Below are positions 1 to 64,000 of a stretch of DNA of 64,000 bases, piece after piece. A model generated the notes under the pieces. It did no database searches. It was not told where the DNA came from and was given only the letters and a program-made list of their open reading frames with translations. Every line of letters begins with the position of its first letter. The stretch's first letter is position 1. The stretch lies in contig JAJZHE010000001.1 of the NCBI GenBank assembly GCA_021804655.1, forward strand, positions 2,903-66,902, given 5' to 3'. A program made the translations under genes and the position numbers. This DNA is from Acidobacteriota bacterium. Its GTDB lineage: Bacteria; Acidobacteriota; Terriglobia; Terriglobales; Acidobacteriaceae.

Positions 1-1
1 T

Positions 2-496
2 GGCGGCGATACCCACAACCGAGGCGGCGCGAAGACGCCGAATGCCTGGTTTGTGGGGATGGCACCGCGGCGCAATCCGGAGATTGCCGTGGTTGTGCTG
101 CAAGAGCATGGGGACTGGGGGTCTGGCTCAGCCAAGCTGGCGGCGCAGGTGATTACCGCCTATGTGAACAAGCAGCGCCATGAGGAAAACAACCTGGCGA
201 CAGCGCCGACAAAGCCTGTGGCGACGGGGCAGCAGGCAGCCTATTTGCCAATCCCTGCACCGATGTCTGCCGCGCAGCCTGCGTCCACGATGGAGATGGC
301 TGCGGTGTGGTCGCGACCAGACAAGGTAAGGCAGACCGGGCATCAGCAGGAATCTTCGCCGGAGCAAATGGCCGTGGGAGGATTTCAGATTGCGCTGGAT
401 CACCCGGAAGACCCGATTCGCGAAGCCACGCCGGAGGGTTTGCCGCAAACCGCCGGTCAGCGCGCTGCGACAGCCAGGAAGCCTGAGGCGCGCTGA
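2..496 (+). CDS. mrdA: Penicillin-binding protein 2, C-terminal part (5'-truncated by window edge)
   Basis: Frame open from base 2: NAWFVGMAPRRNPEIAVVVLQEHGDWGSGSAKLAAQVI is the typical transpeptidase C-terminus; stop overlaps the rodA start. Confidence 0.85.
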   Translation, partial: GGDTHNRGGAKTPNAWFVGMAPRRNPEIAVVVLQEHGDWGSGSAKLAAQVITAYVNKQRHEENNLATAPTKPVATGQQAAYLPIPAPMSAAQPASTMEMAAVWSRPDKVRQTGHQQESSPEQMAVGGFQIALDHPEDPIREATPEGLPQTAGQRAATARKPEAR

Positions 497-1593
497 TGCA
501 GAAGGCACTTGGTTATCGGGATTTTGACTGGCTGCTGCTGGGCATGGTGATGCTGCTTTGCACGCTTTCCGTCTTTGAGATTTATTCGGCAACGATGCAC
601 ACCAAGTACATCGGCTTTCACATCAAGCAGATGTACTGGATCGGCGGCGGGCTGGCGCTGATGTTTCTGCTGGCGCGTGTGGACTATCACCGTCTGCTGG
701 ATTTTGCCTACTGGGCGTATGGGGCCTGCATTCTGTCGCTGGTTGCAGTGCGGCTGGTGGGTACGCGCGTGATGGGCGCGCGGCGCTGGGTGCGCCTCGG
801 CCCGGTTCACTTTCAGCCGTCGGAGTGGGTGAAGCTGGTGCTGATCGTGCTGGTGGCGCATTACTTTGCCAACCTGGGCTGCAAGCGCTTGACCTGGCCG
901 GATATCTTCAAGGCCATTGGACTGGTGGGTGTGCCGATGCTGCTGGTGGTGGCGCAACCGGACCTGGGTACGGCGCTGACTTACTTCCCCATTCTGTTCA
1001 TTGGCCTGTTTCTGGGCGGAATTCACTGGCGGCAGGCGCTGCTGCTGGTTGCGGTTTCACTGGTGGTGGTGGTGGGAGCCTGGTCCAGCGGCAAGGTGGT
1101 CAAGCCGTACCAGAAGGCGCGTCTGACCAGCTTTCTGAATCCGGATGCCGATCCGCGGGGAACGGGCTATCATCTGCGCCAGTCCCTGATTGCCGTCGGT
1201 TCCGGCGGGATATGGGGCCAGGGTGCGGAAAAAGGCACACAGACACAGGGGAATTTTCTACCTATCCCTCATGCGGACTTCATCTTCGCGGCTTTCAGCG
1301 AGGAGCACGGATTTGTCGGCGCATTTCTGGTTCTGCTGTTATACTTCGCTATATTGATGCGTTTGATCCAGAACGCTCAAACCGCTGCCGACATCTCCGG
1401 TTCTCTTCTGGTGATGGGGGTGGTGGCGGTTTTGACCTTCCAGATCATGGTCAATATCGGCATGGTCATCGGATTCATGCCTGTGACGGGGATTCCACTG
1501 CCTCTGATGAGTTACGGCGGGTCCTCGGTGTTGTTTACCTTTCTGGCGCTGGGTGTGGTGATGAATGTACGCATGCGCCGGTTTGTCAACTAA
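496..1593 (+). CDS. rodA: Rod shape-determining SEDS peptidoglycan glycosyltransferase RodA
   Basis: Multi-TM; GARRW, FQPSEWVK, QPDLGTA, FLPIPHADFIF, PVTGIPLPLMSYGGSS motifs; follows mrdA. Confidence 0.95.
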   Translation: MQKALGYRDFDWLLLGMVMLLCTLSVFEIYSATMHTKYIGFHIKQMYWIGGGLALMFLLARVDYHRLLDFAYWAYGACILSLVAVRLVGTRVMGARRWVRLGPVHFQPSEWVKLVLIVLVAHYFANLGCKRLTWPDIFKAIGLVGVPMLLVVAQPDLGTALTYFPILFIGLFLGGIHWRQALLLVAVSLVVVVGAWSSGKVVKPYQKARLTSFLNPDADPRGTGYHLRQSLIAVGSGGIWGQGAEKGTQTQGNFLPIPHADFIFAAFSEEHGFVGAFLVLLLYFAILMRLIQNAQTAADISGSLLVMGVVAVLTFQIMVNIGMVIGFMPVTGIPLPLMSYGGSSVLFTFLALGVVMNVRMRRFVN

Positions 1594-2180
1594 GCTTAAG
1601 CTGCAAAAGAAGTTGCATACGCCCACTGATGGGCAAGAAAATCGAAAAATTACCATTACTGGCCGGCAGGGACTCAGATGTGTTGCCCCGGCAGGATTGG
1701 GATGAATGAAGACGCAAAGACGGGCAGTTGACGGCCATTGGCCAGGGAGCAGGATCGCAGAGACAGGGAGCAGGATCGCAGAAGATTGCGTGGCTCTTGT
1801 TTCCGCTCTCGCGACCTTGATTCCAGCCATCGTCAACGGAACGGCGTCGCAGGTGCAACGGATGTTTTTCCGGGCGGTTTTTGAACTGTCCCTGAGAACT
1901 TCAACACCAGCTCAGCATGCCACAAACTCTTTGCAACCAATAGGTAGCTCTCGACAGATTCGCCTGCATGCCGATGGCGTCAGCAGGCATCGCCACCCCA
2001 GCCCGAGCAACTGTCTCGCCTGGATGTGGCGAACCGCGTCTGTTGTCTGTTCGCACAGAATAAGTCTCAGAGTGCGTGCGGAGCGGTTACCTGAAAATTC
2101 ACCTTTCCCTGTGCGAGTGTCTCCAGAATTCAGTCTCCAGCCGGTTGTTCCCGTGGCAAGTCCCGGGACAGAAAGGCAAC
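1594..2180 (+). promoter_or_regulatory. Long structured leader region upstream of rne/rng
   Basis: About 590 nt non-coding; long imperfect hairpin 1727-1837 (gttgacg...cgtcaac) plus further hairpins. Confidence 0.5.
1743..1784 (+). repeat. 21-bp tandem direct repeat (2 copies, CAGGGAGCAGGATCGCAGA core)
   Basis: cagggagcaggatcgcagaga / cagggagcaggatcgcagaag seen directly. Confidence 0.9.
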
Positions 2181-4973
2181 ATGGCCAAGGAGATTTGTAT
2201 TTCCAGCACGCCGCATGAAACGCGGCTGGCAATTCTTGAAGACGATCAGCTTTCCGAGATTTATTATGAGCGTGAGAATGAATACACGCTGGCCGGCTCG
2301 ATCTACAAAGGGCGAGTAACCCGTGTTCTGCCTGGAATGCAGTCCGCATTTGTGGATATCGGCCTGGAGCGCGACGCGTTTCTGTATGTGACGGACTTCC
2401 TGGAGATGGAAGAGCCGGAGGATGCAGATGAACTGGAGCGTGCCGCTACTCAGGGCACTCCCATTCCGCAGCAGGTAACGCAAAATTCAGGCTCGCGGCG
2501 TGCTGTAGGACGGGAGCGTGGGAACGAGCGGGTGGCGCTTCCAGCGACCGAAGAAGCAGCGGAGTTGCACGAGGCGACGAACCTCGTTGCACCTGCACAG
2601 TCCGAAGGCCGTGTGAGCGATGGGGATGAGGCATCCGCAGCCGGCTCGCGCCGCATGCGTGGACGCCGTCGTCGCCGAGGCGGTCGAAATGGGCGCGACG
2701 ATCAGGCCGGGGAAGAACAATCCAGAGACGACCAGGCCACGCAAGTACAGAGTGGAGCGGAGCTGTTCGCGAAGCCGACGGTCTCGGCGGCATCGTCGAT
2801 TGTGTATGAGGCTGCTCCAGCAGCGGAGCGTTCATCTGCGGACGATGCGGAGATGAAGCTGAATGCCAGAGCATCGCGACGCAACAGCGGGCAGAGTGAT
2901 CGTTCGCCAGAGCAGCCTGCGAGTGCAACGCCGTTTGTTCTTCCTGGCGAGTCGCTGTCGCGATATGGCAAGACATCCGCGGTTGAGCCAGATGCTCGCC
3001 CGTCGGCTGCGCGTGCTGCTGCGGAACCCTCTGTGATCCCGGCGGCACGCACGGCGGCCAAGCCCTCGACGATGATCGAAACCGAGATTCAATGGGATGG
3101 AACCGGACTGCTGCCGGGTGAGTCGCTCGCACGTCATCGCAGCCAGCCATCGGTCACGGAGTTGGCTTCACCTGCGGTTGTAGAATCCGCCGAAGAACCA
3201 CCCATGGACATCATGGAAGAAGAGATGATCGAAGGATCGGCGCGTCATGACGCGGATCCGATTCCGCCCAGTGCATTTCGTCTGAAGGATCTCTTTGGCG
3301 GCCGTCGCAAAGACGATGGGGTTGAACCAGGGAAGAAGCAAGCTGTACGCGGGGTTTCAGCGCATGCGCACGGTGATGTGGACGAAGAAGAGATGGAGGT
3401 TGAGGAGTACGAGCTGTCGCATAAGGGAGCGCGCAAATCCAGCGGACAGGATGCTTCGGGTCGAGAGGACCAGACGCTTCAGCAGCAGGTGCGCTCGGGT
3501 GTGATTGGCGAGATGCTGCATGAGGTGCAACTGGAGACGCATACGCGTCCGGGTCGAGGGGGAGAAGCAACTCCTTCGCGCGATGGAGCCGGTCGTGGAA
3601 GACAGGGGCGCGGTGGGTCTGGTCGCGAAGGAGCAGGTCGGGCAGGGAATCGTGGTTCAGGTCGTGGTGTCGGCCGTGTTGATTCGCGCGAAGAACGTGG
3701 CGCCGGCGAGCGGAGTTCCGGCGAGAATCGCCGCCCCATGACGCGCCGAGCCGCCCAGACCTCGGACCTGCCCATTATCAGCGATCTGCTGAAACCGGGA
3801 CAAGAGATTCTGGTCCAGATTGCCAAGGAGCCGATCGCGCAGAAGGGTGCTCGGATCACCAGCCATATTGCGCTTCCGGGCCGTTTTCTGGTCTTCATGC
3901 CGACGGTCAGCCACGTGGGCGTGAGTCGCAAGATTGAGTCCGACGAAGAGCGTCAGCGCCTGAAGCAGATTTTGCTCAGCGAGCGCGGCGAAGCGACGGG
4001 AGGCTTCATCGTTCGCACGGCAGCCGACGGAGCCAGCGAAGAGGAGCTGCGCGCGGACCTTCGCTTCCTGATTCATCTGTGGAGTGAGATTCGGCAGCGC
4101 GCGGATAGTTCGCGTCCTCCGGCGCTGATCTATCACGACCTGAACCTGATTGAGCGTGTTCTGCGCGACCAGGTGAGCGATGATTTCTCTCAAATCTGGG
4201 TGGACTCCGAAGCGGATTACGAGCGGATTGTCCGCTTCCTGAATCGTTTTTCGCCGGACCTGGTTCGTCGCGTCAAACTGTATACAAAAGAAGTGCCGCT
4301 GTTTGAACACTTCGGCATTCAGGATGAAATCTCCAAAGCTCTGCGGTCGAAGGTGTGGCTGAAGAGCGGCGGCTCGATTGTGATCAATCAGACGGAAGCG
4401 CTGGTTGCGATTGACATTAACACGGGCAAGTATGTGGGCAAGACGGCGCGACTGGAAGACACGATTCTGAAGACCAATCTGGACGCGATTCCGGAGATTG
4501 TTCGGCAGATTCGCCTGCGGGATTTGGGCGGAATTATTGTGATTGACTTCATCGACATGGATGAGCGGAGGAATCGCGCGCGTGTGTTGACGGCTCTGGA
4601 GGAAGCGCTCAAGCAGGATCGCGCGCCGACGAAGGTACTCCAGTTCAACGACTTTGGCCTGGTTGCGATCACGCGCAAGCGCGTGAAGCAATCGCTGGAA
4701 CGCACGCTGAGCGTTCCGTGCCCGGTTTGCCAGGCGACGGGGATGGTCAAGAGTCCGGCGACGGTTGCCAACGAAATCTATACCGAGATGCGCAAGATGC
4801 GAAAACACTTTGAGCAAAGCGAAATCACGCTGCGCGTTCACCCGGAGACGGCGAAGGTGTTGAAGTCGGGCAGTGCGCGGTGGCTGGGTGAATTTGAGAC
4901 GTTGACGGGCAAAAGTGTACTGGTCAAAAACGACGCAACGCTTCATCCGGAGCAATTCGATATTCAGGGGTGA
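2181..4973 (+). CDS. rne: Rne/Rng family ribonuclease with a large disordered insertion in the S1 domain
   Basis: MAKEICISSTPHETRLA, GSIYKGRVTRVLPGMQSAFVDIG, EALVAIDINTG, RLRDLGGIIVIDFIDM, Zn-link CPVCQATG; SD-like gaaagg before ATG 2181. Confidence 0.9.
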   Translation: MAKEICISSTPHETRLAILEDDQLSEIYYERENEYTLAGSIYKGRVTRVLPGMQSAFVDIGLERDAFLYVTDFLEMEEPEDADELERAATQGTPIPQQVTQNSGSRRAVGRERGNERVALPATEEAAELHEATNLVAPAQSEGRVSDGDEASAAGSRRMRGRRRRRGGRNGRDDQAGEEQSRDDQATQVQSGAELFAKPTVSAASSIVYEAAPAAERSSADDAEMKLNARASRRNSGQSDRSPEQPASATPFVLPGESLSRYGKTSAVEPDARPSAARAAAEPSVIPAARTAAKPSTMIETEIQWDGTGLLPGESLARHRSQPSVTELASPAVVESAEEPPMDIMEEEMIEGSARHDADPIPPSAFRLKDLFGGRRKDDGVEPGKKQAVRGVSAHAHGDVDEEEMEVEEYELSHKGARKSSGQDASGREDQTLQQQVRSGVIGEMLHEVQLETHTRPGRGGEATPSRDGAGRGRQGRGGSGREGAGRAGNRGSGRGVGRVDSREERGAGERSSGENRRPMTRRAAQTSDLPIISDLLKPGQEILVQIAKEPIAQKGARITSHIALPGRFLVFMPTVSHVGVSRKIESDEERQRLKQILLSERGEATGGFIVRTAADGASEEELRADLRFLIHLWSEIRQRADSSRPPALIYHDLNLIERVLRDQVSDDFSQIWVDSEADYERIVRFLNRFSPDLVRRVKLYTKEVPLFEHFGIQDEISKALRSKVWLKSGGSIVINQTEALVAIDINTGKYVGKTARLEDTILKTNLDAIPEIVRQIRLRDLGGIIVIDFIDMDERRNRARVLTALEEALKQDRAPTKVLQFNDFGLVAITRKRVKQSLERTLSVPCPVCQATGMVKSPATVANEIYTEMRKMRKHFEQSEITLRVHPETAKVLKSGSARWLGEFETLTGKSVLVKNDATLHPEQFDIQG

Positions 4974-5155
4974 GCAACCAACTCCACCCAGAGTGTTTCC
5001 AAGGGGTCAGAGTACAAACTCTGGCCCTCTGTTTTGATGGCCCGAACGGAATGACAGAAGTCGCAACTTTTTCCGCGCTTCCGTGTCCAACTATCAGGAG
5101 TGGCCTGCATCAGACTCTAAGAGAGCGCAGTTCAAACTTTTACCTGAGGTGCACC

Positions 5156-6022
5156 ATGTTACGACCTTCCCGATTCAGCATTTTCCGCCCAGTGAGCGTG
5201 ACTGCACTGGCAGCCGCGTTTGGGTTGATTTTTTTTGCCACCGGCAGTGCGCATGCGACCGCAAGCGGCACAGCGGATGCGTTCTCCAGTTCCACGACAG
5301 GGTTGACGGCAGCCGATGCCTTTGGCGCGGACGGAGCGGCCAGCCTGACTGCCGGACTGACGGCGCTGCCTGCTTCTCCGGAGCCAGCCGCGGGTGGGCA
5401 GGTTTATCACGGATACAATCGCCATCACACGGGATGGAAGTCGCATCTGTCGTTTGAGGGTGGCGGCGGTGCGGATGCACCGATTGGCGGCGACTCCAAG
5501 GTCATTACATGGGGACCGGAAGTGACCCTGGGTGCCGGATGGAAGTTCACCAATCGCCTGAGCGCGCTGATTGAATATCAGTTCATCGATGACAAGCTGC
5601 CGGGCAGGGTGATCTCTGCTGCGGGTTCGCAGGGCGGCAATGCGCATATCTGGTCGTTCACCGTGGATCCGGTCTTCGATCTCTTTCCGAAGCACGCAAG
5701 CGACATATACCTGACGGGCGGCGGCGGATTCTATCGCAAGCTGACTACCTTCACCGATCCGCAGCCGGTGCAGTATTGCTACTACTTCTGCTATGGCGGC
5801 TATGCGAACGTGACGGTGGGTCACTTCTCCAGCAACCAGGGTGGAATGAATGTCGGCTTCGGTTTGTCGCATCGCCTGGGAAGCCCGGATATGGGCGGTG
5901 TCAGCCGTCTGCGCGCCTACATCGAAGCGCGATATCTGTGGATCGATACCCCTGGCAAAGGAACGCAGAACGGACTTGGGCGCACCGAACTGGTGCCCCT
6001 TACCATCGGTCTACGCTGGTAA
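5156..6022 (+). CDS. Outer-membrane beta-barrel protein (OmpA-like/porin family)
   Basis: Signal peptide (AHA), amphipathic beta-strands, YLTGGGGFY, C-terminal GLRW. Confidence 0.75.
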   Translation: MLRPSRFSIFRPVSVTALAAAFGLIFFATGSAHATASGTADAFSSSTTGLTAADAFGADGAASLTAGLTALPASPEPAAGGQVYHGYNRHHTGWKSHLSFEGGGGADAPIGGDSKVITWGPEVTLGAGWKFTNRLSALIEYQFIDDKLPGRVISAAGSQGGNAHIWSFTVDPVFDLFPKHASDIYLTGGGGFYRKLTTFTDPQPVQYCYYFCYGGYANVTVGHFSSNQGGMNVGFGLSHRLGSPDMGGVSRLRAYIEARYLWIDTPGKGTQNGLGRTELVPLTIGLRW

Positions 6023-6041
6023 CGCACCGGTCTTCGGTTGC

Positions 6042-6087
6042 AAATCCCTCCTCGCCGCCTTCGGGAAACACGGCGAGGAGGGATTTT
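6042..6087. terminator. Intrinsic terminator between convergent genes
   Basis: aaatccctcctcgccg ... cggcgaggagggattt perfect 16-bp inverted repeat. Confidence 0.85.
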
Positions 6088-6108
6088 CGCGTTTACAGGT
6101 TTGCGTTT

Positions 6109-6498
6109 TTACAGACCCATCTGTTTGAGCCGCAGAAGTCCGCCGACAACGACAGCGCAGGGCGCAAGCGCGACCATGAGCAGCGAGAACCAGATGGGGT
6201 AAGAGCCGCGCGACTGGATGGCGCTCATGGCTGAAAGCAACAGGACGATGATGGCCAGAGCCAGCGCGTGGATGAGCGGATTGTCGGTGGCCAGAGTCGC
6301 AGTCACGTATCCGCCGGAGATTGCGGCGACGAGCGTGGCGCCAAGACTCCACAGCATGGCAGTCGGTGGAATGGTTTTTCCGTCTGCGGAGTTTGCCTGC
6401 CTGCTGACCCAGCGTGACAGTGCCGTGGTGAGCGCCAGAATCATTGCCATGACGGCAAACCCACCGAGGAGCGTCAGAAATGTGTGCAGAACGATCAT
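6109..6498 (-). CDS. Small 4-TM membrane protein, unknown function
   Basis: Four hydrophobic segments; 4-nt overlap with the upstream ORF. Confidence 0.7.
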   Translation of the reverse strand: MIVLHTFLTLLGGFAVMAMILALTTALSRWVSRQANSADGKTIPPTAMLWSLGATLVAAISGGYVTATLATDNPLIHALALAIIVLLLSAMSAIQSRGSYPIWFSLLMVALAPCAVVVGGLLRLKQMGL

Positions 6499-6863
6499 CG
6501 CAGTGCCTCGCCGGTATCGAGCAGGTGGAGAAACTGACGCGCCAGTCGAGCCTCGCCAGGGTGTGATTCGCCGTGCATGGAGCAGAGATCGAGGAATTGC
6601 TCGACGGGCGCTGCGGCTGCGATGTCAAGACGCAACTGCGCGATCATGGTGTGCAGAGCGACGGCCAGCGAGCGAAGTTGCTCGGCTTCTGGCCAGGCGA
6701 CGGAGACAGCCTCAGAAAACAGGCCTGTGCGTCCGTGCGCGCACTCCTGAAGGCAGGCGACAAGCTGCGCGCGAAAGACGGCGCACAACTGTTCCATGTC
6801 CAGAGGCGATTCACTGCCGGATATTTCCTCGCTGTCTTCGTTGCTTTCGTCCATAGCCATCAC
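6495..6863 (-). CDS. Hypothetical protein
   Basis: Translationally coupled to pepP (GTGA overlap) and to the downstream ORF. Confidence 0.65.
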   Translation of the reverse strand: MMAMDESNEDSEEISGSESPLDMEQLCAVFRAQLVACLQECAHGRTGLFSEAVSVAWPEAEQLRSLAVALHTMIAQLRLDIAAAAPVEQFLDLCSMHGESHPGEARLARQFLHLLDTGEALR

Positions 6864-8224
6864 TGTGCGGGTTTCATGGCGGCTTCGACGTGCTGAGCCG
6901 TGTGCGGCAGGTTGGCGATCAGGTCGATCAGCTTGCCGTCCTGCCCGACAACGAAGGTGTCTTCGATGCGCACGCCGAGTTTTTCCTCCGGAATATACAC
7001 GCCCGGTTCAATGGTGAAGACCATTCCGGGCTTGAGCACCGCGGGATAGGTGGCCGGGTCGTGAACATCGATGCCTACCATGTGTCCAAGCCCGTGAATC
7101 CAGTAGTCGCTGAGCGGCTCGCCGTGCGGTCCTTTGCCGTGATCGTGAATATACTGCCAGGCGACGGTGTCGAGGGAGTTTGGATCCTGATGGTAGGGGT
7201 CGTTGATGGTGGATTTGCCCGCGACAAAGGCCGCGGCTGCTGCGCGCTGCGCGCCGAGTACGACATCGTAGACCTCCCGTTGGCGAGCGGTGAAGTGGCC
7301 GGAGACCGGCACGGTGCGCGTGATGTCGGATGCGTACATACTGTATTCGCAGGCGGCATCCACGACTACAAGATCGCCGTCCTGCATGGTGGCGGAGTTC
7401 TCGGAGTAGTGCAGGGTCGTTGAGTTGATGCCCGAGCCGACGATGGGCGCGTAGGAGGGACGTTCGCAGCCGTTCTCCATCATGCGGGCAATCATCTCGC
7501 CTGCCACGGCGCGTTCTGTGACGCCGGCTTTGACGGAGCGAAACATCAGCCGCTGCGCATCGATCGAGGCATTGGCGGCCTGCTTCATAAGAGCGATTTC
7601 GCCGGGGTCTTTCACCTGACGCAGCGGAGTTGTCCGTTGCGTCAGGTCGTGGGCCTTCAGTGGTGCAGCATCGCCGAGCGTGGTTGCCGTCCAGGGAAGC
7701 AAGGCAGCGGCCTGCGGCGAGTCCGGCTCCGCCCACACGTTCGCGCCCACCTTCCTGTTGGCCACAATCATCGCGTCCAGGACGGAGGGCAACGCGGACA
7801 TGGGCATGACCTCATCGACGCCAGCGAGCTTTGCCGCATCGGGCGTGGCGGCGTCCATTTTGACGCCGGTATATTTCTCCATGCGCAGATTGCGCACCGG
7901 AAGGAACAGGATTTCACGGTACGATTGCGCGGGCTTCGCCGAGGAATCGGCTCCCACGACGAGCAGCGCGGCGCCGGGTTCATTCCATCCGGTGAGGTAG
8001 TAGAAGTCTGCGTCCTGGCGATAGGGCATGAAGTCCAGAAGCGGCTCTTCGGCGGCAAAGAGCACAGCGACACCGCCATGCAAAGTGTCTCCCAGCGCGA
8101 CACGGCGCGCATGATATGTGGCAAGAGGCTGGCGCTGAAGCGCAGACAGGGGCAGGGAAGCTAGAAACAGGACGATAACGGAGAACTGGACCCGGACAGT
8201 AAACCAAGGCAAAGATCGAGGCAT
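6860..8224 (-). CDS. pepP: Xaa-Pro aminopeptidase (M24B) with signal peptide
   Basis: QDADFYYLTG, TTLHY, YASDITRT, HGLGHMVGIDVHD, TIEPGVY, GVRIED; start chosen from TTGACA-N18-GAGCCT promoter. Confidence 0.9.
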   Translation of the reverse strand: MPRSLPWFTVRVQFSVIVLFLASLPLSALQRQPLATYHARRVALGDTLHGGVAVLFAAEEPLLDFMPYRQDADFYYLTGWNEPGAALLVVGADSSAKPAQSYREILFLPVRNLRMEKYTGVKMDAATPDAAKLAGVDEVMPMSALPSVLDAMIVANRKVGANVWAEPDSPQAAALLPWTATTLGDAAPLKAHDLTQRTTPLRQVKDPGEIALMKQAANASIDAQRLMFRSVKAGVTERAVAGEMIARMMENGCERPSYAPIVGSGINSTTLHYSENSATMQDGDLVVVDAACEYSMYASDITRTVPVSGHFTARQREVYDVVLGAQRAAAAAFVAGKSTINDPYHQDPNSLDTVAWQYIHDHGKGPHGEPLSDYWIHGLGHMVGIDVHDPATYPAVLKPGMVFTIEPGVYIPEEKLGVRIEDTFVVGQDGKLIDLIANLPHTAQHVEAAMKPAQ

Positions 8225-8300
8225 GCACTCAGGCTCGGCGATTGCGCGCAGACGTGTCAAGCTGTGAATGAGTTTGCGGGCCGGAGCGAGCCGCAGTGGC

Positions 8301-9578
8301 TCATCCGGCCTTTTCCAGCAGCGAGAGGGAGAGGTCGCGGCGTTCGACCATCTCACGGGTGATTTCCAGTTCACGCGAGCGCTTGCTGTTGGGCAGGTGG
8401 TACATCAGGTCCAGCATCAGCTCTTCGAGGATCATGCGCAGACCGCGCGCGCCGACTTTGCGACGAAGCGCTTCGCGGGCCACAGCTCCGACGGCATCGG
8501 CGGTGAAGTGCAGGTGGACATTTTCATACTCGAAGAGTCGCTGATATTGCTTGAGAATGGCGTTTTTCGGTTTGGTCAGGATTTCAACCAGAGCCGCTTC
8601 ATCCAGCTCTTCCAGAACGCCCATCACCGGCAGCCGACCGACAAACTCCGGGATCAAACCATATTTGATAAGATCCTGAGGCTCCACCTGACGCAGCAGT
8701 TCGGTATCGCGCTGCGGACGAAGAGCAATCGCGCCATCCATCTCCGCATCTTCGGTCGCTTTGAATCCCAGGGCTTTCTTACCGATGCGTCGTCCGATGA
8801 CGCGCTCCAGGCCGACGAAAGCGCCGCCGCAGATGAAGAGGATATTGGTGGTATCGACAGCGGTGAACTCCTGATGCGGGTGCTTGCGTCCACCCTGCGG
8901 AGGAACATTGGCGACGGTGCCTTCAAGAATCTTCAGCAGCGCCTGCTGCACACCCTCACCGGAGACATCACGTGTGATGGATGGGTTCTCATCCTTGCGG
9001 CCAATCTTATCGATTTCGTCGATGTAGATGATGCCATTCTGCGCGCGTGCTACATCGCCATCGGCCGCCTGAAGCAGCTTGAGGATGATGTTTTCCACGT
9101 CTTCGCCGACGTAGCCTGCTTCGGTCAGCGTGGTGGCATCGACAATGGCAAAAGGGACATCGAGCATCTTGGCCAGGGTGTGCGCGAGCAGAGTTTTGCC
9201 AGAGCCTGTGGGGCCAAGCAGCAGAATGTTGGATTTGGCCAGTTCCACGTCGTTATTGCGCATCTTGTTCATCTGGATGCGCTTGTAATGGTTATAAACG
9301 GCGACTGCAAGTTTCTTCTTGGTCTGGTCCTGTCCGATGACATACTCGTCCAGAAACGCTTTGACTTCCTGCGGCTTCGGCAGATTGGCAGGCGAGGTGG
9401 TGGTGCTGGATTCGCTTCGATCGTCATCGAGAATGGAGTTGCAGACGGCAACGCACTCATCGCAGATGTAAGCGCGCGGGTAGTCGCTCGGCGAGGAAAT
9501 AAGCTTGGCGACGGCATCCTGCGATTTATGACAGAACGAGCATCGCAGTGTGTCTTCCGGTCCCGAACGTGTTTTCAT
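8301..9578 (-). CDS. clpX: ATP-dependent Clp protease ATPase ClpX
   Basis: C4 zinc finger CSFC...[36 protein letters not shown]. Confidence 0.98.
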
Positions 9579-9622
9579 CTCTGCATCCCCCGACTTGTCC
9601 CATCCGGGACGAGTTCCTTGTA

Positions 9623-10213
9623 TCAGCTACGCGGCCTGTCGATGATTTCATCGATGATACCGTATTCCTTGGCCTGCGGCGCAGTCATGATGAAATCGCG
9701 CTCGACATCCCGTTCGATCCGTTCCAGGGTTTGACCGGTGTGCTTCGCCATCAACGTATTGGTGATTTCACGAATGCGTAGGATTTCGCGCGCATGAATG
9801 TCGATGTCCGTTGCCTGACCGCTCAGTCCGCCCATTGAAGGCTGATGGATGAGGATGCGCGAGTTGGGCAGCGCGAAACGCTTGCCCTTGGTGCCGGAGA
9901 GCAGCAGGAAAGCGCCCATGCTTGCGGCCTGGCCGATGCAGTAGGTCACCACATCGTTTTTGATGAACTGCATGGTGTCGTAGATGGCCAGCCCCGCAGT
10001 GATCGATCCACCCGGCGAGTTGATGTAGAGCTGAATATCCTTCTCCGGGTCTTCGCCGGAGAGAAACAGCATCTGTGCGACGACGAGATTTGCAATCTGG
10101 TCGTCAATGGGAGTGCCGAGGAAGATAATGTTGTCGCGCAGCAGACGGGAGTAAATGTCGTAGGCGCGCTCGCCGCGACTCGTCTGCTCAACCACCATGG
10201 GAACCAATGCCAT
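9623..10213 (-). CDS. clpP: Clp protease proteolytic subunit
   Basis: [33 protein letters not shown]. Confidence 0.98.
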
Positions 10214-10323
10214 GTTGCTATTCTCTCACTTTTGCCGAAAGGCTGTTGCGCTTCGGCGGGAAGGTGATGCTTGTTGGTTACGGGCGCATTCAAAGATGCG
10301 CCCTGGTTTCTGGCGGGATGAAA

Positions 10324-11742
10324 TCAGGCTGCGGGCATTCGCTGATAGAGCGCGCTTGCGGTTTTTTCCCGTTTGATCTGTTCTCGGATTCTAGCCAGCC
10401 CGCCGTCCTGGGTCAAACGCGCGCGCAGGCTCTCCAGCGGTTCGCGGGATTGGAGAGCGGCGATTTGCAGCTCGCGCTCGAACTCCTCGTCGCTCACTTC
10501 GATTCCCTCTGCCTCAGCGATTCGATCCAGCAGCAGCGCGCTTCGAACCTCCTGCAGGGCTGTCTCGCGTTGTGCGCCGCGCAGTCGCGTGAAGTCGAGC
10601 TTGCGCATCATCTCCGCGCTCATGCCCTGCGAAGCCAGCGCGCGCAGTCCGCGGTCGAGCCGCGCGTCCACCTGCTGCTGCACGAGCGTCTCCGGAACGG
10701 GGAACGCAAATCGCTCGGCAAGCCGGGCAAAGAGTGCCTCCCGTGTCTGCTGCTCGGCATCACGCTCCTTGGTCGATTGCAGATATTCGCGGATGCGTGT
10801 CTCCAAAGCAGCTTGATTCTCGTAGTCACCCAGCTCCTGGGCAAATGCGTCGGTCAGTTCAGGCAGGATGCGTTTTTTGATTGCCTGCACTTCAATGGTG
10901 TAGGCGACGGTTTTGCCCGCCAGACGCGCTTCCTGGTAATCGGCAGGGTAGATGACTTCGGCCTGAATCTCCTGTCCGGGTTTTGCGCCGCGGAGTGCTT
11001 CGGTAAAAGCGGGCAGTGTCTGTTCGCCGCCGATTTCGATCAGGGAATTATCTCCGCTGATTGGCTCTGCATCTCCGGCTTCGTGATCGGAAGCCACTCC
11101 GCTGAAGCTGATCTGCGCCCAGTCTCCATCCACAAGCGGGCGATCTTCTTCGACAGTCTCCACGGTGGCGCGCGACTCCAGAAGTTGCTTCAACTCACGT
11201 TGAAATTCCTCTTCGGTCACTGCGATTTCCGGTTTGGGAACGGTGACTTCCTGATAGCCATCGATGACGATGGGTGGAACCACCTCAAAGACCGCGGTGC
11301 CTTCAAGAGGCTTGCCTTCTTCGAGCGTGAGCTGGGTGAGTTGCGGCTGCGAAACCGGAAGCAGCCCTGCGGACTGAATGGCCACCTGGAAGCGCTCCGG
11401 CAAGAGGCGTTCCACAACGTCCTTGCGAATCTGCTCCGCAAAGCGTCGTTTCACAACGGTCTCTGGTACTTTGCCAGCGCGAAAACCGGGAATCTTTGCG
11501 TATTTTTTGTATTCTTTCAGCACGCGGGCAAAGGCAGCGTCCACCTCTTCGGTGGTGGCTTCAATCCTGACTTCACGCACGCATTCCGGATTCAAAACCG
11601 GACCATGAGAGTGACCGGCGTGGTCGTGGCCCTCATGCAGGTGATCTTCATGGCCAGAGTGGGTGTCGTGGCTGGTTGCGGGTGTTGCTGCGGCGTCCGT
11701 CTCAGCGAGGGGGGCGGTTTCAATCGTCTCAGTAGAACTCAA
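10324..11742 (-). CDS. tig: Trigger factor with His-rich N-terminal extension
   Basis: IPGFRAGKVP signature, FKBP-like middle domain, tig-clpP-clpX order; TTG start with GAAGG SD. Confidence 0.93.
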   Translation of the reverse strand: MSSTETIETAPLAETDAAATPATSHDTHSGHEDHLHEGHDHAGHSHGPVLNPECVREVRIEATTEEVDAAFARVLKEYKKYAKIPGFRAGKVPETVVKRRFAEQIRKDVVERLLPERFQVAIQSAGLLPVSQPQLTQLTLEEGKPLEGTAVFEVVPPIVIDGYQEVTVPKPEIAVTEEEFQRELKQLLESRATVETVEEDRPLVDGDWAQISFSGVASDHEAGDAEPISGDNSLIEIGGEQTLPAFTEALRGAKPGQEIQAEVIYPADYQEARLAGKTVAYTIEVQAIKKRILPELTDAFAQELGDYENQAALETRIREYLQSTKERDAEQQTREALFARLAERFAFPVPETLVQQQVDARLDRGLRALASQGMSAEMMRKLDFTRLRGAQRETALQEVRSALLLDRIAEAEGIEVSDEEFERELQIAALQSREPLESLRARLTQDGGLARIREQIKREKTASALYQRMPAA

Positions 11743-11936
11743 GTGTGTGCCTTCCAGTGTGCGTCCATCTCCGTGTTGGCTCGGCCAGAGGCGCATTCGC
11801 TCGGCAGCGCTCATCGACGCGCCGAGACGGCGCTGCTGAACCATCGAGCAGGAGACGTCATCTTCTATGGTATGAGCCTTGCGTCAGCCGGTCAAACAAG
11901 CGCAAGGCCGATCGAGTGTCAGCCTGGTCCCCTGCC

Positions 11937-13100
11937 TCAGGGCTGCAGGAGCCGCAGTCGGACCTGCCACTTCGTGCTCTTGCCCGGAGCCAGCGTCACC
12001 ATCCCTGTATTCATGGTGCCCCACTCTTTGCCGAAGGGATCGCCGAAGTTGTACTGATCCTCGACAGCGACAAAACTTTGGGTTGGCGGCGCATAGACCT
12101 GCACCGTGCGAATCTCCGGCGACAGGCCGTCGATCTCGATGCCGTAGTGGGCTGCGGGATCGAGCACTTTCACGATGACTTCGCCGTGCGTGCGCTCAAG
12201 AGAGCTGAAGTTGTCGTCCAGGAACTGGCCTCCCAGTGCTTTGCCGTTGGGAGCCTGAAAGTCGTACGCTGTGCCCGCGACCGGCACCAGCTTGCCGGTG
12301 GGAAAAACATTGTCATAGTTGTCCACGGTGGCCAGAGCGCTGCCGGGAATGTGCAGGCGCACCTGCTTTCGATCCTTGCTGGGTAAAGCGAGATAAGGAT
12401 GCCAGCCGAGCGCGACGGGTTCACTGGCTGAACCGACATTCTTTGCCGTGATCGAGACTTCAACGCTTTGCGCGGTCAGCGTGATTGTATAAAAGAGGTC
12501 GCTGCTGGAGAACCAATGGCCGCCAAAGTCACCGCAGTGCAGGATGCCGGTGATGGTTCCACCGGTTGCCGTGCGGTTCACGTGGATGTCCGTGACGTTC
12601 CCTTTGAGGATGAGACCGTGCATCGCATGACGCTCTGCTCCGGGACGGCTGCCTACATTATTTGCTGGCAAAACGATGCTTCGCCCGCGCCAGACGGCAG
12701 TCAGCGTCTTTCCATCAGGAGAAAGCTTTCCGCGAATGCGATTGGGGTAAGGAAAAAGAAAAGCCGCGCCGAGCCGATAACCAAGATCGCCATTGGCAGT
12801 ATCATGCGTGTTCAGCATGGCGGCTGTTTGCGCCATGCTGGGCGAAGCCAGCACGTTCATCTCGCCTTTGCCGGGAAACCAGGCCGTAATCTGCTGCACC
12901 TCCATGCCGCGGCCAGGCAGCAGCGTGATGCCGGTGAACTCTGGCTTGGTTGCGCCCGGTGTGTGGGTGCGTGTCAGCGTGACGGGTGCGACACCGTTGA
13001 TCAAAACCGGTGCATGAGCAGCCTGTGCGTGCGAGCATGGAATGCCCAGCACGGCAGCGGTTGCGATCCATAGCGAGACAAGTGCGGGGGTACTCTTCAT
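11937..13100 (-). CDS. Aldose 1-epimerase family protein with signal peptide
   Basis: PYPNRI, HAMHG, GWHPY, VQVYAP, AVED motifs; SHA cleavage site. Confidence 0.85.
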   Translation of the reverse strand: MKSTPALVSLWIATAAVLGIPCSHAQAAHAPVLINGVAPVTLTRTHTPGATKPEFTGITLLPGRGMEVQQITAWFPGKGEMNVLASPSMAQTAAMLNTHDTANGDLGYRLGAAFLFPYPNRIRGKLSPDGKTLTAVWRGRSIVLPANNVGSRPGAERHAMHGLILKGNVTDIHVNRTATGGTITGILHCGDFGGHWFSSSDLFYTITLTAQSVEVSITAKNVGSASEPVALGWHPYLALPSKDRKQVRLHIPGSALATVDNYDNVFPTGKLVPVAGTAYDFQAPNGKALGGQFLDDNFSSLERTHGEVIVKVLDPAAHYGIEIDGLSPEIRTVQVYAPPTQSFVAVEDQYNFGDPFGKEWGTMNTGMVTLAPGKSTKWQVRLRLLQP

Positions 13101-13201
13101 GAGTGTTTATCCTGGAGCGCTCGATCACTTTTTCGCGCAACGTAATTCTACGGCAAGTCGCATTGCTGCTGAAATCGATGCATCCTTTTACAATGACAAA
13201 G

Positions 13202-13954
13202 ATGGACCGCAGAAGAGTAGGCGAAGTTTCTCCGGAGCTTCGGCAGGACCAGTTTCCAGCGCACCCGACGACGAATCTGGAGATGCTGAATCGGCAGATG
13301 ATTGCCTGTGAGCGCTGTCCTCGGCTGCGTGCATATTGCGCGGAGATTGGGCGTGTGCGGCGACGCCAGTGGCGCGACTGGGAGTACTGGGCGCGTCCGG
13401 TGCCATCGTTTGGGGATACGATGGCGCGCGTGCTGATCCTTGGCCTGGCACCGGGCGCACACGGCTCCAATCGAACAGGAAGGCCATTCACGGGTGATGG
13501 CTCCGGCGATTTTCTCTATCCGGTGTTGCATCGAACGGGATTTGCCTCGCAGCCTGAATCGACGCATCGAGGCGACGGCCTTGTGCTCACCGATCTCTGG
13601 ATTGCAGCCGCAGTCCGCTGCGCGCCGCCGGACAATAAGCCCTCGACACTGGAAATCCGCAATTGCGCTCCTTGGCTGGACGAGGAGATGGCTTTGCTCA
13701 CGAACTTGCGCGCCATTGTCTGCCTCGGGAAGATCGGCTTTGACGCCGCCGTCGCCGCGCTTCATCGCAGCGGCAGTCTGGCCTCACGCGCGGGATTCAA
13801 GTTCGCCCACGGCGCGGAGTACACGCTTCCGGATGGTCGGTTCCTGCTGGCCAGCTATCATCCTTCGCTGCAAAACACGAATACGGGACGACTGACCGAG
13901 CCGATGTTTCGGGCGATCTTTCAACGGGCCAGAGCACTTGCGGAATCTGTCTGA
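13202..13954 (+). CDS. Uracil-DNA glycosylase, family 5 (UdgB-like, 4Fe-4S)
   Basis: CERCPRL, GLAPGAHGSNRTGRPFTGD, RCAPPDNKP, SYHPS. Confidence 0.9.
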   Translation: MDRRRVGEVSPELRQDQFPAHPTTNLEMLNRQMIACERCPRLRAYCAEIGRVRRRQWRDWEYWARPVPSFGDTMARVLILGLAPGAHGSNRTGRPFTGDGSGDFLYPVLHRTGFASQPESTHRGDGLVLTDLWIAAAVRCAPPDNKPSTLEIRNCAPWLDEEMALLTNLRAIVCLGKIGFDAAVAALHRSGSLASRAGFKFAHGAEYTLPDGRFLLASYHPSLQNTNTGRLTEPMFRAIFQRARALAESV

Positions 13955-13982
13955 TTCCAGGGCCTGGTCGTGTTAACAGGCC

Positions 13983-14903
13983 CTAGCTTGCTTGCTGTGC
14001 GTGCTTCTTCTTTTTCTTGTGACGCGGTCGAAAGACAACGCGGGCGATGTCGGGATAGAACTCGCGGAAGACATTGGTGAGCGCATCGCGACCGACGGCG
14101 TAGCCGAACTTGCTGAAATAGGAAGAGGGAGTTGCCACGGCGGAGGGATAGTAGGTGAGCGAAACCGCCTGCGAGACGCCACGGCCCAGTATTTCTGCCC
14201 AATTGAAGGTGTTTTTCCCGTGGTAATCCGGCGTGATGAAGACGGACATGCCAGAGTATTCGGCTCGCTTCCAGAAGCTGCCCTGACCCATCGCAAAGTA
14301 TCGTTCATCTTCATGGAAAAGCGTAGGAAAGGCGAAGATGATGAGATAGTCGCCTGCGGATTTGTCGATGTATCCGCGCCAGTAATAGCTCCAGTAGCCT
14401 CCGACGCCTTTGCCGAATTCGGGATGGGTATTGGTGCTCTCGGCCATCAGTGAGGTCAATCCCACGAAGACATACTGCGAGTAGTCGAAGTTGTTTTCCG
14501 TTGCAATGATGAACGATTCCTTTGCTCCTGGCGGTGGAGGACGCACACCTGCGCTGACCGCGCGGTAGTTGGGCATCAGGCCCAGAATGCGCTTGGGCTG
14601 TTGCTCGTCGGGGGGCACCGTCTGCGGAGCGTTGGGCGATGAAGAGGATTTTGTCGCGCCAGAGCTTTGGCTGCTGGAAGATGAGCCTGCACTTTGTTTC
14701 TCCGCGGTCGCTTGTCCCAGATCAGGAAGAGCCGTGAGGCCATCCAGCATCGAGAGTTCCGCGTACCTGTCTGCCACAGGGCTTGCGGAGCGATGCGCAT
14801 CGAGCTGCGATTGCGGTGCGTCGGGAAGAATGCTTTGCTGATTTGCGGATTGTGCGGCTGCTGCAACGGTACTGCATAGAACAAGGACGACCAGAAAACG
14901 CAA
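13983..14903 (-). CDS. Exported hypothetical protein (LPDAP / QPKRILGxMPNYRAV family), paralog A
   Basis: Signal peptide, GGAGG SD before TTG, clear similarity to the adjacent ORF. Confidence 0.8.
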   Translation of the reverse strand: MRFLVVLVLCSTVAAAAQSANQQSILPDAPQSQLDAHRSASPVADRYAELSMLDGLTALPDLGQATAEKQSAGSSSSSQSSGATKSSSSPNAPQTVPPDEQQPKRILGLMPNYRAVSAGVRPPPPGAKESFIIATENNFDYSQYVFVGLTSLMAESTNTHPEFGKGVGGYWSYYWRGYIDKSAGDYLIIFAFPTLFHEDERYFAMGQGSFWKRAEYSGMSVFITPDYHGKNTFNWAEILGRGVSQAVSLTYYPSAVATPSSYFSKFGYAVGRDALTNVFREFYPDIARVVFRPRHKKKKKHAQQAS

Positions 14904-14999
14904 TGAGCCTCCAGAATCGGTCAGATATCAAACGTTAGATGCACCGAATCATCGATGGGTGAGCCGAGATGCGTGAACTCTGTGTCATCTGGGAGTTTT

Positions 15000-15902
15000 T
15001 CAAGGGTGGCGATGCAGCACATGGGTCGCAATGTCTGGCCAGAATTCGCGAAAAGATGCTGTGATGGCGTCACGACCGATGGAATACCCGTAACGCGCGA
15101 GGAGCGCACCGATTGTGTTGTCCTGATCCGGGTAGTAGAGCATAGAAGCGGCCTGAGCGAAACCGCGACCGAAGACTTCCGCTCCGCTGAAGGTTTTTTC
15201 GCCTTGATAATTGCGGGCGATCAGCACACTGGAGGCTGCGTAGAGGATGCGCCGCTTGAAACCACCGTGGCCCAAAGCATAGTAACGAACGTCCTCATGC
15301 AGCAAAGCAGGCATGGCAAAGACAACCATATAATTGCCGTCTGTCTTGTCAATGAAGCCGCGCCAGTAATATCCCCAGTATCCCGGAAGTCCCTTGCCCA
15401 GGTCGGGGTGAGTATTGGTCCCCTCGGCAAGCAACGAGGTCAGCCCGCCAAAGACGATGGAAGAGTAGTCGAAACTGTTGACTGTGGCCAGCATGAAGGC
15501 TTGCCGGGCGGATGGTGGTGGTGGAATCTCGCCCGCGCTCACAGCGCGGTAGTTGGGCATGAAGCCGAGAATGCGTTTCGGTTGCTGCTGGCGAGGATCA
15601 ACGGTGGAATGCGGATTTTTGTCAGTTTCTTTGGACGTTTGTGAAGGCACATCCTGCGAGGTCGAATCAGGTGTTCCGGTTGCCTGTAAGGTTGCAACAT
15701 GCGAGGCATCCGGCAGAGGCGCAGCGGAGACCTCGCTAAGTTGCAAGATAGCGGTAGAGGGTGCGTCCGGCAGAGGCGAGCAATCACTCGATGAATCCTG
15801 CGCCATGGCTGGCAAGATAAAAAAAGCTAAAAACAGGTAACGAAGATGACGCAAAAGTTCTCCCGTGAATGAATGCTCATGTCGGCCGTATCGGCTTTTC
15901 AT
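15000..15902 (-). CDS. Exported hypothetical protein (same family), paralog B
   Basis: Shared QPKRILGFMPNYRAV, FDYS, YYWRGFIDK, HEDxRY, FREF motifs. Confidence 0.8.
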   Translation of the reverse strand: MKSRYGRHEHSFTGELLRHLRYLFLAFFILPAMAQDSSSDCSPLPDAPSTAILQLSEVSAAPLPDASHVATLQATGTPDSTSQDVPSQTSKETDKNPHSTVDPRQQQPKRILGFMPNYRAVSAGEIPPPPSARQAFMLATVNSFDYSSIVFGGLTSLLAEGTNTHPDLGKGLPGYWGYYWRGFIDKTDGNYMVVFAMPALLHEDVRYYALGHGGFKRRILYAASSVLIARNYQGEKTFSGAEVFGRGFAQAASMLYYPDQDNTIGALLARYGYSIGRDAITASFREFWPDIATHVLHRHP

Positions 15903-16144
15903 CTGAGCATGCCTTGAGCATTCTCTGATTGGTACAAAGATTAGACGTAAAGTTTGATTCGCCAGTAGACGTACCGGCTCAGCTTTTTTGAACGCGGAAG
16001 GAGAAAGTGTCTATTTTCCCCTGACAAGTGGACTGGTTTCCTGGTTTGCTGCTGCAGCAAGTTGGCTCAGTGAGTCTGAAGAGCATCCTGAAGGAGCCGC
16101 TCGATTTTGCGACAAATCGACTGAAAATAGTTTACTATCTGGCC

Positions 16145-17467
16145 ATGTTTTCGCGTCTTGTTCCTGGCCCTCGATTGTCAGTCATGGTTGTTGCGGCATT
16201 GAGTGCTTCAACGCTCAACGCTCAAGCGCAGCAGAGGCCAACTGCAAAGTCTTCCACTTTTGTGCTTCACGCCGCGCGCGTTCTGAACGTGGAGCAGGGA
16301 ACGGTGTTGGCGCCGGGTGAGGTCTCGATTCGCGACGGGCGCATCGTTCAGGTTGGTTCTGCTGTGCCGCATCCTGCGGATGCGCAGTTGATTGATCTGG
16401 GCAACACGACACTGATGCCTGGTCTCATCGATGCGCATGTGCATCTGTTTCTTCATCCTGGCGCGGAAGATATGCAGACGGTGATGGAGTCTGTTCCGGA
16501 GCGCACGATTGATGCATCTCTGGCTGCGCGCGCTGACCTGATGGCGGGTTTTACCGCCGAACGCGACATGGGAACCGAAGGCGCCGGTTCGGCGGATACT
16601 GCGGTGCGCAACGCGATTGATGCGGGGCTGATTCCTGGCCCGCATATGCGCATCAGCGGCAACGCGATCAGCATTCTGGGCGGCCATGAGGACGCGATTC
16701 ATTTCAATCCTGCTGAACACATCAGCTCGAACGCTACCTATGCCGACAATACAGATCAGATCATTGCCGTCATTCGCGAGCAGCTCAAGGAAGGTTCGAG
16801 CTTCGTCAAAATGTATGAGACAGGAAGAGACACTTTTCAGAATGGGGAATTTCACACGCCGTGGCAGTTTTCTGAAGCTCAACTGGCTGCTGCCGTAGGG
16901 GAAGCGGCACGAATGGGCACGACCGTTGGCGTTCACTGCACCGGCGAGCCAGGCGCGCTTTACGCAGCGACTGCCGGGGTTGCTTCCATTGACCACGCGT
17001 ACCAGTTGAGCGATGCCACAATGCGGCTGATGCATGAAAAGCAGATTTATGCGGTGCCGACCTTTGCCATCAGCGAGTATTTTGCCGATCATGCCGCTTC
17101 ACCGGCTGCTGCAGCCAGTGAACATGCGATGCTCGATTACCATGTTCAACAGTTTCATCGCCAGCTTGCAGCCGGAGTTCCCATGGCTGTCGGCTCCGAT
17201 GTGGGTCCATTTCCGCACGGAACGCAGGCGCGCGAACTGGTGCTGATGGCGCGATACGGCATGACTCCTGCCGATGTGCTGCGCGCGGATCTGCTGCATG
17301 GTGCTCGACTGCTGGGCTGGCAAAACCAGATGGGACAGCTTGAGCCTGGCTTCGATGCAGATATCATCGCCGTGCAGGGCAATCCGCTGGAAGACATCAA
17401 TGCTGTCACGCACGTCGTCTTTGTGATGAAAGATGGTGCCGTGGTTCGGAATGACGATCATCCGTAA
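16145..17467 (+). CDS. Amidohydrolase family metallopeptidase (Xaa-Pro dipeptidase-like), exported
   Basis: PGLIDAHVH, carboxylated-Lys strand VKMY, VGVH, SIDH, GSD, ADIIAVQGNPL. Confidence 0.85.
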   Translation: MFSRLVPGPRLSVMVVAALSASTLNAQAQQRPTAKSSTFVLHAARVLNVEQGTVLAPGEVSIRDGRIVQVGSAVPHPADAQLIDLGNTTLMPGLIDAHVHLFLHPGAEDMQTVMESVPERTIDASLAARADLMAGFTAERDMGTEGAGSADTAVRNAIDAGLIPGPHMRISGNAISILGGHEDAIHFNPAEHISSNATYADNTDQIIAVIREQLKEGSSFVKMYETGRDTFQNGEFHTPWQFSEAQLAAAVGEAARMGTTVGVHCTGEPGALYAATAGVASIDHAYQLSDATMRLMHEKQIYAVPTFAISEYFADHAASPAAAASEHAMLDYHVQQFHRQLAAGVPMAVGSDVGPFPHGTQARELVLMARYGMTPADVLRADLLHGARLLGWQNQMGQLEPGFDADIIAVQGNPLEDINAVTHVVFVMKDGAVVRNDDHP

Positions 17468-17497
17468 TGACCATGATTCAATCGTGAGGTAATCTTC

Positions 17498-18559
17498 ATG
17501 CAACGCCTGCTTGTGCTAATGCTCGTTATGATGACCACGCCCGTTTTCGCGCAATCGCCTGCCAGTGCACCCACTCACAAGTGGGCCGTGGTCATCCACG
17601 GTGGCGCTGGAGTGATTGAGCGAAGCTCGATGACGCCAGAGGCGGAAAAAGATTACCGCGCCGGCATGGCTGAAGCACTGCACGCAGCCACCGCTGTTCT
17701 GGACCGCGGAGGTTCATCGATGGATGCAGTGGAAGCGGCGATCCGCATTCTGGAAGACAATCCGATCTTCAACGCCGGGCGTGGAGCGGTCTTTGCCGCA
17801 GATGGGACCAATCAACTGGATGCCGCGATCATGGACGGCAAGACGATGAGAGCAGGTGCCGTGGCGGACGTGACGCGCACGCGGCATCCGATCTCGCTGG
17901 CGCGCGCAGTGATGGAGAAGTCGCAGCATGTGATGCTGTCTGGCCCTGGAGCGGATGCCTTTGCCGCTTCGGTTGGTTTGCAGCAGGAGCCGCCTTCATT
18001 TTTCTTCACAGAACGCCGCTGGGAGAGCCTGGTACAGGAACTGAAGCGCGAGCATCTGCCCATCCCAGAGCGTCCGGCAGGCGCTCCGCCCGCACCCGCG
18101 CATGACACGGCTTTTTTTGAGACGCCAGACAACCATAAATATGGCACCGTCGGCGTCGTTGCTCTGGATCGCTCGGGCAATGTGGCCGCCGGCACGTCCA
18201 CGGGAGGATTGACTGCGAAGCGCTGGGATCGCATCGGCGATTCGCCGATTATCGGTGCCGGAACCTACGCTTCGAACCAATCCTGCGCGGTTTCTGGAAC
18301 AGGGATCGGGGAATATTTCATACGCTACACGGTTGCCAGGACGATCTGCGCGCTGGTCCAGTACAAAGGGATGACGCTGCAGGCGGCAGCAGACGAAGTG
18401 ATCCAGAAGCAACTCGCGCCGATCCACGGCGACGGCGGCGTGATCGCCATTGCGCCGGACGGACAGGTGGCCTGGAGCTTCAATACCCCTGGCATGTTTC
18501 GCGCGCGAATGACCGAGGGTGGAACGGCGCAGATCGGCATCTATCGCGACGAGCCGTAA
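17498..18559 (+). CDS. Isoaspartyl peptidase / L-asparaginase (Ntn hydrolase), exported
   Basis: IHGGAG, FNAGRG, YG|TVGVVA autocleavage Thr, GTSTGG, RIGDSPIIGAG, SGTGIGE. Confidence 0.92.
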   Translation: MQRLLVLMLVMMTTPVFAQSPASAPTHKWAVVIHGGAGVIERSSMTPEAEKDYRAGMAEALHAATAVLDRGGSSMDAVEAAIRILEDNPIFNAGRGAVFAADGTNQLDAAIMDGKTMRAGAVADVTRTRHPISLARAVMEKSQHVMLSGPGADAFAASVGLQQEPPSFFFTERRWESLVQELKREHLPIPERPAGAPPAPAHDTAFFETPDNHKYGTVGVVALDRSGNVAAGTSTGGLTAKRWDRIGDSPIIGAGTYASNQSCAVSGTGIGEYFIRYTVARTICALVQYKGMTLQAAADEVIQKQLAPIHGDGGVIAIAPDGQVAWSFNTPGMFRARMTEGGTAQIGIYRDEP

Positions 18560-18825
18560 CCCGAACCGAGTGAATCCGGAGGTCGATTCCTGAAGCAGTC
18601 ATGTCCCCCCGCGCTTCCAACAGGGAATTGCCTGCTTTGCCGTGGAAACGCATGTGGCCTAATCCAATAAATTGATTTAGTCAGATATTTTCGCTTTGAT
18701 GGTCTATTGGGAATTGCGTTTTATCTCCGTTAAGGTCAGACCATTGAGGGGATTCTTGCCGTATTGCGAAATCTCTGTTGAGCCGTTTATCGTTCGTGGC
18801 GGCGCAAAAAAACTTTTCATGGGTA

Positions 18826-18886
18826 TTGACAATTGTTATTTGCTACAGAGACAATTCACCTCGCTGAACAAATAGCTCTCTGTTCA
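18826..18886 (+). promoter_or_regulatory. Putative sigma70 promoter (TTGACA-N18-GACAAT) and downstream inverted repeat TGAACA-N10-TGTTCA
   Basis: Seen in the AT-rich region upstream of the TBDR. Confidence 0.45.
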
Positions 18887-18902
18887 AATCTGTATTCAAA
18901 GG

Positions 18903-21900
18903 ATGCCAGGTATGCGCTATGACTCAAAATGTGGTCTTCAACTGGTAGGACCACTAAAATCGTTCGTTCACCGTGCGGTCCATCGACTGGGTGCATCGGA
19001 GAACTCTCGTTCTTCCTGCTTCATTGCGTTGCAGAGTGCAACTCTTTGCGCAGTATTGCTCCTGTTGGCGACTTTCTTTGGTGGCACTCGGGTCGCTCGT
19101 GCACAGGAGTTTCGCGGCACGATCTCCGGTACCGTCATGGATGCCAGCGGAGCCGTCATTCCTGGCGCTTCCATCACGGTGCACGAAGTGAGCACGGGAA
19201 CAACTAACCACACGGTCAGCGACGCTGCTGGTGAATACGTGATTCCGTTTCTGCTGCCGGGTGAATATTCCATCCGCGCGACGGCAAACGGCTTCCAGGC
19301 AATCGAGCGGACGGGCGTTCCGCTCCAGTCGCAGCAACATGCCGTGATTGACCTGCACATGCAGGTCGGCTCGGCAACGGAGTCGGTGACGGTGACCGGC
19401 GCTCCACCGCAGCTTGATTCGGCCAACGCTGCAATTGGTTCGGTCATCGATACGCAGTCGGTGGCGGACCTGCCGCTGAACGGACGTACGCCGACGACGC
19501 TGGCGGAACTGACGCCTGGCGTGATCACGACGGCGGCACCGCAGCAGATTCATCCGTTTGACAACAATGCTGGCAACTCGTGGTCGATGGGTGGAACGCC
19601 GAATCAGGTGAGCGAAGTGCTGCTCGATGGTTCGCCGGATCTTACCTTGCTGGGTGCTCTTGCCTACGCGCCGAGCGAAGACACGGTGGCTGAGGTTTCC
19701 GTGCGACCGTTTGATACGGATGCCAGCTTTGGCCATACGATTGGCGGCGTGGTTAACCTGGTGACCAAGAGCGGTACGAATGAGTTTCATGGCACGGCCT
19801 ATGAGTTTGGCCAGATCTCGGGCATTGATGCCAACACCTACTTCAACAATCGCAGCAATAAGCCGACGCCGGTCTTCCATTTCAATCAGTACGGCCTCAC
19901 CTTTGGCGGGCCGGTACGGATTCCCAAGGTCTATGACGGGCGCAACAAGCTGCTTTTTTTCTTTGCATTTGAAGGGCTGAAGGATTCGACGCCGAACACC
20001 GCGACGTTGACGGTGCCGACGGACAGCGATCCGCTGCTGGGCACTTCTTCCGGCGGTGAGCGTGCGGGTGATTTCTATCAGACGCTTGCTGCGGGTTGTC
20101 CTACCGGCTTTGCCAACGATCCGGGTTCTGCTGCTGCGATGTGCAATCCGAGCGGCAAGAACACCAGCCCGTATCCTGATCCCAACCAGCTCTACAACCC
20201 CTATCAGGTCACAGTCAACGGATCGTCGTACACCCGTGCGCCGATTCTGAAGAACCAGATCACCAGCGCCGGACCGCTGAACTCCATCGCGCAGGCGTAT
20301 ATGAAGCTCTTTCCGTCGCCCAACAATAGTCCGAATGCTGCCGCCGACGGGCAGGACAACTACATCGCCAATGCACCCAGCGTGGACGATTATGACAACG
20401 AGTTTGGGCGCCTGGATTATAACGTCAGCGCAGCCGATCACGTTTTCTTTGACATGCGTCACAACTTCCGCAGTCAGATCAAGAACAACTACTTTGGAAA
20501 TGGCGCAACCGGGACCATTCTGGTGCGCGAAAACTGGGGTACATCGCTTGATAACGTCTATACACTCAACTCGACGACGATCTTCGATACTCGTCTGAAC
20601 TGGACCTATTTCAACGAGGTGCACAGCACTCCGGCAACTGCCTATAGCCCGAACAGCCTTGGTTTTCCGGGCTACATGCAGTCAGCCAGTGAACTGGTGC
20701 AGTTGCCCTTCATCAACTTTCAGACCGGCAACAGTTGCGGCGGTCACAGCAGCTACCAGTGTCTGGGCGATACCGGTTCGGCGCTCGACCCGAGCACCAG
20801 CTACCAGGTCTTCACGGACATGGTGAAGGTGATCGGTCGTCATACGCTGAAAGTTGGTTTTGACGGTCGTCAGTACCGCATCAGCATCCAGAACTTTGGC
20901 AACTCTTCCGGCAGCTTCAGCTTCAACTCTGGATTTGTGGAATCCGGAACAGGTGCCGCATCGCAGACTTTTGGCGGTGATCTGGCCACCTTCCTGCTCG
21001 GTCTGCCGGCTGGCGGCCAGTTTGACCTGAACGCTCGCGCCGATTATCACCAGTACTATATCGGCTCGTTTGTGCAGGACGACTGGCGCGTGACGGACAA
21101 TCTGACGTTGAATCTGGGCATTCGCTACGACATTGACACGCCATTCCGCGAGAAGCTGGGACGGACGGTCAACGGCTTCAACCCGACGGCGGCGATCAAT
21201 TATGCCAGCACGCCGGCGTTTTCTCCCGTGACGGTCTCCGCAGACGGCGGCAACTACTCGATCAACAATATCAATACCCTCGGCGGATTGACCTTCCCGA
21301 ACGGTCCGAATGGCGCGGTCTACGCCACCAACAACGGCTTCTTCAGCCCGCGTATCGGCTTTGCCTGGAGCGTAAATAACAAGACGGAGGTTCGCGGCGG
21401 CTTCGGCATCTTTGTTCAGCCAGAGACGCTCTCGAATCTGAACTCGCAGGGACAGTATTCCTCGGCGGCGCTTTCCAACCAGGAAGGCTTCAGCGCTTCG
21501 ACACAGTATGTTGCGTCAACCAACAACGGCGAGACTCCGGCTGGTTCGCTCAGCAACCCGTTCCCTAGCGGCTTCCAGCAGCCGCAGGGATCGTCGCAGG
21601 GTGCGAACACCTTCCTGGGGCAGGCGATCAGCTTCCTCGCACCGGTTGAGCACGATCCGTACTCCGAGCGTTGGAATATAGGCGTTCAGCGTGCGATTAC
21701 GGCCAATGACATGGTCGAACTGATGTACGTTGGCAACCATGCACTTCATCTGCCGGTGGAGATTCAGGACCTGAACTCACCGTTGCTCCCGTTCCTGACC
21801 ACGAATCCCTATCGTGACCAGAGCATTGCAAGCGCGTACAGCCAGTCGGTCACCAACCCCTTCTATCAGACGTTGGGAGCGACCAACACGACAGGTGTGA

Positions 21901-22757
21901 ACCAGTCGAAGACGGTTCCGTTTTCGGCTTTGATTTCGGGCTTTCCACAATTTGGCAACAGTGCAGTGAACGAAGAAAACCAGACGATCGGCGAGTCTTT
22001 CTTTGAGGATTTGATCGCTCACTGGGAACATCGCGCATCCCATGGCTTGACGTTGACTGCCAACTACAGCTTCTCCAAGCTGATCGAGCAGGATACCTAC
22101 CTCAACAACGAAGACACGCAGCTCACACGGCGGGTCTCTCCGTTTGACCACACACAGCATTTCACCCTGGGCGGGACCTACCAGTTGCCGTTTGGCAAAG
22201 GGAAGATGTTCGATTTTGGTGGCAGCCGCCTGTGGGATGAGATTCTTGGCGGTTATGTCATCAACGGCATCTATCAGTATCAGTCCGGTTCGCCGATTGA
22301 GTTCACTGCGGATATCCCGCTCCAGCCCGGAACCACGCTGCGTCAGATATCCAACCAGCCGCGCAATGCCTCTGCGGTTGGCTCTGGCAATCCTGCGCTG
22401 AGCACGAAAGCGTTTGTGACCGGCAACTCTGCGGCCTGCCCCAGCTCGGGCGCGTGCGATGGAAGCCAGTTCATCAACGGGCAGTACGCTTTCCATCTGC
22501 GCACTCTGCCGCAGACGCTCTCCTGGGTTCGTCAGGATGGATACAACAATCTGGACGCATCGATCCTGAAGGATTTCAACTTCGGTCATGGCGCATACTT
22601 CCAGTTGCGCTTCGAAACGTTCAATACGCTGAACCATGCGGTTTTCAATGCGCCGAATGTGAACAGCGCAACGTCGAGCGACTTCGGATACATCACGAAC
22701 GTTGCCCAGAACAGCTTGCCGCGTCAGGTGCAGATCGGCGGCCGTATCGTCTTTTAG
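18903..22757 (+). CDS. TonB-dependent receptor (Oar-like, N-terminal carboxypeptidase-regulatory-like domain)
   Basis: GTISGTVMDASGAVIPGA, DLPLNGR, VTKSGTNEFHG, QDDWRV, SPRIGFAW, C-terminal Phe. Confidence 0.92.
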   Translation: MPGMRYDSKCGLQLVGPLKSFVHRAVHRLGASENSRSSCFIALQSATLCAVLLLLATFFGGTRVARAQEFRGTISGTVMDASGAVIPGASITVHEVSTGTTNHTVSDAAGEYVIPFLLPGEYSIRATANGFQAIERTGVPLQSQQHAVIDLHMQVGSATESVTVTGAPPQLDSANAAIGSVIDTQSVADLPLNGRTPTTLAELTPGVITTAAPQQIHPFDNNAGNSWSMGGTPNQVSEVLLDGSPDLTLLGALAYAPSEDTVAEVSVRPFDTDASFGHTIGGVVNLVTKSGTNEFHGTAYEFGQISGIDANTYFNNRSNKPTPVFHFNQYGLTFGGPVRIPKVYDGRNKLLFFFAFEGLKDSTPNTATLTVPTDSDPLLGTSSGGERAGDFYQTLAAGCPTGFANDPGSAAAMCNPSGKNTSPYPDPNQLYNPYQVTVNGSSYTRAPILKNQITSAGPLNSIAQAYMKLFPSPNNSPNAAADGQDNYIANAPSVDDYDNEFGRLDYNVSAADHVFFDMRHNFRSQIKNNYFGNGATGTILVRENWGTSLDNVYTLNSTTIFDTRLNWTYFNEVHSTPATAYSPNSLGFPGYMQSASELVQLPFINFQTGNSCGGHSSYQCLGDTGSALDPSTSYQVFTDMVKVIGRHTLKVGFDGRQYRISIQNFGNSSGSFSFNSGFVESGTGAASQTFGGDLATFLLGLPAGGQFDLNARADYHQYYIGSFVQDDWRVTDNLTLNLGIRYDIDTPFREKLGRTVNGFNPTAAINYASTPAFSPVTVSADGGNYSINNINTLGGLTFPNGPNGAVYATNNGFFSPRIGFAWSVNNKTEVRGGFGIFVQPETLSNLNSQGQYSSAALSNQEGFSASTQYVASTNNGETPAGSLSNPFPSGFQQPQGSSQGANTFLGQAISFLAPVEHDPYSERWNIGVQRAITANDMVELMYVGNHALHLPVEIQDLNSPLLPFLTTNPYRDQSIASAYSQSVTNPFYQTLGATNTTGVNQSKTVPFSALISGFPQFGNSAVNEENQTIGESFFEDLIAHWEHRASHGLTLTANYSFSKLIEQDTYLNNEDTQLTRRVSPFDHTQHFTLGGTYQLPFGKGKMFDFGGSRLWDEILGGYVINGIYQYQSGSPIEFTADIPLQPGTTLRQISNQPRNASAVGSGNPALSTKAFVTGNSAACPSSGACDGSQFINGQYAFHLRTLPQTLSWVRQDGYNNLDASILKDFNFGHGAYFQLRFETFNTLNHAVFNAPNVNSATSSDFGYITNVAQNSLPRQVQIGGRIVF

Positions 22758-22774
22758 TCGCGGTAGACTTTCCT

Positions 22775-22813
22775 GTGGCGTGGGGCGCGGTGCGGCTCCA
22801 CGCCATCTTTTTT
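22775..22813 (+). terminator. Intrinsic terminator between TBDR and GH28
   Basis: gtggcgtgggg...ctccacgccat followed by a T-run. Confidence 0.7.
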
Positions 22814-22855
22814 CGGTACACTCATCTCGTCCCTACCTGGGAAAGGATTTTGCCC

Positions 22856-24493
22856 ATGAGTCAGTTTGATGCTTTTCGCCGCAGCTTCCTGCGTACAGGT
22901 GCGGCCGGTCTTGCCGCAGCTTCATTTCCAGCCGCTTCTTTTGCCGCCGCCTCGTCCAATGCAACGGTGGAATCTCTCCGTGCCGATGGCATCTTTCATG
23001 TGCATCAGTACCAAGCGACAGGTGACGGAAAGACGCTGGATACGCGTGCCATTCAGGCGGCGATTGACGCAGCAGCACAGGCTGGCGGTGGGGTGGTGCT
23101 TTTTCCGGCGGGGAACTATCTTTCGTTTTCGCTGCGGATGAAAAGTTTTGTCCATCTGCACCTGATGCAGGGTGCGACGCTGATCGCAGCGGACTCGCCG
23201 TTACCAGGGCAGTCAACCGGCTACAACGGCGGGGTCTACGATGCAGCCGAGCCGAACACGGCATGGAATGCCTTTCAGGACTACGGACACAATCACTGGC
23301 ACAATTCGTTGATCTGGGCGGAAGACATTCACGATTGCAGCATCACCGGCACAGGCTTGATCTGGGGACGTGGACTGTCAAATGGCCGCGGTCGCAAAGG
23401 GGATGGCGCGCCGTTTATCGCCGAGCAGGTCGGCGTGGGCAACAAGGCCATTGCATTGAAAAACTGCCGCAATGTGCTGCTGCGCGATTTCTCGATTCTG
23501 AAGGGCGGCCACTTCGGCATTCTGCTCACGGGCGTCGATAACGTCACTATCGACAACCTGAAGATCGACACGGACCGCGATGGCATGGATATCGATTGCT
23601 GTCAGAATGTGCGCGTCACCAACTGTACGGTGAACTCGCCGTGGGACGATGGCATCTGTCCGAAGTCCAGCTACGCGCTTGGCTATGCGCGCCCGACGCG
23701 CAATGTCACGATCTCCGACTGTTTTGTGACGGGATGTTATCAGCTTGGCAGCGTGTTGGATGGAACGTTTCGCAAATATGCGCCAGAGGATCATATTCCG
23801 CACACAGGGCGCATCAAGTGCGGCACGGAATCGAATGGCGGATTCATCAATATCACGATTGCCAACTGCGTTTTTGAAGGCTGTCAAGGTTATGCGCTGG
23901 AGTCGGTTGACGGCGCGCTGCTGGAAGACGTGACCATCACCAACACGACGATGCGGGATCTGGTGACCGGGCCGATCTTCATGCGTCTTGGCTCGCGGCT
24001 TCGCGGTCCGGCAGGCAAGACGCAGGTCGGCACGCTGCGGCGCATCCTCATCAGTAATCTGGTCTGTTACAACGCGCCTCCTCGATTTGCATCGATTTTG
24101 ACAGGCATTCCCAACTCTTCCATTGAAGATGTGAAGCTCTCGGATATTTATGTGGAAAGCGCAGGTGGAGTGGCAACGTCCGTTCCCGATCTTCCGGAAG
24201 ACGAAAATCAGTATCCCGATCCGAATCGCTTCGGCGAAACGCCATCGTATGGGTTTTATCTCCGACATCTTCGCAATCTGGAGATGAGCCACGTAGAGGT
24301 TGCGCTGCGTCAGCCGGATGTGCGGCCAGCTTTTTCGCTGGTGGAGGTGGATCGCGCGGATTTCTTTGCCATTACCGCGGCGCGCACGCACGGGAATGCT
24401 TTCGCACTCAACAACGTGACGGACCTGCGCATCGGCTGGAGCCGCGCGGCTGACGATATCGCGCTGGCCAGTGTAGCTTCACGCACCCTGTAA
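22856..24493 (+). CDS. Glycoside hydrolase family 28 (polygalacturonase/rhamnogalacturonase-like), Tat-exported
   Basis: RRSFL Tat motif; GDGKTLDTRAIQAAID, DRDGMD, WDDGI, RIKCGTES. Confidence 0.88.
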   Translation: MSQFDAFRRSFLRTGAAGLAAASFPAASFAAASSNATVESLRADGIFHVHQYQATGDGKTLDTRAIQAAIDAAAQAGGGVVLFPAGNYLSFSLRMKSFVHLHLMQGATLIAADSPLPGQSTGYNGGVYDAAEPNTAWNAFQDYGHNHWHNSLIWAEDIHDCSITGTGLIWGRGLSNGRGRKGDGAPFIAEQVGVGNKAIALKNCRNVLLRDFSILKGGHFGILLTGVDNVTIDNLKIDTDRDGMDIDCCQNVRVTNCTVNSPWDDGICPKSSYALGYARPTRNVTISDCFVTGCYQLGSVLDGTFRKYAPEDHIPHTGRIKCGTESNGGFINITIANCVFEGCQGYALESVDGALLEDVTITNTTMRDLVTGPIFMRLGSRLRGPAGKTQVGTLRRILISNLVCYNAPPRFASILTGIPNSSIEDVKLSDIYVESAGGVATSVPDLPEDENQYPDPNRFGETPSYGFYLRHLRNLEMSHVEVALRQPDVRPAFSLVEVDRADFFAITAARTHGNAFALNNVTDLRIGWSRAADDIALASVASRTL

Positions 24494-24498
24494 CGCAC

Positions 24499-27400
24499 CT
24501 ACTGCACGGTTACGGTCACCTGCGTGCTTTGCGTGATGGATCCCGTGGGGCTGGAGGCAGTGATCGTCACCGTGCCGGTGCTTTGCGGCGGAGTTGTGGA
24601 AGAGCTGCTTCCGCCACAACCCAGCATGGCTGAAAATGCGATGAAAGCCACGATCAAGACAGCTATCCAACGTCCGTTGATGTTCACGATTTTTCTGCGT
24701 GCAAGGATGAACAGCGGGAGCGTGAATATCATTCCCAGCCAACGGAGTCCGGCGATTGTGCGGCTTGCGGCTGCGCTGGTTGCAGCAGAAGCAATCGTCA
24801 CGTTTCCGGTTTGTGCAGTGGTGGCGCCGCTGAAGGTGAACGAAGCTGGCACGAAGGAACAACTTAAAGATGCGAGCTTGCTGTTGCAACTCATCGTTAC
24901 ATTGCCCTGAAACCCACCGGTCGGTGTAACGGTCAGGGATACGGCCTGGCTTCCGCCGGCGGTCAGAGTAAGATTTGTCTGCCCTGCAACGAGCGAGTAG
25001 TCGGCCTCAGCGACGGTGATCGTGCTCGATGTGGAAGCTGCATCGTCGGCATTTGCCACAAACGCTGCACTCAGCGCGTTGGCTCCGGGCTGGAGTGTTG
25101 TGGTCAGCGTGGCGGTTCCGCTTGCTGTGAGCGGCGCGCTGCCTAGAGTCGTTCCGCCATCCATGAATTGAACCGAGCCACTGGGTGCGATGCTGGATGG
25201 GGAAGTAACGGTTGCGGTCAGCGTGACGCTTTGCCCTGGATCGATTTGCCCGGTGGAAGCGCTGAGGGTTGTCGTCGTCGGCGCGGTGGTCACGGTGAGT
25301 GTTCCCGGGACCAGCGTGATGGTGTAGTTGGCTGCCAAAAGCGTACCGGCTGCAATCGTGATCGGATAGTCGCCCGGCGCGGATGCTGCCACGGCACTGG
25401 TCGTCAAGACGGGTGCGCCGCTGACCACCGCAGCGCTGTCTCCGTGCACAAATCCGGTGATCGTATCCAGCAGTGGCGGGTTGGCGTCGCCGAAGATACG
25501 CGTTGCATCCTCTGCTGCAACGGTGAGCACGGCTGCGGTTACCTGCACAGTTGCGCTGGCGTTGCTGATGCCGGTGCTGGTTGCTGTCAACGTATACGTT
25601 CCCACGCCGCCGAGGGAATTTCCGTTCAACGAGAACGTGGCAACGCCACCGATTGCGTTTGTCGTCATGGATTCGGAAAAGGATTGCGGGCCGGTGATGG
25701 TGAGCGTCACTGGTGCGGTGCTGCTTGTAACGGGTGATCCGGTTGCGTCCAGCAGATTTATCGTCACTGTTCCCAATGCGCTGCCATAGATGGCTGTCGT
25801 CGGCACTCCGCTCGCAATCGCAAGCTGTGTCGGCGTTGGTTGTTCGGTGATCCGCGCAGGCAGAACCTGCCAAAGCTGGTTGGTTCCGATGGGCGTAATC
25901 CAGTCGGTGTGGATGCTGGCTGGCGCTTCCAGTTCCGGACTTCCGCTTGCGGTGTTGCTGGCCAGCACAAGTGTGCTTCCCGTCTGCTCCACGGTGTATT
26001 GGCCGCCGCCGGCTGTGACCAGATTCCATTGCTGCGAAGTGGCTCCGCTCGACGCTGGTTTCAGCATCACCGTAGTTCCGGATGCTGGCGCGTTGCCAGC
26101 GTCGAGCGCGTACGTTGTCCCTGCGGCGGCGGCACCTGCATCCGTCAAAATCAGGTGGCCGTGGCCGTCGCTTGCAATTGTCCACTGCTGATCGGTAAAA
26201 GTGCCGCCATCGCTTGCCGACAAGCCGAGGGGAATGCCATTGCTGCCTGGAATGCCCGCAGTTCCGAGCACCTTGCCTGTGGCCACGTTCACCAGTTTGT
26301 AGCTTAATGTGGGGTCGAGCCTGCCGCCGAGCGCGTCCACGCCACTCAGAACCGCCGAGTAGTTTGCCGCACTCGTGTTCGTCGCACCTGAGGTATCGGC
26401 ATTGTCAAAGAGTGTCAGCCCATTCCATACGAAAGTGGCGTCAGGCTGTCCATCGCCATTGGTGGTTGCTCCACCGCTGCCGATAGTGTTCACTCCCTCG
26501 GGATCCCAGTAGTCCACTCCAAGGCTCAGATGGTTGGGCAGGTTTTTCATCACACCCGTCAGGTCGATGAGGAACTGCCTTTGTCCAGCGACCGTGGCTG
26601 GATACCAGGGATCGTTGCTCTCGAAGCCGCTCTCGTAGTGCTCGCCGGTTTCCATCACGAAGATGGGTACTCCGATGGAAGTTGCTGCGTCGCTGAGCAC
26701 TGTCTCTTCCACCGGCTTGTTTCCGGGATTTGACTGCGTCGCTTGTGCGTTGGTCAGAGGCCCGTGAAAGAACGGGTAGTAGCTCTGGCAGATGGCGTCA
26801 AAGGGAATTGAGTTCTGCTTCGCTTCGCTGAAGAAACTTGTCAGATTCCATGCAGGAGTGATGTGAATGCAACGAATTGGCGGCGGAATTGCAGCACCCA
26901 AGGACGTGTCGCTGGCTGCATCCAGAACAGCCTGCATGCCCTGCTGCTGCACGGCGGCAAAGCTGCTGAAGCTGGTGCCGGGCGAAGCCAGCGTGCCGAA
27001 GAGTCCGGTATCCACTTCGTTCCCGATGCTGACCATATCCGGCATCGCACCCGCCGCGCGATAGGCTTCGACCTCGCTCTTCACGTAGCTGTAGACGGAG
27101 GACTCAAGCTGCGTGAGTGACTCAGCGGCCCAAGCGCCGGGGATCGACTGCGACGAGCCGCCATCGAAGAAGAGCGTGAGCACGACGGCCATGCCAAGCT
27201 GTTTTGCGCGCTTCGCCAGATTGATATCCGCGTCGTCCGTCTCTGCGTAGCAGCCATTGCCGGTGCAACTGGCCGGTAACGCGCTGGTACCGCTCAACGT
27301 GAGTGTCTGGTAGGGTGGCACCGAAGTCGGGCGGATGCGCACGGTGTTCACGCCGTGATTTTTCATCATTTGCAGCACGTCTGCCGTCTGGCTGGCGTCC

Positions 27401-27987
27401 TGCCACCAGGGCAGCGCAGCGGCTACTCGATCTGCCTCCTGCTTTTCGAGGAGAGCATTATCCATTCCGCGGAAAAACGCTGGACGCAGCAACCATTGCT
27501 GACTTTGTGTCGGAGCGCCGCCTGCTGTGTTCAAGCCGAGAGGCGCACCAGCGCTCGTCGATTGTGCGCTCAGCACCATCTGGCCAGACTGGTTGGTCAG
27601 TGTCAGATATCCGTTCGTGGCAGCGGTCACTGTCCATTGTTGTGTTGCCTGCGACAGGGAGCAGGTGTTCTGGACCACGCTGGATCCGCTGGCAGAGAGA
27701 CAAAGCCCGTTTCCCGCGTTGCTGATGGCCCACAGCCCGCTGGGCAGTCGCGTCAGCGCCCATCGTTGCGTCAAGCTGCTGAAGTTGCGCGTCTCCACGG
27801 TTGCAGCCGTTCCGTTCTGCGCTGTGATGGAGCCGCCGTCAGCCTGCAAGCCTGACAACTGATTGACCAGTGTGTAGCTTTGCCCGTCGATCGGAGCAGG
27901 ATTCACAGGTTCCTGTGGCTGCTGCGCAAGGGCTGAGAATGCCACTGCCAGAGATGAAATCCCTAGGATCAAACTCTTCCACTGCAT
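24499..27987 (-). CDS. Multidomain GH53 endo-beta-1,4-galactanase (ricin-B lectin - GH53 - ricin-B - Ig/MBG/Big domains - C-terminal membrane cassette)
   Basis: GVNTVRIR, SIGNEVD, QSYYPFFHG, VMETG, YWDPEG; QxW repeats; Thr-rich Ig repeats. Confidence 0.85.
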   Translation of the reverse strand: MQWKSLILGISSLAVAFSALAQQPQEPVNPAPIDGQSYTLVNQLSGLQADGGSITAQNGTAATVETRNFSSLTQRWALTRLPSGLWAISNAGNGLCLSASGSSVVQNTCSLSQATQQWTVTAATNGYLTLTNQSGQMVLSAQSTSAGAPLGLNTAGGAPTQSQQWLLRPAFFRGMDNALLEKQEADRVAAALPWWQDASQTADVLQMMKNHGVNTVRIRPTSVPPYQTLTLSGTSALPASCTGNGCYAETDDADINLAKRAKQLGMAVVLTLFFDGGSSQSIPGAWAAESLTQLESSVYSYVKSEVEAYRAAGAMPDMVSIGNEVDTGLFGTLASPGTSFSSFAAVQQQGMQAVLDAASDTSLGAAIPPPIRCIHITPAWNLTSFFSEAKQNSIPFDAICQSYYPFFHGPLTNAQATQSNPGNKPVEETVLSDAATSIGVPIFVMETGEHYESGFESNDPWYPATVAGQRQFLIDLTGVMKNLPNHLSLGVDYWDPEGVNTIGSGGATTNGDGQPDATFVWNGLTLFDNADTSGATNTSAANYSAVLSGVDALGGRLDPTLSYKLVNVATGKVLGTAGIPGSNGIPLGLSASDGGTFTDQQWTIASDGHGHLILTDAGAAAAGTTYALDAGNAPASGTTVMLKPASSGATSQQWNLVTAGGGQYTVEQTGSTLVLASNTASGSPELEAPASIHTDWITPIGTNQLWQVLPARITEQPTPTQLAIASGVPTTAIYGSALGTVTINLLDATGSPVTSSTAPVTLTITGPQSFSESMTTNAIGGVATFSLNGNSLGGVGTYTLTATSTGISNASATVQVTAAVLTVAAEDATRIFGDANPPLLDTITGFVHGDSAAVVSGAPVLTTSAVAASAPGDYPITIAAGTLLAANYTITLVPGTLTVTTAPTTTTLSASTGQIDPGQSVTLTATVTSPSSIAPSGSVQFMDGGTTLGSAPLTASGTATLTTTLQPGANALSAAFVANADDAASTSSTITVAEADYSLVAGQTNLTLTAGGSQAVSLTVTPTGGFQGNVTMSCNSKLASLSCSFVPASFTFSGATTAQTGNVTIASAATSAAASRTIAGLRWLGMIFTLPLFILARRKIVNINGRWIAVLIVAFIAFSAMLGCGGSSSSTTPPQSTGTVTITASSPTGSITQSTQVTVTVQ

Positions 27988-28100
27988 TTTGCTCGGTGGC
28001 TCCTGATGGTGTGCGGTCCAAGATTGGTTGCCGTTTCAGCGCTTGGAACGGGCATGTGAGACATGCGAAGGTGAGCCTATCTGGATCAAATGCGTCCTCC

Positions 28101-28118
28101 ATCCGACGAAAGGAGGAT
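28101..28118 (-). promoter_or_regulatory. Operator copy 1 (ATCCTCC-TTTC-GTCGGAT on minus strand) upstream of GH53
   Basis: Matches copies at 28378 and 39501; TAGGCT -10 lies 21 nt downstream. Confidence 0.7.
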
Positions 28119-28377
28119 TGTGAAGATTTCCTTTTTTCACAGGAGCGTTCGATAATCGTGAAGCTGCATCCTCTCAATCACACGGGGAAGCGTTCGGCGT
28201 TGCGCAACGAACGAACGGCATGTATGTTCGCGCATTCTGTAATCTATTTGACATCAACTGTATCGTTTCCCGTCAGCGATATGCGCGGCGTATCTCAATG
28301 TAAATAAGACTCATATCCTGATATTGTCGATCAAAGAAAAAAGATGCCGAGCTTTCTTGGTATGAAATCGCGAATCA

Positions 28378-28395
28378 ATCCGACTTTGGTCGGAT
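28378..28395 (+). promoter_or_regulatory. Operator copy 2 (ATCCGAC-TTTG-GTCGGAT) upstream of TBDR
   Basis: Perfect 7-4-7 palindrome; TAGCCT 22 nt downstream. Confidence 0.75.
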
Positions 28396-28462
28396 GCAAG
28401 TGGAATCTCTGGCAAGATAGCCTTCTCGCCGTGTTCAGGTTCACTTTTTGGAGGCAACATAC

Positions 28463-31400
28463 ATGAAAACGAATACATTCCGCAGGCTTGCATTTGTGTT
28501 TGCATTGCTTGCCGCTGCTGCGGGATCGGTAAGGGCGCAGAACGCAAATTCGGGTGAAATCAAGGGCCAGGTGACAGACACGACTGGAGCCGCCATCACT
28601 GGGGCCGATGTCGTTTTGCTCAATACCGATACGGGCATTCAGTCCACCACTCAGACAAATCATGCCGGCATTTATGATGTTCCGTCACTGCCCACCGGTC
28701 ACTACAAAATCACTTATAGCAAGCCGGGATTCCGCGATGCAGTTCGCCAGGGGATTACGCTTTCCGTGGCCACGATTGGAGTCAACGCTACGCTGGAGGT
28801 TGGGCAGGCTACGCAAGAGGTAGTCGTGACTGCCGAGGCCCCTCTGCTGCAAACGGAGGATTCAGCACAGCATCTTGATCTCGACGCAAAAGCGGTGCAG
28901 AATGCGCCGATTGTCGGTGGCATCTGGTACAACGAGCTGACGAACCTGTTGCCAGGAGTCAACGGCGGCGGCAGCCAAAGCGCATCGGGGCAGGGAATCG
29001 GCGTCAACGGAACGGAAGGCTACTCTGGAACGTTTCTCATTGAAGGATCGATTGCGCAGGAGCCGCGCGATGCCAACGCGAGCGACAACTATCCGCCCCC
29101 CGATGCGATCGGCGAGGTGAACGTACAGACGAGCAACTTTGGCGCGCAATACGGCGATGGTGTTGCCGACTTCAACGTGATGTTGAAGAGCGGAACCAAT
29201 CAGTTTCACGGCTCGCTCTTCGAGTTCAATCAGAACAACGACTACAACGCGCGCAGTTACTTCGATCGCGCTCCACTTGTGGTTGCGCCGCTGCACTGGA
29301 ATGAGTTTGGCGGCAGCATCGGCGGACCGATCCTTCATAATAAGCTGTTTTTCTTTTTCACCTTCCAGGACAATCCAAACACTTCGTCGAGCGTTTACAC
29401 GACCACCGTGCCGACGCAGGGACAGAACGGGACAGTCAACATGGAGGCCGGATGTTTCCCGGTGCCGGTCAAGAATCCCAGCACTGGGCAGAACTATCCC
29501 AACAACTGCATTACCTCTGGCATGGACCCGGTTGCGCAGAATATCCAGAAGTATTTTCCCGCGCCAAACTTTCTGCAATCCGGAAGCAATCCTTATCTGA
29601 ATAACTACACCGTTGTCGCCGGCAGCACCACCAGCTCCAAGTGGTATGTGGGCAAGGTCGATTACACTCCAAGCCAGAAAAATCGTATCTCCGCTTCATA
29701 CATGATCTTTCCCATCGGACTCACGTATAACGTGGATGGATTCTGTTCGTTGGGTTTTGATTGCACACAAGGCAATAACTACAACGAAGACGGTCAGGTC
29801 ACCGATGTGTGGACAATCAACGATCGCATGGTGAACGAAGCACGCGTGGGCGGAGTGCGCGAAGTGGATAAGTACATTCCTCCGACCTATAACAAAGGTT
29901 ATCCGACTTCGCTCGGCATCGAGCCGACGTATGGCGCGGATGCGCCGGGCAATATCTTCCCGACTGTCACCATCAACAGCGGTGGATCGATCGGCGGAAT
30001 CGGCATCAATGGCGGCGTTCACGCTTTGCTGGCTGACGGCGCACTGGCCGAGTCTGACATCTTCACGCTTATCAAAGGGCGTCATACCATCAAGATGGGC
30101 GGCGAATTTGACAAGAGCTATCAAAACTACACCGGTTGGGGAGATATCTCTTCGGGTAACTTCGTCTTCAGCGGTGTTTCCACCGGCGTTCCCTATGCCG
30201 ACTTTATGCTGGGCGATGTTTATGGCTGGTATGTCTATGATGATGTCGAGACGGGCGCACGCATGTGGAATATGGGAGCCTTCCTTCAGGATGACTACCA
30301 GATCAGTCCAACTTTCACGCTCAACCTTGGCCTGCGCTATCAGTACCAGGGGGGATGGAGCGAAGTGCAGAACCGCTGGGGAACGTTTAGCCCACACGTG
30401 GTGAATACAGGGCAGTACGCACCTGCGGGAACGCTGGGAGCGATGGTTTACGGCGGTCAGGATGGTCGCAACACCATTCAGAACGGGATCAATCAGTGGG
30501 TGCCGCGCATCGGATTTTCGTGGCAGCCGTTTCCCAAATGGGTGGTGCGCGCCAGCTACGGCATCTCCGATCAGCCCTGGTCTGTTGATCCTTATACGGC
30601 AGCGCTTGGCATCGGCCTCAATCCAAACGGCAGCAAGGGATATGGCAATACAGCCGCGTTCAAGTTGAAGAATGGACCCGGACCGGGCGCAGTTTCCTAT
30701 CCTTCTCTGTCGAACCTTTCCAACTCGCAGTACAACTACCAGGATGTGACGTATTATCCGCAGCATCGTCCGAGCACCTATTACCAGGAAGTCTTGTTCT
30801 CGGTGCAGCATGAGTTGCCGTTCCGGATGCTTATCGATACCAGTTATCTCTTCACCAAGGGAACGCACCTTGGATTTACGCGAGATATCAACCAGGTTCC
30901 CGAAGCAGATTTGTCCGGCTATGGCACAAACTATTCCAGTTGCTACAACGATCCCAGCGCGTATCCACTCTTCTGCTCGATTGCGGGCGTGCTCTTCGAT
31001 GGCTACTCCAACTACAGCGCACTGCAACTTCGCGTGCAAAAAGCCACGTCTCACGGCTTGAATTTCCTGTTCAACTACTCCTGGTCAAAGACCATGGATT
31101 CAGGCACGGGTTCGGGCAACAACGCGAGCGTGGATACCTGGCAGAACGCCTTCAACATCGCTTCCAACTACGGCCTGTCCACGCTGGACATGCGCAACTC
31201 CATCAATGGTTCCGTCACCTATGAACTGCCTTTCGGAGCTGGAAAGCGATTTGCTCTGCACGGCGTCACGGATCAGGTGCTGGGCGGGTGGCGCGTCACC
31301 GGCATCTTCCAGGTGCACAGCGGCATTCCCTTTACGGCAACCACTTCCAACAACGGTACGGACGACAGCGGTTCAGAGGCCAATCAGTGCGGCTGTGGAT

Positions 31401-31753
31401 TTGGCTGGCTGCCCAATGTTGTCGGCAACACATCCGTTTCCAATCCATCCGTCAATCAGTGGTTCAACACCGCTGCATTCGCGACGCCAGCAACAGGCAG
31501 CTTCGGCAATGAACGAAGGAATTCGCTCATCGGTCCAAACTGGCGCGATCTTGACCTCAGCCTCGGGAAGACATTCCAATTTCCGCGAGGCATCAACTTT
31601 GAAGTTCGTGCGGATTCCTTTAATTCCTTTAACCACCCGAACTTCTCACAACCGGATGCTGCAACTGGAACCGGAGTCGTTGGCGGAGGCGTGATTACCA
31701 GCACAGCCGCCAGCGGCCGCGACATCCAGCTTGGGGGGCGCTTGACCTTCTGA
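28463..31753 (+). CDS. TonB-dependent receptor (Oar-like)
   Basis: GGAGG SD; GEIKGQVTDTTGA, KSGTNQFHG, QDDYQ, PRIGFSW, C-terminal LTF. Confidence 0.92.
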   Translation: MKTNTFRRLAFVFALLAAAAGSVRAQNANSGEIKGQVTDTTGAAITGADVVLLNTDTGIQSTTQTNHAGIYDVPSLPTGHYKITYSKPGFRDAVRQGITLSVATIGVNATLEVGQATQEVVVTAEAPLLQTEDSAQHLDLDAKAVQNAPIVGGIWYNELTNLLPGVNGGGSQSASGQGIGVNGTEGYSGTFLIEGSIAQEPRDANASDNYPPPDAIGEVNVQTSNFGAQYGDGVADFNVMLKSGTNQFHGSLFEFNQNNDYNARSYFDRAPLVVAPLHWNEFGGSIGGPILHNKLFFFFTFQDNPNTSSSVYTTTVPTQGQNGTVNMEAGCFPVPVKNPSTGQNYPNNCITSGMDPVAQNIQKYFPAPNFLQSGSNPYLNNYTVVAGSTTSSKWYVGKVDYTPSQKNRISASYMIFPIGLTYNVDGFCSLGFDCTQGNNYNEDGQVTDVWTINDRMVNEARVGGVREVDKYIPPTYNKGYPTSLGIEPTYGADAPGNIFPTVTINSGGSIGGIGINGGVHALLADGALAESDIFTLIKGRHTIKMGGEFDKSYQNYTGWGDISSGNFVFSGVSTGVPYADFMLGDVYGWYVYDDVETGARMWNMGAFLQDDYQISPTFTLNLGLRYQYQGGWSEVQNRWGTFSPHVVNTGQYAPAGTLGAMVYGGQDGRNTIQNGINQWVPRIGFSWQPFPKWVVRASYGISDQPWSVDPYTAALGIGLNPNGSKGYGNTAAFKLKNGPGPGAVSYPSLSNLSNSQYNYQDVTYYPQHRPSTYYQEVLFSVQHELPFRMLIDTSYLFTKGTHLGFTRDINQVPEADLSGYGTNYSSCYNDPSAYPLFCSIAGVLFDGYSNYSALQLRVQKATSHGLNFLFNYSWSKTMDSGTGSGNNASVDTWQNAFNIASNYGLSTLDMRNSINGSVTYELPFGAGKRFALHGVTDQVLGGWRVTGIFQVHSGIPFTATTSNNGTDDSGSEANQCGCGFGWLPNVVGNTSVSNPSVNQWFNTAAFATPATGSFGNERRNSLIGPNWRDLDLSLGKTFQFPRGINFEVRADSFNSFNHPNFSQPDAATGTGVVGGGVITSTAASGRDIQLGGRLTF

Positions 31754-31777
31754 TCGCAGACCGCTGTTCACCACGTT

Positions 31778-31828
31778 CGGGGCTGGAGCGTCCTGCTGTA
31801 TTTTGCAGCGTGGCGCTTTCCAGCCCCG
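31778..31828 (+). terminator. Long stem-loop after TBDR (terminator or stabiliser)
   Basis: cggggctgga...tccagccccg inverted repeat, no strong T-run. Confidence 0.5.
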
Positions 31829-31878
31829 GATACGATTCAAATGCGCAATGGAACACCCCTCTGGCTTACAATCGCCCC

Positions 31879-33150
31879 ATGAATTTGCTCTTGAGTGCGC
31901 CGCATTCTGACGCCGCCACCGCAGTTTTCCATCGAGGTCGTACTTGCAGGCGAGATGTGCGCCTGCTGTGTTTTGCTGTTTTTCTTGCGGCTGTTTCAAT
32001 TTCGTCGCATCAAGAGACGCTTCAGGCGCAGGTGGCCCAACCTTCACAGCAGGACGCAGCTTTGCAACAGGCCGACGCGGCTCTTCGCGCAGGCAACATT
32101 GCGCTCGCCGAGCAGCGCTATCAGGAAGTTCTGCGGCTTGATCCACACAACGGTCCTGCGCTGGCTGAACTGGGCACCATCGCCTATTCCCGGCGAGACT
32201 GTGGTTCTGCGATCCGCGATCTTCGCGCTGCGCTTCAGGATTCGCCACAGATGACGCAGGCTCGCGCATTGCTGGGCATCTGTGAGAAGCAACAGAATGA
32301 TGCAAGCGCTTTAGCAGACCTGCAATCTGCCTTCAAGGAGCTTCCAGAAGGCAAACTCCGCATTGAGGTCGGCGTGAATCTTGCGGATATGTTTTATCAG
32401 CGCGGGGACATCGATGCGACACTTCCTGTCCTTCAAAAATTGCTCACCCTGGCGCCAGACAATACGGACATTCTCTTCTTCGCCCAGCGCATCTATTCAG
32501 AACAGGCCGACAATGCGTTGAACAAACTGCTTCTGCTCGCGCCGGACTCGGCTCGGATGCAGCAGTTAATTGCAGAAAAACTCATCAACTCCGGTGACGC
32601 GCGCGATGCCATCGATCATTACAAGAAAGCGCTGGCTCTTGACCCACACCTGCCGGGCATGCACTTTGAACTGGCTGAGGCATATATGCAGCAGGGCAGC
32701 GGGCTGGCTATTTGGCAACTGGCCCGTGAACAGCTTCAACTGGCGCGTGAAGCCGACGGCGATAATCCTCAAATTGAGTGTGCGTTGGGTAGTCTGGATC
32801 AGAAACAGGGAAATGAAGCTTCTGCGCTTACACATTTCCAGCGCGCATATCGTCTTGCGCCTTCTGATCCTGAGGTCCAGCTCGATCTTGGTAAGCTGCT
32901 TGCGGATCAGAACCAACCGAATCTTGCTCTGCCTCTGTTGCGCGCGGCGGTAGCGGCAGATCCCATGAATGCCGGTGCCCACTACCGGCTGGCACGCGTC
33001 TGTCACCAGCTTCACCTCAGCAGCGAAGAATCTCTTCAGCTCAAACTCTACCGTGAAATTCGACAGGCTCAGGACAAGGTTGCAGCGATCCATCAGCAGA
33101 TGAATCGTCAGCCAGATCCGTCTGTACCTGCGAAAGATGAGCCGAAATGA
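31879..33150 (+). CDS. Tetratricopeptide repeat protein, exported
   Basis: Repeated TPR helices (ALALDP, AHYRLAR); signal-like N-terminus; TACAAT-N6-ATG. Confidence 0.85.
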   Translation: MNLLLSAPHSDAATAVFHRGRTCRRDVRLLCFAVFLAAVSISSHQETLQAQVAQPSQQDAALQQADAALRAGNIALAEQRYQEVLRLDPHNGPALAELGTIAYSRRDCGSAIRDLRAALQDSPQMTQARALLGICEKQQNDASALADLQSAFKELPEGKLRIEVGVNLADMFYQRGDIDATLPVLQKLLTLAPDNTDILFFAQRIYSEQADNALNKLLLLAPDSARMQQLIAEKLINSGDARDAIDHYKKALALDPHLPGMHFELAEAYMQQGSGLAIWQLAREQLQLAREADGDNPQIECALGSLDQKQGNEASALTHFQRAYRLAPSDPEVQLDLGKLLADQNQPNLALPLLRAAVAADPMNAGAHYRLARVCHQLHLSSEESLQLKLYREIRQAQDKVAAIHQQMNRQPDPSVPAKDEPK

Positions 33151-36100
33151 GTTTCGGAGTCTCTTTGATTTCTGCGGGGATCACTACGAGATTGCGGCGC
33201 ATGTGGCCGTGCGCTTCATGCGAATGCCTGCGCGCGAAGACAACCTCTATTCGGATGTGTTTGCTGTTTTTCTTACTTGTGGTTACTGCATCGTCAGCGT
33301 CTGGATCTGCTCCTGTCGGATATACGCGGAAAGTATGGCAGGCGCAGGATGGGTTGCCTGAGCAGACCGTGCAGGCTTTTGCGCAGACTCCAGACCACTA
33401 TTTGTGGATCGGCACAACGGGCGGATTGTTGCGATCCGACGGCTCTCATATCACCGTCTTCGACGACGAGAATACACCGCAAATCCACGAAAACAGCATC
33501 TTTTCGTTGCTGGTCACACGGGACGGTACGCTCTGGATTGGCACGGAAGGTGGTGGACTGCTGCGCTATCGCGCAGGCAGATTCCGCGCCTTCGGTGCCG
33601 CCGACGGCCTCAGCGATAACTTCATCCGCGCGCTCTTCCAGGATCGTGACGGCACACTCTGGGTGGGCACTGACAATGGACTGCTGCGCCTGGAGAGAGA
33701 TCGTTTTCTGCGCGTCGATGGTGCAAATGGAATTCCTACGCTTGCTGTTCACGCCATCACGCAGGACCAGCACGGAGCACTGTGGGCTGGCGGTTCTGAT
33801 CTGATCTCCATCGATCACGGCATCGTCCATCGCTACGCGCTGCAGGGTGGCATCAGCCAGAATCGTGTCAAATCAATTCTGGCTGCCAGAGACGGTTCCA
33901 TCTGGGTTGGCACCGTTCTCGGCTTGCATCGACTCTCTCCGGGCGCATCTTCATTCAAGCGCATTGCTGGCATTCATGCCACGGTTCGTGTCTTGCGGCA
34001 ATCCTCCGATGGCTCACTCTGGATCGGAATGATTGGCGACGGTCTTCGTCTGCTGCGGGACAACCAGTCCACGGTAATGACCGCCAGCGACACGTTGCCC
34101 AGCAACACGGTTCTGAATCTCTTTGAGGATGACGAACGAAATATCTGGATCGGCACGCAGGCTGGCATGGTGCGACTGACGCATACGCCTGTGCGCATTA
34201 TCCCGCTGCCGCAACCCGTCGATGCCGACTTCGGGACCATCTCGCCGGATACCGACGGTTCACTCTGGATCGTTTCGACGAATGTTTTTCGCATGCAGGG
34301 CGGCATTATTCGCACAGTTCACTTCCCGGGCCTTGGCCAGCTTCAGGTGCGCAACCTGTTACGCAGTCGTTCCGGTGCGCTCTGGATTGGAACAGACGGT
34401 GACGGCATCGTACGCCTCGATCATGGGAAAATCCGCTGGTACACCACGCGCAATGGTCTCGTGAACAACTTCATTCGTGCCATGCTCGAAGCGCGCGATG
34501 GAACGCTTTGGATCGGTGCGGATGAAGGGGTCAGTCACCTGACGCCGCATGGATTGATTAACTATCGCATGCGCGATGGCCTGTCCTACTTCAGCACGCG
34601 TGCTTTGCTCCAGGATCACAATGGCGACATCTGGATAGGTACGGATCGTGGTCTGAACCATATCCATCAGGGAAGGTTTGTTCATGATGCCGCAACCGTC
34701 GGCCTTAGCCAGAAGAAGGTCTGGACCATCCATGAAGATGCCGAGGGTGGTCTCTGGTTTGGCACGCGCAACGATGGTCTTTTTCGATGGAAACATGGCA
34801 TGCTCACGCATTACACCACCGATCAGGGGCTGGCAAGTAACAGCATCTATCAAATTTTGGAAGATGTGCACGGCGGCTTCTGGATCAGCGGCCCGAATGG
34901 CATCTCACTGCTCAGCCGCAAGGAACTGGACGCCGCTGCGGATTATCCGACGGCGCATCTTTCGCTGAGCTTCTATGGCATCTCCAACGATGTGGATGCA
35001 GCGCAAATTTATGGCGGTCGGCAACCCTCCGGTTGTCTCGACGCACATGGCGAAGCATGGTTTCTGACGGATCGCGGCCCGCTTCATATTCTCGCTGGTC
35101 ATGTATCTTCCGACACGCCAATTCCAATCGTGATTCATGGCGTTCAGGTCAATGGACGCACCGTCGCGAGTGACCACGGCATCACAATTCAACCCGGAAA
35201 CAGCCGACTTGAAATTGCCTGGTCGCCAATGCTGCTGCGCTCCCAGGACAGTCTTCGATTCCGTTACCAGCTCAATGGATTTGATGCACACTGGGTCGAT
35301 GCTGGAACGCGTCGCTCCGCCTCTTACACCAGTCTTCCTCCGGGAAGGTACAGCTTCCGCGTGCAGGCATTCGAGGTCAATCATCCTGAGGTTCTTTCTT
35401 CGGTTTCACTTGCCGTTGTCCAGCGCCCGCTGTTTTACCGTACGCCGTGGTTCATCGTTTCGGTTGCAATGTTGATTGTCCTGCTCATCGTGGCCATCTA
35501 CTCCTTGCGCGTCTGGCGCATTCGTATGCAGTTTGAAGCTGTTCTGGAAGAACGATCCCGCTTGGCGCGTGAGATGCACGACACCGTCATCCAGGGTTGC
35601 ACCAGCATCTCGGCGCTGATCGAAGGAATATCGAGCCTTCGTTCGCAGGATGAAGGAGCAGAACGCAGCCTCGTCGAGCACGCTCGCACGCAGATTCGCA
35701 GCACCATCAATGAAGCGCGTGAAGCTGTCTGGAATCTGCGCCGCAACCGGCCTGCGGAAAACTCGCTGGATCAGACTCTTCATCAGATGGCTGCGCACTG
35801 CGCCGATGAGTTTGGCCTGCCCGTTCAGGTTGAAGTCCGTGGAAAACCATTCGTTCTGAATCAATTTGCCACGTATGAATTGTTGATGCTGGCCCGTGAA
35901 GCTATCCACAATGCAGTTTTGCACGGCCATCCCAAAAGCATTGAGGTCGGGCTTTCGTTTGCGCGCAATCACCTGATTCTGGAGATCGCCGATAATGGTT
36001 CAGGATTCGATCCGGAACAGGTGCAGGCACAACCCGGCCATCATTACGGCCTGACCGGAATGCGAGAGCGCGTCCAATCCGTTGGAGGTCGATTCTCATT

Positions 36101-36188
36101 GACGAGCATCATCGGTCTGGGCACGCGCATCTGGATCGAGATGCCGCGTCGCGTTACTGTTCCGCGGAACGCCATGGGGAACACTTGA
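33147..36188 (+). CDS. Sensor histidine kinase with two-component-regulator propeller repeats, Y_Y_Y and HisKA_3
   Basis: Many LWIGT repeats, FRYQLNG...YTSLPPGRY, TM, ERSRLAREMHD, DNGSGF, GLTGMRER; start may be somewhat downstream. Confidence 0.92.
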   Translation: MSFGVSLISAGITTRLRRMWPCASCECLRAKTTSIRMCLLFFLLVVTASSASGSAPVGYTRKVWQAQDGLPEQTVQAFAQTPDHYLWIGTTGGLLRSDGSHITVFDDENTPQIHENSIFSLLVTRDGTLWIGTEGGGLLRYRAGRFRAFGAADGLSDNFIRALFQDRDGTLWVGTDNGLLRLERDRFLRVDGANGIPTLAVHAITQDQHGALWAGGSDLISIDHGIVHRYALQGGISQNRVKSILAARDGSIWVGTVLGLHRLSPGASSFKRIAGIHATVRVLRQSSDGSLWIGMIGDGLRLLRDNQSTVMTASDTLPSNTVLNLFEDDERNIWIGTQAGMVRLTHTPVRIIPLPQPVDADFGTISPDTDGSLWIVSTNVFRMQGGIIRTVHFPGLGQLQVRNLLRSRSGALWIGTDGDGIVRLDHGKIRWYTTRNGLVNNFIRAMLEARDGTLWIGADEGVSHLTPHGLINYRMRDGLSYFSTRALLQDHNGDIWIGTDRGLNHIHQGRFVHDAATVGLSQKKVWTIHEDAEGGLWFGTRNDGLFRWKHGMLTHYTTDQGLASNSIYQILEDVHGGFWISGPNGISLLSRKELDAAADYPTAHLSLSFYGISNDVDAAQIYGGRQPSGCLDAHGEAWFLTDRGPLHILAGHVSSDTPIPIVIHGVQVNGRTVASDHGITIQPGNSRLEIAWSPMLLRSQDSLRFRYQLNGFDAHWVDAGTRRSASYTSLPPGRYSFRVQAFEVNHPEVLSSVSLAVVQRPLFYRTPWFIVSVAMLIVLLIVAIYSLRVWRIRMQFEAVLEERSRLAREMHDTVIQGCTSISALIEGISSLRSQDEGAERSLVEHARTQIRSTINEAREAVWNLRRNRPAENSLDQTLHQMAAHCADEFGLPVQVEVRGKPFVLNQFATYELLMLAREAIHNAVLHGHPKSIEVGLSFARNHLILEIADNGSGFDPEQVQAQPGHHYGLTGMRERVQSVGGRFSLTSIIGLGTRIWIEMPRRVTVPRNAMGNT

Positions 36189-36203
36189 AAGGATTCAGCA
36201 AGC

Positions 36204-36848
36204 ATGGATAAGACCCATAAAATTCGTGTTCTCATCGTCGATGATCATCCCATTATGCGTGTTGGAATTGCTGCCATCATCAACGCTCGCCCAGACATGA
36301 TCACGGTCGCTGAAGCCAGCAGTGGAGAGGATGCCATCACGCTGTTTGCCCAGCACAGGCCAGACATTACGCTGATGGATCTTCGCTTGCCCGGCATCAA
36401 TGGAGTCGAAACCATTCGTCGCATTCGTGCCCGGCATCCAACGGCCTGTTTCGTCGTGCTCACCACATACGAGGGCGATGAAGACATCTATCAGGCGCTT
36501 GAAGCCGGTGCGCGTGCCTACATCATCAAAGGCATGCAGCACGAGGCGCTCGTTGACGCGCTGCGCCGCGTTGTTTCGGGTGGAAGGTTTCTTCCGTCCC
36601 CGATTTCCCGCGCGCTTGCCGAGCGAACTCCAGACTCCGACCTCAGCGCACGAGAGCGCGAGGTTCTGCGACTGCTTGTTCAAGGGCAAAGCAACAAAGG
36701 AATCGCCGCGACACTCGGAATCACGGAGGCCACCGTCAAGTCTCACGTCAGCGTCATCCTGCTCCGCCTCAAGGTTGAGGATCGAACGCAAGCCGTAGTA
36801 GCTGCGCTGCAGCGCGGCCTTGTGCATCTGCCGCGCGAAACGCATTGA
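36204..36848 (+). CDS. NarL/LuxR family response regulator
   Basis: VDDHP, LMDLRLPG, LSAREREVL...SNKGIA...TVKSHV. Confidence 0.95.
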   Translation: MDKTHKIRVLIVDDHPIMRVGIAAIINARPDMITVAEASSGEDAITLFAQHRPDITLMDLRLPGINGVETIRRIRARHPTACFVVLTTYEGDEDIYQALEAGARAYIIKGMQHEALVDALRRVVSGGRFLPSPISRALAERTPDSDLSAREREVLRLLVQGQSNKGIAATLGITEATVKSHVSVILLRLKVEDRTQAVVAALQRGLVHLPRETH

Positions 36849-36866
36849 GTGTTGGTCGGGAGGATA

Positions 36867-39407
36867 TTAACCCGTGCTCACTGTAATTTCCGCACTCGAC
36901 AAGCCAGATGCGCTCGCGCGGAAATGAAACTGGCCTGCTTGTTGCGTGGACTGCACAATCGCAAGACACAAACCATGAAACGCCGTCTGCACATTGCCCT
37001 GGTAGCGCTGATGGCTGAATGGATTGCCATTGTCGACGCCGATGAGTCGCCCAGCGCCTTCAACGGTAAAGCTCACCATGTCCGAAGCCGAGGGAATCTG
37101 GCGTCCGGCGTCATCCGCGATCATCACCGTGATGTGCGCAACGTCACGACCATCGGCTTGCAGATGGAGCCGATCGGCAGTCAAATGGATGCGCGCCGAC
37201 GCGCCGACGGTCATCACCTCCTGCGTAGCAACCACTCTGCCGCCGTTCATGCCAACAGCTTTGATTTCGCCTGGCTCATACGGCACGTCCCAGCTCAAAT
37301 GCAGATCGCTTGTTGTACGCAAACTCTTCGCGCGCGCAGGATAATTTCCATACACACCCTGCATGCCGATCCGCGGAAACTCATATCCCTTTACGCCCAT
37401 CGAGCGTCCGTTCAGGAAGAGCTCAACCATCTCACAATTCGTGAAGCAAGTGACCGGGATGACCGTACCCTCTTGTCCGTGCCAACTCCAATGTGGACTC
37501 AGATGAACCATCGGCGCTTCGGTCCACTGACTTTGATAAAAGTAGTACGCATCCTTCTGGAATCCGCAGGTATCAAGAGCGCCAAAGGTGCTGCCCCGCA
37601 TCGGCCACACCGCCTCGCCAAGATAGTCGATGCCAGTCCACATAAAATCACCGGCCACATAGTCATATTCGCGAACAAACTTCCACAATGACTCCGTATC
37701 CACAATCAGGTTTTGCTGTGGCAGGAAGTGCATGCCAACGGCAGGCTGCGACGGTTCCATCAGATACTGGTAGTCGCCGCGAATTCCGCCGATTCCAATG
37801 CTCTCCGTGCCCACGAATCGTCTCTTCGGATGCGCTGCTCGATCGATGCTGTAGTAGAGCTGTGCCCGCTCCCGCCAGCGATCCACATAGTTGTAACCCA
37901 CCACATCCAGCGCTTCCAGAAACTCCGGTTTCACTCGATTGGAAAGCGGTTCGGAGGCGATTCTGTCACAGGCCGCTGTCACCGGTCGCGTCGGATCTTC
38001 TTCGTGGATGATGCGCTTCAACTCGAGCAGTGTTTGCGTTCCATTCGGCGCTGCCTGGTCGCCGATCTCGTTGCCTGCGCTCCAGATCACGATGGAAGGA
38101 TGATTGCAATCCCGACGCAGAAAGTCTCTCAGGTCGCGCTCATGCCAGGCGTCAAAATAACGACTATATCCAAATTTCACCTGATCCTTGGGCACGCGCC
38201 ATTCGTCAAACGCTTCCGCCATGACCAGAAATCCCATCTGATCGCAGAGGTCCAGAAACTCCGCAGCAAACGGATTGTGGCTTGTTCGAATTGCGTTGCA
38301 ACCCATTGCCTTCAGCAGTTCAAGGCGCCGCTCCCACACACGCACCGGAACCGCAGCACCTACGCAGCCGCCCTCTGGATGAACGCATACGCCTTTCAGC
38401 TTTACGCGCTGCCCGTTCAGCAAAAAACCATGATCCGCATCGAATCGCGCTTCACGAATACCGAAACTGATCGTCGTCGCGTCAGTTGCCGTTCCTTCGT
38501 CATTAATCTCACATTGCAACCGATACAGATGCGGATCCTCCGGCGACCACAACTTTGCCCCAGCGACGACAAGGGCAAGCTCAACGGTGAGCTCACTGCC
38601 TGCGGTCACATTTACTGGAAGCTCTTTTGTGGCGATCGTCTCGCCCTCTCGATCGGTCAGCATGGCACGCACGGTACAGCCGCGACTCTTGTTGCCGGCG
38701 TTACGAACCTTCCCACGCACAAGCACAGTGGCTTCTTGTCCGCTGATGGATCGCGTCCATGCAAATATGCCCCACGGCGCAAAATGCAGATCGGCAGTTC
38801 GACACAGATGGGTATGTCGGTAGATTCCGGATCCGGAGTACCAGCGACAGTTGGGCTGCTGTGAGTTATCCACGCGAACCGCGATGACATTCTCAGCTCC
38901 GAATTTCAAATAAGGAGTCAACTCATACCAGAAGGGAACAAAGCCGTATGGACGATCCCCCAGCTTGTGTCCATTGATCCAAACGGTGCTGTTTTCGTAG
39001 ATGCCATCGAAAAAAATCGTAAGAATTCTTTCGCGATCACTCTCTGCTGCTTCAAAGTGCTTCCTGTACCACCCGATTCCGGTCGGCATATAGCCGCCCG
39101 GTCCGCTGCTTGCAGCGCGTTGGTCAATCTCGCCCTCGATACTCCAGTCATGCGGCAGGCGCACGCTGCGCCAGGCTTCATCCCGCCAGGCAATCTGTTC
39201 CGCTCCTGCGAAATCGCCGCGCGCGAAAAGCCAGTCATCATCGAAGTCCTGCATGCGGGTGCCGAAGCTTTCCACGACGGCCTGCTTTGTTTCCTCTGCA
39301 TAGAGCGAAGCGCCTTTTGCGCTCAGCAGCGCGATTCCAGCCGCCGCTGAGGCAATCCATTCGCGTCGCGTCATCTTTGCCACAGAGGTCCACCGATCCT
39401 CGGCCAT
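36867..39407 (-). CDS. Glycoside hydrolase family 2 (beta-galactosidase-like), Tat-exported
   Basis: TRREWI Tat motif; LPHDWSIE, RWYSGSGIYR, NAIRTSHNP, WSAGNE, WTGIDYLGE. Confidence 0.92.
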   Translation of the reverse strand: MAEDRWTSVAKMTRREWIASAAAGIALLSAKGASLYAEETKQAVVESFGTRMQDFDDDWLFARGDFAGAEQIAWRDEAWRSVRLPHDWSIEGEIDQRAASSGPGGYMPTGIGWYRKHFEAAESDRERILTIFFDGIYENSTVWINGHKLGDRPYGFVPFWYELTPYLKFGAENVIAVRVDNSQQPNCRWYSGSGIYRHTHLCRTADLHFAPWGIFAWTRSISGQEATVLVRGKVRNAGNKSRGCTVRAMLTDREGETIATKELPVNVTAGSELTVELALVVAGAKLWSPEDPHLYRLQCEINDEGTATDATTISFGIREARFDADHGFLLNGQRVKLKGVCVHPEGGCVGAAVPVRVWERRLELLKAMGCNAIRTSHNPFAAEFLDLCDQMGFLVMAEAFDEWRVPKDQVKFGYSRYFDAWHERDLRDFLRRDCNHPSIVIWSAGNEIGDQAAPNGTQTLLELKRIIHEEDPTRPVTAACDRIASEPLSNRVKPEFLEALDVVGYNYVDRWRERAQLYYSIDRAAHPKRRFVGTESIGIGGIRGDYQYLMEPSQPAVGMHFLPQQNLIVDTESLWKFVREYDYVAGDFMWTGIDYLGEAVWPMRGSTFGALDTCGFQKDAYYFYQSQWTEAPMVHLSPHWSWHGQEGTVIPVTCFTNCEMVELFLNGRSMGVKGYEFPRIGMQGVYGNYPARAKSLRTTSDLHLSWDVPYEPGEIKAVGMNGGRVVATQEVMTVGASARIHLTADRLHLQADGRDVAHITVMIADDAGRQIPSASDMVSFTVEGAGRLIGVDNGNPFSHQRYQGNVQTAFHGLCLAIVQSTQQAGQFHFRASASGLSSAEITVSTG

Positions 39408-39498
39408 GTTCACCGCTCCGAAACAAAAGTAAAATCGTTTTGCCTGCGTTGTCACAGCGCAAAGCATCTTTTGATTCAAGCACACCATCAATCACCCA

Positions 39499-39520
39499 GA
39501 ATCCGACTTTCGTCGGATTC
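39499..39520 (+). promoter_or_regulatory. Operator copy 3 (GAATCCGAC-TTTC-GTCGGATTC) between divergent GH2 and GH5-like genes
   Basis: Perfect 9-4-9 palindrome; TACAGT 21 nt downstream of the 18-bp core. Confidence 0.78.
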
Positions 39521-39554
39521 ACATCATCCCTCTGCGGGGTACAGTTTCTGCGAT

Positions 39555-41741
39555 ATGACTTCATCCTCTTTTTCCGTTCTTAGTTTGCATTGGAGTTCGT
39601 GCAGGCTAAATTCCTTCAGACGACTTCACTTCATGGCGCTAGCTCTCGTCACGTTTGCAGCGTTTTCATTCCTGCCCCTTCGCGCACAACTGCCCGCGCA
39701 GACGCAGCAGCCATATCCGCTCGATTATGTCCGCATGCTGGCGTCTCCATCGTCCATCGATCTATCGTTCCTGCTGGATGCTCCGGCAGGCAAACGCGGA
39801 TTTCTGCGCGTCGCCAACGGTCATCTTGCCACCGCGGATGGCAAGCGTATACGTCTCTGGGGCGTGAACATCACAGACTGGAGTCCAGGCTCGCGCCAGA
39901 TTCCAGACAAAGCGGATGCTGCCTTCTGGGCGCAGGTGCTGGCGCGCTTCGGGGTCAACTGCGTACGTCTCCAGTTTCTTGATCTGACCACGCCGCGTGG
40001 CCTGATCGTTCCAGACCGCGCAGACACGCGCATGCTCGATGCTGACCAGCTTGACCGCGAAGATTACTTCATCGCGCAACTGGAGCAACGAGGAATTTAT
40101 ATCGACTTCAACCTGCTTGTGGGCCGCCCATTCAAGGCAGGAGATGGCGTCGCCGATGCCGATCGGTTGCACGAAGGAGCGAAAGGAACTTCGTTATTCG
40201 ATCATCGCCTCATCGAACTTCAGCAGGAGTATGCGCGCCAGCTTCTTACGCATCGCAACCCTTACACCGGTCACGCCTATAGCGACGATCCGGCCGTCGC
40301 CATCGTGGAAGTGAACAACGAAAACGCGATCAATGTTGGCTACCGCGCGCCGTCTCGTTTTTATGCTGATGAGCTTGAGAAACTTTACAACCAGTGGCTG
40401 GCGGAGCATCGAAGCCCGGAGCAGATCCTGCAACTGCGAACTCTTGCTTCAGTTCCCGACGCCAGTGCTCAAGTACCACTGCTCACATCGCGCTGGCAGG
40501 CCGCGAGCGCTCCATCGGAACGTTTCCAGACCGAGGCAGCATTCTTCAACGATCTTCAGCACAGCTACTTCGATGCGATGCGCATCTTTCTCCAGCAGAC
40601 TCTGAGCGTTCATTCGTTGATCATTGCGACTGCCGATCACAGCCACTCAGGGAGCGGATATCCCATCCTGATGGCGACCCAAGACAACGACATCATCGAC
40701 GGACATACTTACTGGCAACATCCGGAGATGTACGTTCACAAATCTCCCATGGTCGATGATCCGTTCAACTCCACGGTTGTCGAGCTTTCACGCTCCGCGA
40801 TTGCGGGCAAGCCGTATACCGTGAGCGAGGTCAACAACGCATTTCCAAACAACTACGATGCAGAGGGAATTCCCGTACTTGCGGCCTACGGCGCGTTGCA
40901 GGATTGGGATGCGATTCTCTGGTACACCTTCGAGCCGAAGCAATCCCGCAACGCAGCGCCGTACGTCGGCGATCCGTTTGATATTTCGCAGCACCCTGTG
41001 AAAATGGCCGAGCTTGCCGCCGACGCGTTGCTGTTTCTGCGCAGCGATGTACAACCAGCTAAAACCACAGTCACGCGGACGTATTCCGAGGATCAGGTCT
41101 TCGATTCCATGCTGTTGCCGACGATGGATCGCCCTTATTTTACGCCAGGATTTCCGCTTTCACTTCCAATTCAGGATGCGGTCCGCATCGCTTCCTTTGA
41201 CGCTCCAATGACTCGGAAGTTCCCGGCTGCGATGAGTGCCTCGCCGATCCGCTCGGACACGCATCAGCTCGCCTGGTACTACGGTGCGACGCACTCCGGT
41301 CTTGTCTCTGTCGATACGCCGCGAACACAGGCTTTGATCGGATTTCTCAATGCACATCCTGAAGCAGCGGACGCGAACGTGTCGGCTTTGATTCACAATC
41401 CTTTTGCAGCTCTTCAGGTGACTGCGCTCGATGGTGATTCCATCGCGGATGCGCATCGGCTGCTTGTCGTTGCAGGGGCAGCGGTTGCCAACTCCGGTGC
41501 AACCTGGAATGCTGTCGGCACTGCGTTGACCAACTGGGGTAAAGCCCCGGTCACCATCGATCCTGTGCGTGGTCAGTTGATGCTGCATCATCTGGTCAGT
41601 GCTCGTCTTGTCACCCTCACTGCGCTCGATGGTGCAGCTCAGCCCATGGGGCAGCCCGTGGTGGCAACGCACTCCGGGGCGGTCTGGACGCTTTCACTCG
41701 ATCGAGTGACGCCGTGGTATCTGGTCACGGTTACGCGATAA
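39555..41741 (+). CDS. Clan GH-A (GH5-like) glycoside hydrolase, exported
   Basis: RLWGVN, GVNCVR, HRNPYTG, IVEVNNEN (acid/base), DGHTYWQHP, VSEVN (nucleophile); alternative start 39633. Confidence 0.75.
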   Translation: MTSSSFSVLSLHWSSCRLNSFRRLHFMALALVTFAAFSFLPLRAQLPAQTQQPYPLDYVRMLASPSSIDLSFLLDAPAGKRGFLRVANGHLATADGKRIRLWGVNITDWSPGSRQIPDKADAAFWAQVLARFGVNCVRLQFLDLTTPRGLIVPDRADTRMLDADQLDREDYFIAQLEQRGIYIDFNLLVGRPFKAGDGVADADRLHEGAKGTSLFDHRLIELQQEYARQLLTHRNPYTGHAYSDDPAVAIVEVNNENAINVGYRAPSRFYADELEKLYNQWLAEHRSPEQILQLRTLASVPDASAQVPLLTSRWQAASAPSERFQTEAAFFNDLQHSYFDAMRIFLQQTLSVHSLIIATADHSHSGSGYPILMATQDNDIIDGHTYWQHPEMYVHKSPMVDDPFNSTVVELSRSAIAGKPYTVSEVNNAFPNNYDAEGIPVLAAYGALQDWDAILWYTFEPKQSRNAAPYVGDPFDISQHPVKMAELAADALLFLRSDVQPAKTTVTRTYSEDQVFDSMLLPTMDRPYFTPGFPLSLPIQDAVRIASFDAPMTRKFPAAMSASPIRSDTHQLAWYYGATHSGLVSVDTPRTQALIGFLNAHPEAADANVSALIHNPFAALQVTALDGDSIADAHRLLVVAGAAVANSGATWNAVGTALTNWGKAPVTIDPVRGQLMLHHLVSARLVTLTALDGAAQPMGQPVVATHSGAVWTLSLDRVTPWYLVTVTR

Positions 41742-41744
41742 AAA

Positions 41745-41774
41745 ATCCCACGACTTCGAGAGAAGTCGTGGGAT
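41745..41774. terminator. Intrinsic terminator between convergent GH genes
   Basis: atcccacgacttc-gaga-gaagtcgtgggat preceded by an A-run. Confidence 0.85.
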
Positions 41775-41788
41775 CGAAGGGGTGAGCT

Positions 41789-44599
41789 TCACTCCGCTGC
41801 GATATTCACCAGCGTCTCTGCTCGTTTCATTGCGTTTGTACGCATCGTTTGCTCGCTTGCAGTATCCGGTTTTCGCCAACTGGAATGAGCAAACTGTTTT
41901 TCCATCGCGGCCATGCGCGTGTCAAAATCGTTGCTCATTTTGGCCACCGCCTCGCGGGCCTCAGCCAGACTCTGCTGGAACGCAGCCATCTCCGCCGCTG
42001 CCGTCTCTGGATGGTATCCAAGCCGGTCTCCGGTCTGCATGGCGTGGATCAGTGCATCCGGAGGCTGCGCAACAGGCCATGTTTGCTGCAACGCTTCATA
42101 CGAGCCTCGCAGCCGTGTCATTGCGCCGGCAAAGCCATCCAGTTTGTTGCGGTTGGCCATCTGTGCGGTACTGCGCGTCACTTCGATGACCACGCGATCA
42201 TGAACACTGTGATGAGCGATTGGGATCACTGTCGTCAGCGTATTTCCGTCGAAGCTCCAGCCGTCCTTGCCGAGTGCGTTGGCCTGTTTCACGGCAACAC
42301 CGTTCACGGTGACTGAAGCCGGCGGCCAATCCGACGGAAGGCGCAGCTCATAGCCGCGCTCGGTCATCATGCCCAAGAAACTGCCCTCGACAGGACCAAT
42401 TTCGACGCGCAGAGTGTTGCCGTTCTGTGCGGCCTTCACAGGCATCTTTGTCCAGGCGCCATATTGATATTCGACTGCTTTTCCGGAGTCTTCATAGACG
42501 CTGTAGTGCGAGCTTTCACCCGATGCCATCGGCCACACATTGACGATCAGTGGATCGACTGGCTTCTGTCCGGTGTAGAGCATCGGCGGCTCCATGGGAA
42601 CGATTGCACCGGCTTTCACGAAGACCGGCGACTGCTCGATCGAATAGCTTCTTTGGATGGTGATCGGTCCGGAAAAATGTTTCCCGGAAGGCCACTCCAC
42701 CCATTCGCCCTTGGGCAGCCAGATCGACTCGGTTGCAAGACCAGTCGTCGTGTCGCCCGCCTTGACCACAGGAGCCACCAGCATCTGGTTGCCAAACATA
42801 TATTCATTGCGGCTGGAATACGCCTCGTCCTCTTCCGGCCAGTCGTAGTAAAGCGGATGCACAAACGCTACTCCGGTATCGTATGTGCGGCGAGCCTCGG
42901 TGTAGATGTAGGGCTGCATGGCGTAGCGCATCTGGAAACTCTTGCGCAAAATGGACGAATACGGCTCAGGATAAGCCCAGATTCTGCGCTCGGACTCTGG
43001 ATTCTTGGTCGTGTGCGTGCGCAGAATCGGACTGAATTCGCCAAACTGTACCCAGCGCGTGTACAGCTCCGGATCGACTGCGCCCGGCATGTGTCCGCCG
43101 ATGTCGTGGCTCCAGTAGGCATAGCCCACGTTGGCCGCCGTGGCCGTGAACCAGGGCTGGAATGCCAGCGAGTCCCACACCGAGACCGTATCGCCGGAGA
43201 AGCCAATCTGGTAGCGATGATTTCCCAGTCCGCCCCAGCGATGAAAGAGCAGCGGGCGCTTGCCTTCGCGCTGCTGATCGGTGAAGTGGACGTAGTTCAG
43301 CCACCACGTCGGACTCACGCCAGGCAGGCTCGTCGTGGGTTCCTGTTGCCAGTCCAGCCACCAGAAATCGATTCCTTCTTTTTCCAGCGGATGGTGCAGG
43401 ATATTCATGTAATTCGTCGCGTATTTTTTATCCGCGATATTGAATGGAACGTACTTCTTTGTCGCCGGGTCGATGCCCATCGCGCGCGCCATCGCCGGAT
43501 ACTGCTGCTCCCATGGCTCCACGCCCGATGCCGGATGCAGATTCAGGCTTGTTTTCAATCCATCCGCATGCAGACGATCCAGAAAATCCTTCGGGTATGG
43601 AAACAGAACCTTGTTCCACGTGTAGCCAGACCAGCCCAGCGTATGTCCGGATTGATCCAGCTCGCCCATCGCCTTCAACTGCTGCTCGTTGATGTGCCAG
43701 TCCATGTCGATCACAAAGACGTCAAGCGGGGTATCGTTCTCGCGAAATCCATTGGCAATGCGCAGAATCTCCTGATCGCTATATGCCCAGTAGCGCGACC
43801 ACCATGTTCCAAAGGCAAAGCGCGGAGGCAGTGGAATCCGCCCAGCTACGCGCACAAAATCTCCCAGCGCGGCGCGGTAGTCGTGTCCGTAGCCGAAGAA
43901 ATACCAGTCCTGGCGAGCGCCTGCGGGACGCAGCATCACCCAGGGCCACTGGCTTTGTTCCCCTTTCAGAAATCGAAAATCCGACGAGTCAAACAACGGG
44001 CGCGTCGAGTCGTCGATCAGTGCCCATCCGGCTCGTGAAACCAGACCCTGTCCGATCGGCTCACGCGTCTTGTCACCTCGTGCGCCGTCCAGCGTGCGCG
44101 TCGTTCCCATCAGGTTTTCCGGATTTTTCATTCCTGGCTGCCACGTCACCGGGTTGCCAGCTACGTTGAGGCGAATGGACAAATTCTGCGCAGAAAATTC
44201 TCCATCGCCTGCTGTGTCCGGGTGATAGGTCAGCGTCAGAGCAGTGGTTGAGATGGTTACGCCTTGTCCGTCGCCAGTCTTTTGCGCATGAAACTGCGGC
44301 ACCGGCATGCGCCGATTCAAAAAGACAAACGATGCATGGTCCTCAAACTTTCCATCGGCGGCCCACTCCATGCGGATCAGTCTGGAAGTGAGTACGGTGA
44401 AGCGCGCCTTGCCCACAGTCACCACAGCTTGCGGGTTCGCCACGGGATCGGTAATTGTGGATTCGTTGGATGTTGCAGAGTGCGTCATTTCTCTTGCCGC
44501 AGTTGAATTCGGTTGAGGAGCAGGTCGACTCTGCGCTGGGCAGAACCCACCTCCAGTTGTGAGTGTCAGGACGGTGAGAGACAGCAAAAATTTCAGCAC
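41789..44599 (-). CDS. Glycoside hydrolase family 31, exported
   Basis: WWSRYW, IDMDW, WWLDWQQ nucleophile, FSGDT, WSHDIGG, FSPILRTH; GGAGG SD before GTG. Confidence 0.92.
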   Translation of the reverse strand: MLKFLLSLTVLTLTTGGGFCPAQSRPAPQPNSTAAREMTHSATSNESTITDPVANPQAVVTVGKARFTVLTSRLIRMEWAADGKFEDHASFVFLNRRMPVPQFHAQKTGDGQGVTISTTALTLTYHPDTAGDGEFSAQNLSIRLNVAGNPVTWQPGMKNPENLMGTTRTLDGARGDKTREPIGQGLVSRAGWALIDDSTRPLFDSSDFRFLKGEQSQWPWVMLRPAGARQDWYFFGYGHDYRAALGDFVRVAGRIPLPPRFAFGTWWSRYWAYSDQEILRIANGFRENDTPLDVFVIDMDWHINEQQLKAMGELDQSGHTLGWSGYTWNKVLFPYPKDFLDRLHADGLKTSLNLHPASGVEPWEQQYPAMARAMGIDPATKKYVPFNIADKKYATNYMNILHHPLEKEGIDFWWLDWQQEPTTSLPGVSPTWWLNYVHFTDQQREGKRPLLFHRWGGLGNHRYQIGFSGDTVSVWDSLAFQPWFTATAANVGYAYWSHDIGGHMPGAVDPELYTRWVQFGEFSPILRTHTTKNPESERRIWAYPEPYSSILRKSFQMRYAMQPYIYTEARRTYDTGVAFVHPLYYDWPEEDEAYSSRNEYMFGNQMLVAPVVKAGDTTTGLATESIWLPKGEWVEWPSGKHFSGPITIQRSYSIEQSPVFVKAGAIVPMEPPMLYTGQKPVDPLIVNVWPMASGESSHYSVYEDSGKAVEYQYGAWTKMPVKAAQNGNTLRVEIGPVEGSFLGMMTERGYELRLPSDWPPASVTVNGVAVKQANALGKDGWSFDGNTLTTVIPIAHHSVHDRVVIEVTRSTAQMANRNKLDGFAGAMTRLRGSYEALQQTWPVAQPPDALIHAMQTGDRLGYHPETAAAEMAAFQQSLAEAREAVAKMSNDFDTRMAAMEKQFAHSSWRKPDTASEQTMRTNAMKRAETLVNIAAE

Positions 44600-44637
44600 T
44601 TCTTCCTCCGTAGTTTTATCTACAGAGAAAAACAATA

Positions 44638-45228
44638 TCACTGTTGGTGCTGGACAGCCGCTCTGATCGCTTCAAATGTCAGGTCTGTTGCCGTTGCGCC
44701 TGTCTGTTCGCGCCACTGGTCAAAAAGCCTTCCATAACTCAGCGTCATGCGCTCGTCCTGCGGAACATCCAAGGACTCGGCGATGGTGTCAATCCACTCC
44801 GACTCGCCTTCCAGTTCGGCGTAGATGCCGATTGGCGTCTCGTCGATCACGCAATGCCCACGTCCGTCGAAATACTCCGTCCGCCATTTTTCGTAACGGA
44901 AAACCGGTTCCATGCCAACAGCCAGCAGGATCTGCGCAAATGCCGCTCCATCGCTGACCTCGGTTTCTGATTCGATACGATGTTTGTGCCGGTCCTCTTC
45001 CGAGATCGACGGCGGAATGCGCTTGTGCGTCACAATCGTTCGCCCCGCATACTCCCGAATGCGCACCAGCTCCCGACGCGCCCGCAGCGTGCGTTCCGCA
45101 GTGTCAAAGAGAACATTGCTTTCGAAACTCCGCGCTGTGACAACGTGAAATCCCCGCGCAGCCAGCCGCGCTTCCAGTTGCGCCAGATCATTCACTGCGA
45201 ATTTGATCTCTGTCTCGATGCCTATCAT
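44638..45228 (-). CDS. CYTH domain protein (class IV adenylate cyclase / triphosphatase-like)
   Basis: ETEIK (ExExK), RIRE, THK, YEKWR, ELEG, SY. Confidence 0.88.
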   Translation of the reverse strand: MIGIETEIKFAVNDLAQLEARLAARGFHVVTARSFESNVLFDTAERTLRARRELVRIREYAGRTIVTHKRIPPSISEEDRHKHRIESETEVSDGAAFAQILLAVGMEPVFRYEKWRTEYFDGRGHCVIDETPIGIYAELEGESEWIDTIAESLDVPQDERMTLSYGRLFDQWREQTGATATDLTFEAIRAAVQHQQ

Positions 45229-45278
45229 TGCAGCCGAGTATACGAGATCAGGCAGGGCATCGCGTAGATAATGTTTCT

Positions 45279-46370
45279 ATGGCAACGCTGCATCTCTGCA
45301 TCGAAACACCCGCCGCGCGCAAGGACTGGCATCCCTCTGCCGCCGATGCTTCCGCACTCGATCGCGCGGCTGCCATTTTGTGCAACGGCGGCACGGTCGC
45401 AATGCCCACGGAGACTGTTTACGGCCTGGCCGCAAATGCTCTCAATCCAGACGCTGTCGCGAAGATTTTTCTTGCCAAGCAGCGCCCCCACTGGGATCCG
45501 CTTATCGTGCATGTCAGCGATCAGGCGATGATGGAACCCATTGTCGCCTCCATTCCGCGCGCAGCGCAGCTTCTCATGGAAGCCTTCTGGCCAGGCCCGC
45601 TCACGCTGCTGCTGCCGCGTTCCGCGCAGATTCCCGATGCTGTCACGGCAGCGCGTCCGCTTGTTGGCATTCGCATGCCGCAGCACCCTGTTGCGCTGGA
45701 ACTCATTCGACGCACGGGTCTACCTCTGGCTGCGCCTAGCGCCAACCGTTTTGGTCACATCAGCCCCACGACGGCAGCGCATGTTCTGGCAGACCTCGAC
45801 GGCAGGATCGATGCGGTGCTTGACGCCGGGCCGACTGCCTGTGGGGTGGAGTCCACAGTGCTCGATCCCGGTCAGCATCCGGCAATTCTTTACCGTCACG
45901 GAGCCGTTTCTCAGGAACAGATTGAATCGGTTCTTGCGCCGAGCTTCGGCTCGGATTCTGTCCTGGAATGGAAGCCTTCGACGCTCACGGCACAGCCGCG
46001 CGAGGCTTTGCCGTCTCCGGGGGTTGGCCTGCGCCATTATGCACCGCGCGCTCGATTGATCCTCGTCGAAGCGCATACAGATGCGATCATTGCTGCTGTA
46101 GAAAATCTCAAAGACCGTATCCCGCGCATTGGTTTGCTGATCCCGCAAAACCTTCCCGGATATGCACAGTCGGCACTTCCATCGGGGACAATACGCTTTT
46201 CATGGGGCGACTGGCTTATTCCGGAAACCCTCGCTGAAACGCTCTACTCTGGTCTGCGCTCACTGGATTCGGCAGGCTGCGATGCGATTATTGCACCGAC
46301 GCCGCTGCCATCCGGAATTGGAGCCGCGCTTCTGGATCGCCTGTTGAAAGCTGCCGTTCCTGCCGACTGA
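45279..46370 (+). CDS. sua5: Sua5-type L-threonylcarbamoyladenylate synthase
   Basis: PTETVYGL, KQRP, FWPGPLT, AAPSAN, GVESTV, SPG...HYAP, C-terminal Sua5 domain. Confidence 0.93.
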   Translation: MATLHLCIETPAARKDWHPSAADASALDRAAAILCNGGTVAMPTETVYGLAANALNPDAVAKIFLAKQRPHWDPLIVHVSDQAMMEPIVASIPRAAQLLMEAFWPGPLTLLLPRSAQIPDAVTAARPLVGIRMPQHPVALELIRRTGLPLAAPSANRFGHISPTTAAHVLADLDGRIDAVLDAGPTACGVESTVLDPGQHPAILYRHGAVSQEQIESVLAPSFGSDSVLEWKPSTLTAQPREALPSPGVGLRHYAPRARLILVEAHTDAIIAAVENLKDRIPRIGLLIPQNLPGYAQSALPSGTIRFSWGDWLIPETLAETLYSGLRSLDSAGCDAIIAPTPLPSGIGAALLDRLLKAAVPAD

Positions 46371-46399
46371 GCCAGATGCCGCCTGAGCCGGTGACAGCA

Positions 46400-46810
46400 T
46401 CATCCATTGGCTCCAGTTTCACCATGTTTGTAGAGATACTTGATCGCAGACTTGTAGATGAGCGTTCTCTGCTTTCCGCGAATTTTGATCGAGTTTTTGT
46501 CGTACCACTCGATGACGCCATGCACCTGCCTGCCATCTTCCAGCACAACAACCATCGGCGTCTGGTGGTGAATCTGCTTCTTTAAATAGAACAGCTCGGC
46601 GTCGTGTTGCGCATACTCTTCGGTTCCTGCTGCATGCGCAGAGAAAGGAAGCGCGGCTCGAATTTGCGCTTTCAAACCGATACGGCGTTTCCCGCGATGG
46701 TCACGTTTCTCTTCCTCATGCGCAGCTTCAGGGGGCACATGAAGTTCAACCGCGTCACCTGGGATTGGACGCTCTGAAGCTGGATCAAGGTGTTCTTTTT
46801 CAGATTCCAT
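46400..46810 (-). CDS. Hfq-like (Sm-fold) RNA chaperone with N-terminal extension
   Basis: VVLEDG...GVIEWYDKNSI...LIYKSAI resembles Hfq Sm1/Sm2 (YKHAI). Confidence 0.72.
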   Translation of the reverse strand: MESEKEHLDPASERPIPGDAVELHVPPEAAHEEEKRDHRGKRRIGLKAQIRAALPFSAHAAGTEEYAQHDAELFYLKKQIHHQTPMVVVLEDGRQVHGVIEWYDKNSIKIRGKQRTLIYKSAIKYLYKHGETGANG

Positions 46811-46958
46811 CGCCGTCGTCCTCACGTTCTGCTGGATCGGTTCTTGACCCGAAAATCACGCAACAACACAGGATGCACACTCTGGTGCATCTGTGCGTTT
46901 GCCTGCCAGCATCCTTAACCTTTCGGATGCTCAAGACGCTCACTGGGTTGTCGTAGTT

Positions 46959-48059
46959 TTAATTCTTCGTCAATCCAGCCGCCATCGCATCCAGCGAAAG
47001 CGATCGCAGCAGATTGCGGCGCATACCTGCGTCTACAGCGTGCATCTCCCGAGTCGCGCGTTCCAGCCATTCCAGATCGATGCTCTGGGCCAGCGATTTC
47101 AACTCCGCCGTCGCGTCGCAGTTCCGCATCAGTTCCGTGGCTCCAGCATGCGCCAGCATCAGGTCTTCCACCAGTGAATGCAGGGCGCGCATCAGCCCTT
47201 GTGTCTTTGCCTGGCCTTCGCCACCCGCACGATAGCTTTCCGTCATGCGAAACAGCGCCGAATCATCCGGTTGCTGCAGTGCACATCGCAGTATCCCCAG
47301 CGCATCGTTTCGGCTACTCATCCACGCGGCCAGGTCAAATCCCAGCGCGCGTCCAACCGCACCTTCAGCCAGTCGGGAGACCAGCGTACGCTGGGCCGGT
47401 CTCAACTCCGGCCTGCGCTCGGCCAGCAAACGCTCCAGCATCTCGGTCGGCACCGCATGCAGGCGATGCAGCACGGCTCGCGAACGAATTGTCGGCAGCA
47501 ACTCCGACGGATTTTCACTCAGCAGAATCAGCGTGCAGTGCGCCGGTGGCTCTTCGAGCACTTTCAGCAGGCTGTTCGCGGCTTCTTTCATCAACGCTGA
47601 AGTGGTGAAAAGAAAAACTGACCGCCGCCCCTCACTGGGCGGGCGATAGTAGGCGTTGTGAATCACCTGCCGCACCTGTCCCACCTTGATAAGCATCTGC
47701 GGCGGGTCCGGTGGAATCACCATCACGTCCGGATGCGTCTGCACCAGAATGCGCGTCTCGCGCTTGTCCGTCTCGCGTAGATCCTCGCGCGCTTCCATGG
47801 CCTCAGCCACGCATGCATCCAGATCTTCCGCTGCGCCAATTCGTACGCAATTTTTGCATCGTCCGCAAAAATCCGGCAGACCATCGGTCTCCGTCGGTTC
47901 CAGGCAATTCAGCAGACGAGCAAACATCAACGCCAGCGTGTACTTGCCGGACCCTTTTGCACCGGCCAGAATCACAGCCTGCGGCACGCGATCCGTTGCA
48001 ACCGTTTCACGCAGTCGCTGCACTACCTGTTCGTTACCCAGAAAATCTCGAAAGCTCAC
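46959..48059 (-). CDS. holB: DNA polymerase III subunit delta'
   Basis: GAKGSGK, CGRCKNC, HPDV, AANSLLKVLEEPP, LLPTIRSR. Confidence 0.9.
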   Translation of the reverse strand: MSFRDFLGNEQVVQRLRETVATDRVPQAVILAGAKGSGKYTLALMFARLLNCLEPTETDGLPDFCGRCKNCVRIGAAEDLDACVAEAMEAREDLRETDKRETRILVQTHPDVMVIPPDPPQMLIKVGQVRQVIHNAYYRPPSEGRRSVFLFTTSALMKEAANSLLKVLEEPPAHCTLILLSENPSELLPTIRSRAVLHRLHAVPTEMLERLLAERRPELRPAQRTLVSRLAEGAVGRALGFDLAAWMSSRNDALGILRCALQQPDDSALFRMTESYRAGGEGQAKTQGLMRALHSLVEDLMLAHAGATELMRNCDATAELKSLAQSIDLEWLERATREMHAVDAGMRRNLLRSLSLDAMAAGLTKN

Positions 48060-48136
48060 AATCCGAGGCTATCAGATGCGCTCATCTCACTTCGATACCG
48101 AAAGCCGCCTGCTTCTCGCTGCGGTAAAATTCAGTT

Positions 48137-48475
48137 ATGCGGCGTCTGCTCCAGATCGGAACGCTTATTTTGTTGGCCACAACCATTCTGGTGCCGCTGT
48201 CGGAGTCTTTCGATCGCTGGGATGCTCCCGGCCTGAGCAACGACACCGAATTTCACCTCTTCGCCATCGTTCTTTTTCTTGCGCTCGTTCTGCTGCTGTG
48301 CCGCCATCTTGCCGCAGCTTCCGCATGGGTCATTGCTGTCTTCCAGCAATTCGTACTTCGGAATCTTCCGCTCAGAAAATTTTTCTGCAATGCGTTGCAG
48401 CCTGTCTTTGACGTGCCTCCTCTTGCATCTCCACATGCGACACACGCACTCTTGTTGTCCCAGCTTCGTATCTGA
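48137..48475 (+). CDS. Small 2-TM protein upstream of TBDR; candidate regulatory leader/arrest peptide
   Basis: TAAAAT-N6-ATG; two hydrophobic helices flanking ESFDRWD...NDTEF; Pro-rich tail ending LRI-stop. Confidence 0.75.
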   Translation: MRRLLQIGTLILLATTILVPLSESFDRWDAPGLSNDTEFHLFAIVLFLALVLLLCRHLAAASAWVIAVFQQFVLRNLPLRKFFCNALQPVFDVPPLASPHATHALLLSQLRI

Positions 48476-48588
48476 TTCCTCAGCGATTGCACGCGCCGTT
48501 TGGCGTGTCTGCGTCCTTGCGCGCCATTTGATTTTTTCAGCGCGTAAAAGGATGCCTGATTTTTCCGCATCGCGTCCTTCGAGGAGTC
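48474..48588 (+). promoter_or_regulatory. SD-sequestering multibranch RNA structure
   Basis: gattcctc (48474-81) pairs with gaggagtc (48581-88); gcgattgc pairs with gcatcgc; two internal hairpins. Confidence 0.7.
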
Positions 48589-48592
48589 TTTC

Positions 48593-51472
48593 GTGTCTCA
48601 TCCACTTCGTTTCACAGTCTTTTGCGTCGTAATTCTTTTGTTCGGTTTTGCAGCGCATGCTCAAACCACCGGCTCCATCGTCGGGCAGGTTCTTGCACCC
48701 GATCACTCGCCGATTGTCTCTGCTCATCTGACTTTAGTCACGCCGAATGGCCACACAGTCACGGCGGTTTCCTCGTCGATGGATGGCAGCTTTTCCTTTC
48801 AGAATTTAGCCAGCGGTTCGTACACTTTGCACACAGCAGCGGAGACTTTCCGCATTGCGGAAACTACGGGCATTGAAGTGGCCGTTGGACGTACAACCTC
48901 GCTCACCGTTTCTCTTCAGCTTGCCTCGGCTGCCGCCACCGTTCAGGTCTCCGCTGTCACGTCAGCGCTAGATCCCACGCAAACTTCGTCGGTGGTCAAC
49001 ATCGACCGTGATCGCGTCGAGGAACTTCCCATCCCGAGCCGCGATTACCTCACCTTTACGCTGCTTTCTCCGTTTGTCGCTGCCTCCAATCCAGCTCAAT
49101 CTGCGCAGACGCCGGGGGCAAGCTCCGGTGGATTCAGCTTTGGTGGCCTGCGTCCAACCAGCAACGCCATTCTGCTGGACGGCGTCAATGACGATGATGA
49201 ATTCATGGGCGGCAGCCGCACCGAGCTTTCGCCGGAAGCCATCAGTGACTTCCAGATCGTCAATCATGGCTTTCAGGCGCAATCCGGCGGAGCTGCCGGT
49301 GGCTCCATCGATGTCGCCACGCGCTCCGGCGTGAATCAACTGCACGGCGATGCCTTCACCTTTGTCCAGAATGGAGCGCTGAACGGCACACAGCCGCTTG
49401 GCATTTATCCGCGCAAGCCGGACGAAAATCGCGAGCGAGCCGGACTTTCGCTCGGCGGTCCCATCCAGCGTGACCGCACCTTCTATTACCTTGCTGCCGA
49501 GCAAGAGATTGCGCAGGGTGAGGATGTGACCGATCTCAGTCCCGACACGGTCAGCGCGATCAATGCTGCTGCACCGCGTTTTGGCGCTCTTGGCTCGCTC
49601 CAGCTTCACTCAGGTTTTTTCCCCACTACCGATCAACAGACGGAACTTTCTGCGCGACTTGACCGAACACTGACCAGTCGTGAAGCGTTGATGATGCGAT
49701 ACGCCTTCACGAATACGCGCAGCGTGGCGGATGCCTTCAACACGGATGACCTGACCGATCTCTCCGCGCGCGGGTCCACCTTTGTTGCCGACAACAGCAT
49801 CAACTCCACGTTGACCTCGACGCTGAGCGCCAACGGCCTGAACCAGTTGAACTTTGAACTAGCCCAGCGGCGTTTTGATGCTCGCACCGCCGACGCCACC
49901 ACTCCTGGGGTGTTCATCCCTGGCGTTGCGCTCTTCGGTACTCCTTACTTTGGCAACGATCGCCACTTTGAAACCCACGTTGAATTCTCCGACAGCTTTT
50001 CCCTGCAACATCGCAACCATCTCTTCCAGTTTGGCGCGCGCGCTGACCGCGTTGCGCTACGGGCATCCACGCCGGATGCGGCGCGCAGCTTCTTCGTCTT
50101 TCCAGACATTCCATCGTTCGCCGCGGGGAACGCCAGTTTTTTTGTGCAGAGCTTCGGTCAGCCAGACACCAACTTTGCCGAGGTGCGTTCCTCGGCCTGG
50201 GCGCAGGATCACTGGTCCGCGACGCATACGCTCACACTCGACTATGGCCTGCGCTGGGACGACAACCACCTGCCATCGCCGCTGCACCAGTCGCCGTGGA
50301 ACTTCAGTCCGCGCGCAGGTCTCGCCTGGTCGCCTTCCAGTCGGCTTCTGAAGCGGACCGTTGTGCGCTCCGGCTTCGGCCTGTTCTATGACAGATTTTT
50401 ACTCTCCACTCTCAACCGTCCGCTGGAGTGGAATGGCGTAACCGGTTTGACGCAGATTGCGGAAGGGGCATCGGCTGCTGCCATCTTTCGTCGGGGGATA
50501 CAAGCCTCACAGCCCTACGCCTCGCTTGCGCCGTCCGTCTTCACCGCGCAGCCTGCTCTGCGAAATCCTTACAGCGAAGTCGCCTCGCTCGAATTGGAAC
50601 GCGAACTGCCGCTGCAAACCACCGTGACTGCGACCTACCAGTTTGTCCACGGCGTACATCTCGGTCGCACGGTCAACGTCAACCTGCCGCCGCCCGCCAC
50701 GCTCACCAGCGGGAACGCAACCTCGCTCGGTCTCGCAGCGCCCGCGGCACAGCAGCTTGGCCAGCCCGTCTTCGGTCCTGCGCGCATCGATCCGGCCTTT
50801 GATGCAGTGAATCAGTTCTCCACCGAAGCCAACTCCAACTTCAACGGCGCTACGCTATCCGTCAATCGCCAGTTCCAGGACAATCTTGAAATCCTCGCCG
50901 GCTACACCTGGTCCAAAACCATTGACGATGCCTCTTACGATGCCGAACAGCCGATGAACCCGTACAACCTCTCAGCCGAGCGCGCTCTCTCGCTTCAGGA
51001 TCAGCGGAATCGTCTGACGCTGAGCGGTCTCTGGCTGGTCGGCCCTGACCTCGATGATCCTGCCGATGCTGTTGCCGCAGCCCATCCCAGCCCATTCATG
51101 CGCTTTGCCACAGGCTTCGAGTTCACGCCGATTCTCAGCGTCACCAGCGGCTTTCGCTCCAACCCGCTCACCGGTCTGGATACAACGCAGGCGCATATCT
51201 TTCCCTTTGCCGCGCGCCCCATCGGTTTTTCTCGCAATGGCCTGGTGACGCCTGCACAACTCGACTTCGATCTGCGCATCCTGCGCATGATTTCCATCGG
51301 AAGAGGTCATCTGGATGTCGTTGCGGAGAGCTTCAACCTGCTGAACCACACGAATATCTCGCTGCTGCAGGATGCCTTCGGCACAGCCGCCACGCCGATG
51401 CAGAACTTTGCCGCGCCGGTGAATACATCCACTGCTCGTCGCCTTCAGTTTTCACTCGATTACGAATTCTGA
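48593..51472 (+). CDS. TonB-dependent receptor (Oar-like)
   Basis: GAGGAG SD + GTG; ELPIPSR, TRSGVNQLHG, QDHW, FSPRAGLAW, ESFNLLNH, C-terminal YEF. Confidence 0.92.
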   Translation: MSHPLRFTVFCVVILLFGFAAHAQTTGSIVGQVLAPDHSPIVSAHLTLVTPNGHTVTAVSSSMDGSFSFQNLASGSYTLHTAAETFRIAETTGIEVAVGRTTSLTVSLQLASAAATVQVSAVTSALDPTQTSSVVNIDRDRVEELPIPSRDYLTFTLLSPFVAASNPAQSAQTPGASSGGFSFGGLRPTSNAILLDGVNDDDEFMGGSRTELSPEAISDFQIVNHGFQAQSGGAAGGSIDVATRSGVNQLHGDAFTFVQNGALNGTQPLGIYPRKPDENRERAGLSLGGPIQRDRTFYYLAAEQEIAQGEDVTDLSPDTVSAINAAAPRFGALGSLQLHSGFFPTTDQQTELSARLDRTLTSREALMMRYAFTNTRSVADAFNTDDLTDLSARGSTFVADNSINSTLTSTLSANGLNQLNFELAQRRFDARTADATTPGVFIPGVALFGTPYFGNDRHFETHVEFSDSFSLQHRNHLFQFGARADRVALRASTPDAARSFFVFPDIPSFAAGNASFFVQSFGQPDTNFAEVRSSAWAQDHWSATHTLTLDYGLRWDDNHLPSPLHQSPWNFSPRAGLAWSPSSRLLKRTVVRSGFGLFYDRFLLSTLNRPLEWNGVTGLTQIAEGASAAAIFRRGIQASQPYASLAPSVFTAQPALRNPYSEVASLELERELPLQTTVTATYQFVHGVHLGRTVNVNLPPPATLTSGNATSLGLAAPAAQQLGQPVFGPARIDPAFDAVNQFSTEANSNFNGATLSVNRQFQDNLEILAGYTWSKTIDDASYDAEQPMNPYNLSAERALSLQDQRNRLTLSGLWLVGPDLDDPADAVAAAHPSPFMRFATGFEFTPILSVTSGFRSNPLTGLDTTQAHIFPFAARPIGFSRNGLVTPAQLDFDLRILRMISIGRGHLDVVAESFNLLNHTNISLLQDAFGTAATPMQNFAAPVNTSTARRLQFSLDYEF

Positions 51473-51506
51473 TTCGCACGTTTCGCGAGCAGAAAGATAA
51501 GTTCGG

Positions 51507-52304
51507 CTATTTGCCGGTCCAGCGCGCCGCGCGCTTCTCAAGAAATGCGCGCGTGCCCTCGTGCATATCCGTCGTTGCGCAGCATGCGCCAAAAGCCTCC
51601 GCTTCCACCGTCAGCCCGTCGTCCAGCGAGCCGTCCAGTCCGCGATCGACAGCCTTCAGCGTCTGCGTCACGGCCACCGGAGCATTGACAGCAATCTCCG
51701 TCGCCAGCGCACGCGCGCGCTCTGTCAACATCTCTGCGCTCACCACCTCGTCCACCAGCCCGATGCGCAGCGCTTCCTGCGCGCCGATGATTCCGCCCGT
51801 CAGCAGCATCTTCAACGCAGCTCCGCGCCCCACCAGCCGCGGCAACCGTTGCGTCCCGCCGAAGCCAGCCACCAGACCCAGCTTGACCTCCGGCTGACCC
51901 AGCTTCGCCGTCTCGGCGGCCAGCCGCAGCGTACACGCCATCGCTAGTTCGCAGCCGCCGCCCAGCGCAAAGCCGTCGATCACTGCAATCACCGGCTTGC
52001 CCAACTGCTCCATCCGCCGGAAAACGCGCTGCCCTGCGGCAGAAACTTCTCGTCCACCGTCCGCGTCCAGCTCGGCCAGTTCGCGAATATCCGCGCCTGC
52101 CACAAAAGCTTTTCCGCCTGCGCCACGCAGCAGAATCACGCGCATAGCATCGTCTTCCGCACAGGCCTCCATCACGCGTCCCAGTTCGGCAATGGTCGCC
52201 TGGTTCAATGCATTCAATGCGGCTGGACGGTTGATCGTCACCCAGGCCAGCGGCGCCTGCACATCCACCAGCAGGTTTTCCAGTTGCAAGGATTCCACGT
52301 TCAT
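51507..52304 (-). CDS. Enoyl-CoA hydratase (crotonase family)
   Basis: NRPAALNALN, AFVAGADI, ALGGGCELA, GQPEVKLG, GGTQRLPRLVG. Confidence 0.92.
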   Translation of the reverse strand: MNVESLQLENLLVDVQAPLAWVTINRPAALNALNQATIAELGRVMEACAEDDAMRVILLRGAGGKAFVAGADIRELAELDADGGREVSAAGQRVFRRMEQLGKPVIAVIDGFALGGGCELAMACTLRLAAETAKLGQPEVKLGLVAGFGGTQRLPRLVGRGAALKMLLTGGIIGAQEALRIGLVDEVVSAEMLTERARALATEIAVNAPVAVTQTLKAVDRGLDGSLDDGLTVEAEAFGACCATTDMHEGTRAFLEKRAARWTGK

Positions 52305-52313
52305 GGCGACTCC

Positions 52314-52739
52314 TTAAATCCGTCCGATCAACTCGCGGGCCAGCGCATCCAGCACTCCGTTCAAAAAACCCACGGATTCGGTTCCGGAATAACGACGTGC
52401 AATCTCCAGCGCCTCATTGATCACAATGGGAAACGGCGTCGAGCGATACGCCAGCATCTCTGCCACTGCCACGCGCAGCACATTTCTGTCCACTGCCGGC
52501 ATGCGTTCCAGGCGCCAGTTGCGCGCATGCGCTTCGATCAGCCGGTCAATCTCCTCGGCATGCAGCGTTGCAGCTCGGTAGAGATCCTCGGCAAATCCGC
52601 GCGTCTCGATCTCCGATTCTTCACGCGCCATCCAGAAGGTCTTGCGAACCTCATCCGGCGTCTGCTTGCCCATCTCGCCCTGAAACAGCATCTGCATCGC
52701 CATCTCGCGGCCTTTTCTGCGTCCTGTCGCTGTCGTCAT
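52314..52739 (-). CDS. nusB: Transcription antitermination factor NusB
   Basis: RRKGREMAMQMLF, WRLERM..VDR.VLR, INEALEIA, FLNGVLD; follows ribH. Confidence 0.95.
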   Translation of the reverse strand: MTTATGRRKGREMAMQMLFQGEMGKQTPDEVRKTFWMAREESEIETRGFAEDLYRAATLHAEEIDRLIEAHARNWRLERMPAVDRNVLRVAVAEMLAYRSTPFPIVINEALEIARRYSGTESVGFLNGVLDALARELIGRI

Positions 52740-53614
52740 GCGCCCTCGCTCAGCTTCCGTCGCAGTGAAACCATCTCGATCGCCGCCACTGCTGCTTCAA
52801 ATCCCTTGTTTCCCGCTTTGATCCCAGCGCGATGCAGCGCTTGCTCCAGCGTCTCGCAGGTCAGCACGCCAAACGCATGCGGCACGCCCGTTTCCTGCTG
52901 GCTTTGGCCAATTCCACGCGCAACTTCGTTGTAGATCGCCTCATAATGTGCCGTCTCGCCACGCAGCAGGCATCCCAGTGCAATCACCGCGTCCACTGCC
53001 TTTTCAGCTCCGGCGGGTTGCTCGGCCAGCATCCTTGCCGCAGCCGGAACTTCCCATGCACCCGGTACGCGCACAATCTGCACATGCCTGCGACTGGCTC
53101 CACTGCGCAGCAGCGCATCCAGCGCACCCTCCAGCAGCCGATCGGTAATCACTGCATTCCAGCGCGCCACCACGATGGCAAAACGCATTCCCGCCGCGCT
53201 CAGATCACCTTCCACAGCAAGCGGCTTGCCGCGCAGAGGATCGCTCCACTCCCAGAAGCTGTATCGTTCGCCTGCTAACGGTTCCACATGAAAGATCCGC
53301 GACTTCCAGTGCGTCTCTTCAATTTCTGTCAGCGCAATCGCTGCGGCGTTCAGCCCAGCACCTGCGGCCCATTGCAAAACACTTTGGCGCACAGCATCCA
53401 ATTGCTTGACTTCAATCAACACTGCCGCCGTCGAGGGCAGTGCGCCATGCACAATCTCAAGATTGCCGAGCGGCGCCAGAAACGGTGCGCCTTTGCTGTC
53501 GCTCTCGCTCCAGCCGCGGCCTGGTTCAAAGCCCAGTGCCATAAAAAAACCTGCAAGCTGCTCAAACTCTGCCGCTGACTTCGTCGCGCGCAGCACTGTG
53601 ACGCCCTTGATCAT
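52736..53614 (-). CDS. ribH: 6,7-dimethyl-8-ribityllumazine synthase with an extra N-terminal VOC-like domain
   Basis: VVARWN, VPGAWEVP, LRGETAHY, FGVLT, RAG..GNKG. Confidence 0.92.
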   Translation of the reverse strand: MIKGVTVLRATKSAAEFEQLAGFFMALGFEPGRGWSESDSKGAPFLAPLGNLEIVHGALPSTAAVLIEVKQLDAVRQSVLQWAAGAGLNAAAIALTEIEETHWKSRIFHVEPLAGERYSFWEWSDPLRGKPLAVEGDLSAAGMRFAIVVARWNAVITDRLLEGALDALLRSGASRRHVQIVRVPGAWEVPAAARMLAEQPAGAEKAVDAVIALGCLLRGETAHYEAIYNEVARGIGQSQQETGVPHAFGVLTCETLEQALHRAGIKAGNKGFEAAVAAIEMVSLRRKLSEGA

Positions 53615-53695
53615 GTTCTTGATTCTACCGTGCGAGGCTTCGCGCTCCGTGCACAGTTTGTCCCTTCGCAATCTTCATCGGAACGCTGCACCAAA

Positions 53696-53725
53696 CAGCC
53701 CGCGCTGGTGATCCAGCGCGGGCTG
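53696..53725 (-). terminator. Intrinsic terminator of the lipoprotein gene
   Basis: cagcccgcgctgg-tgat-ccagcgcgggctg, 13-bp perfect stem, short T-run on minus strand. Confidence 0.75.
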
Positions 53726-53756
53726 CCCATCCTGCTTCGTACTGCCGCCGCGTCGA

Positions 53757-56060
53757 TTAGGTCGTTGGCCTTGGCTTCACGGCCAGCAGTGTAGCCGGTA
53801 CGATATTTCCGTTTGCATCCACCAGTCCAGGCGTAATTTGCTTGGTGTCCTGCAAGGTGGACATATTGATGTAATGCACGGCATTGTCCCCGGCCGTCGA
53901 AACGAAGAACAGCGTGTTGTCCAGGCTGAAAATTCCTGCTATCGGCGCGGTCGCGCCACCGGCCAGCGCAACCGATCCCACTTTGCCCAAGGATCCATTT
54001 GGATTTGGCTGATAGTAGGGCAGGATGGCGCTTGTTGCCCCATTCACCGCATCATAGGTGACGAATGAGAGATTCGTTGCCGGCGACGGAACCACGCCGG
54101 TAATGGAGCTTGCCTGGAAAGGCATGGCTGCCTGCTTGAACGGTGTCGCAATCGTGATCCCCGTCTCCGTCGCTGGACAGGCTCCGGAGACCAGGCTCGA
54201 ACTGAGATTCACGTTGATATCGGTCAACGTTGGCGTGGTGCCACCGTTCAGTCCAACTCCAATGATGTGTGCGCCGTCGTTGGTTGCTGCCAACTGATCC
54301 GTCTCCACATTCACCTGTGCCGCCTGCGGATACGCCTGTCCCTGAGGATAGCCCGAGGAGGGTGTCAGATTCGGGCACCACGCGTGAGCCAGTGTTGGAT
54401 AGCCACTCAGGAAAGCGCCAACGCTTGGAACTGTGATGGCCAGGCTTTGCGACGGCGTCGTTTGATTCAATGGATAAGTCGTCCAACCGGTGTTCACGTT
54501 ATAGACGAACAGGGTCGGAGTCCCCGCTCCATTTGTGGAGTAGTCCGTTCCAACGACATAGAGGGTCTTAGCATCCGGCGTCCAGTAAGCTGAGTTGCCC
54601 ACGCCGGCAAAGGTCGTGGAGTGGCCTCCACTTACCGTGTACAGATAAAAGAGCTTGCGGACAGGATCACTGATCAGCACCTGCTGATCATCCGGGGATA
54701 CGGCCAGCACCACGCCCTGAACGGACGGATCTTCTTTGGTCAAAGCGTTGGTCGTCGTACTGTAGACCATCAATTCGTGCGTTGAACCAAAGAACAGATT
54801 GTTGCCATCCCGGTCCATCACCATCGAATTCGGGAAGTAAGGCAGCTTCACCGTCGATCCCAGTGTTCCGGTCAGCAGTTCGACGGGCACAAAGTACTGC
54901 GACTGCGGACTTGCCAGCCAGATGAAGGTGCTTGCAATTCCCGGTGTAGTAATTGTCACCGGGTTGCTGGTGATTGGAGTTCCTGTCTGATTCAGGCCAA
55001 TCACGTCAATCGGAGCCGTATTGCAAGTGGTCGGCTGACAGACGGCATAGATATCCGCTTGTCCGGCAAAGTTGGCCGTGACCGCGCCACCTGAACCTGC
55101 CGAGATATTCAGCGGATTGGTGGATTGATAATCCAGCGACAAACCCGTCAGCGTGTTGCCCTTGGTGTCGTAGACCGTCGTCACCAGGTTCTGCGTCACA
55201 CCCTGCGTCACCGTGCCGCTCGTCTGTCCGTTCAGCGTAATGTTGATCGAAGCCGGCGGACATGTCGAGAACTCGCCGGCAGACGACCCTGAGCCGGCGA
55301 CGGAGGCTGTGATGTACGTCGTTCCAGGCTGTTGCGCGGTAATCACACCAAATTCGTCGATGGTTGCAATCGTCGGATTCTGCGAGGCGTAGGTCAGGTT
55401 TCCAATCGCCTGCGAACAAGCCGGAACGGTTTGGGAGTTCGGGCCGCATAGTTGGGTCTGCGCACCGTTCAGGCTGTAGTAGGCCTGCGAATTCAGTTGC
55501 GCAGTCTGCGTCTGCGACAGACATCCGTTGATTGTCGTCGTCGTTCCCTGTTGTTCCAGCACAAGTGAGACAGATGTAACCTGCGCATGTACCCACACCG
55601 TCACCGTATTCGAAGCCACGGATTCTGCTGTCGCCGTCACCGTGACCGATCCATACGGAAGCCCATTGGTTGTCGGTGCGGGGGTCGGGTAGTTGCAGAT
55701 CGTAAAGTCTGGAATGCCGCCGCCGGTGCGTCGATTCCAGGTACCCGCGCACAGGTTTCCTGAGGGGGATATGTCGAGAAGCTGGTTGTTGGAAGTCCCG
55801 TACGTGAAACCAGTCACACTCGCCTTCGCACCCTTGCAGGTGTAGGCCGTGGGAGTGGGCAACTGTTGCGTCTGCCCAAAGGCCAGCGAGATACCCGTTG
55901 TCCTTGGCTCAAGGTCAATTGACGCAACTTGCGTCAGCTTCAGTCCGAAACCTTCACCATTACAATATGCTGCCTGGGGATTGCGAGAGCAACTCGTCAG
56001 AACCATGCCAGCAGGGAGTGTCAGGCACATCAGAAAAACTAGCGTCAGAAACCGCCGCAT
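53757..56060 (-). CDS. Cys-rich lipoprotein with Ig-like (Big_2-type) domains and probable C-terminal beta-propeller
   Basis: Lipobox LTSC; SQNPTIATIDEFGVITAQQPGTTYITAS; LAVSPD / WTPDAKTLYV blades. Confidence 0.75.
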   Translation of the reverse strand: MRRFLTLVFLMCLTLPAGMVLTSCSRNPQAAYCNGEGFGLKLTQVASIDLEPRTTGISLAFGQTQQLPTPTAYTCKGAKASVTGFTYGTSNNQLLDISPSGNLCAGTWNRRTGGGIPDFTICNYPTPAPTTNGLPYGSVTVTATAESVASNTVTVWVHAQVTSVSLVLEQQGTTTTINGCLSQTQTAQLNSQAYYSLNGAQTQLCGPNSQTVPACSQAIGNLTYASQNPTIATIDEFGVITAQQPGTTYITASVAGSGSSAGEFSTCPPASINITLNGQTSGTVTQGVTQNLVTTVYDTKGNTLTGLSLDYQSTNPLNISAGSGGAVTANFAGQADIYAVCQPTTCNTAPIDVIGLNQTGTPITSNPVTITTPGIASTFIWLASPQSQYFVPVELLTGTLGSTVKLPYFPNSMVMDRDGNNLFFGSTHELMVYSTTTNALTKEDPSVQGVVLAVSPDDQQVLISDPVRKLFYLYTVSGGHSTTFAGVGNSAYWTPDAKTLYVVGTDYSTNGAGTPTLFVYNVNTGWTTYPLNQTTPSQSLAITVPSVGAFLSGYPTLAHAWCPNLTPSSGYPQGQAYPQAAQVNVETDQLAATNDGAHIIGVGLNGGTTPTLTDINVNLSSSLVSGACPATETGITIATPFKQAAMPFQASSITGVVPSPATNLSFVTYDAVNGATSAILPYYQPNPNGSLGKVGSVALAGGATAPIAGIFSLDNTLFFVSTAGDNAVHYINMSTLQDTKQITPGLVDANGNIVPATLLAVKPRPTT

Positions 56061-56304
56061 GCATCCTCCCCGTTCCGTGCGCGCAGCACAAAACGGTCAA
56101 CATCTGAACGTTTGGATTCCTGTCTGGACTCCGTAAACCAAGTGTAACAGGCAGGGCCACATTCCATGTTGGTCTCCTGCCCGCCGCCGACTCTACCTTA
56201 TTTGCGAGCTTCTCTGATGGACGCATCGGTCCGACAAATGAAAGCATCGCTCAATCATGCGGAGCCGCCGGTTATGCCTCTCCGCATGATTGCTTCCGTG
56301 AGTG

Positions 56305-58449
56305 TTAAGACGCAGGCATATACTTCGCAAACCATGCTGCCGCTCGAACCAGTACATCCAGACGATGCTCTGGATTGACAAAGCCATGGCCTTCGTTGGG
56401 ATACACGACCAGTTGCGTCGTCACATGTTCGTCGCGCAGCGCATGCCAGAACTCGAACGACTGAGGCGCAGGGCACTCCCCGTCGCGGTCGCCCACCACC
56501 ACCAGCGTCGGCGTCTTCACGTTTTTGATGTAGTTGATCGCCGAGCTTTTCGCATACACCGCCGGATCGTCATAGACGCTCGCGCCAAAGTACGGAATCA
56601 TCCACTGGTCGATCGAATTTTCCCCGTAGTAGCTCTGCCAGTTTGACAGTCCGGCCCCGGCCACCGCCGCGCGGAATCGCGTCGTCTGGGTCACGGCAAA
56701 CATCGTCATGAACCCGCCATAGCTCCAGCCCGTAATGCCCACGCGGTTTCCATCCACCGGATAGCGCGCAATCACCGTGTCCACGCCCTTCAAAATGTCG
56801 CGCAGGTCGCCGTAGCCGAAGTCCTTCCGATTGGCCGCCGCAAACGACTCGCCCTGACCATAACTACCCCGCGGATTCGGCTCCAGTACAAAGTACCCAA
56901 GCGCGGAAAAACTCGCCGCATTCAGGCTGCCGCCCACGCCCCAGCGCGACATCGTCGCCGCCGCAGGTCCGCCATGCACCAGCACGATCATCGGATACTT
57001 TGTCGCTGTCCCAGGATGCGCCGGATCGAATCCCTTCGGCATGTGCAGCCATCCCTGCACGTGGAATCCTTCGTTCGTCCAGCTCACGGAGACAGTCTTG
57101 CCCCAAAGTGCGCCTGCCTCTTCAGCCACGCCATCATTGGCGTGCGTCAACTGCGTCAGCGCGGCAAATCCCATCCCCATCGTGCCCATTGTTCGCGCGA
57201 GATAAACCTCCGGCGGATGCGCAAACGAACTCGCCGTGAAGACGAACGCCTTGTCGTTGTGCGCTGCGGAGATGCTCAGGTGCAGTCGCCCATCGCCTAC
57301 GCTGCCCGCCAGCGCATAGACCGGCGCGCTGAAGCTCGTTGCTACACCGCCTGACGCCGCGTCACCGGTGAGCGTCATCTTCACCAGCTCGCTTTGGCCG
57401 CCGCGCAGCTCGCTCACAAACATGGTGTGGTCGTTGGCCCAGGTTATCCACGCCGGCGTTGCCGTCCGCCCCGGTGTCAGGTCTACCGCGCCTGCTTCTG
57501 CCTGAGCACCGGACGACGCCACCATCCACACATCGCCGCCCGTCGAACCCTGATCGCTCATCAGTCCGCCGATGAACGCAATCTCCTTGCCATCCGGCGA
57601 CCAGCGCGGCACGGCAATCTGCAACCCGTGCATCGCACCTGTGGTCTTCGTCGGATTGAAGACCACCTTCGGCTCGCCGCCCAGCGGCTGCACATACAGA
57701 TTCGCCACCCACCAGTTATCCTCGCCCGGTGGGTTTGCCGCCGTATACGCCAGCTTCTTTGAGTCAGGCGACCAGTCGTACTCATACACATGCAGCGAGG
57801 CCGGTGTGGCAAATTCAGGCTTCATCGGCTTCAGCGCCCGAGCATCCACCGTCGCCAGGCGCTGCACTTCAATGCCATCCTCGCCAATCACGCCCGACCA
57901 CGGCTTCATCGCCGCCAGCGCGCCCGCTGCTCGCGTCGCGCCCTCCACATACAGAAATGCGATCCGATCTCCGTCCGGGGAATACGTCGGGTAACCAACC
58001 TCACCCTTTGCCGCGGAAACCTGCGCGACCGTTGCCTTTGCATGGCCGTTGGCTTCATCGCCGCTCAGCGTTGCCACAAAGACATCCTGCTGTGCGTGTC
58101 CATCGGAGGCGCAATCGCTCAGGAACGCGACGTGTTTTGAATCGGGCGCCCAGGCCACTCGACCCTCGCCGCAACGCTCTTTGTCGTCCGTCCGCGCCGT
58201 CACTGCCAGCGTCTTTGCCGGATCGCCAATCGGCGCGACGAGCACACGTGAGCCTGTCTCACTCCAACCTGAATAGGCAACCAGATTGCCGTCCGGCGAA
58301 ATCGCCGCCGAGCCAAAGCCATGCGACTTCTGTGCGGCTTTCTCCAGCGCCATCACCTGAGATTTCACATCGTTTTGTGCGCTCTGTGACCACGCGCTCC
58401 ACGCCGTCGCCACCAGCGCCAGCCCTGTCAGAATCTTTCCTGCCTTCAT
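56305..58449 (-). CDS. S9 family (prolyl oligopeptidase/acylaminoacyl) peptidase, exported
   Basis: WSPD propeller repeats, VHGGP, GWSYGG, GDRD, EGHG catalytic triad. Confidence 0.92.
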   Translation of the reverse strand: MKAGKILTGLALVATAWSAWSQSAQNDVKSQVMALEKAAQKSHGFGSAAISPDGNLVAYSGWSETGSRVLVAPIGDPAKTLAVTARTDDKERCGEGRVAWAPDSKHVAFLSDCASDGHAQQDVFVATLSGDEANGHAKATVAQVSAAKGEVGYPTYSPDGDRIAFLYVEGATRAAGALAAMKPWSGVIGEDGIEVQRLATVDARALKPMKPEFATPASLHVYEYDWSPDSKKLAYTAANPPGEDNWWVANLYVQPLGGEPKVVFNPTKTTGAMHGLQIAVPRWSPDGKEIAFIGGLMSDQGSTGGDVWMVASSGAQAEAGAVDLTPGRTATPAWITWANDHTMFVSELRGGQSELVKMTLTGDAASGGVATSFSAPVYALAGSVGDGRLHLSISAAHNDKAFVFTASSFAHPPEVYLARTMGTMGMGFAALTQLTHANDGVAEEAGALWGKTVSVSWTNEGFHVQGWLHMPKGFDPAHPGTATKYPMIVLVHGGPAAATMSRWGVGGSLNAASFSALGYFVLEPNPRGSYGQGESFAAANRKDFGYGDLRDILKGVDTVIARYPVDGNRVGITGWSYGGFMTMFAVTQTTRFRAAVAGAGLSNWQSYYGENSIDQWMIPYFGASVYDDPAVYAKSSAINYIKNVKTPTLVVVGDRDGECPAPQSFEFWHALRDEHVTTQLVVYPNEGHGFVNPEHRLDVLVRAAAWFAKYMPAS

Positions 58450-58497
58450 CATTCCCCTCGCTTTGGACAAAGAAATATCAAACTTCCATTTTCCCGC

Positions 58498-59316
58498 TCA
58501 CACCCCTGCTGCCGCCGCATGAATCGCCAGCAACCGCTCCAGCAAAGGTTTCAACAGCTTCAGATCCAGAGCATTCGCGCCATCGGACCTGGCCTGCGCC
58601 GGGTTATCGTGAACCTCCAGAAACAGTCCATCCACGCCAGCCGCCACCGCCGCTCGCGCCAGCAACGGAATAAACTCGGGCTGTCCGCCGCTCACTCCAT
58701 TGGCAGCAGAGGGTTGCTGCACCGAGTGCGTCCCGTCAAAGACCACCGGTGCCATTCCACGCATCACCGCCAACGACCGCATATCCACCACCAGCGTGTT
58801 ATAGCCAAAGCTCGCGCCACGCTCCGTCAGGAAGACGCGTTCATTCCCCGTCGAGCGCGCCTTTTCCACCGAGTACTTCATATCCCACGGAGCGACAAAC
58901 TGGCCTTTTTTGATGTTGACAGCGCGTCCAGTTTTTGCCGCGGCCACCACCAGGTCCGTCTGCCGGCACAGGAACGCTGGAATCTGCAGGATATCCGCCG
59001 CCTCGGCCACCGCCTCGCACTGGGACGCTTCATGCACATCGGTCAGCACCGGCAGTCCCGTAGCGCGCGCAATTCCGCCCAGAATGCGTACCCCCTCACT
59101 CAATCCCGGTCCGCGAAAGCTCGTAACACTTGTCCGGTTCGCCTTGTCAAAGCTTGCCTTGAAGACATAAGGCATGCCCAGATCGCTGGTGATCCGCTGA
59201 ATCGCATCGGCCATCCCGCGCGCATGCCCTTCGCTTTCGATTACGCACGGACCGGCGATCAGAAACAGCTTTCCGCCGCCCACCCGCGCCGGTCCCACAT
59301 CAAAACTCTGCGTCAT
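58498..59316 (-). CDS. kdsA: KDO8P synthase
   Basis: [49 protein letters not shown]. Confidence 0.97.
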
Positions 59317-59350
59317 TCAGCATCCTTACCCTGCGCTCGCGCGCTTCCGT

Positions 59351-61051
59351 TCATACGCCCACGGGAAACGGCTTCGGACTCGACTCGTCGGGATTCGCCA
59401 TCGTCCCGCTTCGCCAGCGTTCAAACCGTCCCTGCAACAGACTCATCAGCCCGGTATACCAGTACCCCACCACAAACAGAATCAGAAATGGCGCGGTAAA
59501 AAAATTGTTGTTCGTAAAGGTATACGCGATCGCCAGTGCGAAATATGTGCCCACGGCAAGCTCGATCCACGGCGCCCACACCAGCCGCTTGCGGTACTTT
59601 GCAGCCTTGGGCTTCTCGCCTTTTTTTGCTACCGAATACTTCGGCGTTCGCGCAAACGCGCTTTTGATGCCCAGCAGCGCCTCCATCACGGCTTTCGTAT
59701 TTGTAATCGTCAGCCCGATGCCCAGCGCCATCAGAATCGGCAGATAGAGAAACGTCTTCTTCCACGTCCTCGGATACAGCTCGCGCTGGCTGACCACGTA
59801 AAAGATTGCAATCGAAAGCGTCGAGGCGGCAAACAGCGGCACGTCGATCAGCAGCATCTGGAGCCATCCCTGATAAAACCGCACAATCATCGCCGGAATC
59901 AGCAGCGCCGTCATCAGCACCATCAGCGGATAACTCAGGTTTGCCGTCAGGTGATACACAGCCTCGATTTTGATCTGTCGCGGCACGTCGGAGCGAAACA
60001 TCTTCGGCAGAATCTTGATCGAGGTCTGGATCAATCCCTTCGCCCATCGCGCCTGCTGCGTTTTGAAGGCCACCATCTCGATCGGCAACTCCGCCGGGCA
60101 CTCCACCTCGGGCAGATATTTGAACTTCCAGCCCGCCATCTGCGACCGGTAGCTCAGGTCCGTATCCTCGGTCAGCGTGTCGTGCTGCCATCCGCCCGCA
60201 TCACTGATCGCCTCCCTGCGCCACATGCCCGCCGTGCCGTTGAAGTTGAAGAAATCGCCGCTGCGCGCGCGCGCTCCGTGCTCCAGCACAAAGTGCCCAT
60301 CCAGCAGGATCGCCTCGATCTTCGTCAGCAGGTTGTAATCCCTGTTCAGGTGCGTCCACCGTGTCTGCACCATCCCGATCTTTTCATCTGTAAAGTGGTG
60401 CACCACCTTCAGCAGCCAGTCCTTTGGCGGCACAAAATCCGCATCGAAGATCGCGATCAGGTTGCCTTTGGCCACCTTGAGTCCGGCGTCCAGCGCTCCC
60501 GCCTTGAAGCCGTGCCGGTTGGTGCGGTGAATATAGTGCACCGGTTCGCCTGCCGCTGCATAGCGCGCCACAATCGCCGCCGCCACCTGCTGCGTCTCGT
60601 CTGTCGAGTCGTCCAGCAGTTGAATCTCCAGCTTCTCGCGTGGATACTCCAGTGCGCAGATTGCCTCCAGCAGACGATCGATTACAAACTGCTCGTTGAA
60701 GATCGGCAACTGCACGGTCACCATGGGTAGTTCGTCAAAGTGCCCTTTAGGTTCCGGATGATAGTTCTTCTTGTACTTGAAGTACAGATAGGCCATCTTG
60801 TAGCGATGAAGACCATAGACGGACAACATCAGCATCACCGCGAAATACGGCAGCATCAGCGAAGCATCGAACCAGTTCCACTCATACAACCCGCGAAAGG
60901 TCTGGTCCGCATACTGCATCTTCAGGTAATGAACCAGCCCCGTCTGCGGCGCAAAGACAGTCAACAGACTCAGCCGCTGCGGCAGCCGAGCGGTCATTCC
61001 AGTCCACCCCGCCGCGCTCAGATTGAAACTCGAATTTAGGACGCTCAGCAA
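59351..61051 (-). CDS. Processive GT2 glycosyltransferase (cellulose synthase-like, CslA/CslC-like)
   Basis: QLPIFNE, DDSTD, GFKAGAL, FDADF, FNGTAG, TEDTD, QQARW, multiple TMs; GGAGG SD before TTG. Confidence 0.9.
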   Translation of the reverse strand: MLSVLNSSFNLSAAGWTGMTARLPQRLSLLTVFAPQTGLVHYLKMQYADQTFRGLYEWNWFDASLMLPYFAVMLMLSVYGLHRYKMAYLYFKYKKNYHPEPKGHFDELPMVTVQLPIFNEQFVIDRLLEAICALEYPREKLEIQLLDDSTDETQQVAAAIVARYAAAGEPVHYIHRTNRHGFKAGALDAGLKVAKGNLIAIFDADFVPPKDWLLKVVHHFTDEKIGMVQTRWTHLNRDYNLLTKIEAILLDGHFVLEHGARARSGDFFNFNGTAGMWRREAISDAGGWQHDTLTEDTDLSYRSQMAGWKFKYLPEVECPAELPIEMVAFKTQQARWAKGLIQTSIKILPKMFRSDVPRQIKIEAVYHLTANLSYPLMVLMTALLIPAMIVRFYQGWLQMLLIDVPLFAASTLSIAIFYVVSQRELYPRTWKKTFLYLPILMALGIGLTITNTKAVMEALLGIKSAFARTPKYSVAKKGEKPKAAKYRKRLVWAPWIELAVGTYFALAIAYTFTNNNFFTAPFLILFVVGYWYTGLMSLLQGRFERWRSGTMANPDESSPKPFPVGV

Positions 61052-61194
61052 ATTGCTGCCTCCACGGTCTGCTCCACTCCTGATTTCAAAGTGATTGTAA
61101 GCGATGGCCGCCCCTCTGCGGCGACTTCCTTGCTCGCCCTTGCTGCGCTGGAGTATCGTTCTCTCGTCAACACGCTGCTGCGCAGAGGTGCTTC

Positions 61195-62997
61195 ATGTCC
61201 GTTTCCACCCCCGATTCCGCTGCTCCCATTCTGGCTGCTCCCGGCGGCAGTTTTCTGCTCGAAGATCGCCGTCCAGAGGAAGTTTTCACTCCGGAAGACC
61301 TCACCGAAGAGCAGCGCCAGATTGCCGACACCGCCGACCGCTTCGCTCGCGAACAACTCCTGCCTGCGGCTGCCGGCATCGAGGCCAAGCAGCCCGGTCT
61401 GTTGCGCTCACTGCTGGTTCAGGCGGCGGAGCTGGGATTCACAGCCGTCGATATCCCGGAGCAATATGGCGGCCTCGGCCTGGATAAAGTCACCTCTGCT
61501 CTTGTCGCCGATCACCTCTCCGCTCTCGCCAGTTTTTCCACATCGTTTGGCGCCCACACCGGCATCGGAACCCTGCCCATTGTCTGGTACGGCACCGAAG
61601 AGCAGAAGCAGCGTTACCTGCCCCGGCTTGCTTCCGCCGAGTGGGTCGCGGCGTACGCGCTCTCCGAGTCCACCTCCGGCTCCGACGCCATGAATATCCG
61701 CACCCGCGCCGCGCTTTCGCCCGACGGCTCCGAGTACATTCTCAACGGCGAAAAAATGTGGATCACCAACGCCGGTTTCGCCGATCTCTTCACCGTCTTT
61801 GCCAAGCTGGACGGCGACAAGTTTTCCGCCTTCCTGGTTGAACGCACCACCCCGGGACTCACCATCGGCAAGGAAGAACACAAACTCGGCATTCGCGGCT
61901 CCTCCACCTGTCCGCTCATCCTCGCCGACTGCCGCATTCCCGCCGCCAACCTCCTCGGCGAAGTCGGCAAAGGTCACCACATCGCCTTCAACATCCTGAA
62001 CGTAGGCCGCTTCAAGCTTGGTGCGGCCTGCCTCGGTGGTGCGCGGCTGGCCATCGAAGAGTCCATTCGCTATGCCAAAGACCGCATCGCCTTCGGCAAG
62101 CCGATCGCCAGCTTCGGCCTCATCCAACGCAAGATCGCCCGCTCCGTCGTTCATCTCTTCGCTGCTGAATCCATGGCTTATCGCACCATCGGCATGATGG
62201 ATTCGTCGCTTGCCTCGCTTTCCGCAGACGCTTCGCCGCGCGAGATTCAAAAGCGCATCGAGGAGTATGCCGTCGAGTGTTCCATCCTCAAGGTCTTCGG
62301 CTCGGAGATGCTCGGCCTTGTCGCTGACGAACTGGTGCAGATCATGGGCGGCTATGGCTACGTCGAGGACTACCCCGCCGAGCGCTTCTATCGCGATGCC
62401 CGCATCAACCGCATCTTCGAGGGCACCAACGAGATCAATCGCATGATTATCACCGGCTGGCTGATGAAGCGAGCCATGAGCGGCCAACTCCCGTTGCTGG
62501 GCGCCATTCGCAAGCTCATGGATGAACTTATGCAGCCGCCCTCCTTCGATACCTCCACCGGAGAGGACGCACCGCTGGCGCGCGAAGTTGCCCTGCTCAC
62601 CAGCCTGCGCAAAATCACCCTCGTGGCCGCCGGAGCCGCTTCCGAGCGCTTCATGACCGCACTGGCTGACCAGCAGGAGGTGATGGCCGATCTCTCCGAC
62701 TGCATCACGGCCATCTTTGCGCTGGATTCTTCGCTGTTGCGTGCGCAGAAACTCATCGCGGCCAATGCGCCTGCTGCATCGCTGGCGCAAAATATCTGCG
62801 CCGTCTACGCCGAAGAAGCTCTGGCAACCGTCGAGTCCAGCGCGCGCCGCGTCCTGGCCGCAGCCAACGAGGGCGATGCGCTCACCACGCGCATGGCCGT
62901 TCTGCGCCGCTTCGCCAAGTCCACTCCCATTGACTCGGTTGCGCTCAGCCGCCAGATTGCCCAAATCTGCATTGACGCGGGAAAGTACCGTTTCTGA
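61195..62997 (+). CDS. Acyl-CoA dehydrogenase (long FadE/ACAD9-VLCAD-like form)
   Basis: ALSESTSGSDA, NGEKMWITNA, KLGIRGS, RIAFGKPI, GGYGY, RIFEGTNEI. Confidence 0.93.
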   Translation: MSVSTPDSAAPILAAPGGSFLLEDRRPEEVFTPEDLTEEQRQIADTADRFAREQLLPAAAGIEAKQPGLLRSLLVQAAELGFTAVDIPEQYGGLGLDKVTSALVADHLSALASFSTSFGAHTGIGTLPIVWYGTEEQKQRYLPRLASAEWVAAYALSESTSGSDAMNIRTRAALSPDGSEYILNGEKMWITNAGFADLFTVFAKLDGDKFSAFLVERTTPGLTIGKEEHKLGIRGSSTCPLILADCRIPAANLLGEVGKGHHIAFNILNVGRFKLGAACLGGARLAIEESIRYAKDRIAFGKPIASFGLIQRKIARSVVHLFAAESMAYRTIGMMDSSLASLSADASPREIQKRIEEYAVECSILKVFGSEMLGLVADELVQIMGGYGYVEDYPAERFYRDARINRIFEGTNEINRMIITGWLMKRAMSGQLPLLGAIRKLMDELMQPPSFDTSTGEDAPLAREVALLTSLRKITLVAAGAASERFMTALADQQEVMADLSDCITAIFALDSSLLRAQKLIAANAPAASLAQNICAVYAEEALATVESSARRVLAAANEGDALTTRMAVLRRFAKSTPIDSVALSRQIAQICIDAGKYRF

Positions 62998-63096
62998 ACT
63001 GCTCCAGATACTTTCTAAGAAAATCCTCACCTCCGCACTGCCGGTCGCTTGCATACTCAACCTGCGACCGGCAGTTTTCTGCCTTGCGGAGTCTTC

Positions 63097-64000
63097 ATGT
63101 TCAGAACGTCTTCTTCGTCTCGCTTTCAGCGCACTCTCACGGGCTGCACGCTGGTCTTGCTCGCAGGAATGTTCTCCCGTGTGTCGTTCGCACAGCCGAC
63201 GATGGATACCGGCGCGCAGTTTCATCGCGCTCCGCTGATTACCCAGCCAGTCGATCCGGAACAGCGCGTCGTTCTCGTTGGCTCCCATCCTCTTCTGTCT
63301 GCCCATGCGCTCGATCTTGGCCCAGCAGCGCCGGAGTCCATTGCGCCGCGCATGCTGCTGCTGCTGCGACGCAGCGCTCCGGATGAGCAAGCGCTGCAAA
63401 CCCTGCTGCAATCCCAACAGAATCCGTCTTCGTCCAACTATCATCGCTGGCTCACGCCCGCTCAGTTTGCCGCGCGCTTCGCTCCCGTGGACTCCGATCT
63501 GGCCGCAGTGACCGCCTGGCTACAGTCACAGGGGTTTGCGGTTCAACGCGTCAGTGCCGGGCGCACCGTGATTGAGTTCTCCGGCTCCATTGCTCAGCTT
63601 CAAAGCGCTTTTCATCTCGTCATTCACCGGCTTTCCCTGGACGGCGATCAACACCTGGCTGCCGTCAACGATTCGCAGATTCCCTCCGCACTGGCGCCTG
63701 CCATCTCCGGGCTTGTGTCGCTCGGAGCTATTCCGCCACATCCTCTGGTTCGTCGTGGACCCTCGGCGACATTCAGTCAGGAATTGCGGAAATTTCTGTC
63801 AAATTCTGCACAGCGTCCCACGCATCTTCATCCTCAGGACACCACCACGACAGGCAGCGGCAACTTCCTGTATCTCGGACCTTCGGATGCAGCCACCATT
63901 TATGACTTGCCCAATCAGACTCTGAACCCGGCCTTCTCCGGCGCCACGCTCGATGGAACCGGCGTTACGATCGCCATCGCTTCAAACTCAGATATTGACC
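63097..64000 (+). CDS. S53 (sedolisin/kumamolisin) protease precursor, N-terminal part (3'-truncated; absent from the ORF track)
   Basis: Manual translation: signal peptide, then MLLLLRRS..LQTLLQSQQNPSSSNYHRWLTPAQFAARF pro-domain, then YLGPSDAATIYD and DGTGVTIAI. Confidence 0.85.
   Translation, partial: MFRTSSSSRFQRTLTGCTLVLLAGMFSRVSFAQPTMDTGAQFHRAPLITQPVDPEQRVVLVGSHPLLSAHALDLGPAAPESIAPRMLLLLRRSAPDEQALQTLLQSQQNPSSSNYHRWLTPAQFAARFAPVDSDLAAVTAWLQSQGFAVQRVSAGRTVIEFSGSIAQLQSAFHLVIHRLSLDGDQHLAAVNDSQIPSALAPAISGLVSLGAIPPHPLVRRGPSATFSQELRKFLSNSAQRPTHLHPQDTTTTGSGNFLYLGPSDAATIYDLPNQTLNPAFSGATLDGTGVTIAIASNSDID

Follow-up and report, generated by a model that had tools for sequence, protein, structure and literature searches.

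C-terminal regions of the type considered here are described by the NCBIfam model NF058595 'invert_tail' (release 20.0, June 2026), a lipo-invert putative C-terminal anchoring domain. A literature search found neither a paper nor an experiment on the lipo-invert tail. In the classical lipoprotein signal the cysteine lies within about the first 35 residues of the precursor, and in the polysaccharide utilisation loci of Bacteroidota the surface glycoside hydrolases are lipidated at the N-terminus by means of an ordinary lipoprotein signal. Acidobacteriaceae are among the chief polymer degraders in acid soils, and we know of no described means by which their large glycanases, proteases and adhesin-like proteins are retained at the envelope.

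A related arrangement is found in Myxococcota. The MYXO-CTERM region has an invariant cysteine in front of a single helix with an Arg-rich cytoplasmic end; lipidation by Lgt has been proposed, and the region is cut by a CPBP-type protease, the myxosortase MrtX (PMC11980579).

The window, i.e. the whole stretch of 64,000 nucleotides that was analysed, contains a multidomain gene on the minus strand whose product ends in a lipo-invert tail. The features ahead of the tail are listed below.

24499..27987, minus strand: gene for a predicted RicinB-GH53 endo-beta-1,4-galactanase, 1162 aa, with Ig-type stalk and lipo-invert tail (ORF, Pfam, PDB matches)
27925..27987, minus strand: N-terminal Sec-type (signal peptidase I) signal peptide, residues 1-21 (sequence)
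27493..27870, minus strand: ricin-type beta-trefoil lectin domain, residues 40-165 (Pfam PF00652, PF14200)
26449..27471, minus strand: GH53 catalytic domain, residues 173-513 (PF07745, E 1.1e-40)
25888..26301, minus strand: second ricin-type beta-trefoil region, residues ~563-700, borders approximate (RicinB_lectin stretches, PF24208)
25294..25527, minus strand: MBG_2 stalk domain, residues 821-898 (Pfam PF18676, E 3.6e-19)
25012..25266, minus strand: Big_3_5 bacterial Ig-like stalk domain, residues 908-992 (Pfam PF16640, E 1.2e-15)

The stop codon is found at 24499-24501. Judged from its sequence, the protein is a predicted GH53 endo-beta-1,4-galactanase: PF07745 scores 140 bits against a cut-off of 24, and endo-beta-1,4-galactanases in PDB (7osk, 1r8l and 1fhl) match the domain by sequence with a best E of 4.7e-17. 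The signal peptide ends in ALA before QQ and carries no lipobox, in agreement with the normal N-terminal signal peptide described in the original prediction, and the closest orthologs have an N-terminus of the same type. The PF24208 match covers residues 563-608, and the second trefoil is also present in the Bryobacterales ortholog. Two other Acidobacteriota MAGs, one from Bryobacterales and the other unclassified, have GH53 orthologs with neither stalk nor tail, which marks the tail as a modular add-on.

The tail consists of the C-terminal 171 aa, in which a cassette of ~65 residues is inserted in the E-F loop of an Ig-like beta-sandwich. Its parts are the following.

24787..25002, minus strand: first part of the split Ig-like domain (strands A-E), residues 996-1067 (AlphaFold, profile)
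24700..24753, minus strand: helix 1 (TM1), residues 1079-1096 (AlphaFold helix at tail residues 88-106)
24670..24699, minus strand: basic loop RRKIVNINGR, residues 1097-1106
24619..24669, minus strand: helix 2 (TM2), residues 1107-1123 (AlphaFold helix at tail residues 114-130)
24616..24627, minus strand: lipobox M-L-G-C with the invariant Cys1124 (sequence, conservation, PROSITE-like rule)
24577..24615, minus strand: Gly/Ser/Thr/Pro-rich linker after the cysteine, residues 1125-1137 (sequence)
24502..24576, minus strand: strands F and G of the split Ig-like domain, residues 1138-1162, 25 aa (AlphaFold, profile)

An Ig domain interrupted by a hydrophobic segment, RRK, a second hydrophobic segment and MLG-Cys had been read from the DNA originally, and the tail sequence agrees with this, including the position of the cysteine codon (tgt, 24616-24618), which encodes Cys1124. 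The first part of the domain reads DYSL ... NVTIAS, as Ig-like strands, and holds two further invariant cysteines, Cys1034 and Cys1043 (tail C43 and C52), which probably form a disulfide pair. Helix 1 has an uncharged hydrophobic core at residues 1083-1096 and would run from periplasm to cytoplasm as a stop-transfer segment. The basic loop would be cytoplasmic by the positive-inside rule. Helix 2 resembles a lipoprotein signal-peptide h-region and would be oriented from cytoplasm to periplasm.

When the 171-aa tail was run against NCBIfam it scored 41.3 bits on NF058595 (E 1.6e-10) against the curated cut-off of 37, and 42.8 bits in a six-frame search of the genome. The full protein of 1162 aa gives no NCBIfam row, the NF058595 match appearing from the tail or the DNA alone. 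It spans tail residues 69-171 and thereby reaches the last residue of the protein. At E <= 1, invert_tail is the sole NCBIfam model listed for the tail, and none of the LPXTG, PEP-CTERM, GlyGly-CTERM, MYXO-CTERM and T9SS tail models is found; the original statement that the cassette fits neither LPXTG, PEP-CTERM, GlyGly-CTERM nor T9SS signals thus stands. These profile scores show that the GH53 tail belongs to the lipo-invert family. The tail is therefore already catalogued, and the GH53 galactanase is one more carrier and not a new system: the earlier word 'undescribed' has to be given up, as a curated model exists. The family architecture used in our comparisons was taken from the members compared here, and C-terminal anchoring by the NF058595 tail is putative.

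The Ig fold was examined by structure prediction and by profile comparison. The AlphaFold model of the tail has a mean pLDDT of 84, with strands A-E at tail residues 5-76 (pLDDT >90) and the terminal strands at tail residues 145-154 and 161-170 (90-97). Some 100 residues of the model, drawn from the range 5-171, can be superposed on single Ig-like domains of ~98 residues, for example on residues 405-502 of sialidase 2ber (Z 12.0, rmsd 1.9). BLASTP of the tail against an unsplit domain gave a significant alignment for the first part only, and profile comparison was therefore used instead. In the profile alignment with unsplit domains, positions 2-76 and 141-171 abut. A variant of the tail carries an extra Ig domain after the cysteine, and there too the model has the split domain completed by the last strands (98 aligned residues, Z 12.0, rmsd 1.7). 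The structural evidence is prediction, and it draws on the same alignment as the sequence evidence. Within this frame the two final strands are seen in the models to make the split Ig fold whole, and the cassette is shown to be a clean insertion into a domain which exists unsplit elsewhere. Models and profile alike bear out the claim, on which the original prediction depended, that the terminal strands are part of the preceding fold.

A genome-wide HMM count, proposed together with the original prediction, gave seven further tails of the same build. The cysteine is invariant in all eight tails of this genome, GH53 included. Among homolog matches the cassette is present in 55 of 60, on GH53, GH28, FG-GAP, sedolisin-type, SBBP and GDSL proteins. 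At E <= 1e-3 a profile search of public data gave 19,131 representative proteins, of which 5,247 remain at E <= 1e-10, and in 139 of the best 147 representatives the cassette is placed at the extreme C-terminus. Within the same family NF058595 scores above its cut-off in every one of the 22 genomes sampled, and it does so as well in the two closest families that were sampled from the class; a tail-bearing genome has at least three and often at least 14 tail matches. Five Acidobacteriota genomes of other classes, those with the best scores below the cut-off, showed no clear tail in the profile search; three partial weak matches (E 5.7e-6 to 8.1e-5) were seen in two of the five. Elsewhere in the phylum the weak NF058595 matches are of a level also reached in 6 of 14 control genomes. 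The phylum tallies of NF058595 and Lgt take in one unpublished genome (G024), on which no conclusion depends.

Conservation of the cysteine in homologous tails had been named as one of the points on which the original proposal would stand or fall, and the cysteine is invariant in 61 of 61 aligned tails and in 139 of 139 cassette-bearing representatives. The position before it is G, A or S in 61/61 and 138/139, and the position after it is G in 53/61 and 136/139. Nowhere in the module is conservation higher than at the cysteine and these two neighbours. Taken with the profile scores and the seven further tails of this genome, it puts the build of the tail far outside what chance would give. In the 61 tails the TM segments have a median length of 18 residues each, and the basic loop, with a median length of 8 aa, carries a net charge of +4 (between +1 and +9). 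The helix sequences are poorly conserved, with AlphaFold pLDDT 52-79. No conserved motif, which could mark a second cut, was seen before helix 1 in the 61 tails.

A combination of basic residues, a hydrophobic stretch and LGC had originally been taken as a lipobox, and the rule does fit. From RRK to A-M-L-G-C the GH53 tail shows a basic n-region, an uncharged h-region and A/G/S before the cysteine, and a pattern like PROSITE PS51257 fits 57 of the 61 tails. The sequence AMLGCGGSSSS resembles the N-terminal lipoprotein candidates of this genome, such as LVAGCGGGS and ALTGCGGSS. Glycine follows the cysteine in 136 of 139 tails versus 10 of 33 of these N-terminal candidates, and the stricter CGG could reflect a different or additional recognition step. 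Being residue 1124 of 1162, the tail cysteine does not fall within an N-terminal lipoprotein signal. The genome encodes, above cut-offs, two Lgt, one LspA and one Lnt, as well as LolA. A dedicated Lgt paralog was considered and rejected, because in 301 genomes of the phylum the number of Lgt genes does not vary with the tail: a single Lgt is present in the tail-rich genomes G048, G111, G179, G189 and G239, and 2-5 occur in many families that lack the tail.

In the mechanism proposed here the N-terminal signal peptide would route the GH53 protein through Sec, helix 1 would halt transfer with the Arg/Lys loop remaining in the cytoplasm, and helix 2 would re-insert with the topology of a lipoprotein signal peptide, so that M-L-G-Cys1124 would be placed at the outer face of the inner membrane. 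Lgt would put diacylglycerol on Cys1124, and LspA would probably cleave between Gly1123 and Cys1124. The resulting lipopeptide of 39 residues would remain bound to the enzyme, both of its strands being an integral part of the Ig sandwich, and the enzyme would thus gain a lipid anchor at its C-terminal end. As the best explanation, with a probability of about 0.5, we regard the tail as a lipo-invert member that is lipidated by Lgt and cut by LspA, the lipopeptide being held by the two strands. Lipidation, LspA cleavage, the tether by strand complementation and surface display are all things we infer.

After a cut by LspA the hairpin would stay on the enzyme, which would then be held in the membrane even without the lipopeptide. 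The tether mechanism of the original prediction is for this reason incomplete, and as long as the hairpin stays in place a lipid anchor seems superfluous. A possible but doubtful extension is that the cut at Gly1123|Cys1124 is followed by removal or extraction of the hairpin. This would give a two-chain enzyme with a lipopeptide clasp of ~39 residues as its sole anchor, a non-covalently held inverted lipoprotein with its lipid at the C-terminal end that could be passed to Lol or type II secretion and displayed on the outer membrane or surface. If true, this would be a route used by thousands of acidobacterial exoproteins, and one unshown in published work.

A plain hairpin anchor offers a simpler account, in which the tail is an uncut loop in the inner membrane of a single chain, with the cysteine unlipidated or lipidated without cleavage. 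Two helices suffice for membrane anchoring, the established substrates of Lgt and LspA have an N-terminal signal, and the low conservation and pLDDT of the helices suit this account. It also agrees with a search for natural two-gene versions, which were absent from the four proteins examined out of 138 short ones matching the post-loop profile. However, it leaves the top conservation of the cysteine with its G/A/S and G neighbours unexplained, along with the fit of the lipobox rule in 57/61 tails, and a single C-terminal helix, as in P0051, should serve equally well. We consider the uncut hairpin rather unlikely. With a dedicated sorting enzyme in place of LspA, the cysteine would be lipidated, G-C-G-G cut and the hairpin removed, and the protein would proceed to the outer membrane or surface. 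The CGG motif, stricter than in the N-terminal lipoprotein candidates of the genome, points in this direction, as does the restriction of the tail to one class with at least three and often at least 14 copies per genome, like known pairs of signal and enzyme. There is also the precedent of MYXO-CTERM, where an invariant cysteine with proposed Lgt lipidation is followed by an intramembrane protease (PMC11980579). Yet no candidate enzyme was found, the tail and the number of Lgt genes do not go together, a signature motif ahead of helix 1 is missing, and the topology already suits LspA, which makes a further enzyme unnecessary; a dedicated enzyme is accordingly judged improbable.

It was also considered whether the lipopeptide is a separate product of an internal start, or the tail an artefact of assembly or annotation that fuses genes in error. 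The GH53 loop does contain an in-frame GTG 23 codons before the cysteine, and gene callers list numerous short 'proteins' starting inside the loop. An internal translation start was nevertheless rejected, since no Shine-Dalgarno-like motif precedes the in-frame internal starts in the eight tails of this genome and one of the eight has no start codon there at all. All four short matches examined turned out to be contig-end fragments or frameshifted large genes, and the single-ORF build recurs across thousands of independent assemblies, which leaves both the separate product and the artefact highly improbable.

Three neighbouring genes form the context of the GH53 gene.

22856..24493, plus strand: convergent downstream gene, beta-helix GH28-like pectinase (Pfam Beta_helix, Pect-lyase_RHGA_epim, Glyco_hydro_28)
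18903..22757, plus strand: TonB-dependent-receptor-like outer-membrane barrel gene (Pfam CarboxypepD_reg, OMP_b-brl_4)
28448..31753, plus strand: second TonB-dependent-receptor-like outer-membrane barrel gene (Pfam CarboxypepD_reg, Plug, OMP_b-brl_4)

The GH28-like pectinase has a twin-arginine-like motif (FRRSFLRTGAAGL) near its N-terminus, the start codon being inferred. As two TonB-dependent-receptor-like genes and the GH28-like gene adjoin, the locus suggests envelope-tethered breakdown of pectic galactan. A small outer-membrane barrel of the PF13505 type was rejected as a partner of the system. It is a feature of a subset: in this genome two of the eight tail genes are directly followed by it, as are 2 of the 39 tails listed for five near-complete relatives. 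These counts may be low, since PF13505 scores lie near the threshold. The barrel is absent directly after the GH53 gene.

Given that several to at least 14 exported proteins per genome carry it, and thousands publicly, the lipo-invert tail is probably the main anchoring device of Acidobacteriaceae. For the GH53 gene itself the result is modest, the gene being a normal family member. Should the lipoprotein enzymes act on an internal signal with a strand-held anchor, the accepted rules of lipoprotein biogenesis would be extended, and protein display would gain a compact lipid tag for the C-terminus.

The enzymes of Bacteroidota polysaccharide utilisation loci resemble the present case in that an endo-acting glycanase lies beside TonB-dependent-receptor-like genes, and a lipid anchor would likewise hold the GH53 enzyme at the cell envelope. 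In contrast to them, the GH53 protein has a plain Sec N-terminus and its candidate lipid site is C-terminal. With PGF-CTERM/archaeosortase, PEP-CTERM/exosortase, GlyGly-CTERM/rhombosortase and LPXTG/sortase the tail shares the idea of C-terminal anchoring of exported proteins, and its helix 1 and basic cluster are similar, but it has no signature motif and its basic cluster is not C-terminal. Donor-strand complementation in chaperone-usher pili is likewise the completion of an Ig-like fold by a strand of another polypeptide, and Ig domains of the PapD/FimC/Caf1M type are among the structural matches of the tail model. The tail is however made as one chain, becoming two solely if the cut occurs, and has no chaperone, usher or polymerisation, so that the resemblance is one of fold and concept only.

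Compared with classical lipoproteins (Lgt, LspA, Lnt; PS51257), the GH53 tail is alike in n-region, h-region of ~18 residues, lipobox, Gly/Ser linker and predicted membrane topology. It differs in that the signal lies ~1100 residues into an exported protein, behind a stop-transfer helix, and in that the ~40 residues after the cysteine belong to a domain begun before the cassette. With MYXO-CTERM it has in common a C-terminal sorting region, Sec export, an invariant cysteine, a Gly-rich motif and many client proteins per genome. The differences are that the GH53 tail has two helices, with the cysteine after the second, and 38 residues beyond the cysteine; the topology of MYXO-CTERM is inverted for Lgt, whereas the second helix of the GH53 tail restores the normal lipoprotein topology. 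With NF058595, finally, the tail shares the extreme C-terminal position, the order of helix, basic loop, helix, cysteine and two terminal strands, and the occurrence in many copies within genomes of that bacterial family, and nothing essential sets it apart.

The GH53 gene, whose tail (the last 171 residues of the protein) is considered here, has the following features.

GH53 gene, its protein and the adjacent gene (window positions, or protein residues where stated; domains from Pfam)
24499-27987, minus strand: GH53 gene, 1162 residues encoded (ORF and translation), tail at the 3' end
residues 40-165: ricin-type lectin domain
residues 173-513: GH53 catalytic domain (E 1.1e-40)
residues 821-898: MBG_2 domain
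residues 908-992: Big_3_5 Ig-like domain
elsewhere in the protein: additional beta-trefoil stretches
22856-24493, plus strand: GH28-like beta-helix gene, convergent, downstream of the GH53 gene

Solved endo-beta-1,4-galactanases are sequence matches of the catalytic part. TonB-dependent-receptor-like barrel genes flank the GH53 gene on both sides and, together with the GH28-like gene, make this look like a pectic galactan utilisation locus. A twin-arginine-like motif (FRRSFLRTGAAGL) is located close to the probable start of the GH28-like gene; in view of this motif its product may use Tat and be exported in folded form, whereas the neighbouring GH53 protein is of Sec type. The longest ORF call for the GH28-like gene, from 22454, probably has its start too far upstream.

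Reading of the sequence confirmed an ordinary Sec signal peptide at the N-terminus of the GH53 protein and the order of elements claimed for the tail: Ig-like strands, a hydrophobic segment, a basic loop beginning with RRK, and a second hydrophobic segment terminating in A-M-L-G-Cys, followed by a Gly/Ser-rich linker. The lipobox cysteine is residue 1124 (codon tgt, 24616-24618), and the C-terminal 25 residues are strand-like. When the tail was scanned alone against NCBIfam, a single match was obtained, NF058595 'invert_tail' (41.3 bits, curated cut-off 37), described as 'lipo-invert putative C-terminal anchoring domain-containing protein'; in line with the original prediction, LPXTG, PEP-CTERM, GlyGly-CTERM and T9SS models were not listed at E <= 1, and neither was a MYXO-CTERM model. 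The scan of the whole GH53 protein gave no NCBIfam row, and a six-frame search of the genome gave 42.8 bits at the tail site, above the cut-off. The literature search found no publications on the lipo-invert tail. The system can nevertheless not be called undescribed, because a curated model already exists. The observation of a cassette splitting an Ig domain is real, its reading as a lipobox is reasonable, and its processing is predicted.

Anatomy and conservation were determined on 61 aligned tails. Median lengths are 18 residues for each hydrophobic segment and 8 for the basic loop, whose net charge is +4 (range +1 to +9); 32-52 residues follow the cysteine. Three residues are invariant: the lipobox cysteine and two further cysteines, probably disulfide-bonded to each other, in the part of the Ig domain ahead of the cassette. 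All 61 tails have G, A or S at position -1 (as do 138 of 139 further tails), and 53 have G at +1 (136 of the 139). Read from the loop, 57 of the 61 tails match a lipoprotein rule like PROSITE PS51257. The 33 best N-terminal lipoprotein candidates of the same genome are similar in style (e.g. LVAGCGGGS, ALTGCGGSS, ALAGCGSSN), with G after the cysteine in 10, so that the tail motif is stricter. No conserved motif was found ahead of helix 1 in the 61 tails.

That the terminal strands complete the preceding Ig domain is borne out by three agreeing lines of evidence, all of them predictions. When the tail was modelled with AlphaFold from 61 sequences (mean pLDDT 84), strands came out within residues 5-76 (pLDDT above 90), helices at 88-106 and 114-130 (52-79) and terminal strands at 145-154 and 161-170 (90-97). 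Single Ig-like domains, each about 98 residues long, could be superposed by structure alignment on 96-104 model residues spanning 5-171; one of them is the linker domain of Micromonospora sialidase 2ber (Z 12.0, rmsd 1.9). Residues 5-76 give only 72 of the superposed model residues, and therefore the last strands must, in the model, belong to the same sandwich. The split-domain profile matches unsplit domains as two collinear abutting pieces, positions 2-76 and 141/142-171, which fall on residues 15-86 and 85-114 of one target and 59-132 and 130-159 of a second. Two metagenomic homologs, P0021 (last 300 aa) and P0043 (residues 845-1129), are a variant with an entire additional Big_3-type Ig domain inserted between the cysteine and the final strands. 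In the model of this variant the insert, covered by just two sequences, is of poor quality, and the split domain is once more completed by the final strands (pLDDT 80-97); the structure alignment takes in 98 residues over model range 7-285 (Z 12.0, rmsd 1.7). Cargo can therefore be carried after the cysteine.

The genome of origin (2.86 Mb, 87% complete) holds 8 invert_tail matches, 5 of them above cut-off; all 8 tails share the same build, with invariant cysteine and loop arginines. The cassette was present in 55 of 60 proteins returned by a tail-region search, including GH28, FG-GAP/VCBS, sedolisin-type protease, SBBP-repeat and GDSL-lipase proteins besides GH53, with Acidobacteriaceae, Terriglobales and Edaphobacter among the source names. 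NF058595 scored above cut-off in 28 of 301 sampled genomes of the phylum, at 3 to at least 14 per genome (14 being the scoring cap), and these include all 22 of this family as well as the two families of the class that were nearest among those sampled. The tallies take in an unpublished genome, G024, on which no claim rests. The remaining genomes gave weak hits only, of the kind also found in 6 of 14 control genomes; in five such genomes our own profile found no clear tail, and only 3 partial weak matches, in two of them. Searched against 1.84 billion representative proteins, a profile of 55 tails had 19,131 matches at E <= 1e-3, of which 5,247 reach E <= 1e-10. Among the best 147 new proteins the cassette lies at the very C-terminus in 139; the remaining 8 are repeat proteins containing numerous unsplit Ig domains.

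Candidate partner genes in the same genome, and a tail gene on one of their contigs, are listed below.

Candidate partner genes and one tail gene (contig positions; L009 and L010 are loci on the contigs named)
C124:10194-10934, plus strand: Lgt homolog, 150 bits
C124:27440-27868: LspA
C124:35453-35797: another tail gene
C241:6674-7444, minus strand: divergent Lgt homolog, 71 bits
C102, L010:55-594, minus strand: small OMP_b-brl (PF13505) barrel gene directly downstream of a tail gene
C111, L009:473-1270 and L009:1355-2053, plus strand: tandem pair of such barrel genes directly downstream of a tail gene

The 150-bit Lgt homolog shares its contig with LspA and a tail gene. An Lgt paralog dedicated to the tail is unsupported: the number of Lgt copies does not follow the tail across the phylum. 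A small barrel gene directly follows 2 of the 8 tail genes of this genome, and 2 of 39 listed tails of five near-complete relatives, both in very large proteins (open frames 2177 and 4056 aa); it follows a minority of tail genes only, the GH53 gene not among them, and is thus a feature of a subset. A separately translated lipopeptide is unlikely, and all four short stand-alone 'lipopeptide' database proteins that were inspected proved to be fragments. Several large tail-bearing genes in public assemblies are split by frameshifts into two or three called genes (metagenome contigs L018:3091-3857, plus strand; L019; L020), and such broken genes give rise to database entries of 50-120 aa that are 'small lipoprotein-like' but spurious.

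Most likely, the cysteine of the tail would be lipidated and the chain cut by LspA. With the enzyme body exported by Sec into the periplasm, the positive-inside rule would place helix 1 out-to-in, the basic loop in the cytoplasm and helix 2 in-to-out, so presenting the lipobox where Lgt and LspA process ordinary lipoproteins. The genome encodes two Lgt genes, LspA, Lnt, LolA and two secretins. Cys1124 would be lipidated and LspA would then cut before it, leaving a 39-residue lipopeptide retained in the Ig sandwich. The helix hairpin is unexplained by this course; it would stay on the new C-terminus of the enzyme and hold it in the inner membrane unless removed. Two GH53 orthologs, L014 (uncultured Acidobacteriota MAG, unclassified, 55% identity) and L015 (Bryobacterales MAG, 47%), keep the RicinB-GH53 core and have neither Ig/MBG stalk nor tail, stopping after the catalytic domain or, in L015, a second lectin domain. 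The anchoring module was therefore gained by, or lost from, an otherwise conserved enzyme, which fits a modular add-on.

The closest published parallel is MYXO-CTERM, for whose invariant cysteine lipidation, perhaps through Lgt, is proposed to come ahead of proteolysis; an intramembrane protease takes off the single helix and a type II secretion system delivers the protein to the surface (PMC11980579). Its authors name the 'inverted topology' as a difficulty (PMC11980579), one which the second helix of the lipo-invert tail would remove.

What the first reader, a model, noticed from the sequence alone, without database searches (positions are those of the whole stretch)
28074..39545. Three-copy 18-bp palindrome at a fixed distance from -10 boxes defines the PUL regulon
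Seen: ATCCGAC-TTTS-GTCGGAT occurs at 28378 (+, TBDR) and 39501 (+, GH5-like), and as ATCCTCC-TTTC-GTCGGAT at 28118-28101 (-, GH53). In each case, with the same spacer orientation, a TAnnnT hexamer (TAGCCT, TACAGT, TAGGCT) follows 21-22 nt later, placing the site near -42 over the -35 region. Established: this is class II activator geometry, and NarL/LuxR regulators bind short inverted repeats. Inference: it is the binding site of the response regulator at 36204-36848.
Basis: partly seen in the sequence, partly recalled or inferred. Interest (0 to 1): 0.72.

Follow-up and report, generated by a model that had tools for sequence, protein, structure and literature searches.

The report
Operator of an acidobacterial galactan regulon
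An 18-bp palindrome sits at a fixed distance upstream of three promoters in a plant-galactan digestion locus of a soil/mine-drainage acidobacterium. The same motif follows the neighbouring two-component regulator through at least 16 genera, so it is very probably that regulator's DNA-binding site; it is a solid and testable regulon, but of a known kind.

Summary
ATCCGAC-TTTS-GTCGGAT lies at 28378 and 39501, and ATCCTCC-TTTC-GTCGGAT lies at 28118-28101 on the minus strand. Each copy is followed 21-22 nt later by a TAnnnT hexamer. These are the only good copies in the 2.86-Mb draft genome, so the motif is not a dispersed repeat.

Orthologues of the NarL-type regulator (61-93% identity) occur in 19 genera of the family. 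In 28 of 30 orthologue loci, 1-4 copies of the motif lie nearby although gene order is shuffled. Of 56 sites, 53 have TAnnnT exactly 21 or 22 nt downstream, always on the strand that carries the invariant TTT spacer. The genes downstream are TonB-dependent receptors, GH53 galactanases, GH35/GH2 beta-galactosidases and an uncatalogued clan GH-A hydrolase.

Changes in the two arms are not compensatory, which argues for a protein site and not a hairpin. The partner kinase carries a Bacteroides-HTCS-like sugar-sensing domain.

Most likely the phosphorylated regulator binds as a dimer centred near -42.5/-43.5 and activates transcription (class II geometry). Binding, start sites and the inducer are untested.

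This scan earlier noted an analogous palindrome for a paralogous pectin-locus system on other DNA (e1-1484538). Novelty: a new member of a known kind.

The parts
28378..28395 (+). Operator site A, ATCCGACTTTGGTCGGAT, upstream of the TBDR-TPR-kinase-regulator operon
   Evidence: It is invariant in three sister species (alignment A1). PWM score 34.3 bits.
28418..28423 (+). Predicted -10 hexamer TAGCCT (TAGTCT in relatives), 22 nt after site A. Predicted start near 28430, giving a 33-nt leader with GGAGG at 28450-28454.
   Evidence: No consensus -35 is present. The start site is inferred.
28101..28118 (-). Operator site C, ATCCTCCTTTCGTCGGAT on the minus strand, upstream of GH53. The promoter-distal arm is degenerate.
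   Evidence: It is a conserved island in an otherwise diverged intergenic region. PWM score 27.5 bits.
28074..28079 (-). Predicted -10 hexamer TAGGCT (TATGCT in relatives), 21 nt after site C. Predicted start near 28067.
   Evidence: Inferred.
39501..39518 (+). Operator site B, ATCCGACTTTCGTCGGAT, upstream of the clan GH-A hydrolase gene and divergent from GH2
   Evidence: PWM score 36.5 bits.
39518..39545 (+). Promoter-like TTCACA-16 nt-TACAGT. The -35-like hexamer starts at the last base of site B. The -10 is at 39540-39545, and the predicted start is near 39552.
   Evidence: one consensus match against 0.1 expected; TAAAGT in relatives.
24499..27987 (-). GH53 endo-beta-1,4-galactanase with ricin-type lectin, MBG and Ig-like domains; target gene
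   Evidence: Pfam Glyco_hydro_53, 1.1e-40.
28463..31753 (+). TonB-dependent-receptor-like outer-membrane protein (CarboxypepD_reg plus OMP_b-brl_4); first gene of the operon
   Evidence: Pfam 1.7e-198.
31810..33150 (+). TPR protein that follows the receptor gene in most orthologous loci
33147..36188 (+). Sensor histidine kinase: a periplasmic Reg_prop/Y_Y_Y (HTCS-like) sensor with a HisKA_3/HATPase core
   Evidence: Pfam. PDB sequence hits to B. thetaiotaomicron HTCS sensor domains: 4a2l at 1.2e-42, also 3v9f and 3ott/3va6.
36204..36848 (+). NarL/LuxR-type response regulator, the proposed binder of the palindrome; recognition helix TEATVKSHVSVILLRL
   Evidence: Pfam Response_reg 1.5e-28 and GerE 1.5e-19. 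NarL 1a04 at 1.1e-39. The helix is conserved in all orthologues.
36867..39407 (-). GH2 beta-galactosidase-like gene, divergent from site B. Its control by the site is unresolved.
   Evidence: Pfam GH2 domains. Start ATG at 39407 read. GH2 orthologues lie in site-controlled operons in other genera.
39633..41741 (+). 702-aa secreted protein of an uncatalogued family with a clan GH-A barrel fold; target gene. The likely start is the ATG at 39633 before the signal peptide, not 39555.
   Evidence: No Pfam, NCBIfam or PDB sequence hit. AF2 pLDDT 83.9. Foldseek hits to GH42/GH35 beta-galactosidases and GH5 mannanases, E about 1e-9. Start inferred from orthologue N-termini.

Best explanation
The 18-bp element, with consensus [A/C/G]TCC[G/T]AC-TTTN-G[T/G]CGGAT, is the operator of the NarL-type response regulator encoded at 36204-36848.

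The partner kinase (33147-36188) has a periplasmic propeller/Y_Y_Y domain like the sugar sensors of Bacteroides hybrid two-component systems. It probably detects beta-galactan fragments and phosphorylates the regulator. A regulator dimer then binds the two 7-bp arms. The site ends 21-22 nt upstream of the -10 hexamer, so its centre lies near -42.5/-43.5 and abuts a weak or absent -35. From there the dimer recruits RNA polymerase (class II-type activation).

In this genome it would switch on three transcription units: GH53 galactanase; the receptor-TPR-kinase-regulator operon, which gives positive autoregulation; and a clan GH-A hydrolase.

Shown here: the sites, their uniqueness, their conservation, their fixed geometry, their linkage to regulator orthologues and the galactan-related targets. 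Inferred: binding by this regulator, activation rather than repression, the start sites and the inducer.
For: Uniqueness. Only three sites occur in the genome, all in this locus.

Footprint. In three sister species the GH53-receptor intergenic region has diverged, apart from islands at the sites and the -10 hexamers.

Linkage. Regulator orthologues were found in 29 of 401 family genomes, in 19 genera. 28 of 30 fetched orthologue loci hold sites. That is 56 sites in 586 kb, against 3 in the rest of the 2.86-Mb genome and 1 in 397 kb of paralogue loci. All ten genomes with 2 or more sites within 15 kb have the orthologue. Multi-hit genomes without it have only scattered hits.

Geometry. 53 of 56 sites have TAnnnT at +21 (20 sites) or +22 (33 sites); other offsets have 0-2. 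The TTT spacer always faces the promoter. An A/T-rich patch lies 8-12 nt upstream of the site. No consensus sigma-70 promoter is found in the GH53-receptor region, and only a -35-like hexamer abutting site B is found at the other.

Targets are functionally coherent: receptor 26, GH53 7, clan GH-A protein 5, GH2-like 4, and six checked ORFs of 818-932 aa downstream of sites that are all GH35.

Regulator. It has REC and GerE domains, and NarL, VraR and LiaR are its best solved relatives. All orthologues share EATVK[S/C]HVS[V/A]IL, whereas paralogues differ.

Precedent. The LuxR lux box is a 20-bp inverted repeat centred at -42.5 (PMC3376562). The CesR/LiaR sites are inverted repeats (PMC4447274).
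Against: No binding, transcript-start or expression data exist; no RNA run holding the locus was listed.

Co-occurrence is partly a consequence of the sites and the regulator belonging to one inherited locus. In one genome (G363) two sites lie 150 kb from the regulator gene.

A site that overlaps the -35 region could equally serve repression.

The conserved, promoter-oriented TTT spacer and the unequal conservation of the two arms are not explained by a simple symmetric dimer.

One orthologous site (L048 13746) has the spacer in the opposite orientation to its likely target.

GH2 in this window has no site in class II position.

Orthologue detection scored only 7 candidates per genome, so genome-level counts are lower bounds.
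Confidence: 0.72

Rival explanations
1. The regulator binds the palindrome but represses. By occupying the -35 region it blocks RNA polymerase until the signal releases it.
For: The site abuts or overlaps the -35 position. At site B a fair -35-like TTCACA and a -10 exist that might work unaided.
Against: The spacing to the -10 is fixed to within 1 nt at 53 of 56 sites, and the orientation is fixed. This is what a protein-polymerase contact requires and what steric blocking does not. The GH53 and receptor promoters have no recognisable -35. Sugar-sensing two-component systems of this sensor type are activators in Bacteroides (own knowledge).
Confidence: 0.13
2. The palindrome is the site of another transcription factor encoded elsewhere, and the neighbouring regulator acts on other DNA.
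For: Nobody has shown binding. In G363 two sites lie far from the regulator gene.
Against: Across 16 genera the two-component pair is the only regulatory gene recognised next to the sites with the window's proteins as queries, and gene order varies. Motif clusters were not seen in genomes without the orthologue. The 7-4-7 inverted repeat fits a GerE-type dimer.
Confidence: 0.1
3. The element is a structural nucleic-acid feature: a REP-like dispersed repeat, an RNA hairpin or a terminator.
For: It can form a 7-bp stem with a 4-nt loop. A similar hairpin, ACCCGACTTTAGTCGGGT, is a dispersed repeat in another genus (G072). In several genera a site lies just after the regulator's stop codon.
Against: There are only three copies in this genome, all at promoters. 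Arm changes are not compensatory: pairing is kept in only 24 of 44 unique sites at pair 4/13 and 27 of 44 at pair 5/12. No T-run follows the element and no terminator is called. The sites lie upstream of the predicted start sites.
Confidence: 0.03
4. The three copies are a chance recurrence.
For: At up to 3 mismatches the window holds 6 matches against 3 expected.
Against: Two perfect copies of 14 specified bases are expected about 0.01 times in 2.86 Mb. The layout is conserved in 3 sister species and 15 further genera.
Confidence: 0.01

Closest known systems
NarL of E. coli and its heptamer sites (7-2-7 inverted repeats of TACYYMT); own knowledge for the sites, for the protein match
   Same: Same protein family: REC plus GerE HTH, a HisKA_3 partner kinase, and 1a04 as the best solved relative at 1.1e-39. 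In both, a dimer reads two 7-bp arms in inverted orientation.
   Different: The arms are ATCCGAC, not TACYYMT. The spacer is 4 bp, not 2, and is itself conserved (TTT). The signal is probably a glycan, not nitrate. The NCBIfam NarL score of 168 bits is far below the 250-bit equivalog cut-off, so it is not NarL itself.
LuxR of Vibrio fischeri and the lux box (20-bp inverted repeat centred at -42.5; PMC3376562)
   Same: Both have a LuxR-type HTH, a palindrome of about 18-20 bp centred near -42.5 and overlapping the -35 region, and both arms present.
   Different: LuxR is controlled by an acyl-homoserine-lactone-binding domain, not by phosphorylation of a receiver domain. The motif sequences are unrelated.
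LiaR/VraR/CesR cell-envelope stress regulators (PMC4447274; PDB 5hev, 4wuh family)
   Same: They are close solved relatives (VraR 1.8e-38). They bind inverted repeats that need flanking A/T-rich sequence, and they are autoregulated.
   Different: Firmicute envelope-stress systems have small intramembrane sensors, different half-sites (for example TCAGHCT-nn-AGDCTGA) and different targets.
Bacteroides thetaiotaomicron hybrid two-component systems (HTCS) controlling polysaccharide utilisation loci (4a2l/4a2m, 3v9f, 3ott/3va6)
   Same: The periplasmic propeller/Y_Y_Y sensor domain is homologous (1.2e-42). The logic is the same: a glycan-fragment sensor switches on a receptor plus glycoside hydrolases. 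B. thetaiotaomicron has an HTCS-controlled galactan locus with GH53 and GH2 (own knowledge).
   Different: An HTCS fuses kinase, receiver and an AraC-type DNA-binding domain in one protein. Here the system is split into a HisKA_3 kinase and a separate NarL-type regulator, and the receptor is not a SusC/SusD pair.
Earlier scan finding e1-1484538: a split propeller/Y_Y_Y kinase plus LuxR-type regulator with a 16-bp palindrome at a pectin locus of another Acidobacteriota genome
   Same: Same protein architecture and the same idea of a private palindromic operator.
   Different: Different paralogue, different palindrome and different substrate locus. That finding is an unverified AI note.

Membership tests
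NarL/FixJ (LuxR-type HTH) response regulators | N-terminal receiver domain with the phospho-acceptor aspartate | tested here: met
   Pfam Response_reg 1.5e-28. In the alignment to NarL, the Asp of query ...ditLMDLrlPG... lines up with NarL ...LLDLnMPG....
NarL/FixJ (LuxR-type HTH) response regulators | C-terminal GerE/LuxR four-helix HTH domain | tested here: met
   Pfam GerE 1.5e-19, residues 146-201.
NarL/FixJ (LuxR-type HTH) response regulators | Adjacent HisKA_3-type partner kinase | tested here: met
   HisKA_3 6.7e-12 and HATPase_c 4.7e-14 in the gene that ends 15 nt upstream.
NarL/FixJ (LuxR-type HTH) response regulators | Phosphorylation-dependent dimer binding to an inverted repeat | not testable with these tools
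   Needs EMSA, footprinting or DAP-seq.
NarL proper (equivalog) | Score above the NCBIfam NF007935 cut-off | tested here: not met
   168.3 bits against a cut-off of 250. It is a family member, not NarL.
Class II activator-dependent promoter | Activator site centred about -41.5 to -43.5, abutting or overlapping the -35 | tested here: inconclusive
   The site ends 21-22 nt before TAnnnT at 53 of 56 sites, which gives -42.5/-43.5 if the hexamer is the -10. Start sites are not mapped.
Class II activator-dependent promoter | Weak or absent -35 hexamer | tested here: met
   No consensus promoter in 27950-28480. At site B only TTCACA, which overlaps the last base of the site. Orthologous sites are followed by TTCGCn.
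Class II activator-dependent promoter | Activation through contact with RNA polymerase | not testable with these tools
   Needs in vitro transcription or genetics.
Bacteroides-type hybrid two-component system (HTCS) | Periplasmic Reg_prop propellers plus Y_Y_Y sensor | tested here: met
   Reg_prop 2e-58 and Y_Y_Y 1.4e-11; 4a2l 1.2e-42.
Bacteroides-type hybrid two-component system (HTCS) | Kinase, receiver and AraC-type HTH fused in one polypeptide | tested here: not met
   The kinase has no receiver or HTH domain, and the regulator is a separate GerE-type protein. It works like an HTCS but is not one.
REP-like dispersed repeat | Many copies scattered through the genome | tested here: not met
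   Three copies, all in one locus.
REP-like dispersed repeat / RNA hairpin | Stem maintained by compensatory changes | tested here: not met
   Non-compensatory variation at pairs 0/17, 4/13 and 5/12.
Intrinsic terminator | G+C-rich stem followed by a T-run | tested here: not met
   No terminator-like site in either intergenic region.

The most novel reading that the evidence does not exclude
The operator is not a plain symmetric dimer site. It may be a polar, composite promoter module: an invariant TTT spacer that always faces the promoter, a better conserved promoter-proximal arm followed by TTCG, an A/T patch 8-12 nt upstream, and a 21/22-nt ruler to the -10. This module has been kept over at least 16 genera. 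It may be one instance of a family-wide code in which each of the many split HTCS-like sensor/NarL-type pairs of Acidobacteriaceae has its own private 16-18 bp palindrome at about -42. Such a code would let glycan regulons of this poorly studied phylum be read from sequence alone. Leads: CTCCACC-N4-GGTGGAG, TACCCCT-ATTC-AGGGGTA and ACCGTAC-TTTC-GTCCGGT next to paralogues, and earlier finding e1-1484538.
Probability: 0.35. Interest if true: 0.6.

Novelty: new member of a known kind. Interest (0 to 1): 0.5.

Why it matters
Acidobacteriaceae are abundant degraders of plant polymers in soils, peat and mine drainage, yet almost nothing is known about how they regulate glycan use. No paper describing an operator for any of their glycan-sensing two-component systems turned up in the library searches.

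This finding gives a concrete, conserved regulator-operator-promoter set. It predicts a small regulon: receptor, GH53, GH35/GH2 and an uncatalogued clan GH-A hydrolase. It also predicts the start sites and a probable inducer class.

All of this can be tested with one purified protein and a few reporter constructs. The operator can also serve as a sequence tag to find galactan regulon members, including the unnamed hydrolase family, in hundreds of genomes and metagenomes.

Tried and rejected

De novo search for 7-4-7 palindromes followed by TAnnnT across 20 paralogue loci was noisy. It gave 28 hits at 21/22 nt against 17-24 at control offsets, and most of the excess came from the orthologous sites. 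It yields leads only, not proof of a general rule.

The paralogue motif CTCCACC-N4-GGTGGAG recurs upstream of the kinase gene in five same-genus genomes but without a TAnnnT at 21-22 nt. In the window's own genome it could not be tied to the paralogous regulator on contig C216.

My recollection that B. subtilis LiaR uses a '7-4-7' repeat could not be verified; '7-4-7' had no occurrences in the library. It is not used.

The nearest non-orthologous regulator (G013, 61% identity) has no motif, so it was treated as a paralogue.

Genome-level counts at up to 2 mismatches have a high background: 165 of 401 genomes have a hit, and the reversed-pattern control also hits. Only clustered sites and locus-level densities were therefore used.

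The first structure prediction of the unnamed hydrolase, from 6 sequences, failed with pLDDT 44. It was repeated with 64 sequences.

No correlation was seen by eye between the S/C variant in the recognition helix and motif variants.

Full report
**What is in the sequence**

- Site A: 28378-28395, ATCCGACTTTGGTCGGAT.
- Site B: 39501-39518, ATCCGACTTTCGTCGGAT.
- Site C: 28101-28118, which reads ATCCTCCTTTCGTCGGAT on the minus strand.

On the strand that carries TTTS, each is followed by a TAnnnT hexamer after 22, 21 and 21 nt (TAGCCT at 28418-28423, TACAGT at 39540-39545, TAGGCT at 28079-28074).

Pfam gives the gene map:
- GH53 galactanase, 24499-27987 (-).
- TonB-dependent-receptor-like protein, 28463-31753 (+).
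- TPR protein, 31810-33150 (+).
- Histidine kinase with Reg_prop, Y_Y_Y and HisKA_3 domains, 33147-36188 (+).
- NarL/GerE response regulator, 36204-36848 (+).
- GH2, 36867-39407 (-).
- A 700-aa protein without any family hit, which starts at 39555 or, more likely, 39633 (+).

Sites A and C lie in the divergent GH53/receptor intergenic region. Site B lies in the divergent GH2/unnamed-gene region. The receptor, TPR, kinase and regulator genes are separated by 56, -4 and 15 nt, so site A probably drives all four. That would make the system autoregulated.

**Is it more than chance, and is it a dispersed repeat?**

Within the window, a 3-mismatch search is unremarkable: 6 hits against 3.0 expected. 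The whole draft genome is more telling. It has 2.86 Mb in 245 contigs, is 87% complete and has 60% G+C. It holds the two perfect copies and the third TTTC-spaced copy, and nothing else like them. At up to 3 mismatches with the oriented TTT there are three other hits, none with the -10 geometry. A weight matrix made from orthologous sites scores the three at 36.5, 34.3 and 27.5 bits, and the next best position scores 18.3 bits.

**Conservation in close relatives**

Three species of the same genus (G009, G016, G017) have the same locus with all three sites at the same places. Most of the GH53/receptor intergenic region is barely alignable. Two parts are conserved:
- An island around site C plus its hexamer, which reads TATGCT there, closer to consensus.
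- The stretch from site A through the hexamer (TAGTCT) and the leader to the start codon.

Site B and its hexamer (TAAAGT) are also kept.

**Conservation across the family, and linkage to the regulator**

A pattern scan of 401 genomes of the family found clusters of the motif in other genera. Homologues of the target proteins are named Acidobacteriaceae or Terracidiphilus by their sources. Single hits at up to 2 mismatches are common background: 165 genomes have a hit, and the reversed control also hits.

Orthologues of the regulator (E of 1e-74 or better, 61-93% identity) were found in 29 of the 401 genomes, in 19 genera. This is a lower bound, because only 7 candidates per genome were scored.

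I fetched 30 orthologue loci.
- At up to 3 mismatches they hold 56 sites in 586 kb. The rest of the window's genome holds 3, and 397 kb around paralogous regulators holds 1.
- The weight matrix adds sites in three more loci, so 28 of 30 loci in 16 genera have at least one site. The exceptions are a 6-kb contig fragment and the most distant orthologue (62% identity).
- Gene order and orientation differ widely between genera. The sites can lie before the kinase, directly after the regulator's stop codon, or between divergent genes.
- Every genome with two or more sites within 15 kb has the orthologue. Five genomes without the orthologue that had 2-3 hits have them scattered over different contigs or hundreds of kb apart.
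- All orthologues share the recognition-helix sequence EATVK[S/C]HVS[V/A]IL[M/L]RL. Paralogues differ at the positions that correspond to NarL Val189 and Lys192 (residue roles from my own knowledge of the NarL-DNA structure).

**Geometry**

I chose the orientation of each site only by the TTT spacer. With that choice, 53 of the 56 sites have TAnnnT starting exactly 21 nt (20 sites) or 22 nt (33 sites) after the site; other offsets from 14 to 29 have 0-2. Sites within one genus are not independent, but 44 of the site sequences are distinct and they come from 16 genera.

The hexamers are good -10 elements (TAGAGT, TATAGT, TAGTGT, TACAGT, TAGGAT). If the hexamer spans -12 to -7, the palindrome spans about -52/-51 to -35/-34 and is centred at -43.5 or -42.5.

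The consensus is ca[A/C/G]TCC[G/T]AC TTT N G[T/G]CGGAT TCg.
- The promoter-proximal arm is better conserved than the distal one.
- The TTT is invariant.
- The bases after the site, TTCGCn, sit where a -35 would be.
- Positions -12 to -8 before the site are 59-86% A+T in a 60% G+C genome.

A consensus scan finds no sigma-70-type promoter in the GH53/receptor region. At site B it finds only TTCACA-16-TACAGT, whose first hexamer overlaps the last base of the site. This is the architecture of an activator-dependent class II promoter. The closest precedent with the same DNA-binding fold is the lux box, a 20-bp inverted repeat centred at -42.5 (PMC3376562).

**A protein site, not a hairpin**

Changes in the arms are not compensatory. 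Among 44 distinct sites, standard pairing is kept in 30 at pair 0/17, 24 at pair 4/13 and 27 at pair 5/12, with few double changes. No T-run follows the element and no terminator is called.

A similar hairpin, ACCCGACTTTAGTCGGGT, is a dispersed repeat in one other genus (G072). It occurs about a dozen times, embedded in a longer repeated unit with a second hairpin. That is a different element, and that genome has no orthologue of the regulator at E of 1e-74 or better.

**What is regulated, and what is sensed**

The first gene downstream of a site was tallied over 60 sites:
- a TonB-dependent-receptor-like gene: 26 sites, often followed by the TPR gene
- GH53: 7
- the unnamed 700-aa protein: 5
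- a GH2-like gene: 4
- other or unassigned ORFs: 18

Six of these other ORFs (818-932 aa, in six loci) were checked, and all are GH35 beta-galactosidases. GH2 orthologues of the window's gene lie inside such operons in other genera.

The unnamed protein has more than 1900 homologues, all labelled hypothetical and without a Pfam domain. Its model has pLDDT 83.9 and pTM 0.89. The model matches GH42 and GH35 beta-galactosidases and GH5 mannanases at E of about 1e-9. The family conserves a V-E-I-N-N-E strand motif and a later S-E, as clan GH-A enzymes do.

All targets fit beta-1,4-galactan and galacto-oligosaccharide use.

The kinase's periplasmic part is homologous to the glycan-binding sensor domains of Bacteroides thetaiotaomicron hybrid two-component systems: 4a2l at 1.2e-42, also 3v9f and 3ott/3va6. 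Its cytoplasmic part is a DesK/NarX-type HisKA_3 kinase, and the DNA-binding partner is separate. The system works like an HTCS but is not a member of that family.

**Mechanism proposed**

Galactan fragments bind the periplasmic propeller domain, and the kinase phosphorylates the regulator. A regulator dimer then occupies the 7-4-7 palindrome at about -42.5/-43.5 and recruits RNA polymerase to promoters that have a good -10 but a poor -35. The output is GH53, the receptor operon with the system's own genes, and the clan GH-A hydrolase.

The strict 21/22-nt ruler and the fixed polarity argue for a protein-polymerase contact, which means activation rather than repression. I put about 0.72 on this whole reading. 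Most of the remaining weight goes to repression by the same regulator (0.13) or to binding by another factor (0.10).

**Open points**

- The conserved, oriented TTT spacer and the unequal arms are unexplained. They may reflect DNA shape or bending, or asymmetric contacts of the promoter-proximal subunit.
- The window's GH2 gene is divergent from site B. A candidate -10 (TACTTT, 39431-39426, minus strand) lies 69 nt from the site, so GH2 would see the site near -90. Whether it is controlled is open.
- A block conserved in the four species of the genus (GTAAAATCGTTTTGCC, 39429-39444) lies there.
- The ATG at 39555 is conserved within the genus, but orthologues in other genera begin at the signal peptide with leaders of about 80-90 nt. 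The likely start is therefore 39633.

**Comparison with what is known, and novelty**

NarL-family regulators that bind inverted repeats, class II geometry, autoregulated two-component systems and sensor-controlled glycan loci are all established. The following were not described in the literature I could search:
- this operator sequence;
- its assignment to a split HTCS-like system;
- the galactan regulon it defines across Acidobacteriaceae;
- the uncatalogued hydrolase family it flags.

Together with the paralogue palindromes I saw in passing, it suggests a general rule that remains to be tested.

I class the finding as a new member of a known kind, with moderate interest.

Noticed in passing
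window 39633-41741 (+): A 702-aa secreted protein belongs to a large family (more than 1900 homologues, all 'hypothetical') with no Pfam, NCBIfam or PDB sequence match. Its AF2 model (pLDDT 84) matches GH42/GH35 beta-galactosidases and GH5 mannanases. It has conserved V-E-I-N-N-E and S-E motifs and is co-regulated with GH53 and GH35. It is a candidate new clan GH-A glycoside hydrolase family acting on galactan.
   Followed up: partly
L026 7309 and 11987; L024 13878; L025 13770; L027 9377; L030 13369: A paralogous propeller-kinase/NarL-type pair (helix SEATVKTHINNLLGKL) in the same genus has its own 7-4-7 palindrome, CTCCACC-N4-GGTGGAG, upstream of the kinase gene. One copy (L026 11987) is followed after 22 nt by TATACT and 7 nt later by an ATG, which suggests a leaderless gene.
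   Followed up: partly
L035 2531; L038 9607; L032 11211: Further paralogue loci have perfect or near-perfect 7-4-7 palindromes. TACCCCT-ATTC-AGGGGTA fits the NarL heptamer TACYYMT, and its regulator has a NarL-like K-V-H-x-K helix; it is followed after 22 nt by TATTCT. ACCGTAC-TTTC-GTCCGGT is followed after 21 nt by TATATT. The third is ATTCGAC-GTTT-GTCGAAT.
   Followed up: no
L069-L074 (G072, another genus): About a dozen identical copies of caagggcACCCGACTTTAGTCGGGTgaaaa, each followed by a second hairpin GGGCTTTAGCCCTGG, are scattered over many contigs. This is a REP- or MITE-like dispersed repeat that resembles the operator only by chance.
   Followed up: partly
window 31810-33150 and orthologous loci (L041, L049-L051, L053-L055, L060): A TPR protein gene follows the receptor gene in most orthologous loci across genera. 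It may be a functional partner of the receptor, in the position that SusD has in Bacteroidetes.
   Followed up: no
window 39429-39444: The block GTAAAATCGTTTTGCC between GH2 and site B is invariant in the four species of the genus. It may be the GH2 promoter (candidate -10 TACTTT on the minus strand, GGAG 8 nt before the ATG) or another site.
   Followed up: no
12 to 8 nt upstream of each operator (for example window 28366-28370): An A/T-rich patch (59-86% A+T over 56 sites) lies where the alpha-subunit C-terminal domain binds at class II promoters.
   Followed up: no
L043 (G363:C1:439401 and 445046): Two good sites with correct -10 geometry lie 150 kb from the regulator gene. One of them precedes a two-domain glyoxalase/VOC-family gene, an unexpected regulon member.
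   Followed up: no

Follow-up and report, generated by a model that had tools for sequence, protein, structure and literature searches.

The window analysed here, a 64,000-nt stretch of one strand from an Acidobacteriota bacterium (GCA_021804655.1 JAJZHE010000001.1:2903-66902), contains at positions 48593-51472 a gene (+ strand, as are all the features discussed below) that starts with GTG and encodes a 959-residue outer-membrane protein resembling TonB-dependent receptors, presumed to be the gene under regulation. In Pfam, this protein matches OMP_b-brl_4 (E = 5e-86, 290 bits), CarboxypepD_reg at its N-terminus (1e-12) and TonB_dep_Rec_b-barrel (2e-7, 31.4 bits for a cutoff of 27), and its match to Plug is weak (8e-4, 20.3 bits, below the curated cutoff of 23.9). 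Ahead of it lies a small ORF (48137-48475) ending with TGA, referred to below as the leader, which encodes a 112-residue inner-membrane hairpin protein whose family has no name; 117 nt separate its stop from the receptor start. [quoted passage not shown] The positions at which it placed the TAAAAT box, the ATG, the ORF, the terminal LRI-TGA, the anti-SD, the SD, the stem and the hairpins all match the sequence.

Fifty-eight homologues of the leader protein were collected, and a profile search (E<=1e-3) puts the family at 1070 clusters at 50% identity, almost confined to Acidobacteriaceae. Since the same architecture recurs in more than 100 related loci, its features are far beyond chance. The 112-residue ORF is a real gene under peptide-level selection. 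The protein has no Pfam match at E<=1 and no NCBIfam family, a PDB profile search with the family found no match, and a Pfam scan of 55 aligned members returned no family, only scattered weak matches to unrelated membrane families that are read as hydrophobic bias. Family members have a median length of 102 residues (10th-90th percentile 101-106); the window copy is atypical, being 10 residues longer and ending with QLRI in place of PLRI. The two transmembrane helices noticed earlier agree with an AlphaFold2 model displaying helices 2-27 and 37-86, in which the final 26 residues are of low confidence and the C-terminal tail is predicted to be unstructured. Predicted helix 1 (48146-48199, about residues 4-21) is a conserved hydrophobic stretch and predicted helix 2 (48254-48304, about residues 40-56) a conserved hydrophobic block. 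The MRR that precedes helix 1 would, by the positive-inside rule, place the N-terminus in the cytoplasm. Between the helices is an acidic loop (48203-48250, residues E23-E38, E-S-F-D-R-W-D-A-P-G-L-S-N-D-T-E), presumed to be a periplasmic sensor or a translocated segment. Its FDxWD and NDTE elements, singled out from the sequence, are kept in homologues with the family consensus E-x-x-D-x-W-D ... D-x-E; among 55 diverse members E23, D29 and D36 are invariant, P20, D26, W28 and E38 are at least 90% conserved, and divergent members have a His-containing variant of the loop (DHWDH...G-x-D-x-E). The linker that follows varies in sequence and is fixed in length, with a loop-to-C-terminus distance that peaks at 63-66 residues.

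Upstream of the leader, a -10-like hexamer TAAAAT (48125-48130) ends 6 nt before the ATG at 48137. A generic sigma-70 scan, for which a -35 box is needed too, yielded no consensus promoter, and the position of the -10 was therefore assessed statistically across loci. Among 103 non-redundant homologous loci, 58 have a TAnnnT hexamer whose end lies exactly 6 nt from the start codon and 11 others have it at 7 nt, most other offsets accounting for 0-3 loci, and an SD-like motif precedes the leader ORF in only 10 of the 103. On the strength of this conserved -10 at 6 nt and of the absent SD, the leader mRNA is read as leaderless, in line with the earlier suggestion, and the transcript would start at 48137 or within a few bases of it. 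An ORF devoid of SD could also be expected if it were not translated and formed part of a pure RNA leader, and the radical SAM genes found after four divergent members would suit a small protein that is a radical SAM precursor peptide. Either possibility is highly improbable. The missing SD would be explained by the fixed -10 box and a leaderless mRNA, amino acids are kept through synonymous changes, frame and length are kept in more than 100 loci, and an Rfam scan of 47900-48800 (E<=1) found no match to a known RNA. As for a precursor peptide, most members, including that in the window, have no modifying enzyme nearby. The RiPP-precursor reading was rejected for the main clade, near which there are no radical SAM genes.

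The leader protein ends with Leu110-Arg111-Ile112, followed by TGA (48464-48475, codons CTT-CGT-ATC-TGA), which is the candidate arrest motif. Conservation of this ending in homologues was borne out, since in 100 non-redundant proteins the last four residues are P (84%, at -4), L (97%), R (93%) and I (95%). Right-aligned statistics add P at -9 (67%) and -10 (49%) and V, I or F at -11 (66%), and the family C-terminus can be written [VIF]-P-P-x3-4-P-L-R-I-stop. LRI is terminal in 119 of 147 top cluster representatives. Of the 100 proteins, 91 stop at TGA and nine at TAG. All six Leu codons, five Arg codons and four Pro codons are in use at the motif, and this full synonymous variety means that the constraint is on the peptide and not on the RNA. 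The PP pair usually lies about 9-10 residues from the C-terminus; in the window copy, Pro94-Pro95 (48416-48421) are 17-18 residues away from it. Among the exceptions to the motif, one is a frameshift, with the PLRI codons just past the stop in another frame (L106), another looks like a fusion or frameshift into a PAP2 gene (L110), and three are longer proteins lacking the motif (L020, L059 and L091). There is no RAPP in the family, whose members end with PP-x-PLRI-stop, as had been pointed out for the window copy. A literature search for PLRI and ribosome stalling found no paper, and PLRI-stop resembles no characterised arrest motif. The leader family does share with regulatory arrest peptides a C-terminal motif that is conserved although the linker before it is not, and the combination of conserved tail, fixed length, variable linker and predicted disorder is the pattern seen in known arrest peptides.

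The region between the two genes is predicted to form a long-range stem. The anti-SD gattcctc (48474-48481), which overlaps the final two bases of the stop codon, pairs in both the MFE and centroid structures with gaggagtc (48581-48588), the SD region of the receptor gene located 5-12 nt before the GTG at 48593. A second tier of this stem (48483-48573), in which gcgattgc (48483-48490) pairs with gcatcgc (48567-48573), encloses two hairpins (48491-48508 and 48511-48555). RNAfold on 48460-48600 gives exactly the architecture that had been described, with an MFE of -49.7 kcal/mol and a z of -3.29, and one of 200 shuffles folds as well. In 58 loci, the leader stop and the receptor start are separated by about 95-135 nt. 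Across the family, a pyrimidine-rich segment is conserved right after the stop, and the anti-SD begins 0-3 nt past the stop and some 105 nt from the SD; most related intergenic regions are likewise predicted to fold with two hairpins inside the stem. RNAalifold on a MAFFT alignment of 56 intergenic regions found no pairs, the alignment being misregistered on its 3' side, and covariation was replaced by a 21-sequence subset, per-locus folds and an alignment-free test of cognate versus non-cognate duplexes; three loci in which the automatic start choice was evidently wrong (L019, L083 and L027) were excluded by a 90-135 nt filter. In per-locus MFE folds, most of 69 loci have the anti-SD paired with its cognate SD. 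The mean duplex energy is -19.0 kcal/mol for cognate and -13.5 for non-cognate pairs (0 of 10000 permutations as good), and the stem in the 21-sequence subset displays compensatory AU<->GC changes. The predicted anti-SD/SD pairing, whose occurrence in homologues was at issue in the sequence-only reading, is conserved and lineage-specific. In divergent loci, stop-adjacent pairing reaches z<=-2 in nine of 15, and the other six show no significant pairing with predicted start sites.

A spacer of this type might instead host transcription attenuation as in TnaC or CruR, in which the ribosome would control Rho loading or a terminator within the ~105 nt and SD pairing would be secondary. Such a scenario would be consistent with the action of CruR through Rho, with the pyrimidine-rich beginning of the spacer and with its two conserved hairpins, one of which is followed by a short U run (48556-48565). 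It is nevertheless improbable, because there is no convincing terminator in the spacer, where a scan yielded nothing beyond a 5-bp stem, with counts in the range expected from shuffles, and because the lineage-specific complementarity joins the stop-adjacent segment with the SD/start region, which points to initiation control. Transcription attenuation and SD sequestration could coexist.

The genes that follow the leader are of the classes anticipated from the window, i.e. TonB-dependent-receptor-like in most loci, where orthologues of the receptor (57-82% identity) come after the leader ORF, and efflux genes in divergent ones. Divergent members head operons that are CzcCBA-like, MacAB-like, PAP2 or radical-SAM. 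That one module heads such diverse envelope operons, with pairing in divergent loci as well, indicates a portable regulatory unit.

These findings outline a model in which the leader is a translated cis-regulatory element and a terminating ribosome, probably arrested, unmasks the receptor SD, a reading to which we give a probability of roughly 55%. The operon mRNA, leaderless, would start at or near the leader AUG, and the nascent protein would become an N-in/C-in membrane hairpin whose acidic loop crosses the inner membrane while the tail is still being synthesised. At the stop codon, the tail [VIF]-PP-x3-4-PLRI (QLRI in the window), lodged in the exit tunnel, would slow peptide release, so that termination is arrested. 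Held at the stop codon, the ribosome would cover the next 12-15 nt, which correspond to the anti-SD, and the long-range stem would open, freeing the SD and start codon of the receptor gene; upon fast release the stem would re-form and the receptor would be poorly translated. The fixed distance from helix 2 or the loop to the C-terminus points to a pause that is timed co-translationally at the membrane, possibly by the pulling force of hairpin insertion, by a proton-motive-force- or YidC-dependent translocation of the loop, or by a cation bound by the invariant E/D/W/(H) residues. That a physiological signal may modulate the arrest is hinted at, indirectly, by the invariance of the acidic loop, by the fixed spacing and by the metal-efflux neighbours of divergent members. 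We infer the pause, its cause, the release signal and the direction in which the receptor is controlled.

With the mRNA made inaccessible up to 13 nt beyond the stop, the unpaired probability of the SD rises from 0.17 to 0.34 in the window and, on average over 58 loci, from 0.25 to 0.48; in these equilibrium models, blocking the anti-SD thus only doubles SD accessibility, a point against the model. Moreover, any terminating ribosome would transiently open a stop-adjacent stem, and the RNA architecture alone therefore requires no arrest. It could serve plain translational coupling with fast termination, in which the anti-SD would simply make translation of the downstream gene conditional on that of the leader, the leader product being a stable inner-membrane subunit or accessory factor and PLRI-COOH a motif acting at the protein level in the cytoplasm, e.g. 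a degron or partner-binding tail. This is less likely than arrest, but deserves serious consideration. The loop and hairpin are the most conserved parts of the leader and the tail less so, which could reflect a function of the mature protein, and a free C-terminal tetrapeptide can act as a recognition tag, as PLRI could. Two further points count against arrest: the PP in the leader tail is not a strong polyproline stall, and the window copy deviates from the family both at -4 and in length. However, a single accessory protein is unlikely to serve partners as different as an outer-membrane barrel, a CzcCBA-like RND system, a MacAB-like ABC system, PAP2 and radical SAM proteins. An unconserved linker of fixed length and a predicted disordered tail typify arrest segments residing in the tunnel rather than a binding domain, and the motif abuts the stop codon in essentially all members. 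These points argue against plain coupling.

How does the putative switch compare with known arrest peptides? As in SecM, MifM, CliM and CutF, the leader is a co-oriented upstream ORF with a predicted membrane-targeting N-terminus, and the downstream SD is paired with a segment that would lie within the ribosome footprint at the arrest site. The leader would act in the manner of CutF, CruR, MifM and CliM without being homologous to any of them. Close parallels are found in the DUF2946 family, whose members precede metal-handling genes including czcCBA (CzcI), and what the sequence-only reading stated about CruR, DUF2946 and RAPP agrees with the literature. In Rhodobacter capsulatus, the cutO SD is masked by a stem-loop, which opens when CutF (DUF2946), the co-translationally exported sensor, stalls. 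Like CutF, the leader is a small first-in-operon protein with an intergenic anti-SD stem-loop, and it is predicted to be targeted co-translationally to the membrane, to expose a putative sensing motif on the extracytoplasmic side and to carry a putative stalling segment, containing Pro, at its C-terminus. However, they have no sequence relationship, and the DUF2946 profile matches neither the window protein (Pfam, E<=1) nor any of 55 members (E<=0.1). The leader is a two-helix hairpin with an acidic E/D/W loop and PLRI directly at the stop, whereas CutF has a cleaved Sec signal, CxxxC and an internal PPP, and the leader is, unlike CutF, putatively leaderless and almost confined to Acidobacteriaceae. 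CruR, a DUF2946 uORF in Bordetella pertussis, controls the TonB-dependent transporter BfrG. Its elongation is arrested at RAPP, with Pro-Pro in the P and A sites, and it relies on a copper site (CXXC) and on termination by Rho. The leader resembles it by its conserved C-terminal candidate motif, fixed spacing between presumed sensor and candidate motif, and putative TonB-dependent-receptor-like target, but has no Cys pair in its loop (CXXC or CxxxC) and neither RAPP nor PPP at its C-terminus, its conserved feature being stop-adjacent SD sequestration.

MifM (Bacillus subtilis) and CliM (Clostridia) likewise begin with a transmembrane segment and, after a variable linker, carry a C-terminal arrest motif, a candidate one in the leader; the stalled ribosome opens the stem that holds the downstream SD, as it would for the leader. 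In these systems, however, the downstream yidC insertase releases the arrest in a feedback loop, whereas the leader precedes receptors or efflux systems; their motifs are unrelated to PLRI, and the leader family has two helices and a conserved, presumably translocated, loop. The genes following the leader are not Sec/YidC components, as they are for the monitoring substrates SecM, MifM, VemP, CliM and ApcA/ApdA/ApdP, and classical monitoring-substrate feedback therefore does not apply. Ribosomes have been documented to arrest at the stop codon on NSP-stop, NAP-stop, DGMK-stop and C. difficile CliM; in CliM, the penultimate residue blocks release-factor accommodation. As in NSP-stop, NAP-stop and DGMK-stop, the leader has a short conserved motif directly before the stop, which would place the stop codon in the A site, but motifs of that group end with Pro or Lys (Trp for PepNL) and none is L-R-I. 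TnaC differs from what is proposed for the leader in that it detects a small molecule within the tunnel and regulates Rho.

Judging from the sequences, the leaders look like translated switches of a new family, widespread in Acidobacteriaceae, and are probably stalling peptides. The more specific idea of a previously undescribed, Acidobacteriaceae-wide class of termination-arrest peptides, with [VIF]-PP-x3-4-PLRI-stop carried by a leaderless hairpin that is a co-translational transmembrane sensor, is tentative and falls a little short of an even chance. In such a sensor, the state of the loop (cation binding, or proton-motive-force- or YidC-dependent translocation) would set the dwell of the ribosome on the stop and hence the output of a receptor or of metal/drug efflux. 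This class would match the DUF2946 system of Proteobacteria by convergence and would stall ribosomes through a new chemistry.

The arrest peptides known to monitor extracytoplasmic events belong to a handful of families (SecM, MifM, VemP, CliM, RAPP peptides and CutF/CruR), nearly all of which came from searches upstream of sec/yidC genes or for RAPP. The leader family, reached by neither route, has no known stalling motif yet has all the architectural signatures of the class, and its thousand or so sequence clusters represent natural mutagenesis data. Its putative leaderless start would also be unusual, since a 70S-initiated leader would be gating SD-dependent initiation downstream. In Acidobacteria, TonB-dependent-receptor-like proteins have undergone a huge expansion and little is understood about them, and they are the putative targets, along with heavy-metal and ABC efflux pumps in other branches of the family. 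If the stall is real, it would reveal a new way for a peptide to block release factors, with Arg as the penultimate and Ile as the last residue, it would mean that a second phylum has independently evolved co-translational sensing across the membrane, and it would provide a handle on envelope sensing by abundant soil and mine-drainage bacteria.

The membrane-protein leader, the stop-proximal pairing and the receptor gene that the sequence-only reading had placed at this locus are all present in the window. On the plus strand, a TAAAAT hexamer (48125-48130) is separated by 6 nt from the ATG (48137) of a 112-codon frame that encodes two predicted transmembrane helices and ends in CTT-CGT-ATC-TGA (48464-48475), i.e. 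in LRI-stop. [quoted passage not shown] Folding of 48460-48600 with RNAfold returned the same two-tier architecture (-49.7 kcal/mol, z = -3.29, equalled by one of 200 dinucleotide shuffles). The 959-aa protein combines a CarboxypepD_reg domain, a sub-threshold Plug domain and strong TonB-receptor/outer-membrane barrel domains, and the sample of origin is a mine-drainage metagenome. Divergently upstream (46959-48059, minus strand) lies a gene whose 366-aa product contains GAKGSGK, a Walker-A-like motif, and by its sequence resembles a clamp-loader (DNA polymerase III delta-prime-like) subunit; since its start is only 77 nt from the leader ATG, the promoters of the two genes must be tightly packed. 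An antisense ORF of 198 aa (48131-48727, minus strand) spanning all of the leader and the spacer is read as a by-product of GC-rich structured sequence and on inspection showed no sign of being a gene.

The leader ORF is a real gene belonging to a large unnamed family. The window protein has no match in Pfam or NCBIfam, 55 diverse members searched against Pfam gave no consistent family, and no relative was found in the PDB. A word-indexed search returned 58 homologues of ~100 aa, and a profile search against 1.84 billion cluster representatives yielded 1070 clusters at E<=1e-3, of which 373 at E<=1e-10. In whole genomes, the leader is nearly restricted to one acidobacterial family, where it occurs in 35 of 401 sampled genomes (26 of 142 genera). 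In a phylum-wide sample, it was found in 13/33 genomes of that family versus one weak match in 367 genomes elsewhere in the phylum, and named homologue records are from Acidobacteriaceae or Edaphobacter MAGs.

Family members begin with a basic N-terminus (MRR), continue with two hydrophobic helices joined by a loop, and finish, after a linker, in a conserved C-terminus. AlphaFold2 models helices at residues 2-27 and 37-86 and a low-confidence tail, and the positive-inside rule predicts that both ends of the protein are in the cytoplasm, with the acidic loop outside. This loop, singled out earlier for its FDxWD and NDTE motifs, is indeed conserved (E23, D29 and D36 invariant; P20, D26, W28 and E38 in at least 90%), whereas the linker of ~40 residues shows no sequence conservation. 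Length is nevertheless tightly distributed (median 102 aa, 10th-90th percentile 101-106), and the C-terminus is most often 63-66 residues away from the last loop Glu. The terminal LRI is equally a family trait. When 100 non-redundant complete proteins were right-aligned at the C-terminus, Ile was found at position -1 in 95%, Arg at -2 in 93%, Leu at -3 in 97% and Pro at -4 in 84%, and a second conserved element comprised Pro at -9 (67%) and -10 (49%) and Val/Ile/Phe at -11 (66%). At these positions all six Leu, five Arg and four Pro codons occur, so that the constraint is on the peptide rather than on the nucleotides; the stop codon is TGA in 91 and TAG in nine. LRI also terminates 119 of the 147 best cluster representatives, with one-residue variants in most of the remainder. 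The window leader is a mild outlier (112 aa, ending in QLRI). Two apparent exceptions deserve mention. In locus L106 (1495-1791), PLRI codons are found just past the called stop in another frame, which makes it a frameshift or an assembly error. In locus L110 (G345:C1) the hairpin and a 376-aa PAP2-like protein form one in-frame fusion, the two being separate genes in its relative L103. The codon-level evidence from the family, together with the gene neighbourhoods, contradicts both a non-coding RNA leader and a RiPP precursor.

The leaderless appearance of the ORF proved to be a recurrent geometry. The distance from the end of a TAnnnT hexamer to the start codon is exactly 6 nt in 58 of 103 non-redundant loci, 7 nt in 11 and 8 nt in five, and most other offsets are seen in 0-3 loci. 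An SD-like motif is found upstream in only 10 of the 103; start codons are ATG (67), GTG (33) and TTG (3). As a transcript starting at the start codon requires a fixed -10 geometry, this pattern fits leaderless translation. One sub-clade has TATAAT 11 nt upstream, implying a very short leader. Many database entries (cluster representatives P0065, P0108, P0115, P0123 and others) carry 20-110 additional N-terminal residues. The probable cause is that gene-prediction software, for want of an SD, moves the start of the leaderless ORF upstream, in which case proteins of the family are likely to be systematically over-long in public annotations.

In most loci, the next gene is an orthologue of the 959-aa protein (57-82% identity) that starts ~100-117 nt past the leader stop. 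The bases right after this stop are pyrimidine-rich (U at +1 in 89%, mostly C or U from +2 to +5), and when 69 non-redundant intergenic regions were folded independently (MFE), by far the most paired the SD window with this segment, typically with two enclosed hairpins. Classical covariation is limited because the SD core can hardly vary, but its flanks and their partners change jointly between lineages (ucuccagaga/ucucuggaga, ucuccgg/ccggaga, ucccg/cggga, uuccuc/gaggag, cuccuga/ucaggag). In an alignment-free test, the mean duplex energy between the stop-adjacent 25 nt and the pre-start 31 nt was -19.0 kcal/mol for segments of the same locus versus -13.5 kcal/mol for non-cognate combinations, the cognate mean being reached in none of 10000 permutations. 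For a 21-sequence subset, RNAalifold recovered the outer stem with AU<->GC and GC<->AU compensations; 91.8% of cells were paired and 10 were double changes, which was matched by one of 500 shuffles, and the paired percentage falls sharply when the partners are slid. The covariation sought between the two strands of the stem is present, as lineage-specific pairing and compensatory changes. When the mRNA was made inaccessible up to 13 nt beyond the stop, as a proxy for a ribosome whose A site holds the stop codon, the probability that the SD window is unpaired rose on average from 0.25 to 0.48 (0.17 to 0.34 for the window locus), so that in equilibrium models opening of the SD is real but not all-or-none. 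The internal hairpins (48491-48508 and 48511-48555 in the window) occupy matching relative positions in loci L012, L016, L041, L065 and others, and related spacers have a nearly constant length of ~105 nt and common sequence blocks (e.g. g-u-g-c-g-c-c after the anti-SD). Possible roles for these hairpins are in folding kinetics, as a protein site or in RNase/Rho control. Attenuation by Rho or a terminator would be compatible with control of initiation and could coexist with it, although a scan of the spacer revealed nothing convincing.

Divergent members of the family keep the (P/S/A)LRI-stop ending, often with a His-containing loop (DHWDH...G-x-D-x-E), but precede different genes: OEP-MFP-CusA/CzcA-type RND operons (TIGR00914, 688 and 680 bits), MacAB-like ABC ATPase-HlyD-FtsX-OEP operons, PAP2 phosphatases, B12-binding and other radical SAM enzymes, and a ferric-reductase-like membrane protein. 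The downstream genes thus include both TBDR-like and efflux classes, as anticipated. Complementarity between the stop-adjacent segment and the predicted SD of the differing gene was significant (z<=-2) in nine of 15 divergent loci, for example upstream of a radical SAM gene (uuaccucucc/ggagagguaa) and of PAP2 (ccuggau/auccagg). Since pairing is retained before unrelated genes, the conserved unit is the leader with its stop-adjacent anti-SD, not the leader with the receptor. In loci L125 (G344:C36; loop DQWDAPG) and L126 (G410:C2; His-containing loop DRWDHT), the leader is the first gene of an OEP-MFP-CusA/CzcA-type operon in czcCBA order, which parallels the position of CzcI (DUF2946) upstream of czcCBA in Cupriavidus. 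Leaders in L127 (G100:C41) and L135 (G080:C18) head ABC-ATPase/HlyD/FtsX-permease(/OEP) operons of the MacAB-TolC type, and in L123/L127 complementarity to the SD of the ABC-operon gene is strong (z = -3.7).

The best-supported model is that the leader is translated and that a ribosome at its stop codon physically exposes the ribosome-binding site of the next gene. Plain coupling, in which termination is normal and the product is a functional small membrane protein, would account for the RNA architecture, but we consider it less likely since it does not readily explain a motif abutting the stop codon, a fixed spacer and promiscuous downstream partners. Instead of merely passing, the ribosome would dwell at the leader stop (termination arrest). 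This is argued by the near-invariant tetrapeptide, which has to adjoin the stop codon directly, by the second conserved element ~9-11 residues upstream, as far back as the tunnel constriction lies from the peptidyl-transferase centre, by a linker that is disordered and unconserved yet fixed in length, by a membrane-targeting hairpin placed so that helix 2 would have just emerged from the tunnel by the time of arrival at the stop, and by re-use of the module before unrelated genes. As for the signal, the invariant acidic/Trp (and His) residues and the CzcCBA-like neighbours suggest that the loop may sense a cation. Alternatively, as a short acidic loop between two helices is the hallmark of YidC-/proton-motive-force-dependent insertion (M13 procoat, MifM), the leader might report insertion capacity or membrane energisation.

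Similar regulatory logic is found in CutF, CruR, MifM and CliM, to which the leader element would be analogous. In CutF, stalling of a co-translationally exported sensor melts a stem shielding the cutO SD, while CruR, whose sensor-to-motif spacing is fixed, controls a TonB-dependent transporter, as the sequence-only reading had noted. Arrest at stop codons has precedents in NSP-stop, NAP-stop, DGMK-stop and Clostridioides difficile CliM, in which the penultimate residue blocks release-factor accommodation. The leader family is nevertheless not part of DUF2946, with no match to its profile, no Cys motif and, as already remarked from the sequence, no RAPP, and it is set apart from Sec/YidC monitoring substrates by its different downstream genes. 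No description of it was found in the literature searched. What is new is therefore the family and its candidate arrest motif, which would serve a regulatory logic that is already known.
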